Source of the DNA: an uncultured Actinomycetota bacterium
GTDB taxonomy: Bacteria; Actinomycetota; Actinomycetes; JAHEKZ01
Length of the DNA stretch: 64,000 nt
NCBI GenBank assembly: GCA_963824605.1
Contig: CAWGPZ010000009.1
Coordinates: forward strand, 127,763 to 191,762
Reading direction: 5' to 3'
Of this stretch, positions 1-64,000 are shown one piece after another. Made by a program: the position numbers and the translations under genes. Numbering within the stretch: position 1 is the stretch's first letter; the number at the start of each line of letters is the position of its first letter. Under the pieces are notes generated by a model that was given only the letters and a program-made list of their open reading frames with translations, searched no databases and had not been told where the DNA came from.

Positions 1-153
1 GCACGTGCCGTGCCCGCCACAAGTGGAGTCGATCGCGATGCCGTTCCAGCTGGCGGCGTCAAAGATCGGAACCCCCGTCGGTACTCGGACCTCCTTGTCC
101 GAGGGTGTGAACCGGATGCGGATCCGCTCCGGCGCGCCGCTCTCCTCAGTCAT
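1..153 (-). CDS. N-terminus (runs off window) of 2Fe-2S ferredoxin-domain protein, probably ASKHA/RACo-type reductive activator of corrinoid proteins
   Basis: Not in ORF track; manual translation from ATG at 153: MTEESGAPERIRIRFTPSDKEVRVPTGVPIFDAASWNGIAIDSTCGGHGTC (CGGxGxC 2Fe-2S motif); ATGA overlap with metF stop; next to a corrinoid protein. Confidence 0.75.
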   Translation of the reverse strand, partial: MTEESGAPERIRIRFTPSDKEVRVPTGVPIFDAASWNGIAIDSTCGGHGTC

Positions 154-1067
154 GACGCGTCACGTCGGGCTGCGGAATCGCGCACACCGAGCTCGTCGAC
201 CAGCCGGCCGAGGCTTCCGTCGTGACGGAAATCGGTGAGGTGAAGACCGGAGACACCGGGCAGCGAGAGCGCATGGCGTGCCTGCTCAAGGGTGTGTTGG
301 TAGGCCTCTTCTGCCTCGTCGTCCGCATTCGCGACGCGGTCGATCACGTCGCCAGGAACACTGATGCCAGGTACCTCGCGGTCCATGAAACGAAGCGCGC
401 CGGCACGCTTGACGAGCACGAGCGTGGGCAGCAGCGCGGTCTTCCTGGTCACTCCGTTCTCGACGCAACCGGCGACGAACGCCTCGAGTCGATCGGGGTG
501 ATAGCCGATCTGCAGCTGCAGGAACCGTGCCCCGGCATCGCTCTTGGTCTTCGCACGCTCAACCCGGTAGTCGATGGGAGGGGCGAACGGGTTCTCAACG
601 GCTCCGACGAACAGATCTGGGGCGGGGTCGATCTTGCGACCTGACACGTAGTGCCCTTCGGCAAGACCTGTCGCCACCGAGATGACCTGTGGCCCATCAA
701 GGTCGAAGACCCGGCGAGCCTCGGGTTCGTCACCAGCGGTGACATCGTCGCCGGTCAAGGCACAGATGTTGCGTACACCGAACATCGAGGCACCGACGAT
801 GTCGGCCTGGATCGCGATGCGGTTCTTGTCGCGGCACACCACTTGCATGATCGGTTCGACGCCGGCCTGCTGCATCGCTATCGCGATGGCGACGTTTGAG
901 GCGTGAGCGTGCGCTGCCGGGTTGTCGGTGGCATTGATCGCGTCGACGTACGGCGCGATCGCCTCGAGTCGCTCGCTGACCTTTGCCAACCCGCCACCGT
1001 CAATGGCCGGCAGCTCGGCAGTGATGACCGGCCGGGTGCCGGCCTCGAGAAGGGCCTGCAGGGTCAC
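150..1067 (-). CDS. metF: Methylenetetrahydrofolate reductase
   Basis: TAELP, NATDNP, CRDKNRIAIQ, ALTGD and GAVENP motifs of the MTHFR TIM barrel. Confidence 0.85.
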   Translation of the reverse strand: MTLQALLEAGTRPVITAELPAIDGGGLAKVSERLEAIAPYVDAINATDNPAAHAHASNVAIAIAMQQAGVEPIMQVVCRDKNRIAIQADIVGASMFGVRNICALTGDDVTAGDEPEARRVFDLDGPQVISVATGLAEGHYVSGRKIDPAPDLFVGAVENPFAPPIDYRVERAKTKSDAGARFLQLQIGYHPDRLEAFVAGCVENGVTRKTALLPTLVLVKRAGALRFMDREVPGISVPGDVIDRVANADDEAEEAYQHTLEQARHALSLPGVSGLHLTDFRHDGSLGRLVDELGVRDSAARRDAS

Positions 1068-1732
1068 TGGGCACGAACCAGTGCGCGGCGGTTTTCGAGG
1101 AGTTCTTTGGCGCGGCGGACCGCGGTCGACGCGTCAGCTGCGTACCCATCAGCACCCACCGCGTCGGCGTACTCCTGAGTGACCGGAGCACCACCCACCA
1201 TCACGATCACCTGATCGCGCACCCCAGCCTTCTCCAACGCATTGATGTTCGCCTTGAACATCGGCATCGTCGTGGTCAAGAACGCCGAGAACCCCACAAT
1301 GTCCGGGGAATGCTCCTCGATCGCGGCGACGAACTTCTCCGGAGCCACCTGCACCCCCAGATCAATCACCTCAAACCCCGCACCCTCCAACATGATGTTC
1401 ACCAAGTTCTTCCCGATGTCATGCACATCACCCTTGACCGTGCCCATCAAGAACTTGCCCACCGTCTCAGCACCGGTCGCCGCCAACAACGGCCGCAACA
1501 CCTCCAACGCCCCCGACATCGCCCGACCAGCGATCAACATCTCCGGCACGAAGAAGTCACCCCGCTCGAACCGGGCACCCACCTCCTCCAACGACGGAAT
1601 CAACGCCTCGAACAACAACGTCTCAGGACCCATCCCCAACCCAAGACCATCATTGGTCAACTCCAACACCGCCGGCGCATTACCCACCAACGTCTCGTCG
1701 AACAACCCCTTCAAAATCTCCTCAGGCGTCAT
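1064..1732 (-). CDS. Stand-alone corrinoid (cobalamin-binding) protein of a methyltransferase system
   Basis: Cap domain (FVPEMLIAGRAM) plus B12 motif GTVKGDVHDIGKN, SAFLTTT, VGGAP; start moved to MTPEEILKG. Confidence 0.9.
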   Translation of the reverse strand: MTPEEILKGLFDETLVGNAPAVLELTNDGLGLGMGPETLLFEALIPSLEEVGARFERGDFFVPEMLIAGRAMSGALEVLRPLLAATGAETVGKFLMGTVKGDVHDIGKNLVNIMLEGAGFEVIDLGVQVAPEKFVAAIEEHSPDIVGFSAFLTTTMPMFKANINALEKAGVRDQVIVMVGGAPVTQEYADAVGADGYAADASTAVRRAKELLENRRALVRAQ

Positions 1733-1797
1733 GGTGTGCGGTCCTCCAGGCTTGCGGTGCGGGTCGCTTGACCTGCGCTGGTGTGGGGTCTTGTCGA

Positions 1798-1819
1798 GTC
1801 TTGGACAAGCGTCCAAGAC
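1798..1819. promoter_or_regulatory. Perfect inverted repeat GTCTTGGAC-aagc-GTCCAAGAC upstream of the corrinoid operon; putative operator
   Basis: 9-bp arms, 4-nt spacer, about 65 bp upstream of the corrinoid start. Confidence 0.45.
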
Positions 1820-1956
1820 GGCGGTGTCGTTGTCCAGCAGTCCGGACGAGGACCAGGCTAGTGTTCCACTGAGCGAAACGGCCACCGGGTCGGATCGTCT
1901 TGCTGCAGGTCAGACGGGTCGCGCTGTTCCATTTCTGGCCCGTCGGCGCCGATGAG

Positions 1957-2466
1957 TCAACCCCGAGGAATCGGCTCTGGGCGTCCGGGCTGCTCCCCGC
2001 CGCGTGCGTCCCCGTACGAACGTTTGGGCACCATGACCTTGCGCCGGAAGATGCACACGATGGTGCCGTCCTGGTTGTAGCCGATCGTCTCGACGTGAAC
2101 GATGCCTCGATCGTCCTTCGACTTCGACTCGACCTTGTCGAGCACCCGTGTCTCGCCATAGATGGTGTCGCCGTGAAAGGTGGGTGCCACATGACGCAGC
2201 GACTCGACCTCGAGGTTGGCGATGGCCTTTCCGCTGACGTCAGGCACCGACATGCCAAGGAGCAGCGAGTAGATGTAGTTGCCGACCACCACGTTCTTTC
2301 CGAAATCCGTAGTCGTCTCTGCGTAGTGCGCATCGATGTGGAGCGGATGGTGATTCATCGTGAGGAGGCAGAAGAGATGGTCGTCGTACTCGGTGACAGT
2401 CTTGCCGGGCCAGTGCTTGTAGACGGCATCGACCTCGAACTCCTCGTAGTAGCGGCCGAACTGCAT
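1957..2466 (-). CDS. MaoC-family dehydratase, probable mesaconyl-CoA hydratase
   Basis: MQFGRYYEEFEV..HWPGKTVTEYDDHLFCLLTMNHHPLH hot-dog fold; resembles the Streptomyces ethylmalonyl-CoA cluster MaoC protein as I recall it. Confidence 0.8.
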   Translation of the reverse strand: MQFGRYYEEFEVDAVYKHWPGKTVTEYDDHLFCLLTMNHHPLHIDAHYAETTTDFGKNVVVGNYIYSLLLGMSVPDVSGKAIANLEVESLRHVAPTFHGDTIYGETRVLDKVESKSKDDRGIVHVETIGYNQDGTIVCIFRRKVMVPKRSYGDARGGEQPGRPEPIPRG

Positions 2467-2496
2467 GTGACTCCCTCGGTGGATGGTTGACTGCCG

Positions 2497-2961
2497 TCAG
2501 CCGGCTGTCGGCATCTCGGCGAGCGTCTGACGCACCTGTCCGGCAACCGGAACGGGGCACGTCACCTGGTAGTGGGCCGCCTCGAATCTGCTGCGCGAGC
2601 TGAAGTCTCGCCGCCCTCGGGTCGCCGCGTGCGCGGTAAGGCCGTAGACGATCCCGAACAACGCACCCCAGAGCACTCCGAGCAGCAGCAGGGTGGTCCA
2701 GTTCGGATCCTGATCGGGGTTCGCGAAGAGCCCGACCAGCATCGCGATCAGCAGGCCAAGCCAGGCTCCCGTCACCATTCCGGCGCCAGCAGCACGACCG
2801 TACGACATTCGGCCAGTGACGGTTTCGACCATGCGCAGGTCAGTTCCCACGATCTGGATGCCGGAGACTTCGACCTCACGGTCGGACAGGAAGTCGACAG
2901 CCTGCTGTGCCTGTTCGTACGAGTCGCACTCACGCACGACGACCCTCTCGATTTCTGTCAT
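2497..2961 (-). CDS. General stress protein 17M-like membrane protein
   Basis: SYEQAQQAVDFLSD..IQIVGTDL..ETVTGRMSYGRAA, two TM helices, RDFSS motif. Confidence 0.75.
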   Translation of the reverse strand: MTEIERVVVRECDSYEQAQQAVDFLSDREVEVSGIQIVGTDLRMVETVTGRMSYGRAAGAGMVTGAWLGLLIAMLVGLFANPDQDPNWTTLLLLGVLWGALFGIVYGLTAHAATRGRRDFSSRSRFEAAHYQVTCPVPVAGQVRQTLAEMPTAG

Positions 2962-2971
2962 GTGCATTCCC

Positions 2972-4171
2972 TCAGCTACGCCGCTTGTAGTCCTCGAGGA
3001 GCCGGCGCCCAATGATCATCCGCTGGATGTCGGCCGTTCCCTCGCCAATCAGCAGCATCGGGGCTTCGCGGTAGAGCCGCTCGATCTCGTACTCCTTGGA
3101 GTACCCGTATCCGCCGTGGATGCGGAATGAGTCTTCGACGACATCTCGGCAGTGCTCACTCGCCAGATACTTGGCCATGCCGGCCTCGAGGTCGTTCCGC
3201 TCCCCTGAGTCCTTCTTGCGGGCCGCCATGATCATCATCTGGTGCGCCGACTCGACCTTGGTGGCCATGTCGGCCAACCGGAACATCACTGCCTGGTGCT
3301 GCGCGATCTGCTTGCCGAAGGTCTCACGCTGCTGCGCATAGTCGATGCCGAGCTCGAAGGCTCGCTGGGCGAGCCCGCACGCACGGGCAGCGACGTTGAC
3401 GCGACCGACCTCGACGCCATCCATCATTTGGTAGAAGCCTCGGCCGGTCTCGCCACCAAGGACGTCATCACTCGTCAGGACGAGGCCATCCATGATGAGC
3501 TCAGTGGTGTCGACGCCCTTATAGCCCATCTTGTCGATCTTGCCGGGGATGCTGAGCCCTGGCCGCACCTCACCGAACCCGGCGTCCTTCTCGATCAGGA
3601 ATGTCGTCATGTTGCGGTAGACGCTGTCGGCGCCTTCGTCGGTCTTCATCAAGACCGCTACCAGGGTCGAGGTGCCTCCGTTGGTCAGCCACATCTTCTG
3701 CCCGTCGAGCACGAAGGTGCCGTCGTCACGGCGCTGCGCCCGTGCGGTGATGGCGGCAACGTCAGACCCGCACCCGGGCTCAGACATCGAGAAGGCACCA
3801 CGGACCTCGCCCGTGGCCATGCGAGGCAGGTACTTCTGCTTCTGCTCGTCGGTGCCGTGCTGAAGCAGCATGTAGGCGACGATGAAGTGGGTGTTGATGA
3901 TGCCGCTCACGCTCATCCAGCCGCGAGCGATCTCTTCGACGACGAGGGCGTAGGTGAGCAGCGACTCACCGATGCCGCCGTACTCCTCGGGGATCATCAG
4001 CCCGAAGATCCCCATCTCCTGCATCTGCTCGACGATCTTGGCGGGGTACTCATCGGCGTGCTCGAGCGTGTTCGCGACCGGGATGATCTCGTTGTCGACG
4101 AACTCGCGAACGGCGGCGAGGATCTCTTGCTGGACGTCGGTGAGACCTTCGGTCTGAGCGAGACGGCCCAT
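2972..4171 (-). CDS. Acyl-CoA dehydrogenase, probable methylsuccinyl-CoA dehydrogenase
   Basis: MSEPGCGSD, GQKMWLTN, RETFGKQI, HGGYGYSKEY, IGEGT; start MGRLAQ with AAGGAG RBS. Confidence 0.88.
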   Translation of the reverse strand: MGRLAQTEGLTDVQQEILAAVREFVDNEIIPVANTLEHADEYPAKIVEQMQEMGIFGLMIPEEYGGIGESLLTYALVVEEIARGWMSVSGIINTHFIVAYMLLQHGTDEQKQKYLPRMATGEVRGAFSMSEPGCGSDVAAITARAQRRDDGTFVLDGQKMWLTNGGTSTLVAVLMKTDEGADSVYRNMTTFLIEKDAGFGEVRPGLSIPGKIDKMGYKGVDTTELIMDGLVLTSDDVLGGETGRGFYQMMDGVEVGRVNVAARACGLAQRAFELGIDYAQQRETFGKQIAQHQAVMFRLADMATKVESAHQMMIMAARKKDSGERNDLEAGMAKYLASEHCRDVVEDSFRIHGGYGYSKEYEIERLYREAPMLLIGEGTADIQRMIIGRRLLEDYKRRS

Positions 4172-4267
4172 GCCGTTCTCCTTCGTATCTCGTACGGCGG
4201 CGGGGGCGCCTGCCGTCGCACTTCGATCGTATCCATAGCCAGTCGCCACGCGGGTACTCTCCCCTTC

Positions 4268-5244
4268 ATGACCAAACAAGCATGGGTGAGCGGCGGTGCG
4301 ACGGCGCCCGATCCCAGTGCCCGCCAGAGCACAGTTGCCTTGTCGAATGGCCACGTCCTCGGAGTCGCGGAGTACGGCCCCGTCGACGGGTTTCCGATCG
4401 TCGGCATCCACGGCACCCCGGGTCCCGGTACGGCGGCCCGCCCCCTGACAAGCCCGACCTCTACGACCGGCTCGGCATCAGGTCGATCTGCTTCGACCGC
4501 CCGGGCTACGGACTGTCGACGCGCCGGCCCGGACGTGCGGTGGTCGATGCAGCCACCGACGTCGAGGCCATTGCCGACTCCCTCGGTATCGACCGGTTTG
4601 CCGTCACCGGTGGATCAGGAGGCGGACCGCACTGCCTGGCTGTCGCCGCTCAGCTGCCCCACCGCGTCACCCGTGTGGCCTGCGTCGTCGGAGTTGCCCC
4701 ACTCGGCGATCCCGGACTTCCACGCGACGTGTGGCGGGAAGGGATGACACAGGGAAACCTCGATGAGTTCGACTGGTCATTCGAGGGCGAGGAGGCACTG
4801 CGTCCACAACTTGAGCGCCTCGCCCCCGAAGATCTCAGTCGAGTGGTCACCGACCCGACCAACCCCCTTGGCGACACCTACGAGATGGCCGACGGCGATC
4901 TCGCCATCATGGCGCGCCCCGAGTACGCCGTACGACTCAGGCGCCTCATCGAGGAGGCGTATCGCCAAGGCATCGACGGATGGCTCGACGACGATCTCGC
5001 GTTCATCAAGGACTGGGGCTTCGACCTGTCCACGCTCAGTGTTCCGGCAATGGTCTGGTACGGCACCGAGGACACCTTGGTCCCGCCCTCGCACGGCAAG
5101 TGGCTGGCCCGCAATGTACCCGGCGCACTGGTTGTCACGATGTCGGGCGGTCACCTGGAGCTCGTCAACCGGGCCGAGGAGCTCGTGGTCTGGCTCTCGG
5201 GCGGAGAACCCCCAGCCGACGCCGTGTCGGGGGCGGACAAATGA
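4268..5244 (+). CDS. Alpha/beta hydrolase (frameshift near 4422)
   Basis: HGTPG in one frame continues as SRYGG.. in another; nucleophile GGSGG, GTEDTLVP, GGH. Confidence 0.8.
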
Positions 5245-6501
5245 CCCTCGATCCAGAGCTCATGTCGCTATTCCCTGCGACCACCTCCACAGCCGCTGAC
5301 GGATCGCTTGCTATCGGAGGTGTCTCCCTCGCCTCGCTGGCTGACGAGTTCGGTACGCCGGTTCAGGTGGTCGACGAGGTCGCCCTCCGTATGCGCTCCA
5401 GGGAGTTCATTGACGGGTTGACCAGCAGAAGACCCCGATCAAGCGTTGCCTTCGCCTCCAAGTCGTTCCCGTGCACGGCCATCTACCGGGTGATGGTCGA
5501 GGAAGGACTGCACATCGACGTCGCAGGGGCCGGCGAGCTGGTCACGGCACTCAAGGCGGATGCCCCGGCCGCGAGCATCGTCCTGCACGGAAACGCGAAG
5601 ACGACTGCCGAGCTTGCGCTCGCCGTCGAGTCCGGCGTCGGCACGATCGTCGTCGACAACTGGGACGACATCACGCGGATCGAAGCGTTGCCTGGGGTCC
5701 AACAGCCCGTGCTCGCTCCGCGTGATCCCTGGCGTCGATGCTCCCACCATGGCAGCGATCGCGACCGGCCACCACGGTTCGAAGTTCGGCTTGCCTCTGG
5801 ACGAAGCCCGACGGGCGATCTCCCACATGCAGGCGAGCAACCGATTCGACGTCCGCGGGATTCACCTTCACATCGGCTCGCAGATTCTCAGCGTCGACGC
5901 CTTCGCCGAAGCGGTCACTGCCGTCGCCGGGCTCGGGGAGTTCGACGTCTACGACGTGGGTGGTGGGCTCGGAGTCAGATACCAGCGCAGCGACAAGGCA
6001 CCTTCCGTCGACGAGTACCTCGACACGATCGCTGACGCCGCCTCAGCACACCTGCCAGACGACGCTGAACTGTGGATCGAGCCAGGACGGTCGCTAGTCG
6101 CGCAGGCAGCGGTCACCCTGTACCGCGTCACCACCGTGAAGCACGGAGACCCGACGTTTGTGGCAGTCGACGGTGGGATCGCCGACAACCTCGAGGCCTC
6201 GACGTATGTCGGAACCCACATGGACGCGACCCTCGCCGAGCGCCCCGGCGGCAATGACCTCGTCGAGCTCGTCGGCCGACAGTGCGAATCGGGAGATCTG
6301 TTTGCGTCCGACCTGCCGCTCTCCGAGCCGCGGATCGGAGACGTGATCGCCATGCCGATGACCGGTGCGTACAGCTACACGCTGTTGAGCAACTACAACG
6401 GTGCGCTGCGGCCGCCCATCGTCTTCGTCCGCGACGGAGCAACCAGACTCGTCGTGCGCCGCGAGACGTACGACGAGCTCAACGCACGAGACGTGCTCTA
6501 G
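5241..6501 (+). CDS. lysA: Diaminopimelate decarboxylase (frameshift near 5715)
   Basis: FGTP, FASK (PLP lysine), HGNAK, SKFG, HLHIGSQI, EPGRSLV, CESGD, GAYSY split over two frames. Confidence 0.82.
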
Positions 6502-6562
6502 TCGTCAGCGAAGCACGTGTAGACCATCCGAAACGCCGTGACGTCACGTGATCTGACGCTCG

Positions 6563-7333
6563 TTAGGCGGGATTGGCCTCGCGGATCGAGTTGCCCCCGT
6601 CGACGACCAGCGTCTGTCCGGTGATGTAGGAGGCCGCCGGTGTGCAGAAGAACGCGACGCCAGCCGCAATCTCAGCAGGCTCGCCGAGTCGCTCCATCGG
6701 GGTCCGCTCGCCGTACTCGAGTTCTTGCGAGAGCGACGACGGCGTCCGGATCCAGCCTGGCGCGACTGCGTTACAAGTGACGCCGGACGTTGCCGTCTCA
6801 ACGGCCACGGCGAGCGTGAGCCCACGCATGCCACCTTTGCCTGCGACGTACGACGCCTCGTTCGGCATCGCGCAGGTGGTTCCTGAGGTCGACGTGACGT
6901 TGACGATTCGGCCGAAGCCGCGGGCCATCATGCCCGGCATCACCGCACGTGTGACCAGAAAGGCCGTGTCGAGATTGCGCGCAATTCCGCTGCGCCACTG
7001 CTCGTGAGTCATCTCGCTGATCGACAGCCAGGCCTCCTCGTCTGTGACGCTGGTCATGCCTGCGTTGTTGACGAGTAGATCGATCGGCCCGAAAGCCTCC
7101 TCAACCTCGGCAACGAGACGCTCCACCTGCACCGGATCGGTGAGGTCGGCAACGAAACCCTTCGCGCGGCCGCCCAGCTCACTGGCACGCTCGTGGATGC
7201 GATCCGACGTAGCCGCCACCGCCACCGTTGCGCCCGCCTCGTGCAGGGTGCGTGCGCAGGCGAAACCGATCCCACCTTGACTCCCCGCCCCTGTCACGAG
7301 GGCCACTCTTCGGTCCAACGAGAACAGCGACAT
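6563..7333 (-). CDS. SDR family oxidoreductase (FabG-like)
   Basis: TGAGSxxGIG, NNAG, YxxxK (YVAGK), NAVAPG, VDGG. Confidence 0.9.
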
Positions 7334-8328
7334 CAGGTGCCTTTCGGATCGGTCGTCGTGCGTGCATCGTCGCTCGTGGGGTCGAACCAGACCGTGCGCT
7401 GCATACCGGCCGCGCGTCCCTTGCCGCTGATCACCAGGGCCATCTTGTTGGACGCCTCATCGATCATCTCGCTGCCGATCATGACGGCGCCGAGCTTCCC
7501 ACCGGCCTCTGAGGTGTAGTAGGCGTACGCGTCGAGAATCAGCTCGGCGTGGTCGAAGTCGTCCTGCTTCGGGGAGAAGACCTCGTTCGCCGCCTCCACC
7601 TGACCTGGATGCAGGACCCACTTGCCGTCGAACCCCAGCGCCGCTGCCCGGTCGGCAACGCGCCGGTAACCCTCGACATCGCGAATTTGCAGGTAGGGAC
7701 CATCGATCGCCTGCTTGTCATACGCGCGGGCCGCCATCAGGATCCGCATCAAGATGTAGTGGTAGGCATCGCCCTCGGTGTAGCCGTCCGGCTGCTCACC
7801 CACCACCAAGGTGCGCATGTTGATGCTGGCCATGAAGTCGGCAGGGCCGAAGATGATCGTCTCGACGCGCGGGCTGGCCGCCGCGATCGCATCGACATTG
7901 ATCAGCCCCAGGGCGTTCTCGATCTGCGCTTCGATCCCGAGACGACCGACCTCAAGACCGTTCGCCTTCTCGATCTGGGTCAGCAAGGTGTCGAGAGTGA
8001 CCACCTGTTCCGGCGTCTGGACCTTCGGCAACATGATGCAGTCGAGGTTCTCTCCAGCCCCCTCGACGACCTCGATCACATCTCGGTAGGTCCATTCGGT
8101 GGTGAAGTCGTTGACGCGAACCGTCCGCACCTTGTCGCCGTAGCCACCCTCGTTGAGCGCTGCCACGATGTTCTTGCGCGCATCGGGCTTGGCCAGCGGG
8201 GCAACCGCGTCCTCGATGTCCAGGAACACTTGGTCGGCCGGTAGCCCCTTGGCCTTTTCGAGCATCTTGGGGCTGCTCCCAGGAACCGCCAAGTTGGAGC
8301 GGCGGGGGCGAAGAACGCGTTCTGTCAT
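7333..8328 (-). CDS. CitE-family CoA ester lyase (malyl-CoA/beta-methylmalyl-CoA lyase-like)
   Basis: [46 protein letters not shown]. Confidence 0.88.
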
Positions 8329-8454
8329 CGACCTTCTCCGATCGTGCGGTCGCCGCCAGCAGGCCGGTCGGCGCTTTGGTTTCGAGCCTAGCGGCGGTGT
8401 GCGCCAGCCCCTGAGCCACCCGGACGACACCTCCTGATGTGGCAGGCTGCCGCC

Positions 8455-9000
8455 ATGAGCTCTGGAGTCGACCCCGGACCCACCCTGGACGCCGCACACC
8501 TGCCGGCTCTCATCGCCGAGCTCGCCAGCAAGTCAGACCTTGTCTGGGTCGAGGTCCCAGGGCGGCCCGCTCAGGCGCTCTGGAACGTGTGGCATGACAA
8601 TGCCATCACCGTCGTCACCGGTGGCCTCGAGCAGAATGATCCCGGCCTCACAGACGGGGCAACGGTCGAGGTGATTCTGCGAAGCAAGGAGAACCGGGCG
8701 AGGCAGGCCGTGGTGGCGTCCACCGTCGAGCAACTGGTTCCCCGGTCGGACGACTGGACTGCCGCCGTGGCGGCGCTTCACCCCAAGCGGCTCAATCCGC
8801 CCGACGGTGAGGCCCAGCCCGATCGATGGGCACGCGAGAGCACGCTCTGGTTGCTCCGTCCGACCGCAGACGTCACCGAACAGCCGGGAGCGATGTCGGA
8901 CACCTCTCACCGCGCTGAGGTCGTCGAGACCGAGGCCACCACGATCGCACGGACGCCCTTCCACGCGGGTCGGGCCACGAAGAAGCGCCGCAGACTCTGA
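8455..9000 (+). CDS. Conserved actinobacterial hypothetical protein
   Basis: Divergent ORF with coding-like codon usage (KSDLVWV..LWNVWHD..RSKE..KRLN). Confidence 0.65.
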   Translation: MSSGVDPGPTLDAAHLPALIAELASKSDLVWVEVPGRPAQALWNVWHDNAITVVTGGLEQNDPGLTDGATVEVILRSKENRARQAVVASTVEQLVPRSDDWTAAVAALHPKRLNPPDGEAQPDRWARESTLWLLRPTADVTEQPGAMSDTSHRAEVVETEATTIARTPFHAGRATKKRRRL

Positions 9001-9002
9001 CG

Positions 9003-9899
9003 TCACACCGAAGGCACGGCGATTCGGCCTTCGGCCACTTTCACCACGCCGCCGGTCACCCGAAGCCGCGAGGCAACGCCCGACACGACGTCACAGCTGA
9101 CAACCAGTCGGGCGGGGCGACCCATCTCCACCCCCTGATCAATGGTCACCTCGTGTGCGCCGTCGCTGAGTTCGCCGCCGGCCACGAGCAGGGCACCGAA
9201 TCCCAAGGCCGCCGAACCTGTCGCGGCGTCTTCCATCGAACCGATGTCACCGGCGAACATCCGCGCCCGCGCGTGCTGTCGCTCGCCGTCCCACACGACG
9301 AGGTACACGCCCGTCGCCGGCTGCGGGTGCGAGAACTCCTCACGCAGCACCGTGACATCTGGTCGGCACCTCGACAACGCATCCTCCGTCACGAACACGT
9401 AGGCGAACGGAAGCCCAGTGCCCGAAATCCACATCTCGGGGCGTGCCAGGTCACCGGCGTCGAGTCCGACCGACGCGAGTGCGCGGTCGGGATCCAGCGG
9501 AGCAGAGACCACCGGCGACCCACCCGTCAGGGTCGCCCCGGAGTGCGTCACCTCGACGGGAAGCAGCCCCTCTCCGCAGAGCTGGTGCACTTCACCGGAC
9601 GGGATCCGGCCAGACTGGGCGAGCCACCACGCCGACCCCACCGACGGATGGCCCGCGAACGGCACCTCAGAACCCGGCGTGAAGATCCGCAGCACGTAGT
9701 CGGCCCCGGCCGCACGCTCGGTGTCACTCGGCGTCAAGGGAAAAGCCGTCTCAGAGAGGTTGAACTGCCGGGTGATCGTCAACATCTGCTCACCGGAGAG
9801 CCCGTCCGCGTCCATGACGACCGCAAGGGGGTTTCCGGCGTAGGGGCGGTCGGTGAAGACATCGAGCACGACAAAAGGCAGTGACGCACCATCAGACAC
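9003..9899 (-). CDS. PhzF family isomerase/epimerase
   Basis: DVFTDRPYAGNPLAVV, NLSETAF, RIFTP..EVPFAGHP, EDAATGSA, QGVEMGRP. Confidence 0.9.
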   Translation of the reverse strand: MSDGASLPFVVLDVFTDRPYAGNPLAVVMDADGLSGEQMLTITRQFNLSETAFPLTPSDTERAAGADYVLRIFTPGSEVPFAGHPSVGSAWWLAQSGRIPSGEVHQLCGEGLLPVEVTHSGATLTGGSPVVSAPLDPDRALASVGLDAGDLARPEMWISGTGLPFAYVFVTEDALSRCRPDVTVLREEFSHPQPATGVYLVVWDGERQHARARMFAGDIGSMEDAATGSAALGFGALLVAGGELSDGAHEVTIDQGVEMGRPARLVVSCDVVSGVASRLRVTGGVVKVAEGRIAVPSV

Positions 9900-9960
9900 G
9901 AGATCTCCTTGGCTCAGGTGCTTCGGACGGTAGCAGCGTTCCCGCCGGTAGCCTCTGCAT

Positions 9961-11232
9961 GTGAGCGCCCCCACCCGAGTCTTCATCGCCCGCCTGACGG
10001 GCGCTGCGGTCTTCGACCCCAGCGGAGACCAGCTGGGCAAGGTCCGCGATGTCGTGGCCACGTTGCGAGCGGCTCCCCGACCTCCACGCATCATCGGTCT
10101 GGTCCTCGAGGTGCAGCCAAGACGGCGGATCTTCGTCCCCATGACCCGCGTCACGTCGATCGATGCCGGCGGGGTCGTCGTCAGCGGACTGCTGAACCTG
10201 CGGCGCTTCGAACAGCGGCCTGGCGAGCTGCTCGTGGTCGGTGAGCTGCTCGACTCGCCGGTCACTCTCGTCGAGGACGACGCGAACGTCACCCTCTTGG
10301 ACGTCGGCATGGAGCAGCTTCGCACCCGCGACTGGGAGGTCGCCAAGGTCTACGTGCAACGGAAGGGCAAGACCTTGCGGCGACGCGGCGAGCAGTTCGT
10401 CGCCGACTGGAACGAGATCACCGGGCTTTCCCTCGACTCCGACGATCAGGGCACCGCCCGCCTGCTCGAGTCGTACGAGAAGCTGCGTCCTGCCGACCTG
10501 GCCCACGCCCTTCAGGACCTCAGCGACAAACGTCGCCGCGACGTGATTCTTGCTCTCGGCGATGAGCGTCTGGCTGACGTTCTCGGCGAGATGATCGAAG
10601 AGGAGTCGTCACAGATCTTGACGGCGCTCGACGACGAGCGCGCCGCCGACGTGCTGGAAGAGATGGATCCAGATGATGCGGCCGACATCCTGAGCGAGAT
10701 CGCCGAAGAGACCCGCGCCCGGCTCCTGGAGCTCATGGAGCCCAAGGACGCTGAGGACGTCCGCATGCTTCTGGAGTACGACGAGTACACCGCCGGGGGC
10801 ATGATGACCTCCGAGCCAGTCGTCCTCGCACCTGACTCCACGGTGGCTGAGGCTCTGGCGCGCGTGCGCAACGCCGACCTGCCGCCGGCCCTTGCCGCCC
10901 AGGTGTACGTCTGCCGGCCACCTCTTGAGGTGCCGACAGGGCGGTACCTCGGATCGGTGCACTTCCAGCGACTGCTGCGCGAGACGCCGAGCGCGTTGGT
11001 CACTGAGGCGGTCGACTCCGAGCTCGAGCCCGTTGCGCCCGAGTCATCCCTGCACGAAGTGACCAACGTCTTGGCGTCCTACAACCTCGTAGCAATCCCC
11101 GTCGTCGACGAGAACGACAGACTGCTCGGCGCCGTGACGGTGGACGACGTGATCGATCACATGCTGCCGGACAACTGGCGAAACGAAGCGCCCGCGCCGG
11201 CGCCCGTGCAGGGGGTAGCGGATGGCGCGTGA
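9961..11232 (+). CDS. PRC-barrel / MgtE N-terminal / CBS domain protein
   Basis: PADLA, MDPDDAAD repeats, TAGGMMT, CBS pair ending GAVTVDD. Confidence 0.88.
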   Translation: MSAPTRVFIARLTGAAVFDPSGDQLGKVRDVVATLRAAPRPPRIIGLVLEVQPRRRIFVPMTRVTSIDAGGVVVSGLLNLRRFEQRPGELLVVGELLDSPVTLVEDDANVTLLDVGMEQLRTRDWEVAKVYVQRKGKTLRRRGEQFVADWNEITGLSLDSDDQGTARLLESYEKLRPADLAHALQDLSDKRRRDVILALGDERLADVLGEMIEEESSQILTALDDERAADVLEEMDPDDAADILSEIAEETRARLLELMEPKDAEDVRMLLEYDEYTAGGMMTSEPVVLAPDSTVAEALARVRNADLPPALAAQVYVCRPPLEVPTGRYLGSVHFQRLLRETPSALVTEAVDSELEPVAPESSLHEVTNVLASYNLVAIPVVDENDRLLGAVTVDDVIDHMLPDNWRNEAPAPAPVQGVADGA

Positions 11233-11734
11233 GCTGAGGCGAAGCCGTCTCGACCAGCCAAAGGGTCCTCGTCGCGGTGTTCGGTCGCCGTACGACCCCG
11301 AGACCTTCGGCAGGCTGTCCGAGAAGATCAGCCGCTTCATCGGCTCGTGGCGGTTCATCTTCTGGATGAGCGTGTTCGTGGCCAGCTGGATGGTGTGGAA
11401 CCTGCTGGCTCCCGCCGATCTGACCTTCGACGAGTGGCCGTTCATCGGTCTGACCTTGATGCTGTCGCTGCAGGCGTCGTATGCGGCACCGCTGATCCTG
11501 CTCTCCCAGAACCGGCAGACCGACCGCGACCGCGTTCAGTACTGGGAAGACCGAGCCCGCATCGACCGGATCATCGCCGACGACGACTTCATCACCCGCG
11601 AGGTCTCATCGCTCCGACTGGCTGTCAACGAGGTTGCCACCCGCGACTTCGTCCGCGACCAGCTGCGCGACCTGCTCGACGAGCTCGACGAACGGGCCAA
11701 TCCGCGTCCCGACGGCGCCCAGTCAGACAGCTGA
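11222..11734 (+). CDS. DUF1003 membrane protein
   Basis: FIGLTLMLSLQASYAAPLILLSQNRQ motif; usual partner of MgtE-N gene. Confidence 0.88.
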   Translation: MARELRRSRLDQPKGPRRGVRSPYDPETFGRLSEKISRFIGSWRFIFWMSVFVASWMVWNLLAPADLTFDEWPFIGLTLMLSLQASYAAPLILLSQNRQTDRDRVQYWEDRARIDRIIADDDFITREVSSLRLAVNEVATRDFVRDQLRDLLDELDERANPRPDGAQSDS

Positions 11735-13099
11735 CGGCGCGCTTCGGTCATCCGCCCCTGGGCGCCCGGTTCGCTCCAGCGCGCCGAAGAGCAACGTCGC
11801 CAACCCACCGACGACCAGGGCGAACCATGACGCCGCCAGCCAGGTCGGCGGAGTGAACGAGATCAACCCCTGAACCCATGCCCAGAAGTCGTTCCAGCCA
11901 TTGACGTATCCGGGGTTCACCAGCTGATAGGCGACGAAGCCCGTCAACCAGGCACCCAACATCGCCGGACGCAGCGGCGACGTCTCCGACAGGTCCCACT
12001 GACCACGCGACACCACGAACCAGTCGGTGATCATGACGGCGACGAGGGGGACGAAGACCGAGCCGATCAAGAAGAGGAACGACTGGTATCCGCGTAGGTC
12101 GATGACCAATGCCAGTGCCGTCGCTGTTGCACCGACGGCCACTGAGACCCAGCGCCGATCGAGGTTCGGAGCCACATTGTGCACCGACATCGTGGTCGAG
12201 TAGATGTTGGCGAACGCCTCATCCACCTCGTCGACAGCGAGGATGAAGAGGGCGAGCGCACCAGCAGGCACCGCCAGGAGCCCGGCGATCACGTCACCGT
12301 CGAGAGCGACAACCGTTGAGTACGCCACGATGCCGAGCGCGATATAGAGGATGGCCGCCAGGCCGTACCCCACCCAGGCCCCGTAGACCGAGGCCTTCGC
12401 CGTCCGCGAATGCCGGCTGTAGTCGTTGATCAACAAGGCATACGAGACGCAGACGGCGATCACGGTGTCAGTGGCCAGACCAAAGCCGGTCCATCCGCCA
12501 TCGGCGAGGCCGGGGAGCGGCTCGCTGAGCAGCCGCACGAACAGATAGGCCGTAGCCCCCAGGACCAGCCAGACCACTACTTTGCGCAGCAACCGGACCG
12601 AGCCCAGCGGCCGGACGGCCATGGCGGTGGCGCCAATGCCCGCCAGGATCACCCACAGCGGGCGCCACTCATCGCTGGTCAGGGCGGTGGCCGCTGTCGC
12701 GATGACGATGATCTCGATCGTTCCCCAGCCCACGTTCTGGGCGATGTTGAGCGTGGTCGGGATCACCGAGCCTCGGCGGCCGAAGAGCCCCCTCAGGAGC
12801 ACCATGCTGGGTGCTCCTGTGCGCTGGCCGGGCACCGAGGCCGCCCCGAGGAGCCCGGCACCGAGAAGTGCCCCGAGCACCGTTGCCGTGAAGGCCGCGA
12901 ACAGCGACATCGTCGTGCCGTCTCCGAACGGCGACAAGACGAAGGCTGCGGTGACCGGTCCCGTGAGGCTGACCCCGAGGTTGAACCAGAGCACGGTCTG
13001 GTCCCACCAGCCCAGCGATCTCGGTGGGGTGAAGCTCAAGGTCAGCGGGGCCTCAGGGCGTCCGCCGGCGGTCGGTTGCACATCGATTGGCGACGACAT
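11723..13099 (-). CDS. Purine-cytosine permease family transporter (CytX-like, thiamine precursor uptake)
   Basis: About 12 TM helices, LWFNLGVS, QNVGW, DYSR, FANIYS; preceded by TPP riboswitch. Confidence 0.85.
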   Translation of the reverse strand: MSSPIDVQPTAGGRPEAPLTLSFTPPRSLGWWDQTVLWFNLGVSLTGPVTAAFVLSPFGDGTTMSLFAAFTATVLGALLGAGLLGAASVPGQRTGAPSMVLLRGLFGRRGSVIPTTLNIAQNVGWGTIEIIVIATAATALTSDEWRPLWVILAGIGATAMAVRPLGSVRLLRKVVVWLVLGATAYLFVRLLSEPLPGLADGGWTGFGLATDTVIAVCVSYALLINDYSRHSRTAKASVYGAWVGYGLAAILYIALGIVAYSTVVALDGDVIAGLLAVPAGALALFILAVDEVDEAFANIYSTTMSVHNVAPNLDRRWVSVAVGATATALALVIDLRGYQSFLFLIGSVFVPLVAVMITDWFVVSRGQWDLSETSPLRPAMLGAWLTGFVAYQLVNPGYVNGWNDFWAWVQGLISFTPPTWLAASWFALVVGGLATLLFGALERTGRPGADDRSAPSAV

Positions 13100-13103
13100 C
13101 GCA

Positions 13104-13198
13104 CTCTCCCTACGCCGGAATGACCCGGACAGGTTCAGGCGGTCGGCGATCGGATCGTGCTGATCACCCTCTCAGCCCGTGATGGGCTCCCGCGGTGT
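13104..13198 (-). ncRNA. TPP riboswitch
   Basis: Minus strand GCGGGAGC..GGCTGAGAGGG..GACCGCC-TGAACCTGTCCGGGTCATTCCGGCGTAGGGAG; 3' end contains the permease SD, implying translational control. Confidence 0.93.
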
Positions 13199-13259
13199 GC
13201 GAGTCACCGTACGCCGTACCTCCGTCGGGCTCCAGCCGGGGACCCAAGACGCCGATCAC

Positions 13260-15056
13260 ATGACGGTGAAGCCCCCGTTGTCAGCGGGCCGAAAGGCCGC
13301 AGCTGAACCTCCTACGTCCGTTCCCGGATCGCTGGCGTCGCCTCGGCATGAACGGACGATGCGCAGACGCCTGGGCGAGGTGTTGGTCACCCACGAGGTC
13401 ATCGATGAGATCCAGCTCGACGAGCTGCTCGCCGAGCAGGCGACGCTGCGGTCAACAGATGGGTCCGGCCGCATGCGGCTGGGGCAGCTGGTGGTCTTTC
13501 GTGGGCTTGGTACCGAGGAGCAGGTCGCCGATGCACTGGGCGACCTCCTGGCGCTCGACGTCGTCGACCTGTCGATCGAGCCGGTCGACCCGACCGTGGC
13601 GCAGCTCATCCCTCGCGCGATGGCTGAGCGTTTCGGGCTGATCGTGCTCGCGAGGGAGGAGACGGGCTTGCGCGTCGCGGCCTCCGACCCGACGAACGTG
13701 CTGGCCCTGGACGACGTGCGTATTCACACCCGCGAGAGGTCGCTGCACGTGGTCGTCTCGACGCACTCCCAGATCGCGGCTCAGATCAAGCGGGTCTGGT
13801 CGATCGGTGACGACGCTGCGGATGCCGTCGAACTCCTGTCGATCGAGCACGACGACAACCAGGACGACGACGACACCGTGGACCAGACACCTACCGTGCG
13901 CCTGCTGGATGCGCTTCTCGGCGACGCGGTTCGCGGAGGAGCCAGCGACATCCATGTCGAGCCCCAACGCGACGCCGTCCGGATCAGGTACCGCATCGAC
14001 GGACTTCTGCGCGACATGATGACCGTGCCCCGTAACGCGGGTCCCAGCATGATCAGCCGCCTGAAGATCATCTCTGGCCTCGACATATCCGAGCGCCGGG
14101 TCCCGCAAGACGGCCGGACCCGCATCAGCGTGGACGGCACCGCCATTGACGCACGCGTCAGCACGCTTCCTGCGATCCACGGCGAGAAGATCGTGATCCG
14201 GCTTCTCACGTCGACCGACCACGTGCAGGCCCTGAACGAGCTAGGGCTACTCCCCGATCAGCTCGAAGCGCTTCGGAACTCGCTCCGTGTCTCGCAGGGG
14301 CTCATCCTGATCACTGGGCCGACAGGATCCGGGAAGACCAACACGCTGTACTCGGCAATCGACCATGTGATCACCCCGGAGCGCAATGTCGTCACGCTGG
14401 AAGACCCCGTCGAGATCCAGCTCCCCGGAATCACCCAGGTCAACGTGAATGTGCGAAGCGGCATGACCTTCGCGAGGGGGCTGCGCGCCGTTCTCCGCCA
14501 AGACCCAGATGTCGTACTCGTGGGGGAGATCCGCGACCAGGAGACCGCAGAGCTGGCACTGCGCGCCTCACTCACTGGCCACCTCGTTCTCAGCACGGTG
14601 CACACGAATGGAGCGGCCCAGGCACTGACGCGACTCGTTGACATGGAGATCGCGCCGTACCTGGTGGCCTCTTCGCTGAACTTGGTAGTGGCCCAGCGGC
14701 TCGTTCGCCGCGTATGCGAGGACTGCGCCGAGCCGTACGTGCCTTCCGATGAGATCTTGGCGACGCTCGCCGTCGACCTCAGCACGCTGACCCACGCCGA
14801 GCCGCGCCGCGGCACCGGCTGCGTGACATGCGGCACGACGGGCTACCGCGGGCGACTCGGAGTCTTCGAAGTGCTTCCGATCACCGCCGCGCTGCGTCGG
14901 GCCTTTGCCCACGAGCCGACCGAGGAGACCCTGCTCGACGTCGACCCCGGCTTCGTCACGCTGCAGCAGGCCGCCCTGCACCATGCCGCCAAGGGACTGA
15001 CGACGTTCGAAGAGGTGCTCCGCGTCACCCAGGTGGATGCCCCCGAGCCCCACTAA
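13260..15056 (+). CDS. pilB: GspE/PilB-family ATPase with N-terminal MshEN domain (start 13260 or 13359)
   Basis: Tandem RLGxxLV motifs, ASDIH, LDISERRVPQDG, Walker A GPTGSGKT, EDPVE, LRQDPD..GEIRD, TGHLVLSTVH, Cys4 zinc motif. Confidence 0.9.
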   Translation: MTVKPPLSAGRKAAAEPPTSVPGSLASPRHERTMRRRLGEVLVTHEVIDEIQLDELLAEQATLRSTDGSGRMRLGQLVVFRGLGTEEQVADALGDLLALDVVDLSIEPVDPTVAQLIPRAMAERFGLIVLAREETGLRVAASDPTNVLALDDVRIHTRERSLHVVVSTHSQIAAQIKRVWSIGDDAADAVELLSIEHDDNQDDDDTVDQTPTVRLLDALLGDAVRGGASDIHVEPQRDAVRIRYRIDGLLRDMMTVPRNAGPSMISRLKIISGLDISERRVPQDGRTRISVDGTAIDARVSTLPAIHGEKIVIRLLTSTDHVQALNELGLLPDQLEALRNSLRVSQGLILITGPTGSGKTNTLYSAIDHVITPERNVVTLEDPVEIQLPGITQVNVNVRSGMTFARGLRAVLRQDPDVVLVGEIRDQETAELALRASLTGHLVLSTVHTNGAAQALTRLVDMEIAPYLVASSLNLVVAQRLVRRVCEDCAEPYVPSDEILATLAVDLSTLTHAEPRRGTGCVTCGTTGYRGRLGVFEVLPITAALRRAFAHEPTEETLLDVDPGFVTLQQAALHHAAKGLTTFEEVLRVTQVDAPEPH

Positions 15057-15079
15057 CGCATCGCACGTAGCATCAAGCC

Positions 15080-16213
15080 ATGCCTGTTGACCTCAACGCT
15101 GTCCACGCTGCCCTGGCCACGGTCAAGGATCCAGAGATCCACCAACCCATTACCGACCTCGGAATGGTCAAGTCGGTCGACGCCGATGCCTCCGGGGCAG
15201 TGGCGGTCGAGGTCTACCTGACGGTCGCCGGCTGTCCGATGCGCGACCGCATCACCACCGACGTGACCAATGCCGTGCAAGCCGTCCCCGGGGTCGCGGG
15301 TGTTTCGGTCGTGCTGGACGTCATGAGTGACGAGCAACGTCAAGCCATGGCTGCCAAGCTTCGAGGCGGAGAAGCCCAGCGTGAGATCCCCTTCGCACGA
15401 GCCGACTCACTGACCCGAGTATTCGCTGTGGCCTCCGGAAAGGGTGGCGTCGGAAAGTCGTCGGTGACAGTCAATCTCGCTGCAGCGATGGCGGCGGACG
15501 GCCTGATGGTGGGCGTGGTCGACGCCGACATCTACGGACACTCGATCCCCCGGATGCTTGGAGTCGAAGGGCGCCCGACGCAGGTCGAAGGCCTGATCAT
15601 GCCGCCGCAGTCGCACGGCGTGAAGGTGATCTCGATCGGCATGTTCACAGCCGGCAACACCCCGGTGGTCTGGCGAGGTCCGATGCTGCACCGGGCACTG
15701 CAGCAATTCCTGGCCGACGTGTGGTGGGGCGACCTCGACGTGCTGCTGATGGACCTGCCCCCGGGCACCGGCGACATCGCCATCTCCGTCGCTCAGCTGG
15801 TCCCCACCGCCGAGCTGCTCGTGGTGACGACCCCACAACAAGCGGCAGCCGAAGTTGCCGAACGAGCGGGGACGATTGCGCTGCAGACCCACCAACGGGT
15901 GGCCGGCGTCATCGAGAACATGGCCTGGCTGCCGTGCCCCCACTGCGACGAGCGTGTCGAGGTGTTCGGTTCAGGCGGAGGCGAGCAGGTGGCGTCCGGA
16001 CTGAGCCGGTCACTCGGAGCCGATGTGCCCCTACTCGGAGCCGTCCCGATCGATGTCCGCCTCCGCGAGGGCGGAGACAACGGTCAACCGCTCGTGCTGA
16101 GCGACCCCGAAGCTCCTGCGGCCGTCACCCTGGCGCAGATCGCCACGCGGCTCGGTCGGCGCGAGCGTGGACTGCTGGGCAAGTCGCTGTCACTGACGCC
16201 GAACCGGAGCTGA
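15080..16213 (+). CDS. mrp: Mrp/NBP35 Fe-S cluster carrier ATPase
   Basis: DUF59 N-terminus (DPEI..GCP), SGKGGVGKS, WRGPM, DLPPGTGD, CPHC. Confidence 0.93.
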   Translation: MPVDLNAVHAALATVKDPEIHQPITDLGMVKSVDADASGAVAVEVYLTVAGCPMRDRITTDVTNAVQAVPGVAGVSVVLDVMSDEQRQAMAAKLRGGEAQREIPFARADSLTRVFAVASGKGGVGKSSVTVNLAAAMAADGLMVGVVDADIYGHSIPRMLGVEGRPTQVEGLIMPPQSHGVKVISIGMFTAGNTPVVWRGPMLHRALQQFLADVWWGDLDVLLMDLPPGTGDIAISVAQLVPTAELLVVTTPQQAAAEVAERAGTIALQTHQRVAGVIENMAWLPCPHCDERVEVFGSGGGEQVASGLSRSLGADVPLLGAVPIDVRLREGGDNGQPLVLSDPEAPAAVTLAQIATRLGRRERGLLGKSLSLTPNRS

Positions 16214-16220
16214 TCGGCCT

Positions 16221-16565
16221 TCAGGTGGTGTCGGAGTCGTAGCGCGGACGCTCAGAGCCCTTGTTCTCACCTGGGCCATCTTCCTTGCCGTCGACCGCTC
16301 GCTTCACGTCATTGATCTCATTGTCGATCGGGTCGAAGAGGTTGCGCTTGACGAAGGACCTGGGGTCAAGATCGCTGATGTTCATGTCGCCGAGCTCTGG
16401 TCCGAGCGAGTCCTTGAGATCTTGCCTGGCGCCAGTGGCCATCCGCCGCACCTCTCGCAGAAGGCGAGCAGCATCTGATGCCAGCCCTGGCAGCTTGTCC
16501 GGTCCGAAGATCAACAGGGCGAGCACCGCAATGGCGATGATCTCCCACACGTTGATGTCGAACAT
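16221..16565 (-). CDS. tatB: Twin-arginine translocase TatB
   Basis: MFDINVWE..FGPDKLP, C-terminal YDSDTT; htrA-tatB-mrp synteny. Confidence 0.9.
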   Translation of the reverse strand: MFDINVWEIIAIAVLALLIFGPDKLPGLASDAARLLREVRRMATGARQDLKDSLGPELGDMNISDLDPRSFVKRNLFDPIDNEINDVKRAVDGKEDGPGENKGSERPRYDSDTT

Positions 16566-16591
16566 GACTCCAGGGTAGGCCAGAACCGAAG

Positions 16592-17707
16592 TCAGCCGAC
16601 CGTTGCTCCCAAAGTGAGGGTGAGCGAGAGCTGTCGATCCCCACGTTCGATGAGCAACGTGACGTCATCGCCCGGCCTCAGGCTTCTGATGAGGACGACG
16701 AACTCCTCGTACGTCTCCACCGGCTCGCCGTCAACCGCGACAACTCGATCCCCCGGCTCGACACCGGCAACGTCGGCGGCTCCTCCCGGCGTAACCGCTT
16801 CTCCGGGGGCCCCCGCTCGCTGCACCTGAGCGCCCGGGCCTGGGTACGTGAGATCAAGAAGAACGCCCACGACCGGGTACTCCGCCTCACCCGTGGCAAT
16901 CAGCTGCTCCACCACCGTCCGAGCCTGATTCACGGGAATCGCAAACCCCAGCCCGATGTTTCCTGCGCCCCGCCCCGTCCCCAAGGTGGCGATCGCACTG
17001 GTGATGCCGACCACGCGGCCGCGACTGTCGACCAGCGGACCACCTGAGTTGCCAGGGTTGATGGCGGCGTCTGTCTGGATGGCGCTGATGTAGGAGGCCT
17101 CACCGGCATCGGATGTGGTGACAGGGCGGTCGAGTGCGCTGACGATTCCTGTGGTCACCGTCCCGCTCAGACCGAGAGGAGATCCGACCGCGATCACGGC
17201 GTCACCAACGCGCAGACGGTCAGAGTCTCCGAGCGGGGCAGCGGGAAGATTCTTCCGGTCCACACGAACCACAGCCAGGTCGTATGTCGGTGAACGGCCG
17301 ACGATCCGGGCGGGAACCTGAACGCCATCACTGAATGTGGCGGTCACCAATCCGTCCTTGCCGGCGCCAGAGATGACATGGCTGTTCGTGACGATGTAGC
17401 CGTCTGGACGCACCACCACCCCTGAGCCCGTTGCTCCACGTCCTTGCCCCCGGACCTCCAGCGACACCACCGTCGGGACCACGGCGTCGGCGATCAGAGT
17501 CACTCCGGTGGGGGGTTCGTCGTTGACCGGCGCCACGGGAAGCACGACACCAGGGATGGCATCGGTTCTGTCGTCGGCCCAGAGCACGACTGCCGCCGCA
17601 AGCGCACCCCCTGCAAGGCCGACGATGAGGGCCGCCAGCACGAAGAGGAGCAGGCTCGGGCCCGGACCGCGTTCCGCGCGGTAGACGAATCGGGTCGGCG
17701 TGCTCAC
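16592..17707 (-). CDS. htrA: HtrA/DegP-like serine protease with PDZ domain
   Basis: TM anchor, TNSHV, DLAV, QTDAAINPGNSGG, PDZ. Confidence 0.9.
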   Translation of the reverse strand: MSTPTRFVYRAERGPGPSLLLFVLAALIVGLAGGALAAAVVLWADDRTDAIPGVVLPVAPVNDEPPTGVTLIADAVVPTVVSLEVRGQGRGATGSGVVVRPDGYIVTNSHVISGAGKDGLVTATFSDGVQVPARIVGRSPTYDLAVVRVDRKNLPAAPLGDSDRLRVGDAVIAVGSPLGLSGTVTTGIVSALDRPVTTSDAGEASYISAIQTDAAINPGNSGGPLVDSRGRVVGITSAIATLGTGRGAGNIGLGFAIPVNQARTVVEQLIATGEAEYPVVGVLLDLTYPGPGAQVQRAGAPGEAVTPGGAADVAGVEPGDRVVAVDGEPVETYEEFVVLIRSLRPGDDVTLLIERGDRQLSLTLTLGATVG

Positions 17708-17838
17708 GGGGCCACGCTACGCGGTCATCAGCGCCTTCGCGGCCGGGAGCCCGCCCAGCATCCGCACACAGATAGGGTCGGCGCTGACGCGGGAATGCAG
17801 GACAGGTCCGACCAGAACCAGCGCTGAGGAGGCCGACC

Positions 17839-18474
17839 ATCGGTACCGACGAGACAGACACCAGCGGGCTCTTCGTCGACGGCTATCGCCCAGAGGACGA
17901 CCTGCTGGAAGCTGCGCGCAGTCGTGGCGACGAGATCGGAGTGACGTCGGTGTCACCGGCCACCGGGGCGACACTGCACTGGCTCGCCGAGCTCATCGGG
18001 GCGCGCGCTGTCGCCGAGGTCGGCACCGGAGCTGGCGTCTCCGGACTCTGGCTGTTGCGCGGAATGACGCCCGATGGCGTGCTCACCACCGTCGACGAAG
18101 AGGCGGAGAACACCCGGGTCGCACGCCAGACCTTCGCGGAAGCCGGCGTTCCCACGCAACGGGTGCGACTCATCACCGGTCATCCGGTCGAGGTGCTCTC
18201 CAGACTCGCCGACGGAGCGTATGACGTCGTCTTCTTCGACGCGAACCCCCAGGAGTCCAGCCGATACTTCGAGGAGGGTCTGCGTCTGCTGCGACCCGGT
18301 GGACTCGTGGTCTTCAACGGGGCCCTGTTGGGCGGTCGTGTTGCCGATCCCGCCCAGCGCGACGCAGCCACGATTGCCGTTCGCGCCCTGGTGAACGACT
18401 CGCGTGAGGATGAAAGGATCCGGCCCCTGCTGGTGCCGGTCGGCGACGGCGTTCTCGTCGCCCAGAAGCTCTGA
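17839..18474 (+). CDS. O-methyltransferase (Rv1220c-like); probable ATC start
   Basis: EVGTGAGVSG SAM motif, YDVVFFDA, LRPGG; frame open upstream of 17941 to AGGAGG-N6-ATC. Confidence 0.8.
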   Translation: MGTDETDTSGLFVDGYRPEDDLLEAARSRGDEIGVTSVSPATGATLHWLAELIGARAVAEVGTGAGVSGLWLLRGMTPDGVLTTVDEEAENTRVARQTFAEAGVPTQRVRLITGHPVEVLSRLADGAYDVVFFDANPQESSRYFEEGLRLLRPGGLVVFNGALLGGRVADPAQRDAATIAVRALVNDSREDERIRPLLVPVGDGVLVAQKL

Positions 18475-18489
18475 CGCCTGGACGCGTCG

Positions 18490-18837
18490 TCAGGCAGTAC
18501 CTGGGCCGGCCCCGGAGACGAACCCGTCGCCCCCCTCGGCGACAGCCACGACCTCAAAGGGCTCGTAGGCGATCGGTGGCGATCCGATGATCACGCTGCC
18601 CGGAGCTGTGGTCTCGCCCGGCATGAAGCCGGCCAGGAAGTGGTCGCGGTCTTCGCGACTGGCAAAGATGTAGGTGCCCTCGAACCACTCGCCCTCGATC
18701 ATGCCCCAGGTCTTGGCGTGCAGCCCGTCCATGCCGGAGAAGCGGTCAAGGGACGTCGATACCACGTAGTCACGCAGCTGCTGCGCCACGGCCGGTGGGG
18801 AGTCTTTCAGCGTCCACCGCACCGAGAGGCCGAACAC
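18490..18837 (-). CDS. Hypothetical protein (dimeric alpha-beta barrel/monooxygenase-like)
   Basis: GLSVRW..GLHAKTW..FEGTYIF. Confidence 0.6.
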   Translation of the reverse strand: MFGLSVRWTLKDSPPAVAQQLRDYVVSTSLDRFSGMDGLHAKTWGMIEGEWFEGTYIFASREDRDHFLAGFMPGETTAPGSVIIGSPPIAYEPFEVVAVAEGGDGFVSGAGPGTA

Positions 18838-18842
18838 CGACG

Positions 18843-19010
18843 TCAGCCCACCACGTCGACGAGTTGGTCACCCAGGTCTTTGGCCTCTTCGGCATTGAGC
18901 TCGACGACGAGTCGACCGCCACCTTCGAGGGGCACGCGCATGACGATGCCGCGACCCTCTTTGGTCACCTCGAGTGGTCCGTCGCCGGTGCGCGGCTTCA
19001 TGGCCGCCAT
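18843..19010 (-). CDS. DUF3117 family protein
   Basis: MAAMKPRTGDGPLEVTKEGRGIVMRVPLEGGGRLVVEL signature. Confidence 0.92.
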   Translation of the reverse strand: MAAMKPRTGDGPLEVTKEGRGIVMRVPLEGGGRLVVELNAEEAKDLGDQLVDVVG

Positions 19011-19130
19011 GGGCATCCCCTTTCCAGAAGGCAACGTGACCGAGGGTTCGGTACGTACAGCCCTTCGAACAATGCAGACTCATTATTCCGCACGGCTGAT
19101 GAGGGTGTGCGCCCGCCCCAATGGAGCGCG

Positions 19131-19586
19131 CTACGACGCGGCGTGCTCGGCCTCGACGTCGCGCGCCAGCTTCTGCAGGCTCCGGCCTACTCCCCAAGCG
19201 AATCCCGGTCGGACGATGGGCCATCCGGCCTTGCCCAGAATCCCCAGCGGCAGGTCCAGCTCTTCCGCCCAGACGAATCGCGAACGGCCCCCCGGCAGCG
19301 CAACCACCTCAAAGATGCCGAGGCCCTTGACCACCTTCCCGGTGTGCAGAACAACGCACCGTCGGGGCGGATCCCATTCAGTGATGACCATGGTGTCGAG
19401 GAATCCGAGTCGACCGACACCGGTGAAGGCTTCCAGTCCACCCCCGACCCCGACCCCGTCGAGGTCGGTGGAGCGCACGACCGTTCCAAGCATCCACTCT
19501 GACTGTCGGGGCCAGTCGGTGACCGCAGACCACACCGCCTCGGGTGGGGCGTCGATGACGACATCAACTGCTATGTGCGCTGTCAC
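19131..19586 (-). CDS. SRPBCC/polyketide cyclase family protein
   Basis: DAPPEAVW..TDW, ITEWDPPR. Confidence 0.82.
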   Translation of the reverse strand: MTAHIAVDVVIDAPPEAVWSAVTDWPRQSEWMLGTVVRSTDLDGVGVGGGLEAFTGVGRLGFLDTMVITEWDPPRRCVVLHTGKVVKGLGIFEVVALPGGRSRFVWAEELDLPLGILGKAGWPIVRPGFAWGVGRSLQKLARDVEAEHAAS

Positions 19587-19886
19587 TTACTCCTCCGACG
19601 TCGAGTGCTGCCCTGCCTGGAGCTGCCGAATCTCAGCATCCCGCAGCGCGAGCTCGGCCGCGAGTCGGTCGAGCACCTCGTCGACCGCGGCCATCTGATA
19701 GCCGCGAACGGCCAAGGGAAGGCGCAACGTCTCGACGTCGGAGGCCACCATGGTGCGCTCCTGCGGCAACCGCACGACGACGTCGTCCGGCTCCTCCTCC
19801 ACCAATCCGTCGCCACGCCCCAGCGCGAGCAGGACCACCCCCAACAAGATGGCGCTGATCACCACCAGCCATAAAATCCACATCAT
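19587..19886 (-). CDS. DivIVA-domain membrane protein
   Basis: N-terminal TM, RGYQMAAVDEVLDRL. Confidence 0.82.
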   Translation of the reverse strand: MMWILWLVVISAILLGVVLLALGRGDGLVEEEPDDVVVRLPQERTMVASDVETLRLPLAVRGYQMAAVDEVLDRLAAELALRDAEIRQLQAGQHSTSEE

Positions 19887-19962
19887 GCGACGTTCCTCCT
19901 TGGATGCGTCACGATGGTCCCACGCCCGGAACTTCTCCGGCGACCATGCCATGAGGAGCCTT

Positions 19963-20835
19963 GTGTCAGAGCCCACGCTGCACCTCGGCACTTCGGCATT
20001 CTCAGCCGATGAGCGCGTGATCATGGCCATCGTCAATCGCACACCTGACTCCTTCTACGACGCGGGACGCACCTTCAGCGACGACCGTGCCATGTCCGCA
20101 GTTGACGCTGCCGTTGCGGCCGGGGCAGAGATCGTGGACATCGGGGGCGTCAAGGCGGGGCCGGGTGTCGAGGTCGACCTCGACGAGGAACTCAGCCGCA
20201 CCGTTGACTTCGTCGCAGCCGTTCGTGAGCGTCACCCTGCGGTGATCATCAGCGTTGACACGTGGCGCCATGAAGTCGGTGAGGCCGTCTGTCGTGCTGG
20301 GGCTGACCTGCTCAACGACGCCTGGGGAGGCCACGACCCCGAACTCGCTCACGTCGCCGCGCAGTTCGGGGTGGGCTTGGTGTGCACCCACGCCGGGGGC
20401 GCAGCCCCGCGGACCCGACCGCACCGCGTCCAGTACGAGGACGTGGTCGCGTCCGTCACCGACTTCCTGGGTCAAGAGGCCGCCCGCGCCGAAGCGGCGG
20501 GGGTCGACCATCGACGAATCCTTGTCGATCCAGGCCACGACTTCGGCAAGAACACCCGCCACTCGTTGGCCGTCACGCGCGAGCTCGGTCGACTCACCGC
20601 CCTGGGCCGGCCACTCCTGGTCTCGCTGTCGAACAAGGACTTCGTCGGCGAGACGCTGGATGTCCCAGTGGGCGAGCGACTGGTCGGAACTCTGGCGGCA
20701 ACAGCGATCAGTTCTTGGTTGGGAGCGCAGGTCTTTCGGGTGCACGAGGTGCACGAGACACGGGCGGTGCTGGCGATGGTGCAGGCGATCGCGGGGGCCG
20801 AGGGGCCGGCCGTGGCACGACGCGGGCTCGCCTAG
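19963..20835 (+). CDS. folP: Dihydropteroate synthase (FolP2-type)
   Basis: MAIVNRTPDSFYD, DIGGVKAG, SVDTW, DPGHDFGK, SNKDF, RVHEV. Confidence 0.9.
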   Translation: MSEPTLHLGTSAFSADERVIMAIVNRTPDSFYDAGRTFSDDRAMSAVDAAVAAGAEIVDIGGVKAGPGVEVDLDEELSRTVDFVAAVRERHPAVIISVDTWRHEVGEAVCRAGADLLNDAWGGHDPELAHVAAQFGVGLVCTHAGGAAPRTRPHRVQYEDVVASVTDFLGQEAARAEAAGVDHRRILVDPGHDFGKNTRHSLAVTRELGRLTALGRPLLVSLSNKDFVGETLDVPVGERLVGTLAATAISSWLGAQVFRVHEVHETRAVLAMVQAIAGAEGPAVARRGLA

Positions 20836-22135
20836 ACGCTCTGGCGCGCTGCCGAGCGACATTCGCGCCGGCGTAGGCAACGAATGAGGCAGCGAGCACC
20901 CAGACCGCCACGAGGATCGTGGGCACCTGCCACACCGCGATAGACGTACCGACGGAGGTCCAGTCGGCGAGGCTGCCGGCCAGGACCGCGACGACCGCCT
21001 GGCCCCCCATCAAGGCGACCTGCACAAGAGCAAACACCGGCGCCCGAATCGCCGGGGCCATCTCGCGGACGGCCACGACGTACGTCAGTGCCCCTGGGGC
21101 GCTGATGATCCCGAGCCCGATGTATCCCACCAACGCCGGAACCACGCTTGGAGGCAGCGAGAAGGATGCGATGGCCAAGATGGCACCGGCGGCCATCGTC
21201 AAGGCTGAGAGGCGCATGAGATCGGCGCTGCTGCGTCGACGGGGCAGGACGAGCCCGAGAAGTGCAGCGACAAACGCCATCAAGGCGGCGAGGGGACCAG
21301 CGAAGCCCGGGTGCTTGAACTGGGTGGCGTAGACCACCACCAGCGCCTCGCCCGCCATGATTGTGCTGGCGCTGACCACCGACAGCAGAACCGCACGCCG
21401 GAGCAGCGGACGTCCGACCAGTGCCTTGATCCCGTTGCGCAGCAGCCCCCTGGCTGAGTCGGTGATGTCGGCCAGCGGGTCGAGCTGCGGGACGCCGAGC
21501 AGGAGCAGGCCCGACACCAAGAACGAGAGCGCATTGAGACCGATCGCGAAACCGAAGCCGACGAGCGCCAGGGCGGCACCTCCGACGAGGAAGCCGATCA
21601 TGCTCGCGACCTGCTGTGTCGACTGGAAGAGGACGAGGGCGTCCTCGCGCGTCTCTTCGTCAGGTGCGTACTCCGGCACGGCTGCCGCCCTCGTCGCCTC
21701 GTACACCGAGGTCGGCACCGAGGCCAGGAAGACCAGGGCGAGCAGTGACCACGTTGGCAGATCCGGAACGAGCAGGAAGAGGATCAACGTCGCACGGAGG
21801 AAGTCGGCACCGATCAGGAGCCGTCGCGGCGGGATCTTCGCCGTCCACCCCACCAGGAGAGGTGCGAACAGGTAGGGCAGGTACAGAGCCGCCAGACTGG
21901 CCGACGCAGCAAGGGCGAGGCCGGTGTTCTGATAAAGCAGGGCGGCGATGCCGAGGAGACCGATCCAGTCGCCCATCTCGCTGACCATCTGCGAGATCCA
22001 GAAGCGACGGAGAACGCGGTCCCTGGAGACCACCACTGCCCGTTGGAGACGTCCCGCAACCGCGGACTGGACCGTGACATCCCTCGTGCGCCTACGGCGA
22101 CCCTGCGGTGCTGACTCCTGAGGGCGTTCCACCAA
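20708..22135 (-). CDS. MFS transporter (both ends uncertain)
   Basis: About 12 TM helices, FWISQMVSEMGDW, RRLLIGADFLR; 3' end overlaps folP. Confidence 0.82.
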   Translation of the reverse strand: MVERPQESAPQGRRRRTRDVTVQSAVAGRLQRAVVVSRDRVLRRFWISQMVSEMGDWIGLLGIAALLYQNTGLALAASASLAALYLPYLFAPLLVGWTAKIPPRRLLIGADFLRATLILFLLVPDLPTWSLLALVFLASVPTSVYEATRAAAVPEYAPDEETREDALVLFQSTQQVASMIGFLVGGAALALVGFGFAIGLNALSFLVSGLLLLGVPQLDPLADITDSARGLLRNGIKALVGRPLLRRAVLLSVVSASTIMAGEALVVVYATQFKHPGFAGPLAALMAFVAALLGLVLPRRRSSADLMRLSALTMAAGAILAIASFSLPPSVVPALVGYIGLGIISAPGALTYVVAVREMAPAIRAPVFALVQVALMGGQAVVAVLAGSLADWTSVGTSIAVWQVPTILVAVWVLAASFVAYAGANVARQRARASRRARVVPRPAPRPPRSPAPSPAPPVSRAPRAPERPALPTKN

Positions 22136-22172
22136 GGAGGTATCGGCACGCCCCAGCAGAGCCTTCAGCCGT

Positions 22173-23066
22173 TCAGATGCCCATCATGGGCGGGCTGGCA
22201 GCGCGTCGCTCGGCCTCTTCCTTGATCATTGTCGCGTCGAGTTCCTCCTGCCGCAGCTCGTTCACGCCGGCCTCGTTCTGTTGAATCACCGCTAGAGCCT
22301 CGTCCACGGTGTCGACGACCTGGAGGAGGTGGAGATCTTGGTTGGAGGCCTTGCCACCATCCACCATCGTGTCGCGCAACCACTGGATGAGGCCCCCCCA
22401 GTAGCCGGAATCAACAAGGACGATGGGGAAGGCCGTGACCTTCTGGGTCTGCACCAGAGTCATCGCCTCGAAGAGCTCGTCCATGGTGCCGAAACCACCG
22501 GGGAGCACGATGAAACCTTGCGCGTACTTGACGAACATCGTCTTGCGCGCGAAGAAGTAGCGGAAGTGGACGCCGATGTCGACCCACGGGTTCATGCCCT
22601 GTTCGAAGGGCAGCTCGATCCCGAGGCCCACCGACACGCCCCCGGCGTCGACGGCGCCGCGGTTGGCCGCCTCCATGATCCCTGGGCCACCTCCGGTGAT
22701 CACGGCGTAGCCCGCGCGGGCCAGTCCTGCCCCCACTCGACGTGCTTGCTCGTACTCGGAGTCCTCACGCTGGACACGAGCCGATCCGAAGACACTGATC
22801 GCCGGACCCAGCTCTGCCAATGCCCCGAAACCCTCAACGAACTCGGCCTGAATCCTGAGCACGCGCCACGGGTCGGCGTGCAACCAGTCGCTGGGCCCGG
22901 TGGAGTCGAGCAGTCGCTGATCGGTCGTGCTGCGCTGAACCTGTCCGCGACGGAGCACCACCGGCCCCCGCCGCTTCTCGCGAGGAGGGTCCTGGTCCTT
23001 CGCCTCCCGCCGATCTCCTGGGGTGGCTGGGTTCCCTGACGCAGCGTCACGATCACCGGGATTCAT
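22173..23066 (-). CDS. LOG family (TIGR00730) nucleotide phosphoribohydrolase
   Basis: FGSAR, TGGGPGIMEA, FFARK, PGGFGTMDELFE. Confidence 0.92.
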   Translation of the reverse strand: MNPGDRDAASGNPATPGDRREAKDQDPPREKRRGPVVLRRGQVQRSTTDQRLLDSTGPSDWLHADPWRVLRIQAEFVEGFGALAELGPAISVFGSARVQREDSEYEQARRVGAGLARAGYAVITGGGPGIMEAANRGAVDAGGVSVGLGIELPFEQGMNPWVDIGVHFRYFFARKTMFVKYAQGFIVLPGGFGTMDELFEAMTLVQTQKVTAFPIVLVDSGYWGGLIQWLRDTMVDGGKASNQDLHLLQVVDTVDEALAVIQQNEAGVNELRQEELDATMIKEEAERRAASPPMMGI

Positions 23067-23113
23067 GCGCCCACGCTAGCGGGCTGGCAGACGGAGATAC
23101 TTCGTGCTATCTT

Positions 23114-23133
23114 TTAGTTGTGCTTTCAACTAA
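23114..23133. promoter_or_regulatory. Inverted repeat TTAGTTG-N6-CAACTAA upstream of yceI; putative MarR/RosR-type operator
   Basis: AT-rich palindrome, with an extra TCAACTA half-site immediately downstream. Confidence 0.6.
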
Positions 23134-23169
23134 TGAGACATCAACTACTTTCCCGAAAGGACCACGCAG

Positions 23170-23730
23170 ATGACGACAACGACCGAGTCCCTCGACCTCA
23201 CCACCGGAACCTGGGCCATCGACCCCAGCCACACCCGGGTCGGCTTCTCCGCCAAGCACGCCATGATCGCCAAGGTCCGCGGCCAGTTCTCGGAGTTCTC
23301 CGGCTCGCTCACCCTCGATGGCTCGGCCCCTGAGGCGTCCAAGGCACTCGTCACCATCGACGCGGCCAGCATCTCCACGGGCAGCGACGACCGAGACGCC
23401 CACCTTCGCTCCGGCGACTTCCTGGACGTCGAGGCGTACCCCGAGATCACCTTCGCCTCGACCGGCGTCCGTCACTCCGGTGGCGACGACTTCGTCATGG
23501 TGGGCGACCTGACCATCCGCGGAACCACGCTGCCTGTCGAGCTGGCCGTCGAGCTCGAGGGCCTCGCGACCGACCCCTTCGGCAATGAGCGGATCGGCTT
23601 CGCCGGCGCAACGACCATCAACCGCAAAGACTTCGGCCTCACCTGGAACGCAGCCCTTGAAGCTGGCGGCGTCCTGGTGAGCGACAAGATCACGATCACT
23701 CTCGATGTGAGCGCCATCAAGCAGCCGTAA
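23170..23730 (+). CDS. YceI family protein
   Basis: WAIDPSHT, VRGQF, RDAHLRSGDF, INRKDFGLTWN. Confidence 0.93.
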   Translation: MTTTTESLDLTTGTWAIDPSHTRVGFSAKHAMIAKVRGQFSEFSGSLTLDGSAPEASKALVTIDAASISTGSDDRDAHLRSGDFLDVEAYPEITFASTGVRHSGGDDFVMVGDLTIRGTTLPVELAVELEGLATDPFGNERIGFAGATTINRKDFGLTWNAALEAGGVLVSDKITITLDVSAIKQP

Positions 23731-23739
23731 CCCCTCTAC

Positions 23740-23769
23740 GGGCAGCCCCACCACCTCTTGGGGCTGCCC
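23740..23769. terminator. GC-rich hairpin after yceI
   Basis: GGGCAGCCCCA-N8-TGGGGCTGCCC. Confidence 0.55.
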
Positions 23770-23780
23770 CACCACCTCTA

Positions 23781-23829
23781 GGGCCATGTCACACCGGTTC
23801 GGTCATTTCGAACCGGTGTGACATGGCCC
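23781..23829. terminator. 21-bp perfect inverted repeat between convergent yceI and dapE
   Basis: GGGCCATGTCACACCGGTTCG-gtcattt-CGAACCGGTGTGACATGGCCC followed by CTTTT. Confidence 0.75.
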
Positions 23830-23832
23830 CTT

Positions 23833-24894
23833 TTACGTGGTGAGCCAGGCGTGGAGGTGGTCCTCGCATTCGGTGAGCTGGGTGGCTGACACCCATTCGC
23901 CCGCCGTGTGTGCAACGTGGGGGTCACCGGGGCCGTAGTTGACGGCCGGCACTCCCAAGGCAGAGAACTGCGCCACGTCGGTCCACCCGAACTTGGCCCG
24001 TGGCGTCCCACCGATGGCGGCTGCGAACGCCTGCGCCGCCGGATGCTGGAGACCCGGACGGGCACCGGCCGCGCTGTCCGTGACCGTGACGTCGAACCCC
24101 ACAAAGAGCTCACGCAGGTGCTCTTCGGCAACTTCGGGAGAGCGATCCGGAGCGAACCGGTAGTTGACCGTGACGACGCACTCGCCGGGAACGACATTGC
24201 CCGCCACTCCACCGGTGATCGCCACCGCGTTGAGCCCCTCACGGAAGTCCAGCCCGTCGACCTCCGGACGGCGCGGCTCGTACGCCCGCAGCCGGTCGAG
24301 CACCTCTCCCGCCGCATGGATGGCGTTCGATCCCATCCACGAACGGGCGCTGTGAGCACGCTCGCCCGTCACATGCACGTCGACGCGCATCGTGCCCTGA
24401 CAGCCCCCCTCGACGATGGCGTCCGTGGGCTCGAGCAGCACGGCGAAGTCTGCAGCCAGCCACTCCGGGTGGTTGCGCGTAAGACGCAGAAGCCCATTTC
24501 GCTCCGCCTCTACCTCTTCTCCGTCGTAGAACACGTAGGTGATGTCACGCCTCGAGGATGCGACCGCCGCGGCCAGGCGCAGCATGATCGCGATCCCACC
24601 CTTCATGTCTGCGGTGCCGAGCCCGTGCAGGATGTCGCCCGCACGCCTGGACGGCAGGTTGTCAGCGGGCGGAACGGTGTCCAGGTGCCCGGCGAGAACA
24701 ACTCGCTCGGTCCGCCCCCACGAGGTGCGCGCGACCACCGCATCGCCATCACGATCCACCGTGAGGTGCTCGATGGCGCGCACCGCCACCTCGACGGCGT
24801 CGGCGACTTCCTTCTCGTGCCCGCTCTCGGAGTAGATGTCCACCAGAGCTGCGGTGAGCGAGGCTGTGTCCTGGCCAATGTCGAGAGTCGCCAC
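23833..24894 (-). CDS. dapE: Succinyl-diaminopimelate desuccinylase
   Basis: [32 protein letters not shown]. Confidence 0.92.
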
Positions 24895-24911
24895 CTGGGT
24901 ACCGTAACGAT

Positions 24912-25931
24912 GTGACCACTGACAACGCCCAGCCAGCCCCACCGCGCGCCGCCTTCGGGGTCGGCCTCGCCACCATCTCGGACGCCGACGGCCGCGTGCT
25001 CGACGTCCGCTACCCCCGTCTCGGCCTCGGTTGGGATCCCGCCGTCATGCGCCGTGTCGGTGTCAGCGGCTCGGGCCTGGTCGACGTTCCGAGCGACGAG
25101 GCGCACGAACTCGTGGGCGCGGTCATCTCCCACCTGGTCGGCGCCGACCTGCGACGCGGGGTGCGCGTCCAGTTCATCGCGCTGCACGTCGACGATCTGG
25201 ACGCCCCACCGACTGACACGTACGACGCGTACCTGCGGCTGCACCTGCTGTCGGCGCGCCTCGTCCAACCCCGGACGATCAACCTCGATGGCATCTTCGG
25301 CCTGCTCACCAATGTCGTGTGGACGAACTTCGGTCCTTGCCCCGTGGAGAACTTCGAGGCCACCCGTCTGCACCTCATGCAGGACGGTCCGGTCACCATC
25401 CACGGCGTCGACAAGTTCCCCCGCATGGTCGACTACGTCACACCCGTCGGCATTCGTATCGCTGACGCCGACCGTGTGCGACTCGGTGCCCACCTCGCCG
25501 AGGGCACCACTGTCATGCACGAGGGGTTCGTCAACTTCAACGCCGGCACGCTCGGCGCGTCCATGGTCGAAGGCCGCATCAGTGCAGGCGTCGTCGTCGG
25601 CGACGGCTCCGACATCGGCGGTGGAGCGTCCATCATGGGCACGCTCTCCGGTGGCGGCCAAGAGGTCATCCGTATCGGAGAGCGCTGCCTCATCGGGGCC
25701 AACGCAGGCGTCGGGATCTCGCTGGGCGACGACACAGTCGTGGAGGCCGGCCTCTACGTCACGGCCGGCACCAAGGTGACAACGCCGGACGGCCAGGTGG
25801 CCAAGGCGCGAGACCTGTCGGGGCAGGCAGGACTGCTCTTCAGGCGCAACTCGGTCACGGGCGCCGTCGAGGCGGTGGCCCGCAGCGGCTCGTGGGGCGG
25901 CCTGAACGAAGCCCTTCACGCCAACGACTGA
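24912..25931 (+). CDS. dapD: Tetrahydrodipicolinate N-succinyltransferase
   Basis: [29 protein letters not shown], hexapeptide repeats, FRRNS. Confidence 0.93.
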
Positions 25932-25994
25932 CAGCCCTGGCGCCACGCCGCCGATTTCCGACCACCCCCTTCCATGACGCACACTGGGACGACT

Positions 25995-26966
25995 ATGTCC
26001 GAGCGCCCCTCCCGCCTCCGCGGCCCCTTCCTGGGGCTGCTGGCGCTTGCCCTGCCGCTGGCTCTGGTGGCTGGGTTCGTGGTGTGGTGGAACGGCGGGT
26101 TCGGCCCGATCCTGGGGCGAGAGGTGTGCCGCGTCACAGGCCCGGAGGGCACGGTCTCGCTCGACCACGAACAGGTCGCGAACGCCTCGACAGTGGCTGC
26201 AGTTGCTCATCGGCGTGGCTTGCCACCGCGTGCCGTCACGGTCGGCCTGGCCACTGCCATGCAGGAGTCTGAGCTGCGCAATCTCGACGGCGGAGACCAC
26301 GACAGCGCCGGGCTCTTCCAACAACGACCTTCACAGGGCTGGGGGTCGTTCGACCAGGTCACCGACCCGGTCTACGCGGCGGAGGCGTTCTTCTCAGCAC
26401 TCGTCACCGTCGAGCGTTGGCAACAGATGCCGGTGACCGTTGCCGCCCAGACCGTCCAGCGCAGCGCCTACCCCGACGCCTACCAGAAGCATGCTGACGA
26501 GGCGAAGACTCTCACCGCGGCCCTCACTGGACGCCGTGGGGCGGCCTTGTCGTGCACCGTGCGTGCCGAGGACGAGCGCCCACAGAAGATCAACGACGAA
26601 GGTCTCACCCCCCGCGCCTCGGCGCTCCGCAGCGACGTCGAGAACGCATGGGGCACTCAGAGCCTTGGCGGCTTCGCGCCAGGGGGTGTCACGCGTCCGC
26701 AGCCGTCCGCGCACAACGAGGGACGTGCCATCGATGTGTTCTTCGAACCGGCGGGCGAGCCTGAGATGAGGCACGACGGATGGGCGCTTGCCCATTGGCT
26801 GGTCGCCAACGCCGACCAGCTCGACGTCAAGCTCATCATCTACCGCGACAAGATCTGGTCTACCGGGCGAAGCCCTGAGGGCTGGCGCGACTACACGTCG
26901 CCCTACGGAAACCCCAAAGACCCCACGCTGCGTCACCTCGACCACGTTCACGTCGAAGTGACGTGA
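25995..26966 (+). CDS. Membrane-anchored cell-envelope protein with C-terminal putative metallopeptidase domain
   Basis: TM, ATAMQES..DSAGLFQQRPSQGWG..AAQTVQRSAYP; C-terminal HNEGRAID..HLDHVH. Confidence 0.7.
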   Translation: MSERPSRLRGPFLGLLALALPLALVAGFVVWWNGGFGPILGREVCRVTGPEGTVSLDHEQVANASTVAAVAHRRGLPPRAVTVGLATAMQESELRNLDGGDHDSAGLFQQRPSQGWGSFDQVTDPVYAAEAFFSALVTVERWQQMPVTVAAQTVQRSAYPDAYQKHADEAKTLTAALTGRRGAALSCTVRAEDERPQKINDEGLTPRASALRSDVENAWGTQSLGGFAPGGVTRPQPSAHNEGRAIDVFFEPAGEPEMRHDGWALAHWLVANADQLDVKLIIYRDKIWSTGRSPEGWRDYTSPYGNPKDPTLRHLDHVHVEVT

Positions 26967-27020
26967 GTCATGGGTCTCGGCGGTTGCATGAGCCAGGTAC
27001 CGCCGGCAGCTCGCGGTGAA

Positions 27021-28124
27021 CTAGCCGGCGATGCGCGTTGCCGCGGCCTCCACTCGCTCATCGGACGCCGTGAGAGCTACCCGCACATGCTTGGCGCCAC
27101 GAACCCCGTAGAAGTCGCCCGGTGCCACCAGGACACCGCGTTCGGCGAACCACCCCACGGTGTCCATACAGGGCTCGTCGCGCGTGACCCACAGATAGAG
27201 CCCGGCCTCGGAGTGCTCCACAGCGAATCCGGCCTCGTGAACGGCCGCCACCAGTTGCTGCCGGCGTGCGGAGTACCGCTGCCGTTGCTCGACGACGTGC
27301 GCGTCGTCCTCCAACGCAGCCTGCATCGCTGACTGAACCGGTGCCGGCATCATGAAACCTAGGTGCTTGCGTGCCTCGAGCAACGACGCGATGAGCGACG
27401 CATCACCGGTAGCGAATCCCGCGCGATAGCCAGCGAGATTCGACCGCTTCGACAACGAGTGCAGCGCCAGGACGCCGTCCGGTGACTCGCCACAGACGTC
27501 CGGGTGAAGGACCGAGACGGGCCGCGCATCCCACCCCAGCTCGATGTAGCACTCGTCCGACACCACGATCGCGCCACGCTCACGCGCCCATGTGACCACC
27601 TTGCGCAGATGCTCGGTCGGCAGGACGCGTCCGGTGGGATTCGCCGGCGAGTTGAGCCACACCAGATCAATCCGCCCAGGTCCGATCGACATCGTCGAGT
27701 CAGAGGCGACGACGTCGGCGCCGACCACGCGAGCCCCGATGTCGTACGTCGGATAGGCAAGTTCAGGCACCATCACTCGGCTACCGGCCCCAAGCCCGAG
27801 CAGCATCGGCAAGCTCGCCACGAGCTCCTTGGTACCGATGGCCGGCAGGACGGCGTCGGTATCGATGCCCGAGACACCAAGGCGGCGGGTCATCCAGTCG
27901 ACTGCCGCCCCCCGAAGCGACTCCGACCCATGCGTCGTCGGATACCCCGGGGCGTCGGCCGCATCGGCCAATGCCCGCTGGACGATGGGTGGCACCGGAT
28001 CCACGGGGGTGCCTACCGACAGGTCGACGAGTCCATGCGGGTGCGAAGACGCCACAGCGCGGGCGTCAGCCAACCGATCCCACGGGAAGTCAGGGAGCCG
28101 GTCTGAAAGTGGGGTGGGACTCAG
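27021..28124 (-). CDS. dapC: Succinyldiaminopimelate transaminase
   Basis: LPDFPWD, DLSVGTP, NSPANPTG, SDECY, SLSKRSNLAGYR; start uncertain (CTG). Confidence 0.9.
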   Translation of the reverse strand: MSPTPLSDRLPDFPWDRLADARAVASSHPHGLVDLSVGTPVDPVPPIVQRALADAADAPGYPTTHGSESLRGAAVDWMTRRLGVSGIDTDAVLPAIGTKELVASLPMLLGLGAGSRVMVPELAYPTYDIGARVVGADVVASDSTMSIGPGRIDLVWLNSPANPTGRVLPTEHLRKVVTWARERGAIVVSDECYIELGWDARPVSVLHPDVCGESPDGVLALHSLSKRSNLAGYRAGFATGDASLIASLLEARKHLGFMMPAPVQSAMQAALEDDAHVVEQRQRYSARRQQLVAAVHEAGFAVEHSEAGLYLWVTRDEPCMDTVGWFAERGVLVAPGDFYGVRGAKHVRVALTASDERVEAAATRIAG

Positions 28125-28447
28125 TGCTCGACCGCTTGCGGCGGTAGTGCGGCAACAACCGGGTGGTCCTTCGGGATCTTGCCGGTCTTGGCGGCACCAC
28201 CAGGCGAGCCGAGGTCGTCGAAGAACTCGACGTTGGCCTTGTAGAAGTCCTTCCACTGTTCGGGGGTGTCGTCCTCGTAGAAGATCGCCTCGACGGGGCA
28301 GACCGGCTCACATGCACCGCAGTCGACGCACTCATCGGGGTGGATGTAGAGCATCCGTTCGCCCTCGTAAATACAGTCGACAGGGCATTCGTCGACACAC
28401 GCCTTGTCAAGCAAATCGACACACGGCTGGGCGATGACGTAGGTCAC
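28121..28447 (-). CDS. fdxA: Ferredoxin (7Fe type)
   Basis: MTYVIAQPCVD..CPVDCIYEG..CVDCGACEPVCP. Confidence 0.95.
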   Translation of the reverse strand: MTYVIAQPCVDLLDKACVDECPVDCIYEGERMLYIHPDECVDCGACEPVCPVEAIFYEDDTPEQWKDFYKANVEFFDDLGSPGGAAKTGKIPKDHPVVAALPPQAVEH

Positions 28448-28519
28448 AGGCTCCTCCTCGGAATGACGCCGTGCATAGTATTCACGACCGCCGCCCGCTC
28501 CGCCTCCAAGGGGTCGCCC

Positions 28520-29566
28520 GTGTCCAGCACAGAGCCACCCACCCCGATCCCCCGCTGGCCCGATTCGGGCTGGGTAGCCGCGGCCATCGGCCGACGGGTA
28601 AGCGTTCGGCTGACCGCCGGGGGAACCGGCCCAAGCGGGGGGCCAGCCCTCCGAGACGTCGTTGGCTTCCTCGAATCTGCCGCTGGCGACCCCGCACCCA
28701 AATGGTCGATCCGTAGGAGAACCGGCGAGGTCGTCACCGTGGACGTCAGTCGAGTCATTGCTGCCAAGGTCGTTCCGGACGCGCCGCTGCGCCTGCGCTC
28801 GGCGTCCGACATCGACGCCGGCACACTCGAGGCAATCGCCGCCGAGGCCTGGCAGCCCCTTGAACAGGAGTCACTCGGCGGATGGGTGCTGCGGGCTGCC
28901 CGCGGATTCACCGGCAGAGCCAACAGCGTGCTGCCGCTGGGCTCCCCTGGGGTTCCGCTGGACGAGGCACTGACCACCGTCGTCGACTGGTACCGAGCCC
29001 GCTCGCTGCCTCCGACAATCCAGGTTCCATTGCCGCTCCACGAGCGACCTGGACGCCGCACTGAGCGGTGCCGGCTGGCAGCGCCACCAGGACATCGCCG
29101 TGATGGTCGGCGACGTCGCCGCGCTCGCCATGACCACTTCCAGCCCACCTCCCGATGGCATGACGCTGCACATCACCGACACTCCTGCTCCACAGTGGCT
29201 CGCCGCCTTCAGGTACGGCACCAGCTCCCTGCCGTCCGAGGTCACCCCCATCGTGATGAAGGCGAAGCAGCCACTCTTCGCGTCACTTGAGGGACCGGGC
29301 GACGAGGTCTACGGAATCGCCCGCGGAGCTGTCAACGGTCAGTGGCTCGGCGTCACAGCCCTTGAGGTCCCGGAGGCGTACCGACGCCGGGGGTGGGACG
29401 GTCGCTGATGACCGCACTCATCGCTCACGCCGCAGACCACCTGTGCCGCCATGTCTGGCTGCAGGTGGCGCGTGACAACGCTCCAGCGCGGGCTCTCTAT
29501 GACCAGCTCGGTTTCGCTGAGCACCATCACTACGTCTATCGACGCCTCGTTTGCCCTCCTGGGTAG
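28520..29566 (+). CDS. GNAT acetyltransferase with N-terminal extra domain (two compensating frameshifts near 29045 and 29395)
   Basis: GRRVSVR, WVLRAARGFTGRANS, YRRRG, then WLQVARDNAPARALYDQLGF ending TAG 29566. Confidence 0.75.
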
Positions 29567-29575
29567 GGTCGATCT

Positions 29576-31180
29576 GTGGCCAACGAACGGTTCCAGACGC
29601 CCGAAGCAGAGGCACTGCGCAGACACCAGCGCGACGTCAGTGACGTTCACCTGCGTGACGCCCTCACCGATCCCGCTCGACCCGGGGCGATGACCCTGGC
29701 GGTCGGTCCACTCACGGTCGACTTCTCACGCATGCTCGGAGGGCCCGAAACGCTCGAGCTCCTGGGCGCATTGGCCGTGGCGCTTGACGTGCCCGCGCAA
29801 ATGAAGGCGATGGCCTCAGGCGCAGAGGTGAACACGACTGAGCACCGCGCCGCCCTGCACACGGCCCTGCGAGCCGATCCCCGGCAACCGATCATGGTCA
29901 CCGGCGAGGACGTCATGCCAGAAGTCCGAGGGACGGCGGACGCTGTCAGCGACTACGTCGAGTCGGTGACTTCCGGCAAGCGTTGCGGCGCCGACGGAGA
30001 CCGAATCTCCGATGTCGTCGTCATCGGAATCGGTGGTTCAGACCTCGGACCCCGAATGATCACCGCCGCCACTCGCGCACACCACACCGGACATGTGCGC
30101 GTCCACTTCGTGGCGAACGTAGACCCGGCCGAGCTGGACACCGTTCTGGCACCGCTGCAAGCGGCGTCCACGCTGGTCGTCGTGATCTCCAAGACCTTCA
30201 CGACGGTCGAGACACTCGCCAACGCCAAGGCAGCACGCGCTTGGCTGCTCAGCTCCGTAGGAGAAGAGGGGATCGCCCATCACCTCTGCGCAGTAACCAC
30301 CGCGGTAGAAGCAGCTGCCGCGTTCGGGGTCCCCGCGGACGCGGTGTTCGGCTTTCGCGACTGGGTGGGCGGCCGATTCTCACTCGCTTCGGCGGTGGGT
30401 ATCGGTATCGAGTTCGCGATCGGGCGTGAAGGCATGCAAGCGATGCGCGACGGCATGCGGTCGGTCGACGAGGGCTTCCTCACCGATCCACCCGAACGAA
30501 ACGCCGCGCTGCTACTTGGCATGCTCGACGTCTGGTACGGGGAGTACTTCGGCACAGCGACCAAGGCAGTGATCCCATACGCCCAAGACCTCGCCCTTCT
30601 GCCGAGCCACCTTCAACAGCTGCAGATGGAGAGCAACGGCAAGTCCGTCACGACTCAGGGTGATCCCGTCTCGTGGCCGACCTCGCCCATCGTGTGGGGC
30701 GCACCAGGGACGAACGGACAGCACGCCTTCTTCCAGCTGCTGCATCAGGGAACCCACCTGGTTCCTGTCGATCTGATCGGCGTCCGCTCGATCCAGGGCG
30801 GCGAACGAGCAGAGCTTCTGCAGGCAAACCTGCTGGCCCAGGCCGCTGCGCTCGCACTCGGACGCACCGCAGACTCATTGCGCGAGTCCGGAACCCCTGC
30901 AGAACTGATTCCGCACAAGGTGATGGCCGGAGACCGCCCCAGCACCTTGATCTGGATCCCCGACCTCAGTCCCTTGAGCGTGGGGGCGCTCGTGGCCCTC
31001 TACGAGAGCGCCACCGTCGTCTCAGGGATGGCCTGGGGCATCAACCCCTTCGACCAGTGGGGCGTCGAGCGCGGCAAAGAGCTGGCGAGCGCGCTCCTGC
31101 CTGCGGTGACCGGCGGCGCGACACCACCAGGGACGGACGAATCCACCGTTGCCTCGGTTGGCCACCTGCGCGGCACCTGA
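29576..31180 (+). CDS. pgi: Glucose-6-phosphate isomerase
   Basis: GIGGSDLG, SKTFTT, DWVGGRFS, QQLQMESNGK, GQHAF, FDQWGVE. Confidence 0.95.
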   Translation: MANERFQTPEAEALRRHQRDVSDVHLRDALTDPARPGAMTLAVGPLTVDFSRMLGGPETLELLGALAVALDVPAQMKAMASGAEVNTTEHRAALHTALRADPRQPIMVTGEDVMPEVRGTADAVSDYVESVTSGKRCGADGDRISDVVVIGIGGSDLGPRMITAATRAHHTGHVRVHFVANVDPAELDTVLAPLQAASTLVVVISKTFTTVETLANAKAARAWLLSSVGEEGIAHHLCAVTTAVEAAAAFGVPADAVFGFRDWVGGRFSLASAVGIGIEFAIGREGMQAMRDGMRSVDEGFLTDPPERNAALLLGMLDVWYGEYFGTATKAVIPYAQDLALLPSHLQQLQMESNGKSVTTQGDPVSWPTSPIVWGAPGTNGQHAFFQLLHQGTHLVPVDLIGVRSIQGGERAELLQANLLAQAAALALGRTADSLRESGTPAELIPHKVMAGDRPSTLIWIPDLSPLSVGALVALYESATVVSGMAWGINPFDQWGVERGKELASALLPAVTGGATPPGTDESTVASVGHLRGT

Positions 31181-31281
31181 GCCGGCCAGGGCATTCACGC
31201 CTGACGCACTCAGGTCTCTGCGCCACCGCCGAGTGAGCACTCGACGCGCCTGGAGCGCAACCAGGTGAGCACTCGGCAGGA

Positions 31282-33073
31282 CTAGTTGTTGTTGTCGCCG
31301 CCCGCCGCCGCCGCCAGACTGGTTGCCTGGTTTGTCGTTGGGCTTGTCAGACTTCTTCGGTTCATTCTGCTTGTCGGGCTTGGGCGCGCAGACCACGGTC
31401 GCCGCGGCGTCGTAGGAGGTGCGCAGCGGCTCGCGCCGCTCTACCTCACCGTTTCTCCTCCACACCCGCACCACGGTGATGTCGAACCCGTCCACACCCG
31501 CCTGCGCCACGCACTCGTCAGTCGTGTCGTAGACAGTTCCTGGCGTCCGGGGGTTCTCGCGTGGACCGAAGACGGCACCGATGTCCCAGTACTTCGTGCT
31601 CCACATCGTCGTGGTCACGGAGGTGTCGGTCACCGATGCGGTGATGTAGACGCCGTACGGAGTGTCGTTGCGGAACTTGAGGTCAAGGTTGCCCCACGAA
31701 ACCGTTGCCTCGAGACCTGCGGTGTACCGCGAGATCCAGTAGCTGTGGGCACGCTGCTCCAGCCTGGTCATGCCTGCGAAGAAGGCTGTGTGCCACATCG
31801 ACGTCGTGATCGTCGACACGGCACCGCCGTAGTCCTCGACGAGGCGTCCGTCCTGGATCACGAAACCTTCGACAAAGCCGTTCTCGGGTGTTCTCTCACC
31901 CACGACGCCGTTGAGGCTGAAGGTCTCACCGGGTTCGAGAATCGTTCCGTTGATGGAGTTCGCGGCGACGCCGATGTTCGTCACCCGGTAGGCGGCATAG
32001 GGGAAGTCCTGGGTGAACGTCGAGATCACCTCGCGCACGCCCAGCTTTCGGGCTTCGGCAGTGGTCAGCTCTGGTTCGACCCTCGTGAGATCAAGCGTGG
32101 CCGTGCGGGTGGACGAGGCCAATGCCTCGATCATGCCGAGCTCGAGCGCCTCATCATCGACACCCCGGCCCGTGCGGGCCTGCACCACCTTCGGGCTCCC
32201 CGAGGAGACGTTGAAGGTGGCATCGACCGCCGGGCTGCCCACCTCTTCAAGGGGCTCAGCCAACAGCTCGCGCAAGACAGGAACGTCGATCTCAGGTCTC
32301 AGCTCACCGGCCTTTGCCCGGTACGAGAGTGCCGCAGCAATCTGACGACGGGAAACCGTGAGGTCCGTACGGCCCATGCTCAGCGTGAGGGGCTTCGCGA
32401 TGGCCTCCTCCGCGTCGGTCGAAGCGAAGAGCTCCACTTCATCGGCCGAGACCTCGGGCACCACGGGCTCCACCGGCAGAGCCACCGGTTCGTCACTCAT
32501 CAGGTAGGCATCGACGATCGTCGAGGCAGCCTGACCGCGATCGAGCGCGTTCCCCGAGCGCGGCTCGATGACCACGACCGAGAGTCCGTCGTACTCGATG
32601 CGGGGCTGGCGCGGTGGGTCATCGACCCGGCGCGCCATCGAGCGCACTGCCCGGTCAAGCTGTTCCTGATCGACTTCGACGTCAGGCTCAAGGGACTGCC
32701 CGCCCACTTGTCCCACGAGTGCCTGGGGAGCGGCGGTCCGACGCGGAATGGCCGCAACGGTTGATACCGGATCGAAACCCAGTCCCAGCTGCTCGGCCGG
32801 GTACTCACGGACCGCGCCCTGCACGTCGACGGTCATCGCAACGGCACGATCGCTGAGCTCGTCGTTGAGTGTCTGCACGGCCTCGTCGTCAGACATGCCG
32901 CCGATATCGACGCCTGCGACCGTTGTGCCCCGAGGGATGCCTCCGCCGACCCAGGCGAAGGCCGCGAAGTAGGCGAGGAGCACCACAACCACCAGGCCGC
33001 CCGCGGTGACAGCCAAGAGCCGTCGAGTTCCCCCGAGACGACTCGAGGAAGCGTCCGGCGTGACCTCAGTCAT
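31282..33073 (-). CDS. VanW family protein with peptidoglycan-binding repeats (probable frameshift in Gly tail)
   Basis: TM, RVTNI, PGETFSLN..VGERT, HSYWISRY..GLEAT, DLKFRN; removing one G gives GGGGGDNNN-stop at 31282. Confidence 0.82.
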
Positions 33074-33575
33074 GGTCGCCGGCCGCGCCAAGCGAGCGAT
33101 AGCCCCTGCGGAAGTAGAGAAGTGGTTCAGGCAACGGGGGCACGGCGATCTCCAGCTCGGCGACTTCACCGACCACAATGTCGTGATCGCCGGCCTGGCG
33201 CACGTCGAAGGTGTGGCATTCCATGGCCGCGAGGGCTCCGTCGATCCAGGCAACGCCGTGTCGCGGCGAACGATGGTGGCCGGACCGCTTCAGCTGCCCC
33301 TCCAACGGGCGCCCCTTGGTGGCGAACCAGCGCGAAGTCTGCTCAGCATCTGCGGGAAGAATCGACACTCCCCATGCGTGCGCGGCGACGATCGCCTCAT
33401 GGAAACGTGACTCGCGCTCGACACTGACCAGGACGAGAAGAGGATCCAGGGACACCGAGGCAAAGGCGTTCGCGGTCATGGCGTGGTCGACACCGTCGAC
33501 CACGCAGGTGACGACAGTGATACCAGTGGCGAAGCGGCTGACCGCCTCACGGAACTCGTCAGGGGTCGGGGGCAC
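33066..33575 (-). CDS. Flavin reductase family protein
   Basis: FREAVSRFATGITVVT, SVSLDP, GDHDIVVG, PLLY. Confidence 0.9.
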   Translation of the reverse strand: MPPTPDEFREAVSRFATGITVVTCVVDGVDHAMTANAFASVSLDPLLVLVSVERESRFHEAIVAAHAWGVSILPADAEQTSRWFATKGRPLEGQLKRSGHHRSPRHGVAWIDGALAAMECHTFDVRQAGDHDIVVGEVAELEIAVPPLPEPLLYFRRGYRSLGAAGDHD

Positions 33576-33601
33576 GTCAAAACCCTAACCCGGCGTTCCG
33601 G

Positions 33602-34561
33602 CTAGTACGCCTGGGCTCCCGCGTATCGGGCGTTCGCGACCACGATTCCGGCTGGCGAGCTGACCAGACGCAAGGTGTTGAGCGAGGTCTCACCGAAGGC
33701 ATTGGCCCTGGCGCTGGACAGAGCGAGGACACCGATCATCCGCCCTCCTGCCTTGAGCGGCATGGACAGGAAGGTCGCCATCTCGCCTTCGTCCTCCGCA
33801 CCGAGGTAGCCCTCCGGGTCAGCCACCCTCGCCTGCAGATCGCCGACCGCGACGTCGACACCCGTGCTGTCAGTGGCGGCATCAGCGAGCGCGTCGAAGA
33901 ACTCGGAGTACTGCTGCTGTGACGTCTCCCGCGAGACGCGGATGTAGGTAGACCGGTCATCGAGCATCAGGACGGACGCCAGGTCGTAGTCGACCACTCG
34001 GCTGAGAACGTCGAGCACCTCGGCAATCGTCTCTTCGAACCCATGCACTCCGGAAGCGATCTGAGTGACCTCAGACGCCAGCGACGACTCAAAGAGCTTG
34101 CGGTCGAGCAGGTCGCTCACGCTGCCGAAGACATCGTCGTCCTGCATGTCGACGGGGTCGGGGCGCAGCGGCGGCCGTCCGCCACGAGCAGCGTCGGCCG
34201 CGCTGAGCACCTCGTGCACGGCCTCGACGAGCTGCGGGGCCTCGAAGTCCTTGGTCAGAAAGCGGTCAGCACCCGCCTGCGCTCCCCAGTAGCGGTCACT
34301 AGCGGCATCGAGCGAGGTCAGAAGCAGGATTGGGATGTCGGCCGTCCGCCAGTCGTCCTTGAGCAGTCTCGCTGTCACGTAGCCGGAGACCCTTGGCATC
34401 TGGACATCGAGCACGACGGCGTCTGGCATGTGCCGAAACACGAGTTGGACAGCTTCGACGCCGTCCTCTGCTTGAACGACGGTGTAGCCCTCTCGCTCCA
34501 GGACCGTCGAGACGATCCGACGCAGGGTAGGGCTGTCGTCGGCAATGACCACCGTCGGCAT
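33602..34561 (-). CDS. Response regulator, REC + GAF domain
   Basis: ADDS, LDVQMP phospho-Asp, LTS, FLTK; C-terminal GAF-like MPL..IGVLAL. Confidence 0.85.
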   Translation of the reverse strand: MPTVVIADDSPTLRRIVSTVLEREGYTVVQAEDGVEAVQLVFRHMPDAVVLDVQMPRVSGYVTARLLKDDWRTADIPILLLTSLDAASDRYWGAQAGADRFLTKDFEAPQLVEAVHEVLSAADAARGGRPPLRPDPVDMQDDDVFGSVSDLLDRKLFESSLASEVTQIASGVHGFEETIAEVLDVLSRVVDYDLASVLMLDDRSTYIRVSRETSQQQYSEFFDALADAATDSTGVDVAVGDLQARVADPEGYLGAEDEGEMATFLSMPLKAGGRMIGVLALSSARANAFGETSLNTLRLVSSPAGIVVANARYAGAQAY

Positions 34562-34646
34562 CTCGCGTCCTCTCTCTTTCGCTCATCGAGAACTTCGGTC
34601 GAAAGACCCCCTGACTTAACGGGTTCGGTCCCGCCGGCCTGCCCGC

Positions 34647-36854
34647 CTACCGCCCGACCAGCCGCCGCACCGTGTCGACGAGCTGAGACTGATCGAACTC
34701 GCTCTTGAGCAGATAGGCATTGGCCCCGGCATCGAGGCCAGCACGCTTGTCGGCGTCGTCGCCCCGCGAAGTCATGATGACGACGGGGACGCTCTCCCAC
34801 CCTCGGGTACGACGGATGGTCCTTGTCAACGTGAACCCATCCATACCGGGCATCTCCACGTCCGAGAGCACCAAGTCGACGGGGTCGCCGCTGAGGCGCG
34901 CCGCGCCGTCGCTGCCGTCGACTGCCGTCACGACGTCGTAGCCGGCTCCCTCGAGGATCACCCGCTGCAGTTCACGAACCCCGATCGAGTCTTCGACCAC
35001 CATCACGCGCGCCCGTCCAGTGGCAAGCCGGCCGGTCCGCTCGGGAATCACCGGGTCAGCGATGCCGTCGGCCGTCTGAGGAGTGGTGGGAGCATCGAGG
35101 GCGACGCCTCGCGCGTGCTGCTCGACCGCCATTTCCCGAACGTCAAGCAGCAACATCACACTGCCGTCGTTGGCGATCGTGCCTCCACCGATGAACGGCG
35201 GCCTTCCGAGGAAGCCCCCCAAGTCCTTGACGACGACTTCGAGTTCTCCCTCGAGCTCGTCGACCGCCCAAGCAAGCTGCTCTGACACGCCCCCATACCG
35301 GACGACCACACCAACCTTCGTCTCGCGGTCACCGTGCACACCAAGAGCGCTGCCAAGATCAGCGAGCGGGATGGTCGAACCGTGCCGGACAAGAACCGCC
35401 GCCCCTGCAACGGTGGAGGTCTCGACATCGCTCAGGCTGATGGTCTCGACGACATTGGTGACGGGGACGGCATAGCGCTCGCTGCCGAGCCGAGCCACCA
35501 GACACCGCATCACGCCCAGCGTGACGGGAAGCGTCATGATGAAACTCGTACCCTCACCCAGGGTGCTCTCGATCTCAATCGTCCCACCGAGGTCCTCAAC
35601 GGCTGTCCGCACGACATCGAGTCCGACTCCACGGCCCGACGTCGAGGTGACCTCATCGCGGGTACTGAACCCGGGCGCGAAGAGCACCGACATCAGAGCC
35701 TGACCCGTGACCTGCGTATCGGCGGTCAACAGTCCTCGTTCGATCGCTGAGAGCCGTAGCGCCTCCTCGTCGATCCCGTAGCCGTCGTCCGCGACCTCAA
35801 TGACGATCGTTGAGCCTGCGGCCCTTGCGGAGACCGTCACGGTGGCCTGGGCCGGCTTGCCGGCCGCAAGACGCTCGGAGGGAGTTTCACAGCCATGGTC
35901 GATGGCATTGGTCACGAGGTGACGCAGAGCATCGGCAACACCGTCGAGGACACGCGTATCGAGCTCGATGTCCTCGCCGATCAGTCGCAACCGAACATCT
36001 TTGGCGGTCGAACCCGCTACCTCGCGCACCAGCTGCGGGAAGGCTGCAAACACCCGTCGAGCCGGGACCATGGCCAGGCCCATCGCGCCGTCACGTACTT
36101 GCCCGAGGCCGTTCTGAGCATCTTCCATCGAGCCACGCATCTCGCGCGCCGCCGCCTGCAACTGGTCGCCGAGTGCCACCAGACTGTGCACGTTCTCGGC
36201 CACCTCGGACGGAACCGAGGCATCAGTTGCCGTCACCTGACGGAGGGCTCGGACGATGCGAACGTGTTCGGCCGCGAGACCGGTCAGCTCCAGAACGCCT
36301 TGTTCAACCCGACGCACCTCGAGCTCAGCCTCACCCACGACGTCCAAGAGGTCGTGGACACGTCGAACCGGTACGCGGACAGACTCGCCCGTCTTGGCTC
36401 TACCCCTGCCGTCGCTCTCGACCTCCTCCTCGGCGGCGGACAGTCGCGGAGTCTCCACAGGGTTCTTTCCATCGAGCGCATGGTCAAGGGCAGCGACCAC
36501 CTGGGCAAGATCATCGTCGCTGATCGCCCTGGCTGCTCCGGGCAGTCCCCGGCGAATGCCCTCCGCGGACGCGAGGAGGAGGTCGACGAGATCGCGGCGC
36601 GGCTCGAATCGGCCGTCCTTGATCGCGGTCAGTACATCCTCGGCGCGGTGGGCCAGCTCGACGACGTTGTCGAGGCCCCACATGGTGGCGCTGCCTTTGA
36701 CGGTGTGCGCATCGCGTGCAAGTTCCCTGATGAGCTGTCGGGGCTGCGGATGATTCTCGAGCTTCAGGAGCCCATCGCAGAGCGAGGCAAGACGGTCTTC
36801 GACTTCCTGTCTGAAGGTCGCCACCAGCTCGGGGTCATCGGCCCAGCTGCTCAT
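34647..36854 (-). CDS. cheA: Hybrid chemotaxis histidine kinase CheA (Hpt-dimer-HATPase-CheW-REC)
   Basis: AHTVKG Hpt, [32 protein letters not shown], CheW-like P5, C-terminal SDVEMP receiver. Confidence 0.93.
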
Positions 36855-38731
36855 GCGTTCACCAGTTCCTCTGCCGTTCCTGCAAGTGCTGTGTCTGTGC
36901 CTTCGTGATCGGTGGTCTTGAATTGGGCGATGGAGGCGCGGAGGTCGCCTGCGAGGGAGTTCAGCTCGGTAGCAGCAGCCGCCGCCTGCTTGGACCCCAC
37001 CGCATACTGCCGCGACACATCAGCGACCTGACCCATCGCCGACACCACCTGCTCAGACGCCGAACGCTGCTGCTGCGTCGCAATACTGATCTCCTTCGCA
37101 GCCGTCGTCGTCTCATCCACCATCCCCGAAATCCGCTCCAACGCCCCCACCACATCCCGCGCCAACGCAGACCCCGCATGAACCTCCCGCGACCCCTCCT
37201 CAGAAGCCAAAATCGTCGCGTTCGTCTCCGCCTGAATCTGCGTCACAATCGACTGGATCTGACCAGCAGACTCCTGCGACCGCTCCGCCAGCTTCCGAAT
37301 CTCCGCAGCGACCACCGCAAACCCACGCCCATGCTCACCCGCACGAGCCGCCTCAATCGCCGCATTCAACGCCAACAAGTTCGTCTGATCAGCCAACTCA
37401 TCAATCACCTGCAAAATCCGGCCGATCTCCTGACCCTTCTCCCCCAATCCCAACGCCCGAGAAGCAATCTGATCCACCCGCGACGAAATCTGATCCATCG
37501 CATCCACAGACGCCGACACCGCCACCCGACCCTGCTCAGCAAACCCCAAAGTCTCCGAAGCAAACGACGCCACCTGCTCAGCCGTCTCAGCAATCTGAGC
37601 CGCCGTCGCCGCCAACTCCTCAATCGTCGCCGACGTCTCCGACACCGCAGACGACTGCTCAGACGCAGCCGCAGCCTGCTCACGAGCAGCCACCAACACC
37701 TGAGAAGCAGACACCCCAATCTGCTCCCCACCCACCCGCACCCGAGACACCAAACCCCGCAACGACCCCAACGTGTGATCGAAGGACTGTGCAAGCGCCA
37801 CGAGGTACTCGGTGCGTTCGAATCCGAACTCGTTCTCTTCATCCAGGGTCACAAGATTGATCTGAGTGGTCAGGTCTCCTTGCGAAGCCGCCGTAAGCGC
37901 CTCTGACAGCTGACGCACCTGGTCGACCAGATGGGCCTGATCCCAACCCGCGCCCTCTGCCGTGTCGTAGAGCGACTTGCTCACACCACGCACAATCTGG
38001 AAGGCACCCGGGAGCCCGAGGCTCAACGCCAGGAGCAGAGTGACTGTGCTTGAGCCGGCGTCCAGGATCGTGCCCTCGGCAGCGAACTGAGTGGCGCTGG
38101 GCAAGACGAAAAGCAGTGCGAGGAGGACCCAGCCCAACCCGTAGACGAGAACGGTCCCGAGGTAGGCGAGAGCAACGACGACGGCCAGCCACTGGGCACT
38201 GCCGGCTCCACCCGTCCAGATCGCGGCGCTTGCCACCGCAAGAGTCTGCGCCATGCCGAGCCAGCCGTCCCAGACGTCCGTTCGCGAGTAGGTGTGCCGG
38301 CCACGGTAGGCACGGACTGCCAAGGTTGAGACCACCACTGCCAGGATGACACCGAGCGACCAGACGATCCACAGCTGAAAGGGGACTGCGGAGCCTTGTC
38401 CGAGGAAGTAGGTCATACCGAGCGCGATGCTGAACGCAACGAGACCGGCGTGCAGCGAGATGCTCTCCACCATGTTGCGGCGGGTGAACCTCAGCGACGC
38501 TCCCCCCGACTTGGTGCGGTCAATGGAGTCCAAGGCCGAGGTAAGCGCAGCGCTGGCCTCCGCTGACTGATGTGCGCTCACGTCTCCTCCATCAACGGCC
38601 ACAGTGACCGGTTCTTGGAGGTCATCGGCGTGCCCGGACACGGGCTGTAGCCCGTTTGGGGGACCGTGCAGCTCAGATCTGGGGCTGGGCCTCGTGCTCG
38701 ACCCTTCGCGCGGCAGGTCGGGGGTCGTCAC
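36851..38731 (-). CDS. Methyl-accepting chemotaxis protein 1
   Basis: Multi-TM N-terminus, HAMP-like [31 protein letters not shown]. Confidence 0.92.
36919..37780. repeat. MCP signalling-domain repeat, copy 1 (862 bp)
   Basis: Matches 38741-39602 (offset 1822) and 40470-41331. Confidence 0.92.
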
Positions 38732-40313
38732 CGGAGTCCTTGAATTGGGCGATGGAGGCGCGGAGGTCGCCTGCGAGGGAGTTCAGCTCGGTAGCAGCAG
38801 CCGCCGCCTGCTTGGACCCCACCGCATACTGCCGCGACACATCAGCGACCTGACCCATCGCCGACACCACCTGCTCAGACGCCGAACGCTGCTGCTGCGT
38901 CGCAATACTGATCTCCTTCGCAGCCGTCGTCGTCTCATCCACCATCCCCGAAATCCGCTCCAACGCCCCCACCACATCCCGCGCCAACGCAGACCCCGCA
39001 TGAACCTCCCGCGACCCCTCCTCAGAAGCCAAAATCGTCGCGTTCGTCTCCGCCTGAATCTGCGTCACAATCGACTGGATCTGACCAGCAGACTCCTGCG
39101 ACCGCTCCGCCAGCTTCCGAATCTCCGCAGCGACCACCGCAAACCCACGCCCATGCTCACCCGCACGAGCCGCCTCAATCGCCGCATTCAACGCCAACAA
39201 GTTCGTCTGATCAGCCAACTCATCAATCACCTGCAAAATCCGGCCGATCTCCTGACCCTTCTCCCCCAATCCCAACGCCCGAGAAGCAATCTGATCCACC
39301 CGCGACGAAATCTGATCCATCGCATCCACAGACGCCGACACCGCCACCCGACCCTGCTCAGCAAACCCCAAAGTCTCCGAAGCAAACGACGCCACCTGCT
39401 CAGCCGTCTCAGCAATCTGAGCCGCCGTCGCCGCCAACTCCTCAATCGTCGCCGACGTCTCCGACACCGCAGACGACTGCTCAGACGCAGCCGCAGCCTG
39501 CTCACGAGCAGCCACCAACACCTGAGAAGCAGACACCCCAATCTGCTCCCCACCCACCCGCACCCGAGACACCAAACCCCGCAACGACCCCAACGTGTGA
39601 TCCAACCGTCCGGCCAGAGCGACCGTGCCCTCAGCCTGCAAAGTCAACGACGACATCTCTACCGCCAGATCGCCAGCAGCCACCTCATCAGCAGCACCCG
39701 ACATCGCCACCACATCAGACTCGACCGCATGCCGGGTCGCCTGCGCCTCAGCCTGCGCCCGGTACATGCTCATCGTCATCAGGTCAGTCACCGTCGCCAA
39801 CACAATCGCCAGCACAATCAACCCGATCCCACGAGCCGCACCCTCACCACCCCACGAATCCGTCACCACACCAGTGACCACCATGCCTGCGGCGATGAAC
39901 AGGCCAAGGAATCGCGCAACGATGCCGCCATAGACGCCACTCGCATAGGTGATCATCACCAAGGCAACGACGGGGACCGGACCAGCGAGTCCACCCGCAA
40001 AGACCCCGAAGGAGAGCGAGAGAATGAGGGTCACCGATGTGGTGGGCCGATCCCAACGATCGGTTTCTGCGAACGAGTCCCCCCGGGAAACCGCTCGATT
40101 GGCCAGGTAGCTGACAAGCACGACGTTGACCAGGAGCGCGGCATAGAGGCCGGCAAGAGCAGGCCAGTTGAAGTCCAGGAAGGGCTCGAACTTCGCCGTC
40201 GCCCAGATCAGAACTGGCGCGGCGAGCGCGACGCCCACATGCGATGCCACGGTCTCTAACCTGGAGCGCGAGGTGTACGGGATCTCGCTGTAGTCCACGT
40301 TGTCGGCAAACAC
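38673..40313 (-). CDS. Methyl-accepting chemotaxis protein 2
   Basis: GTG start after GAGGAGG; multi-TM; same signalling domain. Confidence 0.9.
38741..39873. repeat. MCP repeat, copy 2 (1133 bp shared with copy 3)
   Basis: Matches 40470-41602 (offset 1729); only four substitutions spotted by eye. Confidence 0.92.
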
Positions 40314-40440
40314 GCTTCCGCGCCTCCTCGGTCCCAATAGGCAGTCAGTTCTGCTTCGGACAGTCACTGCCGGGCCTGTAGGCCGATCGGGTGGCAGTTC
40401 CATGACAGGAACTGCCTTGAGCCGCAGTGTTGACCTGGGG

Positions 40441-42042
40441 TTATCGGTAGGCGGGTTCGTCGGTGGTGGTGAATTGGGCGATGGAGGCGCGGAGGTCGCC
40501 TGCGAGGGAGTTCAGCTCGGTAGCAGCAGCCGCCGCCTGCTTGGACCCCACCGCATACTGCCGCGACACATCAGCGACCTGACCCATCGCCGACACCACC
40601 TGCTCAGACGCCGAACGCTGCTGCTGCGTCGCAATACTGATCTCCTTCGCAGCCGTCGTCGTCTCATCCACCATCCCCGAAATCCGCTCCAACGCCCCCA
40701 CCACATCCCGCGCCAACGCAGACCCCGCATGAACCTCCCGCGACCCCTCCTCAGAAGCCAAAATCGTCGCGTTCGTCTCCGCCTGAATCTGCGTCACAAT
40801 CGACTGAATCTGACCAGCAGACTCCTGCGACCGCTCCGCCAGCTTCCGAATCTCCGCAGCGACCACCGCAAACCCACGCCCATGCTCACCCGCACGAGCC
40901 GCCTCAATCGCCGCATTCAACGCCAACAAGTTCGTCTGATCAGCCAACTCATCAATCACCTGCAGAATCCGGCCGATCTCCTGACCCTTCTCCCCCAATC
41001 CCAACGCCCGAGAAGCAATCTGATCCACCCGCGACGAAATCTGATCCATCGCATCCACAGACGCCGACACCGCCACCCGACCCTGCTCAGCAAACCCCAA
41101 AGTCTCCGAAGCAAACGACGCCACCTGCTCAGCCGTCTCAGCAATCTGAGCCGCCGTCGCCGCCAACTCCTCAATCGTCGCCGACGTCTCCGACACCGCA
41201 GACGACTGCTCAGACGCAGCCGCAGCCTGCTCACGAGCAGCCACCAACACCTGAGAAGCAGACACCCCAATCTGCTCCCCACCCACCCGCACCCGAGACA
41301 CCAAACCCCGCAACGACCCCAACGTGTGATCCAACCGTCCGGCCAGAGCGACCGTGCCCTCAGCCTGCAAAGTCAACGACGACATCTCTACCGCCAGATC
41401 GCCAGCAGCCACCTCATCAGCAGCACCCGACATCGCCACCACATCAGACTCGACCGCATGCCGGGTCGCCTGCGCCTCAGCCTGCGCCCGGAACATGCTC
41501 ATCGACATCAGGTCAGTCACCGTCGCCAACACAATCGCCAGCACAATCAACCCGATCCCACGAGCCGCACCCTCACCACCCCACGAATCCGTCACCACAC
41601 CAACCAGCACGATGCATGCGGAAACCCATACGCCGAGGAACCGGACGATCCAGCCGCTGTACACGCTGGTTGCGTAGGTGATGGGAATGAGGAGCGCCAC
41701 AGGCACCGGACCGTTCAAGCCACCCCCCGCGATGGCCGCTCCCGTCGTCGCCGCGAAAGCGACCGTCATCGTGGGAATCTCCCACCGGTCAACAGCCTCA
41801 TAGTGGTCGCCACGGCCAACGGCACGGAACGCCATCAGAACGGCGAAGGCCGTATTCGCCACCAACACGGTGATGAAGACGGCGCCGAGCCACATCGTGA
41901 TCTCCACCGCCGGCAGCACGATGGCAGTGGTCGCGATGAGGAGCGCGACTGCAGCCGTCAGGGCACCATGAGACGTGATCGTCTCCCACATCGCCCGGCG
42001 CGTATAGGGCACCAGGGTGTAGTCGACGTCGTCGTCCAGCAC
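40441..42042 (-). CDS. Methyl-accepting chemotaxis protein 3
   Basis: GTG start after GGAGG; multi-TM; same signalling domain. Confidence 0.92.
40470..41602. repeat. MCP repeat, copy 3
   Basis: Near-identical to copy 2. Confidence 0.92.
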
Positions 42043-42167
42043 GACAAATCAGTCCCTCCGCGGATCCTCGTGCCGTGACATCGGCTGACTCGACGCACTT
42101 CTTGATCACGGGCCAGGACCCGATGTCGCCACAGGATCGATCGACGCCGACAGACGGGGAGTGACTA

Positions 42168-42707
42168 TCAGCCCGCAGCTCGGCGAGCAGCGGGGAGCCG
42201 CTCGCGTAGTCGAAGAACGGCTTCGGTCGCCAGAAGCGCAACAGGACCGTCGACGTCGACGACGCCACGCACGAGGGGTGCGATCCCCGTCGCAATCGTG
42301 GCAGGCACCGGCTCGAGATCTCGGGCGTCGCAGTCGAGCAGGCCGGGAACCATGTCGGCCACCAGCCCGACTTCGATGTCGGCCTCGGCCAGCACGACCA
42401 ACCGGGCACTCGTCGGCATCGGCGACAGGGTCGCCCCCACCAGCGGCCTCAGGTCGATCACCGGAAGTACCCGTCCACGCCAGTTGACGACCCCTGACAG
42501 CCATGCCGGACCGCCAGGGATCCGAGTCAACACAGGGACAGGCACCACTTCAGCAACCGACGCCATGTCGACGGCGTAGCGGCCGCCGGCGAACCGCAGA
42601 ATGACGCCGCCGATCGGCGCGGCATCTTCCTCAGATGCCTCATCGGCCACGCCTGCAGGACTAGTCAGGGACTCCACGGACTGACCATCGGCCATCCGGG
42701 TGACCAC
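42168..42707 (-). CDS. cheW: Chemotaxis coupling protein CheW
   Basis: YAVD..VAEV, TRIPGGPAWLSGVVNWRGRVLPVIDL, VGLVAD. Confidence 0.9.
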   Translation of the reverse strand: MVTRMADGQSVESLTSPAGVADEASEEDAAPIGGVILRFAGGRYAVDMASVAEVVPVPVLTRIPGGPAWLSGVVNWRGRVLPVIDLRPLVGATLSPMPTSARLVVLAEADIEVGLVADMVPGLLDCDARDLEPVPATIATGIAPLVRGVVDVDGPVALLATEAVLRLRERLPAARRAAG

Positions 42708-42737
42708 CTGTAGACCCCCGATGGCCTGAGGGGCAGG

Positions 42738-44684
42738 TCAACGCGGGGCTGACTCCCGGTCGCCCACGCCTCGAAGGTCAATGACCTGTTCCTCCTGGGC
42801 AGCGGCCAGGACATCGGTGATCTCACGCCCGATCAGCTCTTCGCGCTCGAGGAGTGCGTCACGCAGGGCTTCGACCAGGTGGGCGTTCGACTCGAGCAGG
42901 CCCTTGACGATCACCTTCTGCTCCTGCAGGAGGTCTTCCACGGCGGCGCGACCCGCAGGATCAGCCAGGACACGCCCCACGATGTTGCTGTCGTTCAGAG
43001 CGCTGTTCTGGATCGCGGCAAAGGAGATCAGCGAATCGATCATGCCGCAGGAACCCACCATCTCCGCAGCGACGTTCGTGGCGTAGAGAAGGTCGCCACC
43101 GGGACCTGTCGACACGTCCCCGAAGAAGATCTCTTCAGCGCACTGGCCGCCCATGGCGATCTGGATGAGGGCCAACATCTCGGTACGTGACCTCGTGTAC
43201 ACCTCTTCTGCATCACCGTGGGCGAGCATGCCGAGGGCGGACCGTCGCTTGATGATGGTCAGTACCTCGAGCCGACGCTCAGGTGCCACCAGGAAGGCGG
43301 CAGTGGCGTGTCCCGCCTCGTGCGTCGAGATCAACCGTCGCTCGTGCACGGTGTATGCGACCGGCTGCCCCATTCCCACTTCTTCAACGAGTCTGGCCCG
43401 TTCGACGTCCGACCAGCTCATCTCCGAGTCCCCACGCCGCACTGCGTTCACCAGAGCCTCGTCCAGCAGGTGTTCGATCATGACGGGGGTGTAGCCCTGG
43501 GTGGCGGCGGCGAGCGAGTCGCGACGATCTTCGGTGTCGAGCTCTTCGCCGTGAGACTTGATGCCCAAGTAGTGATCGATGATCTCGCGGCGCCCCGACT
43601 TTGCCGGCAGTTCGAAGGTGAGCCGCCGGTCAAAGCGTCCAGGACGCAACAGCGCGGGATCGAGGTTGTCGGCCCGGTTGGTGGCAGCGATCAGAAGCAG
43701 ATTGGTCGACGGAGGCTCGGGGCGACTCAACTGACGATGTGAAGGCAGGTAGAGATTGGCCCAGTCCACCATCTTGGTGCGCAGCTTCTGCAGGCCGGTG
43801 GGCTGATCGAACGACTGCATCTGCACCAGCAGCTCGTTGACGACTCCGCCTACCCCTTCGCTGGTGATCGAGGCGTTGCTCACGGGACCCGCCGGTGCTC
43901 CATACCCAGAAGGCAGCGAGGTCATCCCCCCACATGCGTGGACGCCCAGCGAAGCAAGGGATGGGGGAAGAGGAGTTGCGGACAAGCCACCACGAGACAT
44001 GGCGATGGCGTCGATCTCTTCGATGAAGCCGATTGCGCCGCCCTCGGCCCGAGCGACCTTGCGCAGCTGCTTGAAGTACGACCGGATCTTGCGCGCGGTG
44101 GCGCCGTAGTACATCGACTGAAAGGAGGTCGCCGATACGAACAGGAAGGGCACCCCCGCTTCGCGCGCCATCGCCTTCGCCAGATAGGTCTTCCCCGTTC
44201 CAGGTGCCCCTTCGAAGAGAATTCCCCGCCGCGGCGTCCCACCCATGTCGTTGGCAAAGGCCTTGTGCGCCAGGAAGAGATTGAGTGATCGAATCACCTC
44301 GTCCTTCACCGGGTCGATGCCCTTTACATCGTCGAGCCGCGTCGAAATCTGTTCGGGGCGGTACATCACGTGGGGCGACCGTCCGGCGCCCACGGTGGTG
44401 CCGACGATGATGAGGAGCAGCGCGCTGAAGAACAGAATGGGCACCAGCAGGTACGCGTCGATACTGGGCAGCCCCCACTCGGCGGGATTGCCGCTGAGGA
44501 TCCGGTACCAGAGATAGAGGGCGGGGATACCGAGCCACACGGCCATGACGCGGAGCCGATGGCGTCGCTTCGACTCTCGGGACGCACCGACGTCGGCGTC
44601 ACCGGCGCGCATCACCGTCGTGCTCGAGAGCGAGGGTCCCGTCAATGCAGACACCTCGGTGGCCTCACGCTCTGTATCTGACAC
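42738..44684 (-). CDS. FtsH-like membrane AAA+ ATPase / M41 metalloprotease paralogue
   Basis: Two TM, GAPGTGKT, FIEEID, ATNRADNLDPALLRPGRFDR, HEAGH, STGPGGDL. Confidence 0.88.
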   Translation of the reverse strand: MSDTEREATEVSALTGPSLSSTTVMRAGDADVGASRESKRRHRLRVMAVWLGIPALYLWYRILSGNPAEWGLPSIDAYLLVPILFFSALLLIIVGTTVGAGRSPHVMYRPEQISTRLDDVKGIDPVKDEVIRSLNLFLAHKAFANDMGGTPRRGILFEGAPGTGKTYLAKAMAREAGVPFLFVSATSFQSMYYGATARKIRSYFKQLRKVARAEGGAIGFIEEIDAIAMSRGGLSATPLPPSLASLGVHACGGMTSLPSGYGAPAGPVSNASITSEGVGGVVNELLVQMQSFDQPTGLQKLRTKMVDWANLYLPSHRQLSRPEPPSTNLLLIAATNRADNLDPALLRPGRFDRRLTFELPAKSGRREIIDHYLGIKSHGEELDTEDRRDSLAAATQGYTPVMIEHLLDEALVNAVRRGDSEMSWSDVERARLVEEVGMGQPVAYTVHERRLISTHEAGHATAAFLVAPERRLEVLTIIKRRSALGMLAHGDAEEVYTRSRTEMLALIQIAMGGQCAEEIFFGDVSTGPGGDLLYATNVAAEMVGSCGMIDSLISFAAIQNSALNDSNIVGRVLADPAGRAAVEDLLQEQKVIVKGLLESNAHLVEALRDALLEREELIGREITDVLAAAQEEQVIDLRGVGDRESAPR

Positions 44685-44837
44685 GCCGACTCCTTGGCTC
44701 AGGTTCGGACCACCCGTTCTACCGAGCGTCACAACACTGGCCACTCTCTCCCAGTAATCCCAGGAGGGACAGTGGGAAGCGCGAGCCGTCACCCAGACGG
44801 CGTATCGATGCCGGCAAAGAGGTCACTCTCGAAACCA

Positions 44838-45689
44838 TCAGGCCCAGAGCGGGCCGAGGTCACCGCGCACCAGCCGGAAGTACTCGACACCCATGGCCTC
44901 AGGTCCTACGAGATCCGAGAGGCGAAACAAGTCGTTCTCCACTCCGACCTGGGTGAGATGCGCGCGAAGGGCTGCCATCTTGTGCGGCTCCTGGTCAAGG
45001 GCGACGACCGCGGTGGTGACCAGCTCGTCGTCGAGGGCCCACGGCAGCTCTTCTCCCTCGGCCAGGCCGAAGAACCCTTGGCCACCGGCCGCGACGAAGG
45101 CAGCGACCCCCCGCTCAACCGCCGCCTTCGGGAGCGCCGTCCAGTAGAGCTTCTGGACGTCCCATGCTTCGCCAAGATCAGGACGGAACGAGGGAGCCGC
45201 TGCGAGCACAAGGGCGTAGCTCGTGACCCGGTGGGCCTGGATATGGTCAGGATGGCCGTACTGGCCGAAGTCGTCGTACGTCACCACCACCTGCGGACGA
45301 GTACGCCGGATCGTGCTCACCAGATGCGTGGCCGCTTCCAGCAGGTCAGCGCGCCAGAAGCACTCAGGATGCTCGTTGGCCGGCGTCCCCATCATGCCTG
45401 AGTCCCGGTAACGCCCGGGCCCACCGAGGTACTCGTGGTCGCTCACGCCGAGCAGCGCCAGCGCCTCCGCGAGCTCAACTCGTCGATGGGCACCCAGTTC
45501 GTCCTTCTCGTGGGCGGCTAGATGGCCGAGTTCGGGGATGAGCACCTCACCCTCCTCACCCAACGTGCAGGTGACGAGCGTGACGTGGGCCCCTTCCGCC
45601 ACATACTTGGCCAGCGTGACGCCGGTGCCGATCGTCTCGTCGTCGGGATGGGCATGGACGGCGAGCAGGCGTTGATCACTACGCGACAT
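44838..45689 (-). CDS. mshB: Mycothiol biosynthesis deacetylase
   Basis: VHAHPDDE, CTLGEEGE, YRDSGMMG, YGHPDHIQ, AHLTQ. Confidence 0.9.
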   Translation of the reverse strand: MSRSDQRLLAVHAHPDDETIGTGVTLAKYVAEGAHVTLVTCTLGEEGEVLIPELGHLAAHEKDELGAHRRVELAEALALLGVSDHEYLGGPGRYRDSGMMGTPANEHPECFWRADLLEAATHLVSTIRRTRPQVVVTYDDFGQYGHPDHIQAHRVTSYALVLAAAPSFRPDLGEAWDVQKLYWTALPKAAVERGVAAFVAAGGQGFFGLAEGEELPWALDDELVTTAVVALDQEPHKMAALRAHLTQVGVENDLFRLSDLVGPEAMGVEYFRLVRGDLGPLWA

Positions 45690-45736
45690 GACCACGAGCC
45701 TAGGACCGATCGACCCCTCTGCTGAATGATGGGGCG

Positions 45737-47828
45737 ATGACCATCTCCGTTCCCGACTCATTCCCTCGCCAGAATGCTCGCACCCAGCGCTTCACCCTCG
45801 GTCGCCCCCGCTCGTTCAGCGTCTCTCCCGACGGGTCGACGGTTCTCTTCGTCCGCTCCTCGTCGGGTACCGATCGAGTGGGGCGGCTGTGGCGTTGGAC
45901 GGCTGAGGAGGGCGAAGCAGAACTGGTCGACCCCCATCGGCTGCTCTCCGGAGCCGACGAAGAACTCAGCGCTGCTGAGAAGGCCCGACGAGAGCGCGCT
46001 CGGGAGGCAGCCGGCGGAATTGTGGGCTACTCGGTGGACTCCGACTTCTCGTGCGTGGTGTTCAGTCTGTCCGGGCGCCTCTTCACCACTTCCTTGGCGG
46101 GTACGCACGCCACCCGTGAGATCGACGTTCCCGGTCCGGTGGTCGACCCTCGAGTCGACCCCACTGGCCAGCGCGTGGCCTTCGTCGCCGCCGGCCGCCT
46201 TGTACGTCGTGAGTCTCGCCGATGGTGCTGTCCGCGCCCTCTCACCCGAGGAGAGCAGTGCCGACGTCACATGGGGTCTGGCTGACTTCATTGCGGCCGA
46301 GGAGCTCGAGCGGTCTCGCGGCTTCTGGTGGTCACCGGAAGGAACCCAGCTGCTGGCACAGCGCAGCGACGAGTCGGGCGTGCGCACCTGGTTCGTCAGC
46401 AACCCTGCGATACCTGACGCAGCACCAATTGCTCAGCGGTACCCCGCGGCTGGAACTCCCAATCCCGCGGTCAGTCTGTGGCTCCTCGACATCGCGGGTG
46501 GCGTCTCCGAGGTCCCACTGCCCGACGGAGCGGAGTACCTCTCAACCGTCCACTGGTCTGATCGGGGTGCGCCGGTCCTTGGGGTGCTGGACCGGCGACA
46601 GCAGTCCGCCAGCTGGCACAGAGTCGACGTCGTTGCGCACACCACCCACCTGCTGCGCACAGTGACGGACGAGGCATGGGTCGACGTGGTGCCGGGTAGT
46701 GGCTCATGGGACTTCGACGGACGTCTCTTGACCGTCGAGGTCCGCGATGGCGACTACGCCCTCTGCCGAGACGGCGAACGCATCTCGCCCGTCGATCTGC
46801 AGGTACGAGCCGTGGCGTCGGTCGGCGCCGCCCACATCACGGTGCTGGGATCTGAGGACCCAGGCGACCAGCAGGTCTGGTCATTGACCGGAAGGTCCGC
46901 TCAGCTGCTGAGCCCGGTGGGCGGGTGGTCCGCAATCGCGGAGGGCGGGACGACGCGCGTTGTCGTCTCCGCCGATCTCGACCGGGCGCTGCCGTCGGCC
47001 ACCATCACGACAGAGACCGTGACACATGACGTCAGCTCGCTTGCCGACCTCCCTCTGGTCACCCCCCAGGTGACACTGATTCCGGGTGGCCCTGACCAAC
47101 CAAGAGTCGCGCTGCTCCTCCCCGCTGCGTGGACACCCGACGACGGTTCCCTTCCCATTCTCATGAACCCTTATGGCGGTCCACACCACGTGAGCGTGGC
47201 GCATCATCAGGGAGCGTTTCGTGAGTCGCAGTGGTTTGCGAACCAAGGCTTCGCCGTCGTCGTCGTCGATGGGCGCGGCACGCCTGGGCGTCCTGGCTGG
47301 GAGCGTGCGGTCCGCGGTGACTTCGCCGGCCCCGTCCTCGAAGACCAGATCACCGGTCTGCACGCAGTGGCCCACGCTTTCCCTGAACTCGATCTCGGAC
47401 GTGTCGCAATTCGGGGGTGGTCGTTCGGGGGCTACCTGGCGGCACTTGCCGTCATCGACCGCCCCGACGTCTTTCACTCCGCCATCGCCGGCGCGCCCGT
47501 CACCGACTGGATGCTCTACGACACCGGATATACCGAGCGCTACCTCGGAGTTCCCGGCGACGGGGCCGACGGCGCCTACCGAACGAGTTCACTTCTCGAG
47601 CGGGCGAGCAGTCTCACACGGCCGCTTCAGGTCATTCATGGGCTCGCTGACGACAACGTCTTCGTCGCCCACTCGCTTCGCTTGTCGCAGGCACTGACCG
47701 AGAACGGTTGCCCCCACGAAGTGCTCCCTCTGACAGGTATCACCCACATGGCGACGCAGGAGGATGTGGCCGAGAGCTTGCTCACGCTGCAGGTCGACTT
47801 CCTCAGGCGATCCTTGGGGATCAGCTAG
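45737..47828 (+). CDS. S9 family (DPP IV-like) peptidase (frameshift near 46200)
   Basis: RFTLGRPR N-terminus, [32 protein letters not shown]. Confidence 0.87.
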
Positions 47829-49717
47829 GGCTGACGCTTGGCGCGCGCCCTCGTGCGGTTCCGTTCGTTCTGGTCGAGCACGACCTTGCGCAACCGAACG
47901 GTCGCGGGTGTCACCTCGACGCACTCGTCCTCTCGGCAGAACTCCAGCGCCTGCTCCATGGAGAGCTGCTTGTGCGGGATCAGCGGGATCAGAATGTCGC
48001 CGGACGACTGGCGCATGTTGGTGAGCTTCTTCTCCTTGGTCGGGTTGACGTCCATGTCGTCCGACCGCGAGTTCTCACCGACGATCATGCCCTCGTACAC
48101 CTCGGTGCCCGGACCCACGAACATCGTGCCGCGCTCCTGCAGGTTGGCAAGCGCAAAGCCCGTCGTGTCTCCTCGACGATCGGCCACCAGCGATCCCGTG
48201 GGACGCGTACGCAGCTCACCGTGCCATGGCTCATAGCGCTCGAAGACGTGGTGCAACAGGCCCGTCCCTCGAGTCTCGGTGAGGAACTCGGTGCGAAATC
48301 CGATCATGCCGCGCGCCGGAACGAGGTACTCCATGCGCACCCACCCGGTGCCATGGTTGACCATCTGCTCCATGCGCCCCTTGCGAAGAGCCATGAGCTG
48401 CGTCACCACCCCGAGGTAGTCCTCGGGAATGTCGACCGTCAACCGCTCGACGGGCTCATGCACCTTGCCGTCCACCTCGCGGATCACAACCTGGGGCTTG
48501 CCCACAGTCAGCTCAAATCCCTCGCGGCGCATCATTTCGACGAGCACGGCCAGCTGAAGCTCGCCTCGGCCTTGAACCTCCCAGGTGTCCGGCCGCTCGG
48601 TCTCCGCGACGCGAATGGACACGTTGCCGACCAGCTCGGCCTCAAGGCGGGTCTTGACCATCCGCGCCGTGAGCTTCTTGCCGCTCTGGCCCGAGAGTGG
48701 GGCGGTGTTGATCCCGATCGTCATCGAGATGGAGGGCTCATCGACGGTGATGACGGGCAGGGGCCGCGGGTCTTCGGCATCGGTCAGCGTCTCACCGATA
48801 GTGATTTCAGGAATCCCGGCGACGGCGATGATGTCGCCGGGTGACGCAGAATCTGCCGGCACTCGATCAAGGGCTTCTGTGATCAAGAGCTCGGTCACCT
48901 TCACCCGCTCGGTCGTGCCGTCTGCACGGCACCAGGCAACGGTCTGCCCCTTGGTGATCGTGCCGTTGTGCACCCGGCACAGGGCAAGGCGTCCGAGATA
49001 AGGAGACGCATCGAGGTTGGTCACGTGTGCCTGCAGCGGCATGTCTGGGTCGTAGGTGGGAGCAGGGATCGTCCCGACGATCGTGGTGAAGAGCGGCTCG
49101 AGGTTCTCGCTGTCAGGGAGCCCACCGTCGTCCGGCTTGTTGAGTGACGCCCGGCCATTCTTCGCCGACGCGTACACGATGGGGAAGTCGATCTGGTCCT
49201 CGTCCGCGTCGAGATCGAGGAAGAGCTCATAGGTCTCGTCCACGACCTCGCTGATCCGGGCGTCGGGACGATCGACCTTGTTCACCACGAGAACGACCGG
49301 CAGGCGCTTCTGCAGCGCCTTACGCAGGACGAATCGCGTCTGTGGAAGTGGTCCCTCGCTGGCGTCGACGAGCAGCAGGACGCCATCGACCATCTCCAGG
49401 CCCCGCTCGACCTCTCCACCGAAGTCGGCGTGGCCGGGGGTGTCAATGATGTTGAGGGTGACGTCTTGGCCATCGTCCATGTGATGGCGAACAGCAGTGT
49501 TCTTGGCGAGGATGGTGATGCCCTTCTCGCGCTCGAGATCCATCGAGTCCATGACACGGTCGGCCACGTCGGCGTTCTCGCGGAAGGCGCCTGACTGCCA
49601 GAGCATCGCGTCGACGAGTGTCGTCTTTCCGTGGTCGACGTGGGCCACGATCGCGACATTGCGGAGGTCGCTCCGTCGGGCGGACTGTTGGCCGGTGGGT
49701 GAGGCTGAAGACGCCAT
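47825..49717 (-). CDS. typA: Translational GTPase TypA/BipA
   Basis: [39 protein letters not shown]. Confidence 0.96.
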
Positions 49718-49778
49718 GGGCGTGCGGGCTCGCTCTCAAGATCAAGGAATCGGTCGCCGACTAGCGACGCTGAGCAGT

Positions 49779-50636
49779 CTACGCGGCCTGCGTGGGCGTC
49801 GTACGGACGGTGAGCCCGGTGCCGTCCGGCGCCAGCTGATAGTCGACGTGGATGCGGTCCAGGGCAGCCAGGCTGGGCACGTGCGTGCCGCCGCAGGGAA
49901 TCTCGGCGAGACCGTCGCTGAGAGCACAGGTCCATCGCCGAGGGGCCGTCACCCGGAGATCTCCGTCGTCGACCACGGCAACGGGAGCGCCCGCCTCGAC
50001 CCAGGCCGTGAGCTGGGACTCGACCTCGTCGACAATCGCCGGGAGGCCGTCGGCGAACGCCGCTGACTCGAACCCCCGCTTTCGCAGGCTCTTGCCGAAC
50101 CGGTAGACGTCCGACGATCCCTCCACATCCATGACGGACGAGACCATGGCGAGCTGATCGAGGTCCGGGCTTCCCAGGCTGTCGACCCGCACCTCCTTGC
50201 GCCAGAACGTTGCCGCTGCCCGGTTCATGGCGAGGGCAGAGAGGTGACAGGCCGTGTGGGCCGCGGAGAGCGCGCGACGCCGCTGGTCGTCCACCTCCAG
50301 GCTCACCTCGGCACCAATGGCCGGCAGGGTCGTCGTCTCGTCGAGTCGGTGCACGACGAACCAATCCCACCCGGGCTCGCCACGCTTCACCGGGATGTCA
50401 GGCCCGACCCGCAATGCTCCGTCCGGCCCTGCAGCAGCCATCAGGGTGTCGACGACTGCGCTGTCCCCGCAGGAGCCCACATCACCGGGCTGATCCGGCC
50501 AGGTGTGATCAACAGGGTGAAACGGCGTCCGATCGACCACTACCAGAGGCCGGCCCAGTGCGTCCGTCTCTGAACGCACCACAGTGCCTCGACCTGTGGT
50601 CGTCCCCGACGCAAAGGTCACGATCGTGTCAGTCAT
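49779..50636 (-). CDS. AlaX-like (alanyl-tRNA editing domain) metal-dependent hydrolase
   Basis: TPFHP..WPDQPGD, HTACH, CGGTH. Confidence 0.8.
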
Positions 50637-50769
50637 GCACCCAGCCAACACCAGTTGCGCGCGAATGCTGGCGCCCGGGCCCTGTCTTCGACAGACTGCC
50701 ATGGTCGATGTGATGGACGTCACGCTCTCGCAAGGCGCGTGACCTGGCAGAGGTGGAGGCGGCTCGCAC

Positions 50770-51024
50770 ATGACCATTCCCTCGCAAGACGTCAGCGCTG
50801 CCCGCAGGGCGGCCCGAGACCTGGTGCGAGCAGTCGAGCACCTCAAGTCACGGCACGGTGACAGCGTCGACATGCGCCGTCTGCTCGCCGACGCCCAGCG
50901 AATCAGCGAGGACCTCGACATCCTTGCCGGCCCGGACGCCGCGGAGCCCGGCGTGGGCGAGCCGATCATGATCCCCGACCACGACTACCCGCCCGAGTTC
51001 TGGAACGACGCCGACCGCGAGTAA
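50770..51024 (+). CDS. Small conserved protein heading Sdh1-type operon
   Basis: GDSVDMRRL..PDHDYPPEFWND; GGAGG RBS; position. Confidence 0.7.
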   Translation: MTIPSQDVSAARRAARDLVRAVEHLKSRHGDSVDMRRLLADAQRISEDLDILAGPDAAEPGVGEPIMIPDHDYPPEFWNDADRE

Positions 51025-51068
51025 CGACGCCCGCCCAGCCGCCCCGGCCGCCCGACCTCGGAGAACCT

Positions 51069-51887
51069 ATGACGCAGACCGACCCCTCCGGCCCGCTCAC
51101 GGCAGGAACCGGAGCGCCCGGTCGCGCGCACATCACCCTGCGAACGCTCCGCACCGACCGCTGGTGGGTGCAGCCGGCCATCACCGCTGGAGTTCTCTTC
51201 AGCTTCGTCATCTACGCAACCTGGCGCGCCTTCGAGAACGCCTACTACTACGTCACCCCCTACCTTTCACCGTTCTACTCCCCCTGTGTGGCAGAGAACT
51301 GCGCTCCCGGGTCAGATGACCTCGGCCGCATCGTCGGCGACTGGTACCCGCTCTCCCCGGCGCTGCTGATCCTGATCTTCCCGCTCGGGTTCCGGATGAC
51401 CTGCTACTACTACCGCAAGGCGTACTACCGCTCCTTCTGGCTTTCACCTCCGGCATGCGCCGTGGCCGAGCCGCACCGGAAGTACACCGGCGAGACCCGG
51501 GCGCCGCTGATCCTGCAGAACTCGCACCGCTGGTTCTTCTACGCCGGTCTGATCTTCAACGTCATCCTCACCTGGGACGCCCTCCTGGGCTTCCGCAACT
51601 CCGACGGTGAGTGGGGGCATATGGGCCTGGGCACGGTGATCTTGTTGGGCAATGCCACCTTGCTGTGGCTCTACTCGCTGTCGTGCCACTCGTGCCGCAA
51701 CACCTTCGGTGGACGCCTCAAGCACTTCTCCAAACATCCGGTCCGCTACCGCACCTGGACGTTCATCAGTCGGCTCAATACGCGGCACCCACTCTTTGCC
51801 TGGCTCTCGCTCTTCGGCGTCGCCTTCACCGATTTCTACGTACGTCTTCTGGCGACCGGCACCCTCTCAGACCCCACCTTCTTCTAG
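51069..51887 (+). CDS. Sdh1 membrane anchor (Rv0249c-like)
   Basis: SPFYSPC, FRMTCYYYRKAYYR, SCHSCR. Confidence 0.85.
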   Translation: MTQTDPSGPLTAGTGAPGRAHITLRTLRTDRWWVQPAITAGVLFSFVIYATWRAFENAYYYVTPYLSPFYSPCVAENCAPGSDDLGRIVGDWYPLSPALLILIFPLGFRMTCYYYRKAYYRSFWLSPPACAVAEPHRKYTGETRAPLILQNSHRWFFYAGLIFNVILTWDALLGFRNSDGEWGHMGLGTVILLGNATLLWLYSLSCHSCRNTFGGRLKHFSKHPVRYRTWTFISRLNTRHPLFAWLSLFGVAFTDFYVRLLATGTLSDPTFF

Positions 51888-51914
51888 AGACCACTTACCC
51901 GAAGGGCTCCCCGA

Positions 51915-53810
51915 ATGACCGACCTCGAGCGACACTCCTACGACGTCGTGGTCATCGGCGCGGGCGGTGCCGGTCTTCGCGCAGCCATCGAGGCCCGCGA
52001 ACAGGGCAAGCGCACAGCGATCATCTGCAAGTCGCTCTTCGGTAAGGCGCACACGGTCATGGCCGAGGGCGGGATCGCCGCCTCGATGGGCAATGTGAAC
52101 AGCAAGGACAGCTGGCAGGTGCACTTCCGCGACACCATGCGCGGCGGCAAGTTCCTCAACCTCTGGCGCATGGCCGAGCTGCACGCCAAAGAGGCGCCCC
52201 AGCGCGTGTGGGAGCTCGAGACCTGGGGCGCGCTCTTCGACCGCACACCGGACGGTCGGATCAGTCAACGGAACTTCGGGGGGCACGAGTACCCGAGGCT
52301 GGCCCACGTCGGCGACCGCACCGGTCTCGAGCTCATCCGCACCCTGCAGCAGAAGATCGTGTCGCTCCAGCAGGCCGACGAGCAGGAGTTCGGCGACCCC
52401 GAGGCACGCCTTCGCGTCTTTGCTGAGTGCACGATCACCGAGATCCTCAAAGACGATGAGCGAGTAGCCGGCGCCTTTGGCTACTGGCGCGAGTCCGGTC
52501 GATTCATTGCCTTTGACGCACCCGCAGTGATCTTGGCGACCGGCGGGATCGGCAAGTCGTTCAAGGTCACCAGCAACTCGTGGGAGTACACCGGAGACGG
52601 TCACGCCCTCGCGCTCAAGGCTGGTGGCTCGCTCGTCAACATGGAGTTCATCCAGTTCCACCCCACGGGAATGGTGTGGCCGCCCAGCGTCAAGGGCATC
52701 TTGGTCACCGAGTCCGTGCGCGGTGACGGCGGCGTCCTGAAGAACGCCGGCGGGCAGCGCTTCATGTTCGACTACGTCCCCGACGTCTTCCGCGACAAAT
52801 ACGCCCATGACGAGGCGGAGGGCGACCGCTGGTACACCGACCCCGACAACAACCGACGTCCGCCAGAGCTCCTTCCCCGCGACGAGGTAGCCCGCGCCAT
52901 CAACTCCGAGGTCAAGGCAGGACGTGGCTCACCTCACGGTGGGGTGTTCCTCGATGTGGCATCTCGCCTCCCGGCCGAGACCATTCGGAAGAAGCTCCCG
53001 TCGATGTACCACCAGTTCAAAGAGCTGGCTGGCGTCGATATCACGGCCGAGCCCATGGAGGTAGGTCCCACCTGCCACTACGTCATGGGCGGTGTCGAGG
53101 TCGAGCCAGACACCGGATCCGCGGCCGGGGTCCCGGGGCTCTTTGCGGCTGGCGAGGTGGCCGGTGGAATGCATGGGTCCAACCGTCTGGGTGGCAACTC
53201 CCTCTCCGACCTCCTGGTCTTCGGACGTCGCGCGGGCCTGGGCGCGTCCCAGTACGTCGACAGCCTCGAAGGCTCGCGGCCCGCGATGTCCGGCGACGAC
53301 ATCGACCAGGCGGCCACGGCTGCCGTTGCCCCGTTCAACGGGGACGGGTCAGAGAACCCCTACACGGTGCACACCGAGCTGCAGATGACCATGAACGACC
53401 TCGTCGGCATCATTCGGCGTTCGGAAGAGATGCAGGACGCACTCGACCAGCTCGCCGCCCTCAAGGCCCGAGCCGCAGCCGTCACGGTCGAGGGTCACCG
53501 CCAGTTCAACCCGGGCTGGCACCTGGCTCTCGACCTCGACAACATGCTGCTGGTCTCAGAGTGCGTCGCTCGGGCAGCCCTCATGCGTGAGGAGTCGCGA
53601 GGTGGCCATACCCGCGAGGACTTCCCCCTGATGAGCTCGGAGTGGCGCCAGACAAACCTGATCTGTCGAGCAGAGGGTGACGACGTGTCGGTCGTGAAGC
53701 AACCACTGCCGAGCATGCCCGACGAGCTGCTCCAGCTCTTCGAGCGAGATGAGCTGGACAAGTACATGACCGAAGCTGAGCTGACGGTGCTGCCGAAGGG
53801 TGATGCGTAA
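51915..53810 (+). CDS. sdhA: Succinate dehydrogenase/fumarate reductase flavoprotein
   Basis: GAGGAG, AHTVMAEGG, QFHPTG, HYVMGG, HGSNRLGGNSL, ESRGGH. Confidence 0.95.
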   Translation: MTDLERHSYDVVVIGAGGAGLRAAIEAREQGKRTAIICKSLFGKAHTVMAEGGIAASMGNVNSKDSWQVHFRDTMRGGKFLNLWRMAELHAKEAPQRVWELETWGALFDRTPDGRISQRNFGGHEYPRLAHVGDRTGLELIRTLQQKIVSLQQADEQEFGDPEARLRVFAECTITEILKDDERVAGAFGYWRESGRFIAFDAPAVILATGGIGKSFKVTSNSWEYTGDGHALALKAGGSLVNMEFIQFHPTGMVWPPSVKGILVTESVRGDGGVLKNAGGQRFMFDYVPDVFRDKYAHDEAEGDRWYTDPDNNRRPPELLPRDEVARAINSEVKAGRGSPHGGVFLDVASRLPAETIRKKLPSMYHQFKELAGVDITAEPMEVGPTCHYVMGGVEVEPDTGSAAGVPGLFAAGEVAGGMHGSNRLGGNSLSDLLVFGRRAGLGASQYVDSLEGSRPAMSGDDIDQAATAAVAPFNGDGSENPYTVHTELQMTMNDLVGIIRRSEEMQDALDQLAALKARAAAVTVEGHRQFNPGWHLALDLDNMLLVSECVARAALMREESRGGHTREDFPLMSSEWRQTNLICRAEGDDVSVVKQPLPSMPDELLQLFERDELDKYMTEAELTVLPKGDA

Positions 53811-54664
53811 TGGGCTACACCGCGAAGTTCCGGGTCTGGCGAGGCTCAGATGCCGACGGAGAGCTGAACCCCTACGAGGTCGATGTCAATGAGGGCGAAG
53901 TAGTCCTCGACGTCATCCACCGACTTCAGGCCACCCAAACCCCTGACCTCGCAGTCCGCTGGAACTGCAAGGCTGGCAAGTGCGGCTCGTGCAGCGCAGA
54001 GATCAACGGTCGCCCACGGCTGCTCTGCATGACCCGAATGAACACCTTTGACGAGTCCGAGACCATCACAGTCACGCCGCTGCGAGCCTTCCCGGTCATT
54101 CGTGACCTCGTCACCGACGTCTCGTTCAACTACCAGAAGGCTCGCGAGGTTCCGTCCTTCACGCCGCCCCCCGGCCTCAAGGCCGGTGACTACCGCATGG
54201 AACAGATCGACGTCGAGCGAAGTCAGGAGTTCCGCAAGTGCATCGAGTGCTTCCTGTGCCAGGACACCTGCCACGTCATCAGAGATCACGAAGAGAACAA
54301 GCCGGTCTTTGCCGGGCCGCGCTTCTTCATCCGCATCGCTGAGCTCGACATGCACCCGCTCGACACCTTGGAGCGCAAGCACTCGGCACAGGAAGACTTC
54401 GGGCTCGGCTACTGCAACATCACCAAGTGCTGTACCGAGGTGTGCCCCGAGGGCATTCACATCACCGACAACGCCATCATTCCCATGAAGGAGCGGGTCG
54501 TCGACAGCAAGTACGACCCGGCATTCGGGCTCTTCCGGGTCCTCCGGTCCCGATCGAAGTCGAGCAAGACGATGAACGAGCAGGCCGACCGCGCATGGAA
54601 CCTGTTGCGCTCGGTCGAAGACGGTGACGTCGAGTACGCCGACGGTCGCCGATCAGGTGGCTGA
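53810..54664 (+). CDS. sdhB: Succinate dehydrogenase iron-sulfur subunit (true 3' end probably near 54575)
   Basis: CKAGKCGSC, CIECFLC, CNITKCCTEVCP. Confidence 0.92.
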   Translation: MGYTAKFRVWRGSDADGELNPYEVDVNEGEVVLDVIHRLQATQTPDLAVRWNCKAGKCGSCSAEINGRPRLLCMTRMNTFDESETITVTPLRAFPVIRDLVTDVSFNYQKAREVPSFTPPPGLKAGDYRMEQIDVERSQEFRKCIECFLCQDTCHVIRDHEENKPVFAGPRFFIRIAELDMHPLDTLERKHSAQEDFGLGYCNITKCCTEVCPEGIHITDNAIIPMKERVVDSKYDPAFGLFRVLRSRSKSSKTMNEQADRAWNLLRSVEDGDVEYADGRRSGG

Positions 54665-54957
54665 GGCCATGGGGCAGGCCAAGGCGATGGCGCAGCACAG
54701 GAACCGTTCTGGCCCGCCTCGAGGCACTCGACCACTTCGAGGCCGGTCGTCTGGACGAAGCAGCCGCCGAGGCTCAGGCATCCCTGAACTGGCACCGAAG
54801 CGCACGCGAGCGCTCTGACGCATGGGTGACCCTCGCCCGCGTGTACGACGCGCAAGAGCGCCCGACGGCCACCGTCGAGGCGGTCGAGAACGCAAGGCGT
54901 TTCTGGCCGGACAACCCTCGGTTGGCACACTTCTCAGGTAGCGACGTTCGCCCATGA
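54572..54957 (+). CDS. Probable small TPR-like helical protein, frameshifted
   Basis: Manual reading: MNEQADRAWNLL.. then LARLEALDHFEAGRLDEAAAEAQASL..DAWVTLARVYDAQ..ARRFWPDNP; stop overlaps next ATG. Confidence 0.5.
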
Positions 54958-55253
54958 GTCGGGTCCTCGAGCCTGCAGAGATCGACCGACAGCTCGGCGA
55001 CCTGCCGGGCTGGACACACGACGGGTCGAGCCTGCACCGCAGCATCGAGTTCCCCAGCTTTCCCGAGGCCATCGCGGCGGTCGCCACCCTCGCGATCGAC
55101 GCCGAGGAGATGAATCACCACCCCGACATCGACATCCGCTGGCGAACGGTCAACCTGACGCTCTCGACGCACTCAGCAGGCGGGATCACCCAGCTCGACA
55201 TCGAGCTCGCTCACCGGATCGAACGTCACGCACCACGAAGCGGAGCGACCTAG
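54954..55253 (+). CDS. Pterin-4-alpha-carbinolamine dehydratase
   Basis: AEEMNHHPDIDIRW, THSAGGITQLD. Confidence 0.92.
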   Translation: MSRVLEPAEIDRQLGDLPGWTHDGSSLHRSIEFPSFPEAIAAVATLAIDAEEMNHHPDIDIRWRTVNLTLSTHSAGGITQLDIELAHRIERHAPRSGAT

Positions 55254-55263
55254 GAAAGGCCCC

Positions 55264-55837
55264 ATGACGACACTGACAGGACGCCCCAAGACCGCGCTCC
55301 TCGTCATCGACGTTCAGAACCAGGTGATGTCCGGCGTGCACGAGCGCGATGCCGTGATCAGGAACATCAGCAGCCTCGTCGAGAAGGCCCGCGACGAGAA
55401 CGTCCCGGTGGTCTGGGTGCAGGACAGCGGGGAGGGCCTCCCGAGGGGGAGCGAGGGCTGGCGAGCTCGTTCCCGAGCTCGAGCCTGCGATGGGAGAGCC
55501 GCTGGTGCACAAGCAGTACGCCGACTCGTTCGAGGAGACCGACCTCGAAGAGGTGCTCTCAGATCTCGCGGTGGGGCGACTGATCGTCAGCGGGGCACAG
55601 ACCGACGAATGCATCAGGTCGACGCTGCACGGTGCAGTCGTCCGCGGCTACGACGCCACGCTGGTTTCGGACGCTCACTCAACGGAGGACTTCAGCGAGT
55701 GGGGAGCGCCCACACCAGACAAGGTGATCGCACACACCAACCTCTACTGGAGCAGCCATGCGGCACCCGGGCGGCAGGCCGGAACGGTCACGACTGACGC
55801 GGTCGACTTCAGCCCGGCTTCGTCACGCGAAAGCTGA
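55264..55837 (+). CDS. Isochorismatase-family cysteine hydrolase (frameshift near 55462)
   Basis: ALLVIDVQ, K..DSF, GAQTDECIRST, DAH. Confidence 0.82.
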
Positions 55838-56240
55838 ACACCATGCTCGTGGGGTGTGGGTCGCACACGACCGTGTAGATGCCACGACGAAGGTCAACCC
55901 GCCAAACCCATCTACCTGTGCCACGCACGCTCGTGCTCTTCTGGACGCCGGGTCCGTAGATCCGCCAGTTGTGGCGTTTGGTGCTGTCGCGAACGACGAT
56001 CTTGTATCGGCCCTTCGTCAGCGACGTGTCGCTGATCGTGATGTCTCGGGCGTCGTTGACGATGCCCACTAGTTTCGGAAGCCCCTGAACCGTTCGTCCA
56101 CCTCGAAACAGCGTGGCGTCCTCGCCGATCAGTCCCGCCTGATGGGATTGATGTGCCGGCTCAGCATGAGCCATGCCAAAGACCCCGATCGCGAGCGAGC
56201 AGGCGGCGATGAGCGCAATGGCGGAACTACTCGTCTTCAC
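55809..56240 (-). CDS. Secreted cupredoxin-like protein
   Basis: Signal peptide (AHA), HNW, C-D-P-H-x3-M type-1 copper motif. Confidence 0.7.
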   Translation of the reverse strand: MKTSSSAIALIAACSLAIGVFGMAHAEPAHQSHQAGLIGEDATLFRGGRTVQGLPKLVGIVNDARDITISDTSLTKGRYKIVVRDSTKRHNWRIYGPGVQKSTSVRGTGRWVWRVDLRRGIYTVVCDPHPTSMVFSFRVTKPG

Positions 56241-56291
56241 CCATCCACGGTAGGCGAACGCGAGAGAGCCGTGTGCCGCCGAACGAGGGAA

Positions 56292-56487
56292 CTAGCCGAC
56301 GCGTTCCCAGACCACGATGGTGTTGCGGTCCTGGCTGTAGACGTGGGCCATGCGATAGCCGTTCTCCGCCCGTTCGTTGGCAGCCTTCGTGAAGCTGCCG
56401 CATGTTGACAGAGCCTTCGTTCACCTCGATCTCGTAGACCGGTCCGCCCTTCTTGCCGCCGCTGAAACCACCGATACCCAGAACCAT
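56292..56487 (-). CDS. Small hypothetical protein (DUF4177-like), frameshifted
   Basis: GGAGGAG RBS; corrected reading ..VNMRQLTKAANERAENGYRMAHVYSQDRNTIVVWERVG. Confidence 0.55.
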
Positions 56488-56617
56488 CGCTCCTCCAGAC
56501 TCTCTGTGTCGACGCCGGGCTCGCACCGCCCCCGAATCGGCCTTGCAGGGAATTCAAGGTGGGCGCCAACGAATCCGATCTTCTGGAGAACATCCAACCA
56601 CCGAAAGGGTCATTCCC

Positions 56618-57115
56618 GTGCCACACGAGTCAGAGCTCATCGAGAAGGCCCAAACGGCGCTGGGGTCGGACCACACGGTCATCGCCGCAGGCGTCTTCGG
56701 ACTGCAGGACAACTACAAGGCGCTCTTCGTCGGTGGGCTTGCTTCCTCAGCCGTTGCTGACGCGCTTCCGGGTGGCGCAATGACGGACGGGGCCACTGCT
56801 GCCGCCGGCGTTCACGTCACGCGCCAGGTCATGGCCGAGACCCAGGGTGTGACCGTTCGGATGCTCGTAGCCGTCACGGACGAGTCGATCCATCTGTTCG
56901 CGCTCGGTGCGACCGGATTCGAGCCCAAGCACGAGCTCCTGGCTTTCAACCGGGCGACGACCACTTGCGAGGAGAAGAAGTTCGGTGCCAGCCGGAAGCT
57001 GAAGCTCACCGACTCGGCCTCCGGACAGGAGATCGGGCTGGTCGGCTCTGCCGCCTTCTTCTCCCCCTACACCGAAGGCGACAAGGCCGTCCTGGCTGCC
57101 GTCAAGTCTGACTGA
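56618..57115 (+). CDS. Hypothetical protein
   Basis: GAAAGG RBS before GTG; coding-like codon usage. Confidence 0.6.
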   Translation: MPHESELIEKAQTALGSDHTVIAAGVFGLQDNYKALFVGGLASSAVADALPGGAMTDGATAAAGVHVTRQVMAETQGVTVRMLVAVTDESIHLFALGATGFEPKHELLAFNRATTTCEEKKFGASRKLKLTDSASGQEIGLVGSAAFFSPYTEGDKAVLAAVKSD

Positions 57116-57181
57116 CCACCTCAGTGAGCGAGCCCTTTCGGCGAGGCCCGGCTCCTCCGGGGACTTCAAGCCACAGCCTGG

Positions 57182-57892
57182 CTATTTCTGCTTGATGACC
57201 TCTGCGATTCGGCGAGCCCGAGCTTCCTCGGCATGCGGTGCCGAGCTCGAACGTGGCACGGGCGCTCCTATCACTCGGCTGAGTATCAGGTCTGCCAGCT
57301 CCGGGTTGAGGGCCAACACCGGACCGTGCAGTTGCGTGCCGATCACCCGGTCCGTAGCGACCCCGTCCCTGGACCACGGGCTGCTCGCCTTGACTCCTCG
57401 AACGGCGCAGAGTGATCTGACCTCAGGCCCTCGGGAGATGGAGAGGGCACCCGAGCGCCACCCGACCATCGCCGGAAGCCTGATCTCTGGCTGAGGGATC
57501 GTTGCCACGGTTTCAAGGTGCCTGCTACTGGAAAGCACATCAGCATCGACGAGTCCGAGCCCATGTGGCCGCACACCCGAAGCTTCCTGCCAGCTCCGAC
57601 AGAGCGCAACCATCCCCGCGTCCACGGCGAACACCATCGCACGGCCTGATAGGACACGCTCTCTCAGGTCGGTGCGTCGAAGCTGCGAGACCAGGTCAGC
57701 GACGCCACTGAGACCATCCCCTCCCAGCAGGTAGACATCAGCCTCCACCGCGACGTCAGATGTATTGACCGTCGTAAGTGTCGTCTCGATTCCCCGTAGG
57801 TGTGCCCGACGTGCCAGTGCCGTCGCATTCGCTTCGTCTCCCGCCGCAACCGTTGCGAGTGGGAACATCGTGGCTATCGCAAGCGTCGTCAC
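57182..57892 (-). CDS. gatD: GatD/CobQ-like glutamine amidotransferase, catalytically degenerate
   Basis: GDEANA, LGGDG, GLGLVD, LHGPVLALNPELAD; GTGA overlap with murT stop; expected catalytic Cys position reads AVDAG. Confidence 0.72.
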   Translation of the reverse strand: MTTLAIATMFPLATVAAGDEANATALARRAHLRGIETTLTTVNTSDVAVEADVYLLGGDGLSGVADLVSQLRRTDLRERVLSGRAMVFAVDAGMVALCRSWQEASGVRPHGLGLVDADVLSSSRHLETVATIPQPEIRLPAMVGWRSGALSISRGPEVRSLCAVRGVKASSPWSRDGVATDRVIGTQLHGPVLALNPELADLILSRVIGAPVPRSSSAPHAEEARARRIAEVIKQK

Positions 57893-59190
57893 AGCATGCT
57901 CGCCCGGAAGTGCTTGGAGAGCCGGCGAAAGGCCGGGTAGTTGCATGCCACGATTACTTCTCCAGCTGATCCTTCGCCGGCAGCCGCAGCGATCGCGTCC
58001 GACGCGTCCGGGAACTCGACACCGTCCACGTGTGCGGCCTCCAGCACGGCCAGCGCATCCGCGGCCCTTCCTCCCGTCACCGGCAGACTGCGGCCGGAGA
58101 GCCGCCCGAAGGGGGCCTCCCACATGGTTGTCGTGTCCCTAGGGCCGAACGGGTCGACGGCGATCACGAAGGGGGTGCCGGAGGAAACCGCGATGTCAAT
58201 GGCCTCCGTCCATCCAGCAGGATTCTTGAGCATCAGAAGCCGCGCCGACCGCCCGCGCACGGGAAACGGAAAATATCGACCGTCGACGTCCACGACCCGA
58301 CTCATGGCCCAGGCTGCGGTGCCGACGTCGATTCCCATCTCGACACCGGCAGCCAACCCGAAGGCGGCGCCGATGGGAGCAGTGCGACCCGGTACCGCGA
58401 CGCGCACCGCCTCCGAGCCGTGTGGATGCTCGATCAGCCAGGCCCCATTGCCCACCTGCGTCTCGATCCGCCAGGCCGGGTCGGGTCGTCGTCGGCCGCA
58501 CCCGGGGCAGGACCACCCATCGGCCAGCCACTGATGCTCTCGACCACAGGCAGGGCAGAGCGCCGCGTCCACCTGCCAGCCGAGCGCACCGGCCACGCCC
58601 ACCACCCGGGGAGCGCCTTCGAAGGCCCACATGGTCAACGGGTCGTCGACGTTCGCCACCACCACCGAATCGGTCGGTAGATGGTCCGCAACGTCCCGCC
58701 AGTGCTCCAAGGTTGCCGCAAGAGACACCCCTCGCGTGTACTCACGAAAGGCGTTCAGCGCAATGATCACGCTTGGCTCGAGCGCATCGACGACAGGGCG
58801 CAAATAGACCTCATCGACCTCGATGGCGGCAAGCTCACTGGTGCGGTCGGATGCCATGACGGTCACGATCCCGTCCGGCATGTTCGCCCCCGTCGCATTG
58901 GTCACGACCGAGCCACTCGCTCGCAGCACCGCGGCTACGAGTGCTGTGACGGTGCTCTTCCCGTTCGTCCCCGTCACCAGGACCGATCGGCGAGTCCGGC
59001 CAACGCGGGCAAGCAGCTGCGGGTCGATACGCAGGGCCAGCCGGCCGCCGATCACCTCACCCGAACCCCTACCCAGTAACTGGGACAGCGTGGAGGCACA
59101 TCGACCCGCCGTCAACGCAGCAGTGGATCGCACTAGTTGTGAACCGTTCTCGTTGTCATCGGAGCGAGTACCTCCGACGCCCATGTCCAT
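57889..59190 (-). CDS. murT: MurT-like Mur ligase with DUF1727
   Basis: GSGEVIGG, GTNGKST, GANM, EVDE, NVDDP, CPxC..CPxC, KNPAGW. Confidence 0.85.
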   Translation of the reverse strand: MDMGVGGTRSDDNENGSQLVRSTAALTAGRCASTLSQLLGRGSGEVIGGRLALRIDPQLLARVGRTRRSVLVTGTNGKSTVTALVAAVLRASGSVVTNATGANMPDGIVTVMASDRTSELAAIEVDEVYLRPVVDALEPSVIIALNAFREYTRGVSLAATLEHWRDVADHLPTDSVVVANVDDPLTMWAFEGAPRVVGVAGALGWQVDAALCPACGREHQWLADGWSCPGCGRRRPDPAWRIETQVGNGAWLIEHPHGSEAVRVAVPGRTAPIGAAFGLAAGVEMGIDVGTAAWAMSRVVDVDGRYFPFPVRGRSARLLMLKNPAGWTEAIDIAVSSGTPFVIAVDPFGPRDTTTMWEAPFGRLSGRSLPVTGGRAADALAVLEAAHVDGVEFPDASDAIAAAAGEGSAGEVIVACNYPAFRRLSKHFRASML

Positions 59191-60313
59191 CGAGCAGATC
59201 CCCCAGGCGCTCGGCATCGAGCGCGTGCAGAACCAAGTGATCTCGACCCTCCATCGTCTCGGCCTGCAACATTGCATTGAGAATCGCCTCAGCTGTCGCC
59301 TCGATGACCGCTGCAAACATGCCGTCAAAATGAGGAAGCGCCAGCGTCTGAACCGTAAGGGCCGCAGGCGTCGTCGAGCCCGGTCCCTGGTCGGGCAGAC
59401 CCCGCGCCGCCGTTGAGAATGCGATCATGAGGTCACCCGAGTAGTTGTCGCCCCTGGCCCCGAACTTGGCAATTCCGAGCCCAGCGCGCTGTGCCAAGCG
59501 ATTGAGTTGATGAGGAAGCAACGGCGCGTCCGTTGCGACGACGGCAAGCACCGACCCCGTGCCGGCTGGTACGGCCGTGGCCGACGGCATGCTGGGGATC
59601 GGAATCTCTCGTCGATCCAGCACCTGACCGACTGGCACACCATTCACCTCGAAGTGGCGACGATCACCATGGTTGGCTTGTACGAGGACCCCCACCGTGT
59701 AGGTGGCCTCGCCGCACCCCACCAGGCGTGATGCAGTGCCGCTGCCTCCCTTGAAGCCATAGCACTGAAGCCCTGTCCCGCCACCCACGTTTCCCTCGGC
59801 GATAGGGCCAGAACGGACGTCGTCAAACGCCGCACGCACGTGGTCAGGCGTGATGTGTTGACCGGAGATGTCGTTGAGGATGCCGTCCCATGTCTCGCCG
59901 ACGACCGGAAGCATGATGGGCGTCCGTCCTGGGACCTCCGCCTCCAGGGCAATCATGGTGTCGCGAACAACACCGACACTGTTTGTGTTGGTCAACGCAA
60001 TTGGGCTCGAGAGCATGCCGGACTCGTGCAGCCACTCGAGGCCAGTCAGTTCGCCGAATCCATTCAGTCGGTGATAGCCGGCGAAGATCGGCTCCACCGA
60101 CGGGCGACCGCCGTGCGGGAGCACGACCGTCACACCCGAGCGAACGGGGCCGTTCCCGACATCGAGATGTCCCGATCCGGCGATGACCGTGCAGTAGCCG
60201 ACGCCGACCCCATCGACATCGGTGATCGCGTTCCATGGGCCGGGACGGCCGGTACCGATTTCGATCCCCACGTCGCGCGCACGCACGCCCACTCCCATCG
60301 GTTCCAGGGACAA
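59156..60313 (-). CDS. DmpA/P1 family aminopeptidase
   Basis: NAITDV, NGFGE, PVVGETWDG, EGNVGGGTG, FKGG, cleavage G|SVLAVVATDAP, SGD. Confidence 0.9.
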   Translation of the reverse strand: MSLEPMGVGVRARDVGIEIGTGRPGPWNAITDVDGVGVGYCTVIAGSGHLDVGNGPVRSGVTVVLPHGGRPSVEPIFAGYHRLNGFGELTGLEWLHESGMLSSPIALTNTNSVGVVRDTMIALEAEVPGRTPIMLPVVGETWDGILNDISGQHITPDHVRAAFDDVRSGPIAEGNVGGGTGLQCYGFKGGSGTASRLVGCGEATYTVGVLVQANHGDRRHFEVNGVPVGQVLDRREIPIPSMPSATAVPAGTGSVLAVVATDAPLLPHQLNRLAQRAGLGIAKFGARGDNYSGDLMIAFSTAARGLPDQGPGSTTPAALTVQTLALPHFDGMFAAVIEATAEAILNAMLQAETMEGRDHLVLHALDAERLGDLLDGHGRRRYSLR

Positions 60314-60438
60314 TATGCCCCATGCACGAAAGACTATTCACCAGCCTAGGTCGCGATTCGGAGTGATGCCTGGAGGCGCGCAGAACGGCATCGGGGCCTT
60401 GGCCACTGGGCCTTGGTACCTGCGTGGGTAGCCTCGGG

Positions 60439-61287
60439 ATGATGTCCGGAACGCTGACTCGCCCCGCCGCTGAGCCAATGGCACACGCCCTGGTTCTCCT
60501 TCACCGCTACACCGTCGTCCTCACCGAGGTGGCAGCGAACTCTCTGGGAAATGACCGAACCGGAAACCGAGACATCCAGTTCCTGCTGACCATCCAGCTG
60601 GCCGGCCCACTTTCCCCGACCAGACTCGCCCAGCTGACTGGCGCGAGTCGAAACACCGTTGCCCGATCGCTCGAGCGGCTTAGCTCAGCCGGGTGGATCT
60701 CACGCTCACCGGACCCGCGCGACGGGCGGAGCGTGATGATCAAGCTCACCCCGAACGGCAGTCGCCGCATACATGTTTTCATGTCTCTCGTCTCGGACCT
60801 CTTCGTGTCAGAGCAACCACTGGTGAAGGAGGTCTTGGACATCGTCGACCTCGACCCGGACCCAAGCAGCCTCCCGGCTTCCTTCAGCGTGGATGACGCC
60901 GTGATCGCGATGGCACTAGCCGGAGCACGGTTCGTAGTCGATGTCAGGGACGCTCTTGCACCATTCGGCCCCTTGGATGCAAGCGATCGATTCACTCTGG
61001 CGTTGCTGTATGCCAGAGGTACTCAGCGTCCTGGACAGCTGGCTGAGGAGCTGCGTTTCGCACCCAGCGGGATGTCCGGTGTCCTCGCCCGGCTGGAAGA
61101 CGCCGCACTCATTTCCCGGACGCATGATCACCGTCCAGATGATCGCCGCGCGGTGCTCGTGACGTTGACGCCCAGGGGAAGATCGGCAGCGAAAACCATG
61201 GTGGAGGTGTACGGACAGCATGCGGCGGAAATCGGGGCAGCGCTCACTCTGACGCTGAGCGCCACTCACCCCTCAGCATCGACATGA
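60439..61287 (+). CDS. Tandem double-MarR transcriptional regulator
   Basis: Two wHTH units: ..DPRDGRS..LTPNG and ..DDRRAV..LTPRG. Confidence 0.85.
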   Translation: MMSGTLTRPAAEPMAHALVLLHRYTVVLTEVAANSLGNDRTGNRDIQFLLTIQLAGPLSPTRLAQLTGASRNTVARSLERLSSAGWISRSPDPRDGRSVMIKLTPNGSRRIHVFMSLVSDLFVSEQPLVKEVLDIVDLDPDPSSLPASFSVDDAVIAMALAGARFVVDVRDALAPFGPLDASDRFTLALLYARGTQRPGQLAEELRFAPSGMSGVLARLEDAALISRTHDHRPDDRRAVLVTLTPRGRSAAKTMVEVYGQHAAEIGAALTLTLSATHPSAST

Positions 61288-61819
61288 CATGAGCGTCGAT
61301 CCACTCATTGTTGTACCGAAGAGCTTGACGGCGGGTCCCTTCATGCTGAAAGCCCACCTTCTCGTAGACATGACGAGCCCGCGGGTTGAAGTCGAAGACC
61401 TCGAGCTCGACGCGGTTGAGGCCTTGGTCATCGAAGGCGTGGCCCACCACTAGCCGCGTGGCCTCCGAACCAAGTCCGCGTCCGCTGGCTCCAGAGATCC
61501 ATATCCGGAACCCGCAGGACCGGTTGCCTTCATCGAGGTCGTTGAGGACAGCCTCACCAACGACTCGTTCGGTCTCTCGCTCCACGATCACCCACACGAT
61601 GCGGTCATGCGCCGTGGACCACCGTTCATACACCCCCTTGAGGTGCTCGACCGTCCAGGACGATTCTGAAGCCTCGTCATCGGAGTGCACCGACCCCGTG
61701 AGGCGACTCACCTCGGGGTCGAACATCAACGCGTGGAGCCTCTGCGCGTCAGAGGCCAGGGCCGGACGCAACTCCACCCGGTCACCGACAAGCGAGGGCT
61801 TGAGCGAGAAGTCGGGCAC
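61244..61819 (-). CDS. GNAT (RimJ/RimL-type) acetyltransferase
   Basis: GRGLGSEA, NPRARHVYEKVGF..EG. Confidence 0.87.
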   Translation of the reverse strand: MPDFSLKPSLVGDRVELRPALASDAQRLHALMFDPEVSRLTGSVHSDDEASESSWTVEHLKGVYERWSTAHDRIVWVIVERETERVVGEAVLNDLDEGNRSCGFRIWISGASGRGLGSEATRLVVGHAFDDQGLNRVELEVFDFNPRARHVYEKVGFQHEGTRRQALRYNNEWIDAHVMSMLRGEWRSASE

Positions 61820-61855
61820 GCACACACCCTGCCAGATCGAGCCAGTCGTCGTGGC

Positions 61856-62944
61856 CTACGAGGACGGGACCGGATTCGAGGATGAGCCTTCGGTGACGAG
61901 CAGGACGACGACGCTGTCCGGGGCCAGCTGGAGGTGTTGTCGACGCTCGATGTGTTCCCGTCCGGTCAGGATGACCTCGAGCGCGGCGAGTGAGGCCGCC
62001 CCGCACGGACCCGCGTCGACGCCGTAGCTGGCGAGTGTGTGTGCGGCCGAAGTGGCCGCGGTGTCGCTGACGGTGGTCGCGGCGTCGAGGCCATGAACGA
62101 TTAAAGGCCAGGCAGTCGACGACGGCGTGCCGCAGTTGAGGCCAGCCATGATGGTGGTTCCCGTGTCGACGGTGACCGGTGTGCCCTGAGCCAGGCTGGC
62201 CTGGACGCAAGCCGCACCTTCGGGTTCCACACTCACGACCGCTGTGCCGGGACGAGAGGCACGGCTGCGGTAGTGGATGAGCGCGGCATGCAGAAGCGAG
62301 CCGACACCAGTCGGGACGACAACGAGGGCAGGCTCCATGGCCCCGATGCCATCGAGCTGGTCGTCTATCTCGTGGAAGAGGGTGTCGTATCCATCGACGA
62401 TGGCCGCGGGGATGTCCTTGTACCCCTCCCATGCGGTGTCCTGCACGAGGACGGTTCCGGGTGCCTCGGCGGCTTCGCAAGCAGCGGCGACTGCGTCGTC
62501 GTACGTCCCGTCGACGCGGCCGACCTCGGCGCCCTCGTCGAGGATGTTCTGAACAGCGGTGGGATGGACACCGCGGGGGATGTAGATGCTGGCTCGGTGC
62601 CCGAGCTTCCGGGCGAACCGGGCAACGGCGCGGCCGTGGTTGCCGTCGGTGGCGGCAATGACGGTCAGCGGAGCACTTCCATGGTGGTCGGCCACGGCCA
62701 TGCGCACGGCCCATGACGCGCCGAGTCCCTTGAAGGCTCCCAGGCCGAGCCGGGTCGACTCGTCCTTCGCCAGCACCCGCCCTACACCCAAGTCTCTGGC
62801 CAATTCCGGAAGGTGGGTGAGCGGGGTCGGCAGGTAGCCGCCGAGCTCGCGGTGGAATGCCAGCGCGGCGCCGGAAGCGGGCCGGCAGCGCCACTGCATG
62901 GCACGGCGGCCGGCCAGCCAAGGAACTGATTGGTAGGAGAGCAT
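61856..62944 (-). CDS. Diaminopropionate ammonia-lyase (PLP)
   Basis: YLPTPL, KDESTRLGLGAFKGLG, TDGNHG, QDTAW, TIMAGLNCG. Confidence 0.87.
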   Translation of the reverse strand: MLSYQSVPWLAGRRAMQWRCRPASGAALAFHRELGGYLPTPLTHLPELARDLGVGRVLAKDESTRLGLGAFKGLGASWAVRMAVADHHGSAPLTVIAATDGNHGRAVARFARKLGHRASIYIPRGVHPTAVQNILDEGAEVGRVDGTYDDAVAAACEAAEAPGTVLVQDTAWEGYKDIPAAIVDGYDTLFHEIDDQLDGIGAMEPALVVVPTGVGSLLHAALIHYRSRASRPGTAVVSVEPEGAACVQASLAQGTPVTVDTGTTIMAGLNCGTPSSTAWPLIVHGLDAATTVSDTAATSAAHTLASYGVDAGPCGAASLAALEVILTGREHIERRQHLQLAPDSVVVLLVTEGSSSNPVPSS

Positions 62945-62962
62945 CGGAGCTACTTGTACCTC

Positions 62963-64000
62963 CTAGACGTTGAAGCGGAACTCCACCACATCGCCATCGT
63001 GCATGACGTAGTCCTTGCCCTCCATACGCACCTTGCCGGCTGCCTTGGCATCGGCCATCGACCCGGCGGCGACGAGGTCGTCGTACGACACCACCTCTGC
63101 CTTGATGAAGCCACGCTGGAAGTCGGTGTGAATCACCCCTGCAGCTTCCGGTGCGGTCGCCTTCTTGGGGATGGTCCAGGCTCGTGCTTCTTTCGGTCCT
63201 GCGGTCAGGTAGGTCTGCAACCCGAGCGTGTCGAAACCGACGCGGGCCAGCAGATCGAGACCTGACTCCTCCTGGCCAATCGACTGAAGGAGCTCGAGCG
63301 CCTCGTCATCGGGCAGCTCAACGAGCTCCGCCTCGATCTTGGCGTCGAGGAACACCGCCTCGGCCGGAGCGACGAGCGCCTGCATCTCCTCCTTGAGTGC
63401 GGTGTTTGCGAACTCGTCCTCGTCGAGGTTGAAGACGTAGATGAAGGGCTTTGCAGTGAGAAGCCACAGTTCGCGTAGTGGTTCAAGGTCGAGGCCGGCT
63501 GCGAACACGGTCTGTCCGGCGTCAAGGACCTCTTTGGCCTCTTCAACGGCAGCGACGATCTCGCTGCCCCCCTTGGTGAGGCGAGCCTCCTTCTGCAGGC
63601 GCGGCAGCGTCTTCTCGATCGTCTGCAGGTCGGCGAGAATCAGCTCGGTGTTGATGGTCTCGATGTCGTCCCTGGGTGAGACCTTGCCGTCGACATGCAC
63701 CACATCCGGATCGTCGAACACCCGGATCACCTGGCAGATCGCCTCAGCCTCCCGGATGTTGGCCAAGAACTTGTTGCCGAGCCCCTGCCCCTCGGACGCG
63801 CCGCGGACGATTCCCGCGATGTCGACGAACGAAACCGTGGCCGGCAGGACCTTCTGAGAGCCGAAGATCTCGGCCAGCACAGCCAGCCGCGGATCAGGCA
63901 CCCCCACGACTCCCACGTTGGGCTCGATGGTGGCGAAGGGGTAGTTCGCAGCGAGCACGTCGTTCTTGGTCAGCGCGTTGAAGAGCGTCGACTTGCCGAC
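62963..64000 (-). CDS. ychF: Redox-regulated ATPase YchF (5' end outside window)
   Basis: [34 protein letters not shown] domain ending FRFNV. Confidence 0.95.

Follow-up and report, generated by a model that had tools for sequence, protein, structure and literature searches.

A core chemosensory locus behind an FtsH paralogue in a non-flagellated actinomycete: probable part of a two-locus, Wsp-like pathway

Within the 64,000-nucleotide stretch of DNA analysed here (the window), seven genes, all on the minus strand, follow one another in the order FtsH-like AAA/M41 protease, CheW, three receptors (MCPs), CheA with a receiver, and REC-GAF regulator (Table 1). A preliminary description of this DNA had listed the run in this form, and its order, strand and domains were all recovered, as was the gap of 30 nt between the stop codon of the FtsH-like gene and the GTG of cheW1. 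For the FtsH paralogue, the GTG at 44684 is the likelier start because it is preceded by the ribosome-binding site AAGGAG. Upstream lies mshB, a conserved gene that adjoins the paralogue in most of the relatives' loci examined and marks the syntenic backbone. Its score and the affiliation of the named relatives, all of them Actinomycetes, uphold the assignment of the host to the actinobacteria. A consensus scan, which is uninformative for an actinomycete, returned no terminator-like and no promoter-like sites in the gap between the protease gene and cheW1. Metatranscriptome contigs from four runs in four studies match pieces of all seven genes at an identity of at least 95%; none of the contigs listed bridges the junction 42707–42738, and such contigs neither prove a transcript nor exclude DNA in the library.

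Table 1. Chemosensory genes of the window, their upstream protease gene and the flanking genes, with positions in the window and supporting matches.
Feature	Position (strand)	Matches and remarks
mshB (mycothiol deacetylase)	44838..45761 (-)	TIGR03445, 326 bits vs cut-off 224
FtsH paralogue	42738..44684 (-)	AAA, M41, AAA_lid; Pfam AAA 2.3e-28, Peptidase_M41 1.3e-27; longest ORF to 44792
CheW1 adaptor	42168..42707 (-)	Pfam CheW 3.5e-28
MCP1	40441..42042 (-)	MCPsignal 2.1e-43
MCP2	38673..40403 (-)	MCPsignal 2.3e-43
MCP3	36851..38731 (-)	MCPsignal 6.3e-44
3' block common to the three MCP genes	36917..37780 (-)	99-100% nucleotide identity; other copies ~38739-39602 and ~40468-41331 (coordinates derived from pairwise identity comparison)
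CheA hybrid kinase	34647..36854 (-)	Pfam: one Hpt, HATPase_c, CheW-like domain, C-terminal REC
REC-GAF response regulator	33602..34561 (-)	Pfam REC 3.7e-25, GAF_2 4e-12
VanW/PG_binding_4 gene	31022..33253 (-)	Pfam

The protein encoded by the first gene has two transmembrane helices (one strongly and one more weakly hydrophobic) separated by a loop of ~12 aa; its AAA domain contains two inserts and its M41 domain the motif HEAGH. The architecture of FtsH-type proteases is thus complete, with a transmembrane anchor, Walker A/B and arginine fingers in the AAA domain, and HExxH in M41. The TIGR01241 score of the protein, 278.6 bits, lies below the equivalog cut-off of 600, for which reason we class it as a divergent paralogue with AAA plus M41 architecture. 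It is the second copy in the genome; the canonical FtsH is encoded on another contig, C6, and the paralogue is 35% identical to it, with motifs intact, the periplasmic domain missing and inserts of ~45 and 31 aa. Compared with canonical FtsH more broadly (TIGR01241; Escherichia coli, Thermotoga maritima), the membrane anchor, Walker A, the pore-loop aromatic residue, the second region of homology, HExxH and the third-ligand region are shared, whereas the periplasmic domain is absent, the AAA domain carries the two inserts, and Walker B reads EE instead of DE.

The three receptors combine different sensors with a common signalling domain. In MCP1, a membrane sensor of ~5–6 transmembrane segments by hydropathy is connected through a HAMP-like linker to a signalling domain of the 40H type; MCP2 carries a different polytopic sensor, and MCP3 another one with a long N-terminal tail, each joined to the same signalling domain as in MCP1. 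At the nucleotide level, a repeat search found three copies of the 3' block, spaced 1822 and 1729 nt apart; MCP2 and MCP3 share an uninterrupted exact match of up to 864 nt, and the identity per 100 nt is 99–100. The heptad class was read from alignment lengths. Residues 278–525 of MCP1 (248 aa) align with residues 4–223 (220 aa) of Tsr chain 1qu7, a 36H receptor, and MCP1 is longer over this stretch by 28 aa, or four heptads. Residues 310–524 align without gaps to 6s18, and 335 positions pair with 335 in the CtpM model; both of these Pseudomonas receptors are 40H, the class to which MCP1 then belongs. In the receptors, Glx-pair motifs occupy the usual methylation-helix positions. Two further MCPs were found by tblastn outside the window, on other contigs.

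The window CheA is the only one in the genome, as tblastn returned no second copy. On the window's contig, receiver matches occur only in CheA and in the REC-GAF protein, and the genome holds a single stand-alone REC, an orphan on contig C13. The REC-GAF protein lacks any enzymatic or DNA-binding domain, and its role as output is only presumed. It also stands at the end of the cassette (cheW1 to REC-GAF) in relatives, and all of 20 orthologues keep residues D8, D9, D52, T82 and K104. The predicted structure (pLDDT 89.5) comprises REC, a long helix and then GAF. A fold search with this model gave 6oaq, a REC-GAF fragment of a dual-sensor kinase, as the best two-domain match (TM 0.38), the rest being receivers, and offered no clue to a GAF ligand. 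A protein atlas search returned only unnamed REC-GAF clusters, mostly from Actinomycetota. The ten GGDEF matches in the genome all lie outside the cassette.

The preliminary description had stressed that neither CheR, CheB nor flagellar genes accompany the run. This is true of the window only: in whole-genome family searches CheR, CheB, an additional CheW, FlhA and flagellin gave no match within it, and CheR and CheB are encoded elsewhere. Both families match on contig C6 alone, where an operon of cheB, TPR-tailed cheR and cheW2 lies between clpC and disA/radA. The CheR protein (487 aa) matches CheR at 1.4e-53 plus TPR_2/TPR_16, and CheW2, encoded directly after it, reaches 51.5 bits (cut-off 23.5). 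Among sampled genomes, cheB-cheR occupies the clpC...disA site in 20 of 20 and cheW2 in 19 of 20. The CheR-TPR orthologue follows the cassette closely, being present in 63 of 67 cassette-bearing genomes and in none of the 19 cassette-less genomes that possess the FtsH paralogue; the four cassette-bearing genomes with no CheR-TPR match are all assemblies of 220–480 contigs. The loci in the window and on C6 are co-inherited across many families, and with this unlinked, co-distributed operon the suggestion of a methylation-free system falls.

The cheB gene of the present assembly is interrupted near positions 55837 and 56064 of contig C6 (9838 and 10065 of locus L003) and runs through three reading frames. 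Of 19 other genomes of the family, 18 encode it as a single intact gene; the nineteenth, 69% complete, gave no match. From these frames alone one might conclude that cheB is a true pseudogene and that the pathway of this strain is decaying, in which case demethylation would be lost in this strain. A PLP decarboxylase gene in the window is split in the same way near 5690–5700, and all other genes of the pathway are intact. The split is thus probably an assembly error, and decay is a conceivable but clearly less favoured explanation. A REC-less, FrzG-like CheB, considered on the basis of a 257-aa ORF, was dropped, as the receiver lies in another frame and is intact in relatives. The acidic pair of the CheB receiver is lost in this family.

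These findings are best explained by a two-locus, Wsp-like (ACF-type) chemosensory pathway in a non-flagellated actinomycete, to which we give a probability of about three in four; the window would hold its core locus, adaptation would proceed by methylation, and the protease would not be the adaptation device. The ACF assignment is a match of features (regulator, CheR-TPR, receptor length and lack of flagella) rather than one by class-profile HMMs. ACF pathways are recognised by a CheR-TPR fusion and by multidomain regulators that include GAF types (PMC3447774). Here, the output candidate is a multidomain regulator, the C6 CheR is fused to TPR and co-distributed with the cassette, and the pathway is flagella-independent: neither FHIPEP (FlhA) nor Flagellin_N has a match in the genome, which is 99.4% complete and gave positive controls. 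As to receptor length, ACF in Actinobacteria is accompanied by 40H receptors in the portion seen of a recent study, which records ACF in six species among those analysed for flagella (Zhu et al., 2023; PMC10746217). The present pathway shares with those flagellated Actinobacteria an ACF system with 40H receptors and membership of the class Actinomycetia; that portion of the study does not describe the cassette, the REC-GAF output or the genomic position.

Among characterized systems, Wsp of Pseudomonas, composed of WspA–F and WspR, serves as a model of the ACF class. The actinomycete pathway resembles Wsp in its parts list: both have a 40H-type membrane MCP, two CheW proteins, a TPR-tailed CheR, a hybrid of CheA and REC, a receiver-bearing CheB and an output regulator of several domains, and neither has a flagellar role. 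The two differ in output, REC-GAF here and REC-GGDEF in Wsp, with no REC-GGDEF diguanylate cyclase in the present cluster. Moreover, the genes here are divided between two distant loci, the three receptors have 5–6-TM sensors without a periplasmic domain and share one signalling domain, and the CheB receiver has lost its acidic pair. The Frz system of Myxococcus xanthus likewise has a CheA-REC hybrid (FrzE), a CheR-TPR (FrzF), two CheW proteins and no flagella. However, FrzCD resides in the cytoplasm and Frz has the REC-REC protein FrzZ as its output, and the CheB described here has a receiver, unlike the FrzG-like REC-less form. The CheR-TPR fusion in WspC, in FrzF and in the ACF class is documented in PMC3447774.

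The preliminary description had further proposed a pilus-control or alternative-function system. The latter half holds in type, on account of the CheA-REC hybrid, the multidomain regulator, the 40H receptors and the lack of flagellar export and filament genes; the link to pili was not borne out. A pathway that steers type IV pili, as Pil-Chp (Tfp class) or Frz does, would be in keeping with a genome that has no flagella yet a full pilB-pilT-pilC-pilins-pilD cluster on contig C5, and with receptors of the 40H length known from PilJ. Nevertheless, there is a single Hpt where the Tfp class has a multi-Hpt kinase of the ChpA type, neither locus encodes single-domain regulators of the PilG/PilH type, the cassette is unlinked to the pil genes, and CheR-TPR together with the multidomain regulator indicates ACF. 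Co-distribution was also sought: the PilT orthologue occurs in 59 of 67 cassette-bearing and 16 of 19 cassette-less genomes, which is no difference. Steering of pili is accordingly an unlikely role.

The place of the protease was judged from the distribution of the arrangement, which recurs in 67 of 91 loci fetched from other genomes, with protein identities of ~57–97%, and is therefore not due to chance. The cultured relative Longivirga aurantiaca CGMCC 4.7317 carries it in full, with overlapping or abutting ORFs. In 8 loci, 0.9–9 kb of other DNA lies between the paralogue and the cassette. The paralogue itself was detected in 94 of 201 genomes in a sample of the class and in 44 of 151 in a sample of the phylum, the latter including other classes, with no cassette beside it. 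No other genome of the phylum sample has a CheA match above 40% identity, and the five with both FtsH-like and CheA matches always have them on different contigs. Nineteen genomes retain the paralogue without the cassette, and in cassette-less loci the VanW gene directly follows it. The reverse is almost never seen in the class sample (one clear case and one undetermined): genome G143 reads typA-mshB-cheW-mcp, the paralogue gone and the cassette kept. A small 4-TM gene often accompanies the paralogue and follows it in cassette-less loci too; tblastn (E ≤ 1e-3) found no homologue of it in the present genome, which for such a fast-evolving gene is a weak negative. The FtsH paralogue is an older family, spread over the phylum on the mshB...vanW backbone and separable from the cassette.

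On this basis we can weigh the most striking proposal of the preliminary description, that the protease is a dedicated component whose degradation of receptors adapts or resets the pathway and takes the role of methylation. Polytopic membrane proteins are the sort of substrate handled by FtsH, and the receptors are of this kind; the protease motifs are intact, the gene shares the strand of cheW1 across the short gap with no terminator-like site, and adjacency is kept in most loci. These points are outweighed by the cheB-cheR(TPR)-cheW2 operon that tracks the cassette, by the paralogue in cassette-less genomes and in other classes in which no cassette-type CheA was found, by G143, and by the loci with intervening DNA. 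We consider the proposal very improbable, and the idea of a protease replacing methylation does not stand.

A looser coupling, confined to the clade, would place the cassette in one transcription unit with the paralogue and, in genomes that have it, the 4-TM partner gene; the protease would tune receptor or array abundance beside methylation, or REC-GAF would act on the protease. The tight spacing here and in Longivirga aurantiaca, the single clear case of a cassette away from the paralogue, and the correlation across loci between CheW and FtsH-like identities (r = 0.81) agree with it. Since mshB identity tracks FtsH-like identity equally well (r = 0.80), backbone synteny suffices to explain the tie; both single losses also occur, and no listed contig from the RNA libraries bridges the junction, although separate transcription is not thereby shown. 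Such coupling seems quite unlikely. An extension of it holds that the cassette, inserted behind an ancient FtsH paralogue, became one functional unit with it in this clade, the protease setting receptor abundance or phospho-REC-GAF gating the protease. We regard this as a long shot; if the gating were true, regulated proteolysis at the membrane would be under the control of a chemosensory array. In this family the FtsH paralogue and the cassette may share a transcript. The paralogue is conserved as the gene upstream, but as a component of the pathway it is only putative; most likely it serves independently, either in membrane-protein quality control or as a regulatory protease.

Returning to the two-locus, Wsp-like pathway, its working can be sketched from the gene content. 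The receptors would sense a membrane-associated signal through their variable 5–6-TM modules. CheW1, CheW2, CheA and all three receptors may form one array, a possibility that arises because one 40H signalling domain is common to the three receptors. CheA would phosphorylate REC-GAF, its own receiver probably acting as a sink or relay, and CheR-TPR and CheB would methylate and demethylate the receptors and in this way reset them. Phospho-REC-GAF may then act on a target, either through contact with a protein or through a ligand bound by its GAF domain.

Among the papers listed in literature searches, neither a link between FtsH and chemosensory systems nor a description of this cassette was found. 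Non-motility chemosensory pathways are known mostly from Proteobacteria and Myxococcus. The present pathway is vertically inherited in many families of non-flagellated and for the most part uncultured actinomycetes that live in soil, sediment and freshwater. It provides a useful variant, with REC-GAF as presumed output, a homogenised signalling domain common to receptors whose membrane sensors are exchangeable, and adaptation genes at a second conserved site. As that second site shows, the view from a single window can wrongly suggest a methylation-free system. The cultured Longivirga aurantiaca makes these questions testable at the bench.

The preliminary description had reported an FtsH-like protease gene heading a chemosensory run of CheW, three MCPs, a CheA with a receiver domain (CheA-REC) and a REC-GAF protein; this run is present as described, with coordinates and domains in agreement and all seven genes co-oriented on the minus strand. 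The likeliest start codon of the FtsH-like gene is the GTG at 44684, preceded by AAGGAG. Its TGA lies 30 nt from the GTG of cheW, and a consensus scan for terminator-like sites found none between the two. An S9 peptidase gene on the opposite strand and typA lie further upstream, beyond mshB, and a VanW/PG_binding_4 gene and pgi lie downstream. Contigs from four metatranscriptome runs cover parts of all seven genes; among the matches listed, none bridges the protease–cheW junction. Elsewhere in the window, ORFs of 272–396 aa at 49779–50969, 51069–51887, 25974–26966 and 18640–19698 have no Pfam family at E <= 0.001.

Features of the chemosensory locus and of the type IV pilus cluster (window positions unless a fetched locus is named)
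Feature	Position	Strand	Domains, content or score
FtsH-like	42738-44792 (longest ORF)	minus	AAA 2.3e-28, Peptidase_M41 1.3e-27
CheW (CheW1)	42168-42707	minus	
MCP1	40441-42042	minus	MCPsignal ~1e-43
MCP2	38673-40403	minus	MCPsignal ~1e-43
MCP3	36851-38731	minus	MCPsignal ~1e-43
CheA	34647-36854	minus	Hpt, HATPase_c, CheW-like, REC
REC-GAF protein	33602-34561	minus	
mshB	upstream of FtsH-like gene		TIGR03445, 326 bits vs cut-off 224
MCP 3' block copies	36917-37780, 38739-39602, 40468-41331		
Pilus cluster on contig C5	L212:8524-19037		pilB with MshEN, 579-aa PilT with long N-terminal extension, pilC, four prepilin-like genes, 468-aa gene, pilD

The lack of CheR and CheB does not extend beyond the window. 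The window (C9:127763-191762) belongs to a 2.77-Mb assembly of 17 contigs that is 99.4% complete (G000), in which tblastn with the window proteins found a single CheA and two further MCPs, on contigs C8 and C4. The CheR and CheB families have one match apiece, side by side on contig C6. This CheR, 487 aa long, ends in a TPR tail (CheR-TPR), and directly after its gene comes the third CheW-family match of the genome (CheW2; C6:58235-58669, 51.5 bits against a cut-off of 23.5). Because the genome has one CheA, the cheB-cheR(TPR)-cheW2 operon must serve the cassette in the window, i.e., cheW1, the MCPs, cheA-REC and the REC-GAF gene. The gene order around this second locus is clpC, an HhH-GPD gene, a small exported-protein gene, cheB, cheR, cheW2, disA and radA. 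The cheB-cheR pair occupies the same site between clpC and disA/radA in all 20 sampled genomes, and cheW2 was detected in 19; thus, the two-locus arrangement is long-standing, and the genes for adaptation go with the cassette. The conserved gene just upstream of cheB (L003:8801-9424), matched in 14 of the 20 sampled relatives, encodes an exported protein that is anchored in the membrane and rich in Ser, Thr and Pro; its C-terminal domain contains Cys.

Apart from Longivirga aurantiaca, the named relatives come from uncultured Actinomycetes under the labels Nanopelagicales, Sporichthyaceae, Frankiales or Mycobacteriales. Across 80 relatives' loci, the gene order is typA, S9 peptidase, mshB, FtsH-like, cheW, one to several MCPs, cheA-REC, REC-GAF and vanW; in 8 loci, vanW directly follows the FtsH-like gene. 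In an even class sample of 201 genomes (completeness 90% or more, G000 among them), the FtsH paralogue occurs in 94 and the CheW family in 93 (both, 82; paralogue alone, 12; CheW alone, 11). Apart from G000, 93 genomes were positive for the paralogue; its surroundings were fetched for 91 of them, omitting two flagged as unpublished. The cassette follows the paralogue in 67 of these loci and is missing in 19 (17 with sufficient flank, two without a CheW-family match anywhere in the genome); five contigs end too early. A CheR-TPR orthologue (E <= 1e-60, other CheRs standing well apart at 1e-43 and weaker) was found in 63 of the 67 cassette-bearing genomes vs none of the 19 cassette-less ones, and the four cassette-bearing genomes without a match are assemblies of 220–480 contigs. 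Tallies of the paralogue, CheW, CheR-TPR and PilT, and the phylum sample, include genomes flagged as unpublished; no conclusion depends solely on those.

The paralogue is separable from the cassette in both directions. It is retained in the 19 cassette-less genomes, which span at least ten families. Conversely, the 97% complete genome G143 reads typA-mshB-cheW-mcp (L215, G143:C56:1-14000) with no FtsH-like gene in between and no paralogue anywhere at E <= 1e-120, a clean natural deletion with the cassette kept; a second candidate, G174, lies on a 3.4-kb contig too short to judge. In a phylum-wide sample of 151 genomes, G000 included, the paralogue (E <= 1e-100) occurs in 44, mostly at 50–62% identity and mostly in other classes. 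No genome of this sample besides G000 has a CheA more than 40% identical to that of the cassette, and in all five with both proteins they lie on separate contigs. The paralogue family thus predates the cassette and is the more widespread of the two; the cassette entered or arose between it and vanW, within a single clade. Across loci, identity to the paralogue is tracked by CheW (r = 0.81) and mshB (r = 0.80) alike, as expected from shared vertical descent on a syntenic backbone. The proposal that the protease replaces methylation in adaptation, and with it a methylation-free system, is therefore not supported, given the locus on C6, the distribution of CheR-TPR and the separability of the paralogue.

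The distance between paralogue and cheW is 0.9–9 kb in 8 of 66 loci, and most others have a gap of 440–880 nt that contains a small gene with four TM segments. This gene directly follows the paralogue in Longivirga aurantiaca (L091:12148-12579), in 20 other loci among the 80 and in three class-sample loci, and does so in cassette-less loci too. It is fast-evolving and was not found in G000; its product may be a partner or substrate of the protease. The paralogue is 35% identical to the canonical FtsH of G000, lacks the periplasmic domain and has an AAA module extended by inserts of ~45 and ~31 aa. It retains Walker A, the pore aromatic, the arginine-finger region, HEAGH and the downstream metal-ligand region, with EE at Walker B. 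The protease looks active. Canonical FtsH itself gave identical tblastn rows at C6:28982-30250 and C15:21710-22978, which suggests that part of the assembly (rated 3.4% contamination) is duplicated or redundant.

A CheB without a receiver, suggested by the 257-aa methylesterase ORF, was considered and rejected, as a receiver-like ORF (Pfam REC 24.5 bits, below cut-off) lies upstream in another frame and the receiver is intact in relatives. All 20 sampled genomes have 166–426 residues, the receiver among them, upstream in the methylesterase frame. When a relative's full-length CheB is aligned to the G000 gene (L003:9455-10779), the match is spread over three frames that change near L003:9838 and 10065; among the 19 other genomes of the family, 18 have cheB as a single intact gene and one, 69% complete, has no match. 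A PLP-dependent (Orn/DAP/Arg) decarboxylase at window 4980–6501 is split over two frames near 5690–5700 (profile positions 16–101 in one ORF, 104–247 in the next), likely by an assembly indel. Since this gene is split in the same way, an assembly error is more likely than a cheB pseudogene. In the family of G000 and several others, the acidic pair of the CheB receiver is gone (VAIVAG in place of VDDS) but the LDLD aspartate remains; other families are canonical.

Jointly, the two loci encode one or more MCPs, two CheW, CheR-TPR, CheA-REC, CheB and a multidomain regulator, which is the parts list of the Wsp system. Unlike Wsp, which has REC-GGDEF, the presumed output protein here is REC-GAF, and none of the ten GGDEF matches in G000 lies near either locus. 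D8, D9, D52, T82 and K104 of REC-GAF are invariant among 20 orthologues, and in its structure model (pLDDT 89.5) a long helix follows the receiver and precedes the GAF domain; a fold search of the model and a protein atlas search gave no functional lead. The sole stand-alone receiver of the genome, an orphan of 147 aa between an EamA transporter gene and argS on contig C13 (L217:6711-7154), is the best match to the CheA receiver (38% identity) and could be a CheY-like sink, though unlinked.

The earlier suggestion of pilus control or an alternative function stood in its second part. FHIPEP and Flagellin_N had zero matches in G000, while control genomes matched. Contig C5 carries a complete-looking type IV pilus cluster. 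Of the 67 genomes with the cassette, 59 have an orthologue of its long PilT (>= 60% identity, E <= 1e-111), as do 16 of the 19 without the cassette; pili are a general feature of the group and do not track the cassette. In the window, an orphan PilB/GspE-type ATPase gene with MshEN (13179–15056) adjoins an Mrp/ApbC-type gene, with no further pilus genes nearby. The available text of one study describes CheR-TPR and regulators with several domains, fused GAF domains included, as features of alternative cellular function (ACF) pathways, and places CheR-TPR almost solely in Gram-negatives as of 2012 (PMC3447774). In the accessible part of another, six Actinobacteria of the surveyed set have ACF systems with 40H receptors (PMC10746217). 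Missing flagellar families, CheR-TPR, the multidomain regulator and 40H-type receptors thus support a non-flagellar, alternative-function chemosensory system. Among the papers listed in literature searches, none describes this cassette or connects an FtsH paralogue with a chemosensory system.

The MCPs have 5–6 hydrophobic segments and no periplasmic domain. Over the aligned stretch, their signalling domain is 28 aa longer than that of Tsr and aligns without gaps to 6s18 and a CtpM model, which indicates 40H-type length. Both arms carry Glx pairs in A/S/T-rich contexts (IEEL, TQQQ), the usual pattern of methylation sites. Relatives of the family have 1–8 MCPs at the cassette site. One contig from an RNA library (run X2) jumps from window position 40409 back to position 38671, with 8 extra letters at the join, which fits a strain with a different arrangement of MCP copies or a repeat-induced misjoin. 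The three MCP genes share a 3' block of ~860–1100 nt at 99–100% nucleotide identity, and their 5' sensor parts do not align, a pattern that reflects concerted evolution (gene conversion) or recent module exchange or shuffling. Such a homogenised signalling block behind differing sensors would mean three inputs to one array.

Follow-up and report, generated by a model that had tools for sequence, protein, structure and literature searches.

The genes for the Campylobacter jejuni receptors Tlp2, Tlp3 and Tlp4 are dispersed. In the sections of PMC9769880 that concern these group A transducer-like proteins, they are described as paralogous receptors with identical signalling domains and sensors that are ~30% identical. 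The signalling tree follows the species tree, while the sensor tree does not, and the sensors, periplasmic dCache domains, are termed domain duplications (PMC9769880). A second known system is the ACF-class, Wsp-like cassette with a REC-GAF output, which comprises an FtsH-like protein, CheW, a methyl-accepting chemotaxis protein (MCP) with six transmembrane (TM) helices, CheA-REC and REC-GAF. In the bacterial multigene families under gene conversion treated in parts of PMC3924837, gene copies of one genome become homogeneous and those of different species diverge, and the same is seen at the locus described here.

The window, the whole stretch of 64,000 nucleotides that was analysed, holds three MCP genes in tandem (Table 1). 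Their cluster shares all the components of the cassette above, with the difference that the receptor has multiplied into an array of homogenised copies. The gene content combines a CheA-receiver hybrid, CheW and MCPs with a non-flagellar output. On this basis, the array is the predicted receptor set of a non-flagellar ACF/Wsp-like chemosensory cluster made up of the FtsH-like protein, CheW, three MCPs, CheA-CheW-REC and REC-GAF. The REC-GAF response regulator is likely the output of the cluster. The CheB and CheR genes are located outside it, and no flagellin (Flagellin_N) was found in the 99.4%-complete genome. The same genome encodes seven T2SSE ATPases.

Table 1. Receptor array, shared tracts and neighbouring genes, in window coordinates.
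Feature	Coordinates	Strand	Remarks
REC-GAF response regulator	33602..34561	-	Conserved in 9/9 clusters
cheA hybrid (Hpt-HATPase-CheW-REC)	34647..36854	-	Sole CheA found in the genome
mcp1	36851..38731	-	Adjoins cheA; start codon uncertain
Constant block in mcp1	36917..37780	-	Kinase-control module, residues LDHTLGSL...SIAQF; 0 mismatches to mcp2 copy
mcp2	38673..40403	-	576 aa; build as mcp3; closest sensor paralogue is mcp3
Constant block in mcp2	38739..39602	-	Contig branch points in 4 metagenomes
Two-copy tract extension, mcp2	39603..39873	-	Last TM and HAMP-like linker; partner 41332-41602 in mcp3
mcp3	40441..42042	-	ORF, 533 aa; PF00015 at 311-492; hydropathy; alignment; ~6 TM helices, HAMP-like linker, constant module, 9-aa tail
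Constant block in mcp3	40470..41331	-	2 silent differences from mcp1 and mcp2 copies
Two-copy tract extension, mcp3	41332..41602	-	Intermediate dS, skewed third codon positions
cheW	42168..42707	-	Directly upstream of array; PF01584, E 3.5e-28
Divergent FtsH-like AAA/M41 protease	42738..44792	-	Heads the conserved cluster

All three receptors match PF00015 (MCPsignal) at 148-150 bits against a cut-off of 34.6, which identifies them as methyl-accepting chemotaxis proteins. The HAMP region is without a Pfam HAMP match; an A-x-GDL motif and an LAxS junction are conserved in the alignment. The sensor halves matched no Pfam or NCBIfam family, and a word-based search for sensor homologues returned 6 proteins among the 8000 candidates scored. 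The start of mcp1 is uncertain because its longest ORF and the end of mcp2 have 59 bp in common. In relatives, its sensor type is always that of the final array member.

In an ungapped comparison, mcp1 and mcp2 (offset 1822) agree letter for letter over 36917-37780, or 864 bp. The stretch common to all three genes is 862 bp long (36919-37780, 38741-39602 and 40470-41331), with the mcp3 copy differing at two sites. Between mcp2 and mcp3 (offset 1729) the match extends over 1133 bp, 38741-39873, with four mismatches, of which those at 39078 and 39236 are silent and those at 39763 and 39776 translate into T/S and Y/F exchanges. A separate repeat search of the window returned the same offsets. Flanking the block on both sides, identity drops within ~20 bp to 20-40% per 50-bp window, and the non-shared N-terminal regions of mcp2 and mcp3 match at 57 of 146 residues, with a dS of 1.9. 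Three 862-bp identities exclude chance. Within the 2.77-Mb assembly the block occurs at these three sites only, alongside one single-copy MCP of 76% identity. A first-pass annotation had reported both shared lengths, the offsets, the four substitutions, the abrupt ends and the divergent N-terminal regions, all of which were reproduced. It had taken the kinase-interacting tip to be the homogenised part; homogenisation was borne out, and the unit proved wider. This unit is the entire kinase-control module of 288 residues, reaching from the HAMP junction as far as the C-terminal helix.

The annotation had also raised the prospect of a consensus or polishing artefact, which independent contigs refute. 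Logan contigs from runs X1, X4, X5 and X10, which belong to four independent metagenome studies, stop or fork at these borders (38739/41, 39597-39605 and 39873), and their loose ends are the mcp1 and mcp3 continuations of the window. In X5, depth stands at ~28 : 51 : 74-95 for the unique, two-copy and three-copy parts, or ~1:2:3. The pattern of homogenisation was seen in 13 separate assemblies; all the genomes are metagenome-assembled, some with indel errors.

Self-blastn of the related loci found a block of ~820-920 bp that is 98-100% identical among array members at 8 of 9 loci, the exception (G016) having one copy only; as the multi-copy genomes are relatives, these counts are not independent. 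In an 864-nt matrix, block copies of one genome are 97-100% identical and those of different genomes 75-97%. The block core (nt 100-820) is at least 98.9% identical within genomes, and mostly 99.9-100%. Each genome's copies group together in the block tree, which needs 9 changes of genome label where 8 is the minimum and shuffled labels average 22.9. The sensor tree, with 25 changes against a shuffled average of 22.7, has its labels completely scattered, and its orthologue groups cross genus boundaries. These trees and matrices cover 32 genes whose tblastn hits start at residue 1 and reach at least residue 281; this criterion dropped the relic in G005, one split copy in G004 and five copies with frameshifts in G018.

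Between the genomes G000 (3 copies) and G005 (4 copies), 20 differences are fixed in all copies, and a variant at site 527 present in two of three copies represents partial spread. The 5′ tract ends are staggered and the edges polymorphic. Every array gene is complete, with its own start and tail, and the sensors of the two genomes have a dN/dS of ~0.15, which points to purifying selection. Through gene gain and loss, the copy number of the array varies from 1 to 6 full genes, with some order changes, and the independent arrays L064, L066, L069, L070 and L085 show the same behaviour. Identity within genomes, divergence between genomes and sensor orthologues that cross genera together argue for concerted evolution by recurrent gene conversion. 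Ongoing homogenisation of this kind, as the first-pass annotation had suggested, is strongly supported by these comparisons, and the predicted clustering of the signalling region within genomes was recovered. The accompanying idea that sensors diversify or shuffle found no such backing, as the sensors are old paralogue lineages across genera, maintained under purifying selection, with no cassette shuffling. The N-terminal regions are likewise not equally young, the dS of mcp2 and mcp3 marking them as old. A simple block-to-block crossover was rejected as the origin of a 2055-bp indel between G000 and G005, whose ends lie off the block borders. A literature text search found no paper that treats concerted evolution of methyl-accepting receptors.

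Synonymous change in the tract is slow. The block has a dS of.09 between G000 and G005 (18.8 synonymous differences per 225 sites), against 626/2399 for eight comparators with dS of.22-.38 (Fisher p 1.4e-10). Synonymous divergence in the block is 4-6 times below that of the flanks, the sensors and the single-copy MCP control. The two-copy extension is intermediate at.17, and the series.37,.17 and.09 falls roughly with copy number. Over the same 288 codons, the single-copy MCP gives dS of.38/.60/1.67/.72 where the block gives.09/.16/.34/.39, all being Nei-Gojobori values without composition correction, with deep flank values saturated. A non-homogenised array member (G004_2 vs G007_2) has a dS of 1.67, against.31. 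Block dS is.96-1.68 for the single-copy genome G016 and.09-.69 for the multi-copy genomes. The pair L066 and L070 serves as a replicate, with.11-.14 in the block and.63-1.04 in the flanks. Pair bins of dS at equal dN among 63 representatives were set aside, being confounded by GC3 and by fragmented arrays scored as single-copy. FtsH dN values of ~2 in pairs with G004 or G001 were ignored as extraction or frame artefacts. An embedded nucleic-acid element was rejected, as third-position conservation is spread across the entire block.

On the coding strand, the third codon positions of the block are nearly all G (.65) or T (.26), with little C (.08) and hardly any A (.01). The skew coincides exactly with the tract borders, the two-copy extension included, and the sensors in the same transcripts have normal third positions. 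Among 37 homogenised copies, third-position G+T is.70-.95 with a median of.87; the median of 60 other copies is.47. Translational selection was rejected as the cause, since EF-Tu prefers C-ending codons, the opposite of the block: GAT leads 9:1 in the block while GAC leads 26:1 in EF-Tu, ATT leads 14:4 while ATC leads 28:2, and TTG makes up 17/21 in the block and 1/23 in EF-Tu. GC-biased conversion was also rejected, as block GC3 is equal to or below sensor GC3. A second tract with the same shift lies in an unrelated B12-binding gene (window 1080-1733), with two mismatches to a copy on contig C6 and A at the third position in 0 of 180 codons. In both cases the shift in composition is confined to the converted tract. 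Skew is also found outside the current multi-copy state, in the escaped member G007_2 (third-position keto fraction.84) and in the single-copy MCP of C8 (~.72). There is no skew in the pairs L101 and L104, which are 90-94% identical, nor in a 665-bp direct repeat on C14.

The spectrum of substitutions differs between block and flanks. With two close pairs pooled, the block/flank ratio per codon is 1.08 for G<->T,.09 for A<->G,.26 for C<->T and.13 for C<->G. The A<->G, C<->T, C<->G and A<->C ratios span.07-.26, and A<->T stands at 0/22. Changes involving A or C are 4-10 times rarer than in the flanks while G<->T proceeds at the flank rate, and the share of G<->T is 17/41 in the block and 83/851 in the flanks (p 3e-7). 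On the strength of these counts, the spectrum indicates what is probably a fixation bias and not a mutation bias.

The reading preferred here, to which a probability of roughly 80% is given, is that a common 288-residue module borne by old 6-TM sensors is kept identical by recurrent G/T-biased conversion, with slow silent sites as the result. In each receptor the common module is joined to a sensor of its own, old and with 6 TM helices, and to a HAMP-like linker. Non-reciprocal recombination among the tandem copies would hold the module DNA identical, with tracts ending where sensor or tail homology ends. As the modules are identical, every receptor would offer one and the same surface to the sole CheA/CheW as well as to CheB/CheR. 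During conversion, G and T of the coding strand would prevail over A and C. Such a bias would place anti-optimal G/T-ending codons in exactly the converted tract, and by suppressing most synonymous substitutions it would slow the silent sites 4-6 times.

The source of the bias can be named only tentatively. NucS/EndoMS is a possible candidate, acting through strand-specific cutting of heteroduplexes. According to the relevant parts of PMC8228993, NucS prefers G-T, G-G and T-T but not A-C as substrates, and restrains homeologous recombination. Such a specificity predicts G>A, T>C, G>C, T>A and G ~ T, as in the block. If, as assumed for polarity, the recipient's coding strand pairs with the donor's antisense strand, then NucS/EndoMS would cut heteroduplexes with G-T, G-G and T-T, and not those with A-C, C-C or A-A. 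Recipient G and T would in this way be protected, and A and C overwritten. The GC skew of the plus strand is negative across the window, from which the array genes would be co-oriented with replication and their coding strand would be the lagging-strand template. A search of 5 relatives found NucS_C in 4 of them. The nucS gene of G000 has one frameshift, which may be genuine or a fault of the assembly, and no nucS gene was found in G005, a genome 69% complete. No MutS_V was found. In the literature text available, no report was found of NucS causing conversion bias or codon skew. The broader proposal, a new strand-specific, keto (G,T)-favouring conversion from NucS/EndoMS that overrides translational codon preference, holds synonymous sites largely still and may extend to every bacterium or archaeon with NucS in which direct repeats convert, is speculative and somewhat unlikely.

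The skew could instead be a mutational strand bias, in which a coding strand often left single-stranded in R-loops or recombination intermediates undergoes deamination of C to T and of A to G. The transitions run in the expected direction, the sign matches the replication skew of the window, and a preprint on M. tuberculosis reports, in the part concerned, that paralogous regions have a changed spectrum of transitions (PMC13061034). However, raised forward rates alone would keep A<->G and C<->T high, and these are ~11 and ~4 times below the flanks. G<->T is unchanged and total dS is lowered, not raised. G is also favoured over C and T over A (for example GTG 22 vs GTC 2), and the sensors of the same transcripts are normal, which leaves this explanation improbable.

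Conversion might simply strengthen weak selection on synonymous sites, the Mano-Innan effect, and so slow dS and shape the codons. As theory is set out in the sections concerned of PMC3924837, sites under purifying selection, not neutral ones, are slower in converting families, and the rough fall of dS with copy number agrees with this. The effect is nonetheless a poor fit and quite unlikely, as the codons of the block run against the EF-Tu preference and single-copy homologues of the same domain are without such codon usage. Homologous recombination between species, which would keep the block similar across genomes, is more doubtful again. The block is the longest conserved DNA at the locus, and quartet conflict is somewhat higher in it (5/16) than in cheA (30/172), though these site patterns are small counts that gave no clear mosaicism signal. 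Under such exchange all classes of difference should fall alike, and G<->T has not. The block tree follows the relationships of the flanks, shallow and deeper nodes show a comparable slowdown, and the skew is left unexplained.

Recent whole-gene duplicates with fast-diverging or swapped sensors, or an assembly or polishing artefact, would account for the raw identity alone; the cross-genus sensor lineages with saturated dS, the differences fixed between species, the 13 assemblies and the four metagenome graphs, one with 1:2:3 depth, make either extremely improbable. Programmed cassette switching, with different sensors moved onto a single expressed signalling module, is just as remote, since its constant and variable layout and copy number of 1 to 6 are met by copies that are each a full gene, by tails (orthologous) and gene order kept between G000 and G005, and by no recombinase or silent cassette among the ~35 window ORFs scanned.

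The locus is a clean-cut natural case of concerted evolution confined to one domain of a bacterial sensory system: in several uncultured actinomycete genera, many input modules of old descent persist beside a single shared output module. The footprint of conversion is readable as a strand-specific codon skew and silent change slowed 4-6-fold. Tests of dN/dS, molecular dating, and screens based on codon usage or for horizontal transfer would go astray on tracts of this kind. If the NucS link is true, natural sequences would report mismatch specificity in vivo, and the strand polarity of recombination, in organisms without MutS/MutL.

Set against the known systems, the array differs from Tlp2/Tlp3/Tlp4 in being tandem, with up to 6 copies, in Actinomycetota, with 6-TM membrane sensors in place of dCache domains, and in its concerted evolution, codon skew and slow dS. 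Slow synonymous divergence and a G/T-ending skew, neither of them reported in the first-pass annotation, are new features at a converted tract. Gene-conversion theory, as given in the parts of PMC3924837 on neutral sites, has these evolve at the single-copy rate, whereas the synonymous sites here are 4-6 times slower and skewed. GC-biased conversion and the slow-dS inverted repeats of plastids, as outlined in the accounts available, have changes of composition and rate limited to the converting DNA, as is the case here. In contrast to GC-biased conversion, the bias of this array is one of keto (G,T) against amino (A,C) bases, it is strand-specific, and the GC3 of the block is not raised.

The three tandem chemoreceptor genes of the array (mcp1, mcp2 and mcp3) each have MCPsignal as their sole Pfam match. 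Each receptor consists of approximately six TM helices with conserved motifs, a HAMP-like linker, a constant kinase-control module of 288 residues and a short unique tail; a profile search of the sensor part gave no family. In a base-by-base comparison, copies 1 and 2 have 864 identical bases in common and 862 bases are common to all three, with copy 3 deviating at two silent sites. A stretch of 1133 bases is common to mcp2 and mcp3 with four mismatches, two of which result in T/S and Y/F. At both block ends, identity drops to background in about 20 bp. The repeat lengths, the four substitutions and the abrupt stop described in the first-pass annotation are therefore confirmed. The whole genome (assembly of 2.77 Mb, 17 contigs, 65.5% GC) holds the block in these three copies only, plus one single-copy MCP at 76% identity.

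Features of the window discussed in the text
Feature	Position	Strand	Description
mcp3	40441-42042	minus	one of three tandem MCP genes
mcp2	38673-40403	minus	one of three tandem MCP genes
mcp1	36851-38731	minus	one of three tandem MCP genes
Two-copy extension	39603-39873 and 41332-41602		continuation of the block in two copies
Antisense ORF	38604-40259	plus	551 codons, opposite mcp2
Antisense ORF	40300-42078	plus	592 codons, opposite mcp3
FtsH-like protease gene	42738-44792	minus	head of the cluster in 9/9 genomes; AAA domain matched as two stretches with an insert of ~95 residues; score under the NCBIfam FtsH cut-off
PilB-like T2SSE ATPase gene	13179-15056	plus	with MshEN domain, ~20 kb from the cluster
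B12-binding (corrinoid) protein gene	1064-1885	minus	contains repeat tract 1080-1733

The possibility, raised earlier, that the identity is a consensus or polishing artefact of assembly is ruled out by independent metagenomes. The array stretch is present in 20 public runs from 12 studies. When contigs from four runs of four studies were aligned to mcp2, those of all four runs were found to break at the block borders, with loose ends that are the mcp1 and mcp3 continuations seen in the window, and one run has depths of ~28, 51 and 74-95 for the one-, two- and three-copy parts. At window position 39605, one contig of run X10 passes from the block into sensor sequence that does not match mcp1, mcp2, mcp3 or G005_1, the extra gene of the nearest relative; in the natural population, the block is also joined to another type of sensor. 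Elsewhere in the assembly, contigs C15/C6, C11-C12/C17 and C13/C6 share duplicated segments of 5-13 kb at 88-98% identity, and it seems that pieces of a second, related strain are included. The stated contamination is 3.4%, and the window’s contig, C9, lies outside these duplications.

A search of 41 genomes, the window’s own and 40 relatives, matched the block in 30, including 19/19 same-family relatives. Nine loci were fetched, the window among them; the block is repeated three to six times at 98-100% identity in eight and is single-copy in the ninth (G016). A complete block without gaps was available for 32 genes; copies from the same genome are 97-100% identical, those from different genomes 75-97%. 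Within-genome differences are confined to the first ≤95 and last ~40 bases, and therefore reflect staggered tract ends; in the core, identity never falls below 98.9%. The first-pass annotation had proposed trees of signalling versus sensor regions. In the block tree, copies cluster by genome (nine label changes, minimum eight), whereas in the sensor tree genomes are completely scattered (25 changes), with orthologue groups crossing genera. The mcp1 sensor type adjoins cheA in every case. Comparison of the window’s genome (G000) with its nearest relative (G005) shows orthologous tails, an orthologous gene order and 20 fixed differences, all three copies against all four. One further site has the derived base in mcp1 and mcp2 and the ancestral base in mcp3. 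Identity within versus between genomes, the trees and the fixed sites demonstrate concerted evolution of the kinase-control module, in line with the homogenisation by gene conversion suggested at first pass.

The nearest relative has one gene more (G005_1) and a 231-bp relic of the block’s 3′ end immediately downstream of cheW (L037 3856-4086), which together form a 2055-bp stretch missing from the window. Homogenisation is not universal: the member type seen in G004_2 and G007_2 has escaped it. A further 73 loci include 26 with at least two signalling domains (L068 being one, with mostly frameshifted repeats). A near-identical block is found in 12 of these, seven being the arrays already analysed and five new (L064, L066, L069, L070, L085); two have repeats at 86-89% identity, and in 12 a DNA repeat is absent. 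In G019, a tandem repeat with a period of ~375 bp and 86-96% identity separates two of the array’s MCP genes (L041 8712-11696).

Theory (PMC3924837) holds that neutral sites of converting families evolve at the single-copy rate. Between the window’s genome and G005, block dS is 0.09. The corresponding values are 0.28-0.32 for the three sensors, 0.36 for CheA, 0.35 for CheW, 0.31 for the FtsH-like protein, 0.22 for REC-GAF and 0.38 for the module’s 288 codons in the single-copy MCP (synonymous counts 18.8/225 in the block versus 626/2399 in comparators, p 1.4e-10). The two-copy extension is intermediate at 0.17 (p 0.016 versus unique parts at 0.35-0.39; p 0.11 versus the block). Three more contrasts point the same way. 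The escaped member has a dS of 1.67 versus 0.31 for the block of the same two genomes. For the one-copy genome G016, dS is 0.96-1.68, and for multi-copy genomes compared with one another 0.09-0.69; dN is equal. In a second clade (L066 versus L070), dS is 0.11-0.14 in the block and 0.63-1.04 in the flanks.

Third positions of the block are G.65, T.26, C.08 and A.01, those of the sensors G.40, T.17, C.35 and A.07, and those genome-wide G.35, T.11, C.45 and A.08. The block contains GCG 33 times, GCT 21, GCC 2 and GCA 1, with TTG for 17/21 Leu, GAT 9/10 and ATT 14/18; EF-Tu has the opposite codon preference. The shift begins and ends at the converted borders, the two-copy extension included, and third positions are normal in the corresponding part of mcp1, which is homologous but not converted. 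The antisense ORFs opposite mcp2 and mcp3 are unlikely to be genes; they probably arise because A hardly ever occupies a third position. In a survey of 97 block copies, third-position G+T is.70-.95 in the 37 homogenised copies and has a median of.47 in the other 60. High outliers among the latter are the fragmented or frameshifted arrays L059, L061, L063 and L068, the escaped G007 member, and L080, L109 and L099_1. Two non-homogenised signalling domains, G007_2 (L040 6415-7278; G+T.84) and G000:C8:30523-31521 (~.72), have raised values that may date from earlier conversion; the longest identical run shared by the C8 gene and the block is 32 bases.

Per codon, G↔T differences occur in the block at the flank rate (pooled block/flank ratio 1.08), and four other classes are much rarer (A↔G.09, C↔T.26, C↔G.13, A↔C.07). 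If the block were slow through gene flow or a reduced mutation rate, all classes should be lowered alike, and G↔T is not reduced. One-way mutation pressure could produce the skew, but A↔G and C↔T changes should then remain frequent. Both the skew and the low dS follow from a bias by which coding-strand G and T resist replacement, and biased conversion is well supported, albeit indirectly.

A candidate agent is NucS/EndoMS, described in PMC8228993 as a mismatch endonuclease of Actinobacteria that prefers G-T, G-G and T-T, notably not A-C, and restrains homeologous recombination. If the recipient coding strand pairs with the donor antisense strand, every attempt to replace G or T with A or C would create a mismatch cuttable by NucS and reverse attempts would not; G↔T and A↔C exchanges would be untouched. 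Such polarity would give the pattern seen. The measured GC skew of the window indicates that the coding strand is the lagging-strand template. No MutS was found, and NucS_C is present in 4/5 relatives searched. In the genome’s own nucS (C13 ~59300-59915), the reading frame stays open only if it shifts by one base near 59772; the gene may truly be broken there, or the assembly may be wrong. Gene conversion in Haloferax requires NucS (PMC11276520), and a preprint on M. tuberculosis (PMC13061034) connects the altered spectra of paralogues with NucS. No description of keto-biased conversion was found, and NucS action behind the bias is offered as a testable proposal.

Other repeats of the genome give a second case and exceptions. 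The 654-bp tract in the B12-binding protein gene is 99.7% identical (2 mismatches) to G000:C6:117141-117794, with unrelated, random flanks. It has A at 0/180 third positions and more G, a shift of the same kind as in the MCP block. An inverted 817-bp repeat has no skew, as expected under the polarity model; a direct 665-bp repeat on C14 also has none, which the model leaves unexplained.

The array resides in a chemosensory cluster with the minus-strand order FtsH-like protease, CheW, mcp3, mcp2, mcp1, CheA-CheW-REC hybrid and REC-GAF, kept in 9/9 genomes compared. The genome has five MCPs, one CheA-type CheW domain and two CheW genes, with CheB and CheR on another contig. It also encodes seven T2SSE ATPases. 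No flagellin match was found in the genome; given this and the PilB-like ATPase gene ~20 kb away, the pathway may act on pili. The cluster matches an ACF/Wsp-like cassette.

What the first reader, a model, noticed from the sequence alone, without database searches (positions are those of the whole stretch)
36961..41602. Repeat-restricted strand-specific G/T codon signature
Seen: within the repeated blocks synonymous positions are almost all G or T on the coding strand (TTG GGG TCG TTG CGG GGT TTG GTG TCT..ATT GGG GTG TCT GCT TCT), whereas flanking unique DNA uses the usual CTC/GCC/ATC/GGC. The + strand is visibly C/A-rich and the bias tracks the repeat boundaries. Inference: a directional, strand-asymmetric C-to-T (and A-to-G) process acts on recombining repeats, for example biased heteroduplex resolution. 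Most actinobacteria use NucS/EndoMS instead of MutSL, which could be relevant.
Basis: partly seen in the sequence, partly recalled or inferred. Interest (0 to 1): 0.78.

Follow-up and report, generated by a model that had tools for sequence, protein, structure and literature searches.

The report
GRINS-type skewed repeats in chemoreceptor genes
Three neighbouring chemoreceptor genes share a near-identical stretch whose silent codon positions are almost all G or T, a rare pattern already named GRINS, and comparison with other genomes suggests it arises when gene copies overwrite each other in bacteria that rely on the NucS mismatch-repair enzyme.

Summary
Three tandem MCP genes share a 0.86-1.15 kb block (99-100% identical). 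In it, 92-96% of third codon positions are G or T on the coding strand, against 0.47 genome-wide. The edges match the repeat edges to within a few codons, except for a short C/A-rich 3' tail.

The block is neither foreign nor a transcript-wide effect. In 12 of 12 genomes with gene-converted MCP blocks the bias sits in those blocks only. Single-copy orthologues lack it. A second, unrelated repeat in the window (B12-binding domain) shows the same bias.

[quoted passage not shown] All GRINS criteria are met here, so this is a new member of a known kind.

The new lead is a link to NucS, which repairs only G/T, G/G and T/T mispairs. Among Actinomycetota, tuf genes have G/T-rich third positions (K3 at least 0.68) in 14 of 22 NucS-bearing genomes and 0 of 28 without full-length NucS. 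This fits strand-polar biased gene conversion filtered by NucS. Its transitions-only reading is not, because C-to-G dominates at fourfold sites.

The parts
36851..38731 (-). mcp1, methyl-accepting chemotaxis protein gene (the longest ORF; the true start is not determined)
   Evidence: Pfam MCPsignal, E 6.3e-44; ORF list
38673..40403 (-). mcp2, methyl-accepting chemotaxis protein gene
   Evidence: Pfam MCPsignal, E 2.3e-43
40441..42042 (-). mcp3, methyl-accepting chemotaxis protein gene
   Evidence: Pfam MCPsignal, E 2.1e-43
36917..37780 (-). Repeat copy 1 (864 nt). It is a GRINS-type block that encodes the signalling domain.
   Evidence: 100% identical to 38739-39602. Mean |GC skew| 0.40 and |TA skew| 0.22 in 150-nt windows.
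38739..39892 (-). Repeat copy 2 (1152 nt). It includes a 288-nt 5' extension shared only with copy 3.
   Evidence: 99.1% identical to 40470-41621. Mean |GC skew| 0.39 and |TA skew| 0.25. K3 of the extension is 0.87, against 0.43-0.52 in its closest homologous stretches, G001_2 and G004_7.
40470..41621 (-). Repeat copy 3 (1152 nt)
   Evidence: In the core tract only two differences from copies 1 and 2 remain, both C/T.
36962..37780 (-). G/T-third-position tract of mcp1. The equivalent tracts are 38784-39892 in mcp2 and 40513-41621 in mcp3.
   Evidence: Third-position strings; sequence read directly
36920..36961 (-). C/A-ending tail: 14 codons inside the repeat, where the skew changes sign. The equivalent tails are 38742-38783 and 40471-40512.
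   Evidence: Third bases read CCCACCCCCCCCAC. Tail K3 (17 codons) is 0.12-0.35 in the genus g1 and G017 arrays shown, against 0.35-0.71 in 19 single-copy orthologues. G019 is an exception at 0.53-0.71.
1080..1733 (-). Second GRINS-type block in the window. It is the B12-binding domain of a corrinoid protein gene and is 99.7% identical to G000:C6:117141-117794.
   Evidence: Pfam B12-binding and B12-binding_2. K3 is 0.70-0.90 inside the block. Mean |GC skew| 0.37 and |TA skew| 0.23. It evolves in concert in 5 genomes.
34647..36854 (-). cheA-type hybrid kinase gene (Hpt, HATPase_c, CheW, REC). Same cluster, ordinary codon usage.
   Evidence: Pfam; K3 0.51
33602..34561 (-). REC-GAF response regulator gene, the likely output of the cluster
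   Evidence: Pfam Response_reg and GAF_2
42168..42707 (-). cheW gene
   Evidence: Pfam CheW, E 3.5e-28
42738..44792 (-). FtsH-like AAA protease gene upstream of the cluster, ordinary codon usage
   Evidence: Pfam AAA and Peptidase_M41; K3 0.50
38604..40259 (+). Long antisense ORF (also 40300-42078 and 36905-37906). It is a by-product and not a gene.
   Evidence: No Pfam match. Sense third positions pair with antisense first positions. G/T-ending sense codons therefore remove all antisense codons that begin with T, which includes all stop codons (inference).

Best explanation
What it is. The region holds three tandem chemoreceptor (MCP) genes of a Wsp-like chemosensory cluster. Their signalling-domain halves are kept near-identical by ongoing gene conversion. 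The converted block is a GRINS (genetic repeat of intense nucleotide skews).

Shown here: the G/T bias at synonymous sites is confined to stretches that evolve in concert, in this genome and in its relatives. It fades in orthologues that have no partner copy.

Inferred mechanism: biased gene conversion filtered by the NucS/EndoMS mismatch endonuclease.
1. NucS acts only on G-T, G-G and T-T mispairs.
2. When one strand from one copy pairs with the complementary strand of another copy, a transferred G or T that faces a resident G or T is removed. Every mispair that contains a C or an A escapes and can become fixed.
3. On the sense of the transferred strand, changes towards C/A are therefore accepted and changes towards G/T are rejected. 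The opposite strand drifts to G/T.
4. If conversion starts preferentially from fixed ends of the block, the polarity is fixed relative to the block and not to the replication fork. This would give a G/T-rich coding strand over most of the block and a short C/A-rich zone at the 3' end.
5. Background GC pressure then decides between G and T, giving G at fourfold sites and T at twofold pyrimidine sites.
For: (1) Concerted evolution.
- Array copies are 96-100% identical within each of 7 genomes and 77-98% identical between genomes.
- The two B12 blocks are 98-100% identical within each of 5 genomes and 82-98% between genomes, and their flanks are unrelated.

(2) The bias tracks converted stretches.
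- The data set is 85 MCP genes from 39 genomes, cut into 1580 bins of 20 codons. G018 was dropped because its ORFs are fragmented.
- Bins with an own-genome partner at 97% identity or more have mean K3 0.89 (n=591). Without the tail bins the mean is 0.93 (n=527).
- Bins with a partner below 85% have mean K3 0.53 (n=509).
- Bins of genes with no paralogue fetched have mean K3 0.47 (n=437).
- In 12 of 12 genomes that have converted bins, K3 is 0.80-0.98 in those bins and 0.50-0.71 in the other bins.
- Block families with different edges each show the bias exactly within their own edges: the main array, the mcp2/mcp3 extension, the G007_2/G007s pair 55 kb apart, and the G027 pair in another family.

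(3) The pressure acts on DNA and not on decoding.
- At 182 conserved-residue columns, Leu goes from CTC .39/CTG .53/TTG .05 to TTG .97. Asp GAC .99 becomes GAT .95. His CAC 1.0 becomes CAT 1.0.
- Arg AGG stays rare, at .02-.03.

(4) It is not transcript-wide. The unique halves of the same genes and the neighbouring genes are ordinary.

(5) It does not follow the replichore. The two B12 copies lie on opposite replication strands, judged from the skew of their 20-kb flanks, in all 5 genomes checked. Both are G/T-rich on the coding strand.

(6) NucS association.
- I stated the prediction in my working.
- Of 30 Actinomycetota genomes with two tuf copies (96.6-100% identical), 10 of 12 with full-length NucS have tuf K3 of 0.68 or more. 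None of the 18 without it do; their maximum is 0.65.
- With one-copy genomes added, the counts are 14 of 22 against 0 of 28.
- Within-family contrasts: family f82, pair 0.76 against single 0.39; f57, pair 0.72 against singles 0.43; f75, pair 0.68 against single 0.46.
- The fusA 3' ends directly upstream of K3-rich tuf genes are ordinary, at 0.42-0.51.
- E. coli tuf has K3 0.50-0.51. That E. coli uses MutS-type repair comes from the control line.

(7) NucS is present in the MCP lineages. NucS_C is uninterrupted in 5 of 5 array-bearing relatives, and MutS_V is found in 0 of 5.

(8) Published biochemistry and genetics.
- In M. smegmatis oligo recombination, only dG-dG, dG-dT and dT-dT mispairs brought by the incoming strand are removed, in a NucS-dependent 5-6 nt patch. 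dC-dC, dA-dA, dG-dA, dA-dG, dC-dA, dA-dC and dT-dC persist (PMC11551744, abstract and passages read; PMC11551767, abstract read).
- NucS lowers recombination between 85-95% identical repeats but not between identical ones (PMC5290159, passages read).
Against: - GRINS were reported in 53-90% of genomes sampled from five phyla and in some eukaryotic PKS genes (PMC8256042 section 10; PMC10394414 passages). Most of those organisms do not use NucS (my own knowledge). Many of those GRINS lie in transposases, and the 0.15 threshold is only a little above the background I measured (mean |GC| 0.10 and |TA| 0.14 for this window). I did not test whether they are the same phenomenon.
- Exceptions in the tuf test. 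G057 has NucS and a 99.3% identical pair, but K3 is 0.43. G272 has NucS and a 96.6% identical pair, and K3 is 0.57. G180 has no full-length NucS, and K3 is 0.65.
- Four NucS-bearing genomes with only one detected tuf have K3 0.75-0.96. Three of these genes sit on contigs of 9-16 kb in fragmented assemblies, so their copy number is unsure. G339 sits mid-contig.
- Three genomes I counted as 'without NucS' (G295, G180, G208) have partial hits of 25-29 bits, formally above the 24-bit cut-off. If they are counted as NucS-bearing, the pair tally becomes 10 of 15 against 0 of 15.
- NucS presence is clustered on the tree. The genomes are kin, so the counts overstate independence. Another factor that is inherited together with NucS could be the cause.
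- The fixed heteroduplex polarity is assumed and not shown. The strong asymmetry (a G/T zone of 270-365 codons against a C/A tail of 14) is unexplained.
- G000's own nucS reads as split by a frameshift near C13:59772. An earlier scan note says that this assembly carries probable single-base errors.
- No experiment shows NucS acting on recombination heteroduplex base by base.
Confidence: 0.55

Rival explanations
1. Mutagenesis linked to recombination or to single-stranded DNA, independent of NucS. One strand of the block is repeatedly exposed, for example as resected 3' tails or in R-loops. C deaminates to U and A to hypoxanthine, which drives that strand to G/T.
For: G/T enrichment is the classical signature of exposed single strands (established knowledge of replication skew). 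A recurrent break at the tract/tail junction would expose the coding strand upstream and the antisense strand downstream, which matches the sign switch at 36961/36962. This is one of the ideas in PMC8256042 (Discussion read).
Against: - At fourfold sites C is replaced by G far more often than by T (17 against 5). A>T changes also occur.
- The model predicts no dependence on NucS. Yet 0 of 18 concerted tuf pairs without full-length NucS reach K3 0.68, against 10 of 12 with it.
- Transcription-linked exposure would affect the whole transcript, but the unique halves of the same genes are ordinary.
- By my recollection of spontaneous deamination rates, rare and brief recombination intermediates give too small a flux to outrun background mutation. 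I did not compute this.
Confidence: 0.1
2. Skew first, conversion second (the published GRINS proposal). An error-prone polymerase or tautomeric mispairing creates a skewed stretch in one copy. Its low complexity then makes it spread by gene conversion.
For: Proposed in PMC8256042 (Discussion read). Skewed stretches without an identical partner exist: G000:C8 MCP at 0.65-0.99, and G003s, G005s and G001s.
Against: - The partner-less skewed MCPs are orthologues of a gene that has a 99-100% identical partner in G007. They have a weaker bias (0.6-0.85 against 0.9-0.99), which reads as decay after loss of the partner.
- The 288-nt extension is skewed only in the two genomes where it is duplicated, G000 and G005. 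In both, the block and bias edges coincide.
- The proposal gives no reason for the NucS association.
Confidence: 0.1
3. A lineage factor that is co-inherited with NucS, for example another recombination or repair protein of NucS-bearing Actinomycetota, causes the bias. NucS itself would be only a marker.
For: NucS presence is phylogenetically clustered. G057 has NucS and a concerted tuf pair without the bias. PMC8256042 found RuvA variants associated with GRINS number within Streptomyces (section 10 read).
Against: The bias alphabet {G,T} is exactly the set of bases that make up the NucS substrates G-T, G-G and T-T (PMC11551744, PMC11551767). An unrelated factor would match this only by coincidence. 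Of the two possible strand-asymmetric base partitions, one would match by chance.
Confidence: 0.15
4. Selection on the RNA or on translation of the domain. Examples are a C-poor, G-rich message that escapes Rho, R-loop control, or special codon preferences.
For: The sense RNA of the tract is G-rich and C-poor (coding-strand GC skew +0.39-0.40).
Against: - Single-copy orthologues that encode the same domain are ordinary: 19 genomes at K3 0.40-0.54, and G016 at 0.63.
- Three unrelated proteins show the bias (MCP, corrinoid protein, EF-Tu).
- Leu TTG over CTG is not a wobble effect.
- fusA in the same operon as a skewed tuf is ordinary.
Confidence: 0.04
5. The block was imported from a donor genome with G/T-ending codon usage.
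For: The composition of the block is atypical for the genome.
Against: - The block is present in all 19 of 19 family genomes searched.
- It follows the species relationships: 98% identity to G005, 95% to G007, 77-79% to G017.
- The strength of the bias varies with copy status and not with ancestry.
- I know of no genome whose general codon usage has C3 of 0.01-0.05 (recalled, not searched).
Confidence: 0.02

Closest known systems
[quoted passage not shown]
   Same: - Duplicated coding stretches of 0.5-1.4 kb with high identity inside one genome.
- Intense GC and TA skews of the same sign, strongest at third codon positions.
- Abrupt switches between G+T-rich and C+A-rich segments on one strand.
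- Association with gene conversion.
- Most common in Actinobacteria.
   Different: GRINS were described in assembly-line polyketide synthase modules, with transposases as the main other carriers. They were presented as accelerating diversification. Here the carriers are chemoreceptor signalling domains, a corrinoid protein and (in other genomes) EF-Tu, and conversion conserves a shared domain. The paper leaves the mechanism open. Its main text has none of the words NucS, mismatch, tuf or chemotaxis.
GC-biased gene conversion (gBGC)
   Same: A transmission bias during repair of recombination heteroduplex. It acts like selection on synonymous sites and is confined to recombining sequence.
   Different: gBGC favours G and C equally on both strands. 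Here T3 rises (0.00-0.10 to 0.11-0.34) and C3 falls (0.42-0.58 to 0.01-0.22) on one strand only. The partition is keto/amino and strand-polar.
NucS/EndoMS non-canonical mismatch repair and its block on homeologous recombination (PMC5290159, PMC11551744, PMC11551767)
   Same: The substrates G-T, G-G and T-T consist of exactly the two bases that accumulate. NucS is present in the lineages that carry the bias.
   Different: I found no paper that links NucS to composition skews in repeats. The nearest is a 2026 preprint on M. tuberculosis (PMC13061034, one passage read). It notes T>C enrichment in paralogous regions and suggests that NucS repair is reduced during recombination.
Replication-strand compositional skew (leading strand rich in G and T)
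   Same: The same base partition, G+T against C+A.
   Different: The replichore skew here is about 0.03, against about 0.3-0.4 in the blocks. The two B12 copies lie on opposite replication strands and keep the same polarity relative to the gene.
Concerted evolution of tufA/tufB and other prokaryotic paralogues (PMC6053082, passages read)
   Same: Long-lasting gene conversion between dispersed or tandem paralogues with unrelated flanks.
   Different: That survey does not report any strand-skewed composition: its main text has no occurrence of 'GC content' or 'biased' and one of 'codon usage'. E. coli tuf has K3 0.50-0.51.

Membership tests
GRINS (definition in PMC8256042, Results and Methods read) | Duplicated region longer than 500 bp | tested here: met
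   864, 1152 and 1152 nt for the MCP blocks, 654 nt for the B12 block
GRINS | More than 80% DNA identity to another region of the same cluster or genome | tested here: met
   99.1-100% for the MCP blocks and 99.7% for the B12 block
GRINS | Mean absolute GC skew and TA skew both above 0.15 (150-nt windows, 30-nt step) | tested here: met
   |GC| 0.37-0.40 and |TA| 0.22-0.26 in the four blocks. The unique halves have |GC| 0.06-0.07, but their |TA| is also 0.21-0.27, so here the GC skew is the discriminating term.
GRINS | Skew concentrated at third codon positions (a described property, not part of the formal definition) | tested here: met
   Array against single-copy orthologues: K3 0.91 against 0.46, K1 0.67 against 0.58 (mostly Leu TTG), K2 0.39 against 0.38
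GRINS | Abrupt change between G+T-rich and C+A-rich stretches on one strand (a described property) | tested here: met
   The coding-strand GC skew goes from +0.2-0.5 to -0.35 to -0.48 within about 45 nt around 36960. Third bases of the tail are CCCACCCCCCCCAC.
GRINS | GC and TA skews positively correlated window by window (a described property) | tested here: inconclusive
   r = 0.11-0.16 inside the MCP blocks, where both skews are uniformly high, and 0.58 in the B12 block
GRINS | Association with gene conversion (paralogues more alike than orthologues) | tested here: met
Methyl-accepting chemotaxis proteins (Pfam PF00015) | MCP signalling domain above the curated cut-off | tested here: met
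   148-150 bits against a cut-off of 34.6, in all three genes
GC-biased gene conversion | Strand-symmetric gain of G and C at the expense of A and T in recombining sequence | tested here: not met
   C3 falls to 0.01-0.22 and T3 rises to 0.11-0.34. The GC fraction of the 1-kb windows that hold the blocks is 0.62-0.64, against about 0.66 for neighbouring windows.
Diversity-generating retroelement | Reverse transcriptase, plus a template/variable repeat pair that differs at adenines | tested here: not met
   No RVT_1 match in the 99.4% complete genome. The copies are identical and not A-variable.
Repeat-induced point mutation (fungal RIP) | C-to-T changes on both strands of duplicates, which inactivate them | tested here: not met
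   The changes are synonymous, lie on one strand and include C>G. The reading frames are intact.

The most novel reading that the evidence does not exclude
GRINS are a by-product of NucS/EndoMS, and they are not elements with their own 'life cycle'. NucS sees only G/T-containing mispairs, so gene conversion in NucS organisms is strand-polar and keto-biased. Any pair of sequences kept in concert long enough is recoded to G/T on one strand. This would explain the unexplained PKS GRINS of Streptomyces. It would define a new kind of biased gene conversion (keto-biased and strand-polar). It would also predict the same signature in NucS-bearing archaea.
Probability: 0.5. Interest if true: 0.88.

Novelty: new member of a known kind. 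Interest (0 to 1): 0.72.

Why it matters
The GRINS authors called these repeats unprecedented and left their origin open. They matter for how polyketide antibiotic pathways diversify and for engineering those pathways.

This locus and its relatives add three things.

1. GRINS occur in ordinary sensory, metabolic and translation genes. There, conversion preserves a shared domain and does not diversify it.

2. Natural within-family contrasts show that the skew follows conversion and fades without it. The contrasts are the same gene single against duplicated, and partner present against partner lost.

3. The skew in tuf is found only with full-length NucS. This turns 'mechanism unknown' into a one-gene knockout experiment in standard laboratory actinobacteria.

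If the NucS link holds, it is a new form of biased gene conversion. It can override strong codon-usage selection: EF-Tu genes reach C3 of 0.04-0.08. It would also mislead codon-usage, horizontal-transfer and selection tests in Actinomycetota.

Tried and rejected
- Retro-transfer or a DGR-like origin. The fixed 3' edge and variable 5' edge suggested it, but there is no reverse transcriptase in the genome.
- An overlapping antisense gene. The long + strand ORFs have no Pfam match. They would use only codons that start with A or C, so they are a by-product.
- 'All repeats carry the bias'. This is false. The long inter-contig repeats of 82-98% identity (C6/C15, C11/C17, C12/C17, C6/C13) have no skew.
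  - The 99.5% inverted repeat C4:94771-95586 / 77515-78331 has no skew. It was found in 0 of 13 other genus genomes, with only 70-75% matches elsewhere, so it looks young.
  - The 99.85% repeat at C14:166159 / 171614 also has no skew. Its age was not tested.
- One search used an inexact query. Its result is not used, and one search replaces it.
- The replichore as the cause. It fails for the B12 pair. One caveat remains: one-way conversion from a 'master' copy could still export a replication-linked bias.
- Polarising the mutation spectrum to separate deamination from a conversion filter. This was inconclusive. The sites are near saturation, and background GC pressure favours G over T in either model.
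- Earlier notes of this scan near the locus: nothing relevant on the skew.
- Literature searches did not find the phenomenon. One search did (GRINS).
They list the gene families that overlap GRINS and the profiling hits. They might already include MCP or tuf genes, or a repair gene.

Full report
1. WHAT IS THERE

The finding covers three tandem genes on the - strand (36851-38731, 38673-40403, 40441-42042). Each carries a Pfam MCP signalling domain. They sit in a chemosensory cluster made of:
- an FtsH-like protease gene (42738-44792),
- cheW (42168-42707),
- the three MCP genes,
- a CheA-CheW-REC hybrid kinase gene (34647-36854),
- a REC-GAF regulator gene (33602-34561).

Earlier notes of this scan describe the single-MCP form of this cassette in related genomes. 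By record titles, the organism's relatives are uncultured Actinomycetota MAGs. The nearest cultured match is Longivirga aurantiaca, at 78% protein identity.

K3 is the fraction of third codon positions that are G or T.

- The C-terminal halves of the three genes are near-identical. 36917-37780 equals 38739-39602 (100%, 864 nt). 38741-39892 matches 40470-41621 (99.1%, 1152 nt).
- Inside these blocks K3 is 0.96 over the 269-codon core tract and 0.92-0.93 over the whole blocks.
- In the unique halves of the same genes K3 is 0.37-0.70, and in the neighbouring genes about 0.50.
- C is avoided at every synonymous site, including the first position of Leu (TTG 20, CTG 7, CTC 0). A is not favoured (Arg AGR 0 of 21).
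- In a six-frame scan of the 2.77-Mb genome these are by far the longest such tracts.
- In a rough gene set of 2144 genes, K3 is 0.467 +/- 0.052. Only 15 genes have any 50-codon window at 0.8 or more.
- The 5' edges of the bias and of the repeat coincide within 1-4 codons in both the 864-nt and the 1152-nt versions.
- At the 3' end the repeat runs 14 codons further. There every third base is C or A, including the rare CAA and GCA. The skew therefore changes sign inside the repeat.

3. A SECOND CASE IN THE SAME WINDOW

Window 1080-1733 is the B12-binding domain of a corrinoid protein gene. It is 99.7% identical to the N-terminal domain of a longer gene on contig C6. Its K3 is 0.70-0.90 and drops at the block edges.

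4. THE BIAS BELONGS TO GENE-CONVERTED SEQUENCE

MCP arrays of 2-6 genes that share this block occur in all 19 of 19 family genomes searched.
- Copies are 96-100% identical within a genome and 77-98% identical between genomes. This is textbook concerted evolution.
- A second family of the class has the same arrays (G055, G080, G099, G149). A fifth genome reached through a named record (G166, family not given) has a two-copy array.
- Fourteen single-copy genomes are flat at K3 0.25-0.70.

Pooled over 85 genes from 39 genomes (G018 left out because its ORFs are fragmented), one search gives these 20-codon bins:

| Own-genome partner | n bins | mean K3 |
|---|---|---|
| 97% identity or more | 591 | 0.89 |
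| the same, tail bins excluded | 527 | 0.93 |
| below 85% identity | 509 | 0.53 |
| no paralogue fetched | 437 | 0.47 |

All 12 genomes that have converted bins show the contrast internally.

Block families with different edges each carry the bias exactly within their own edges:
- the main array;
- the 288-nt extension shared by mcp2 and mcp3 (K3 0.87; its closest homologous stretches in G001 and G004, which lie outside those genomes' identical blocks, have 0.43-0.52);
- a pair 55 kb apart in G007;
- a pair in another family (G027).

Orthologues of the G007 pair that have no partner in their own genome (G000:C8, G003) keep only a weaker bias. More distant orthologues have none.

The B12 block is a two-copy dispersed repeat in at least 5 genomes. 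It is 98-100% identical within a genome, and its flanks are unrelated.

A young repeat specific to G000 (99.5% identical, 0 of 13 genus relatives) has no bias. So duplication alone does not produce the bias, but long-standing conversion goes with it.

5. WHAT THIS RULES OUT

- A foreign donor. The block follows the species relationships, and the bias varies with copy status.
- Transcription, translation or RNA-level selection. The other half of the same transcript and the single-copy orthologues of the same domain are ordinary.
- The replichore. The two B12 copies lie on opposite replication strands in 5 of 5 genomes, and both are G/T-rich on the coding strand. One-way conversion from a master copy cannot be excluded.
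- Retro-transfer. There is no reverse transcriptase in the genome.

6. DIRECTION OF CHANGE

At 182 of 269 columns with a conserved residue, single-copy orthologues use the usual C-ending codons and the arrays do not:

| Residue | Single-copy orthologues | Arrays |
|---|---|---|
| Asp | GAC .99 | GAT .95 |
| His | CAC 1.0 | CAT 1.0 |
| Leu | CTC/CTG .92 | TTG .97 |
| Val | GTC .64 | GTG .88, GTT .03 |

Where the single-copy genes agree on C at a fourfold site, the block has G 17 times, T 5 times and C once. In the extension the counts are C>G 13, C>T 10, A>G 3 and A>T 3.

The end state is therefore 'no C and no A on this strand', reached by transversions as well as transitions. Second codon positions do not move (0.39 against 0.38). 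First positions move mainly through Leu.

7. ALREADY KNOWN: GRINS

A late literature search found Nivina et al., PNAS 2021 (PMC8256042; I read sections 5, 6, 10, 11 and 12).
- GRINS are duplicated regions longer than 500 bp, more than 80% identical, with mean |GC| and |TA| skews above 0.15.
- The skews are strongest at third codon positions, switch abruptly between G+T-rich and C+A-rich, and are tied to gene conversion.
- GRINS were discovered in polyketide synthase genes and are most common in Actinobacteria.
- The authors state that origin and persistence are unknown. They offer deamination, tautomeric mispairing by an error-prone polymerase, and 'skew promotes conversion'.
- Their gene-association scan was confined to 803 Streptomyces genomes and pointed to RuvA.

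All formal criteria are met here: |GC| 0.37-0.40 and |TA| 0.22-0.26. The finding is therefore a new member of a known kind.

That paper's main text has no occurrence of NucS, mismatch, EndoMS, tuf, elongation factor or chemotaxis. Of the five papers that hold both 'GRINS' and 'nucleotide skews', I checked three for NucS and none mentions it.

8. THE NucS LEAD

NucS/EndoMS replaces MutS/MutL in most Actinobacteria. It recognises only G-T, G-G and T-T mispairs.
- In M. smegmatis oligo recombination, exactly these mispairs brought by the incoming strand are removed in a 5-6 nt patch. Every mispair that contains C or A persists (PMC11551744, passages read; PMC11551767, abstract read).
- NucS also lowers recombination between 85-95% identical repeats (PMC5290159, passages read).
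- Applied to a conversion heteroduplex, this rule accepts changes towards C/A on the transferred strand and rejects changes towards G/T. One strand goes to C/A and its complement goes to G/T, by transitions and transversions alike. That is the observed alphabet.
- G000 has NucS_C, read as split by a frameshift, possibly an assembly error. It has no MutS_V.
- Five of 5 array-bearing relatives have an uninterrupted NucS_C, and none has MutS_V.

9. AN INDEPENDENT TEST WITH tuf

A protein search of 301 Actinomycetota genomes showed that many carry two tuf genes. I fetched 30 pairs. All are 96.6-100% identical in the coding region, and the ten pairs fetched with flanks have unrelated flanks. G000's own tuf is single, with K3 0.43. 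I stated the expected outcome in my working before the NucS searches.

| Group | Genomes (K3) | K3 of 0.68 or more |
|---|---|---|
| Pairs, full-length NucS | G444 .91, G281 .87, G293 .86, G214 .85, G242 .81, G255 .76, G177 .72, G321 .72, G412 .71, G363 .68, G272 .57, G057 .43 | 10 of 12 |
| Pairs, no full-length NucS | 18 genomes at .36-.53, plus one of them (G180) at .65 | 0 of 18 |
| One tuf, NucS | six at .39-.58; four at .75-.96, three of these on short contigs of fragmented MAGs | 4 of 10 |
| One tuf, no NucS | ten at .40-.51 | 0 of 10 |

Overall the count is 14 of 22 against 0 of 28.

Three of the genomes 'without' NucS have partial hits of 25-29 bits that formally pass the 24-bit cut-off. 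If they are counted as NucS-bearing, the pair tally becomes 10 of 15 against 0 of 15.

Further controls:
- Within three NucS-bearing families, the duplicated tuf is biased and the single one is not: f82 .76 against .39, f57 .72 against .43, f75 .68 against .46.
- The 3' end of fusA just upstream of a biased tuf is ordinary, at .42-.51 in four genomes.
- Of the NucS-less pair genomes, six have MutS_V and twelve have neither.
- E. coli tuf has K3 .50-.51.

These genomes are kin and NucS is clustered on the tree. The counts show an association and do not prove it.

10. WHAT REMAINS INFERRED OR UNEXPLAINED

- The sign of the bias needs a fixed heteroduplex polarity along the block.
- Conversion initiated from outside the block ends, with the invading 3' strand corrected by NucS, would make each strand G/T-rich in its 5' part and C/A-rich in its 3' part.
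- That model fits several observations: the switch at the MCP tail; the 5'-to-3' decline of K3 in G017, G019, G001, the B12 block and several tuf genes; and two IS481-like transposase genes, one G/T-rich in its N-terminal half and one C-rich in its C-terminal half.
- It does not explain why the G/T zone is so much longer than the C/A zone.
- GRINS reported outside NucS-bearing phyla (PMC8256042 section 10) are the main evidence against a general NucS cause. Many are transposases, and the published threshold is close to background noise. Whether they are the same thing is open.

11. VERDICT

The testable NucS mechanism is the part that would be new.

Noticed in passing
window 1080-1733 (- strand) and G000:C6:117141-117794: The B12-binding domain block is shared by a stand-alone corrinoid protein gene and a longer fusion gene. 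It is 99.7% identical and G/T-rich at third positions. It is kept in concert in at least 5 genomes of the genus although the copies lie on opposite replication strands.
   Followed up: yes
G000:C13:59200-59915 (outside the window): The genome's nucS reads as split by a frameshift near 59772, which would remove the C-terminal ~50 residues. It may be an assembly error, since an earlier scan note reports such errors in this assembly. Five relatives have an uninterrupted gene.
   Followed up: partly
G000:C17:360409-361452 and G000:C9:86947-88179 (both outside the window): Two IS481-like transposase genes have one-sided third-position bias. The first is G/T-rich in its N-terminal half (K3 0.83-0.93). 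The second is almost pure C in its C-terminal half (K3 0.07-0.2). The published GRINS survey lists transposases as common carriers.
   Followed up: partly
G000:C4:6747-9095 (outside the window): An NHL-repeat/PKD-domain protein gene has a G/T-rich stretch (K3 up to 0.92) over its two PKD domains. Self-BLAST found no near-identical partner in this assembly.
   Followed up: no
G000 contigs C6/C15, C11/C17, C12/C17, C6/C13: Long stretches (1-14 kb) are 82-98% identical between contigs and have no skew. They suggest a second strain in the bin or large old duplications (contamination estimate 3.4%).
   Followed up: no
loci L156-L215 (tuf genes of other Actinomycetota): Many Actinomycetota of other classes carry two tuf genes, 15-90 kb apart or on different contigs, that are 96.6-100% identical with unrelated flanks. 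In NucS-bearing genomes these highly expressed genes have lost most C-ending codons (C3 down to 0.08).
   Followed up: yes
window 38604-40259 and 40300-42078 (+ strand): ORFs of 551 and 592 codons run antisense to mcp2 and mcp3. They are a side effect of G/T-ending sense codons, which leave no antisense codon that starts with T. Gene callers might annotate them.
   Followed up: yes
L014 (G018:C3:170500-184500): The MCP array of this relative is broken into many short ORFs, probably by indel errors of the assembly. It was left out of the pooled counts.
   Followed up: no
G000:C17:295565-296077 (outside the window): A tandem repeat with a period of about 90 nt and a strong C/A excess on the + strand (keto skew -0.38). 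Its coding status is unclear.
   Followed up: no
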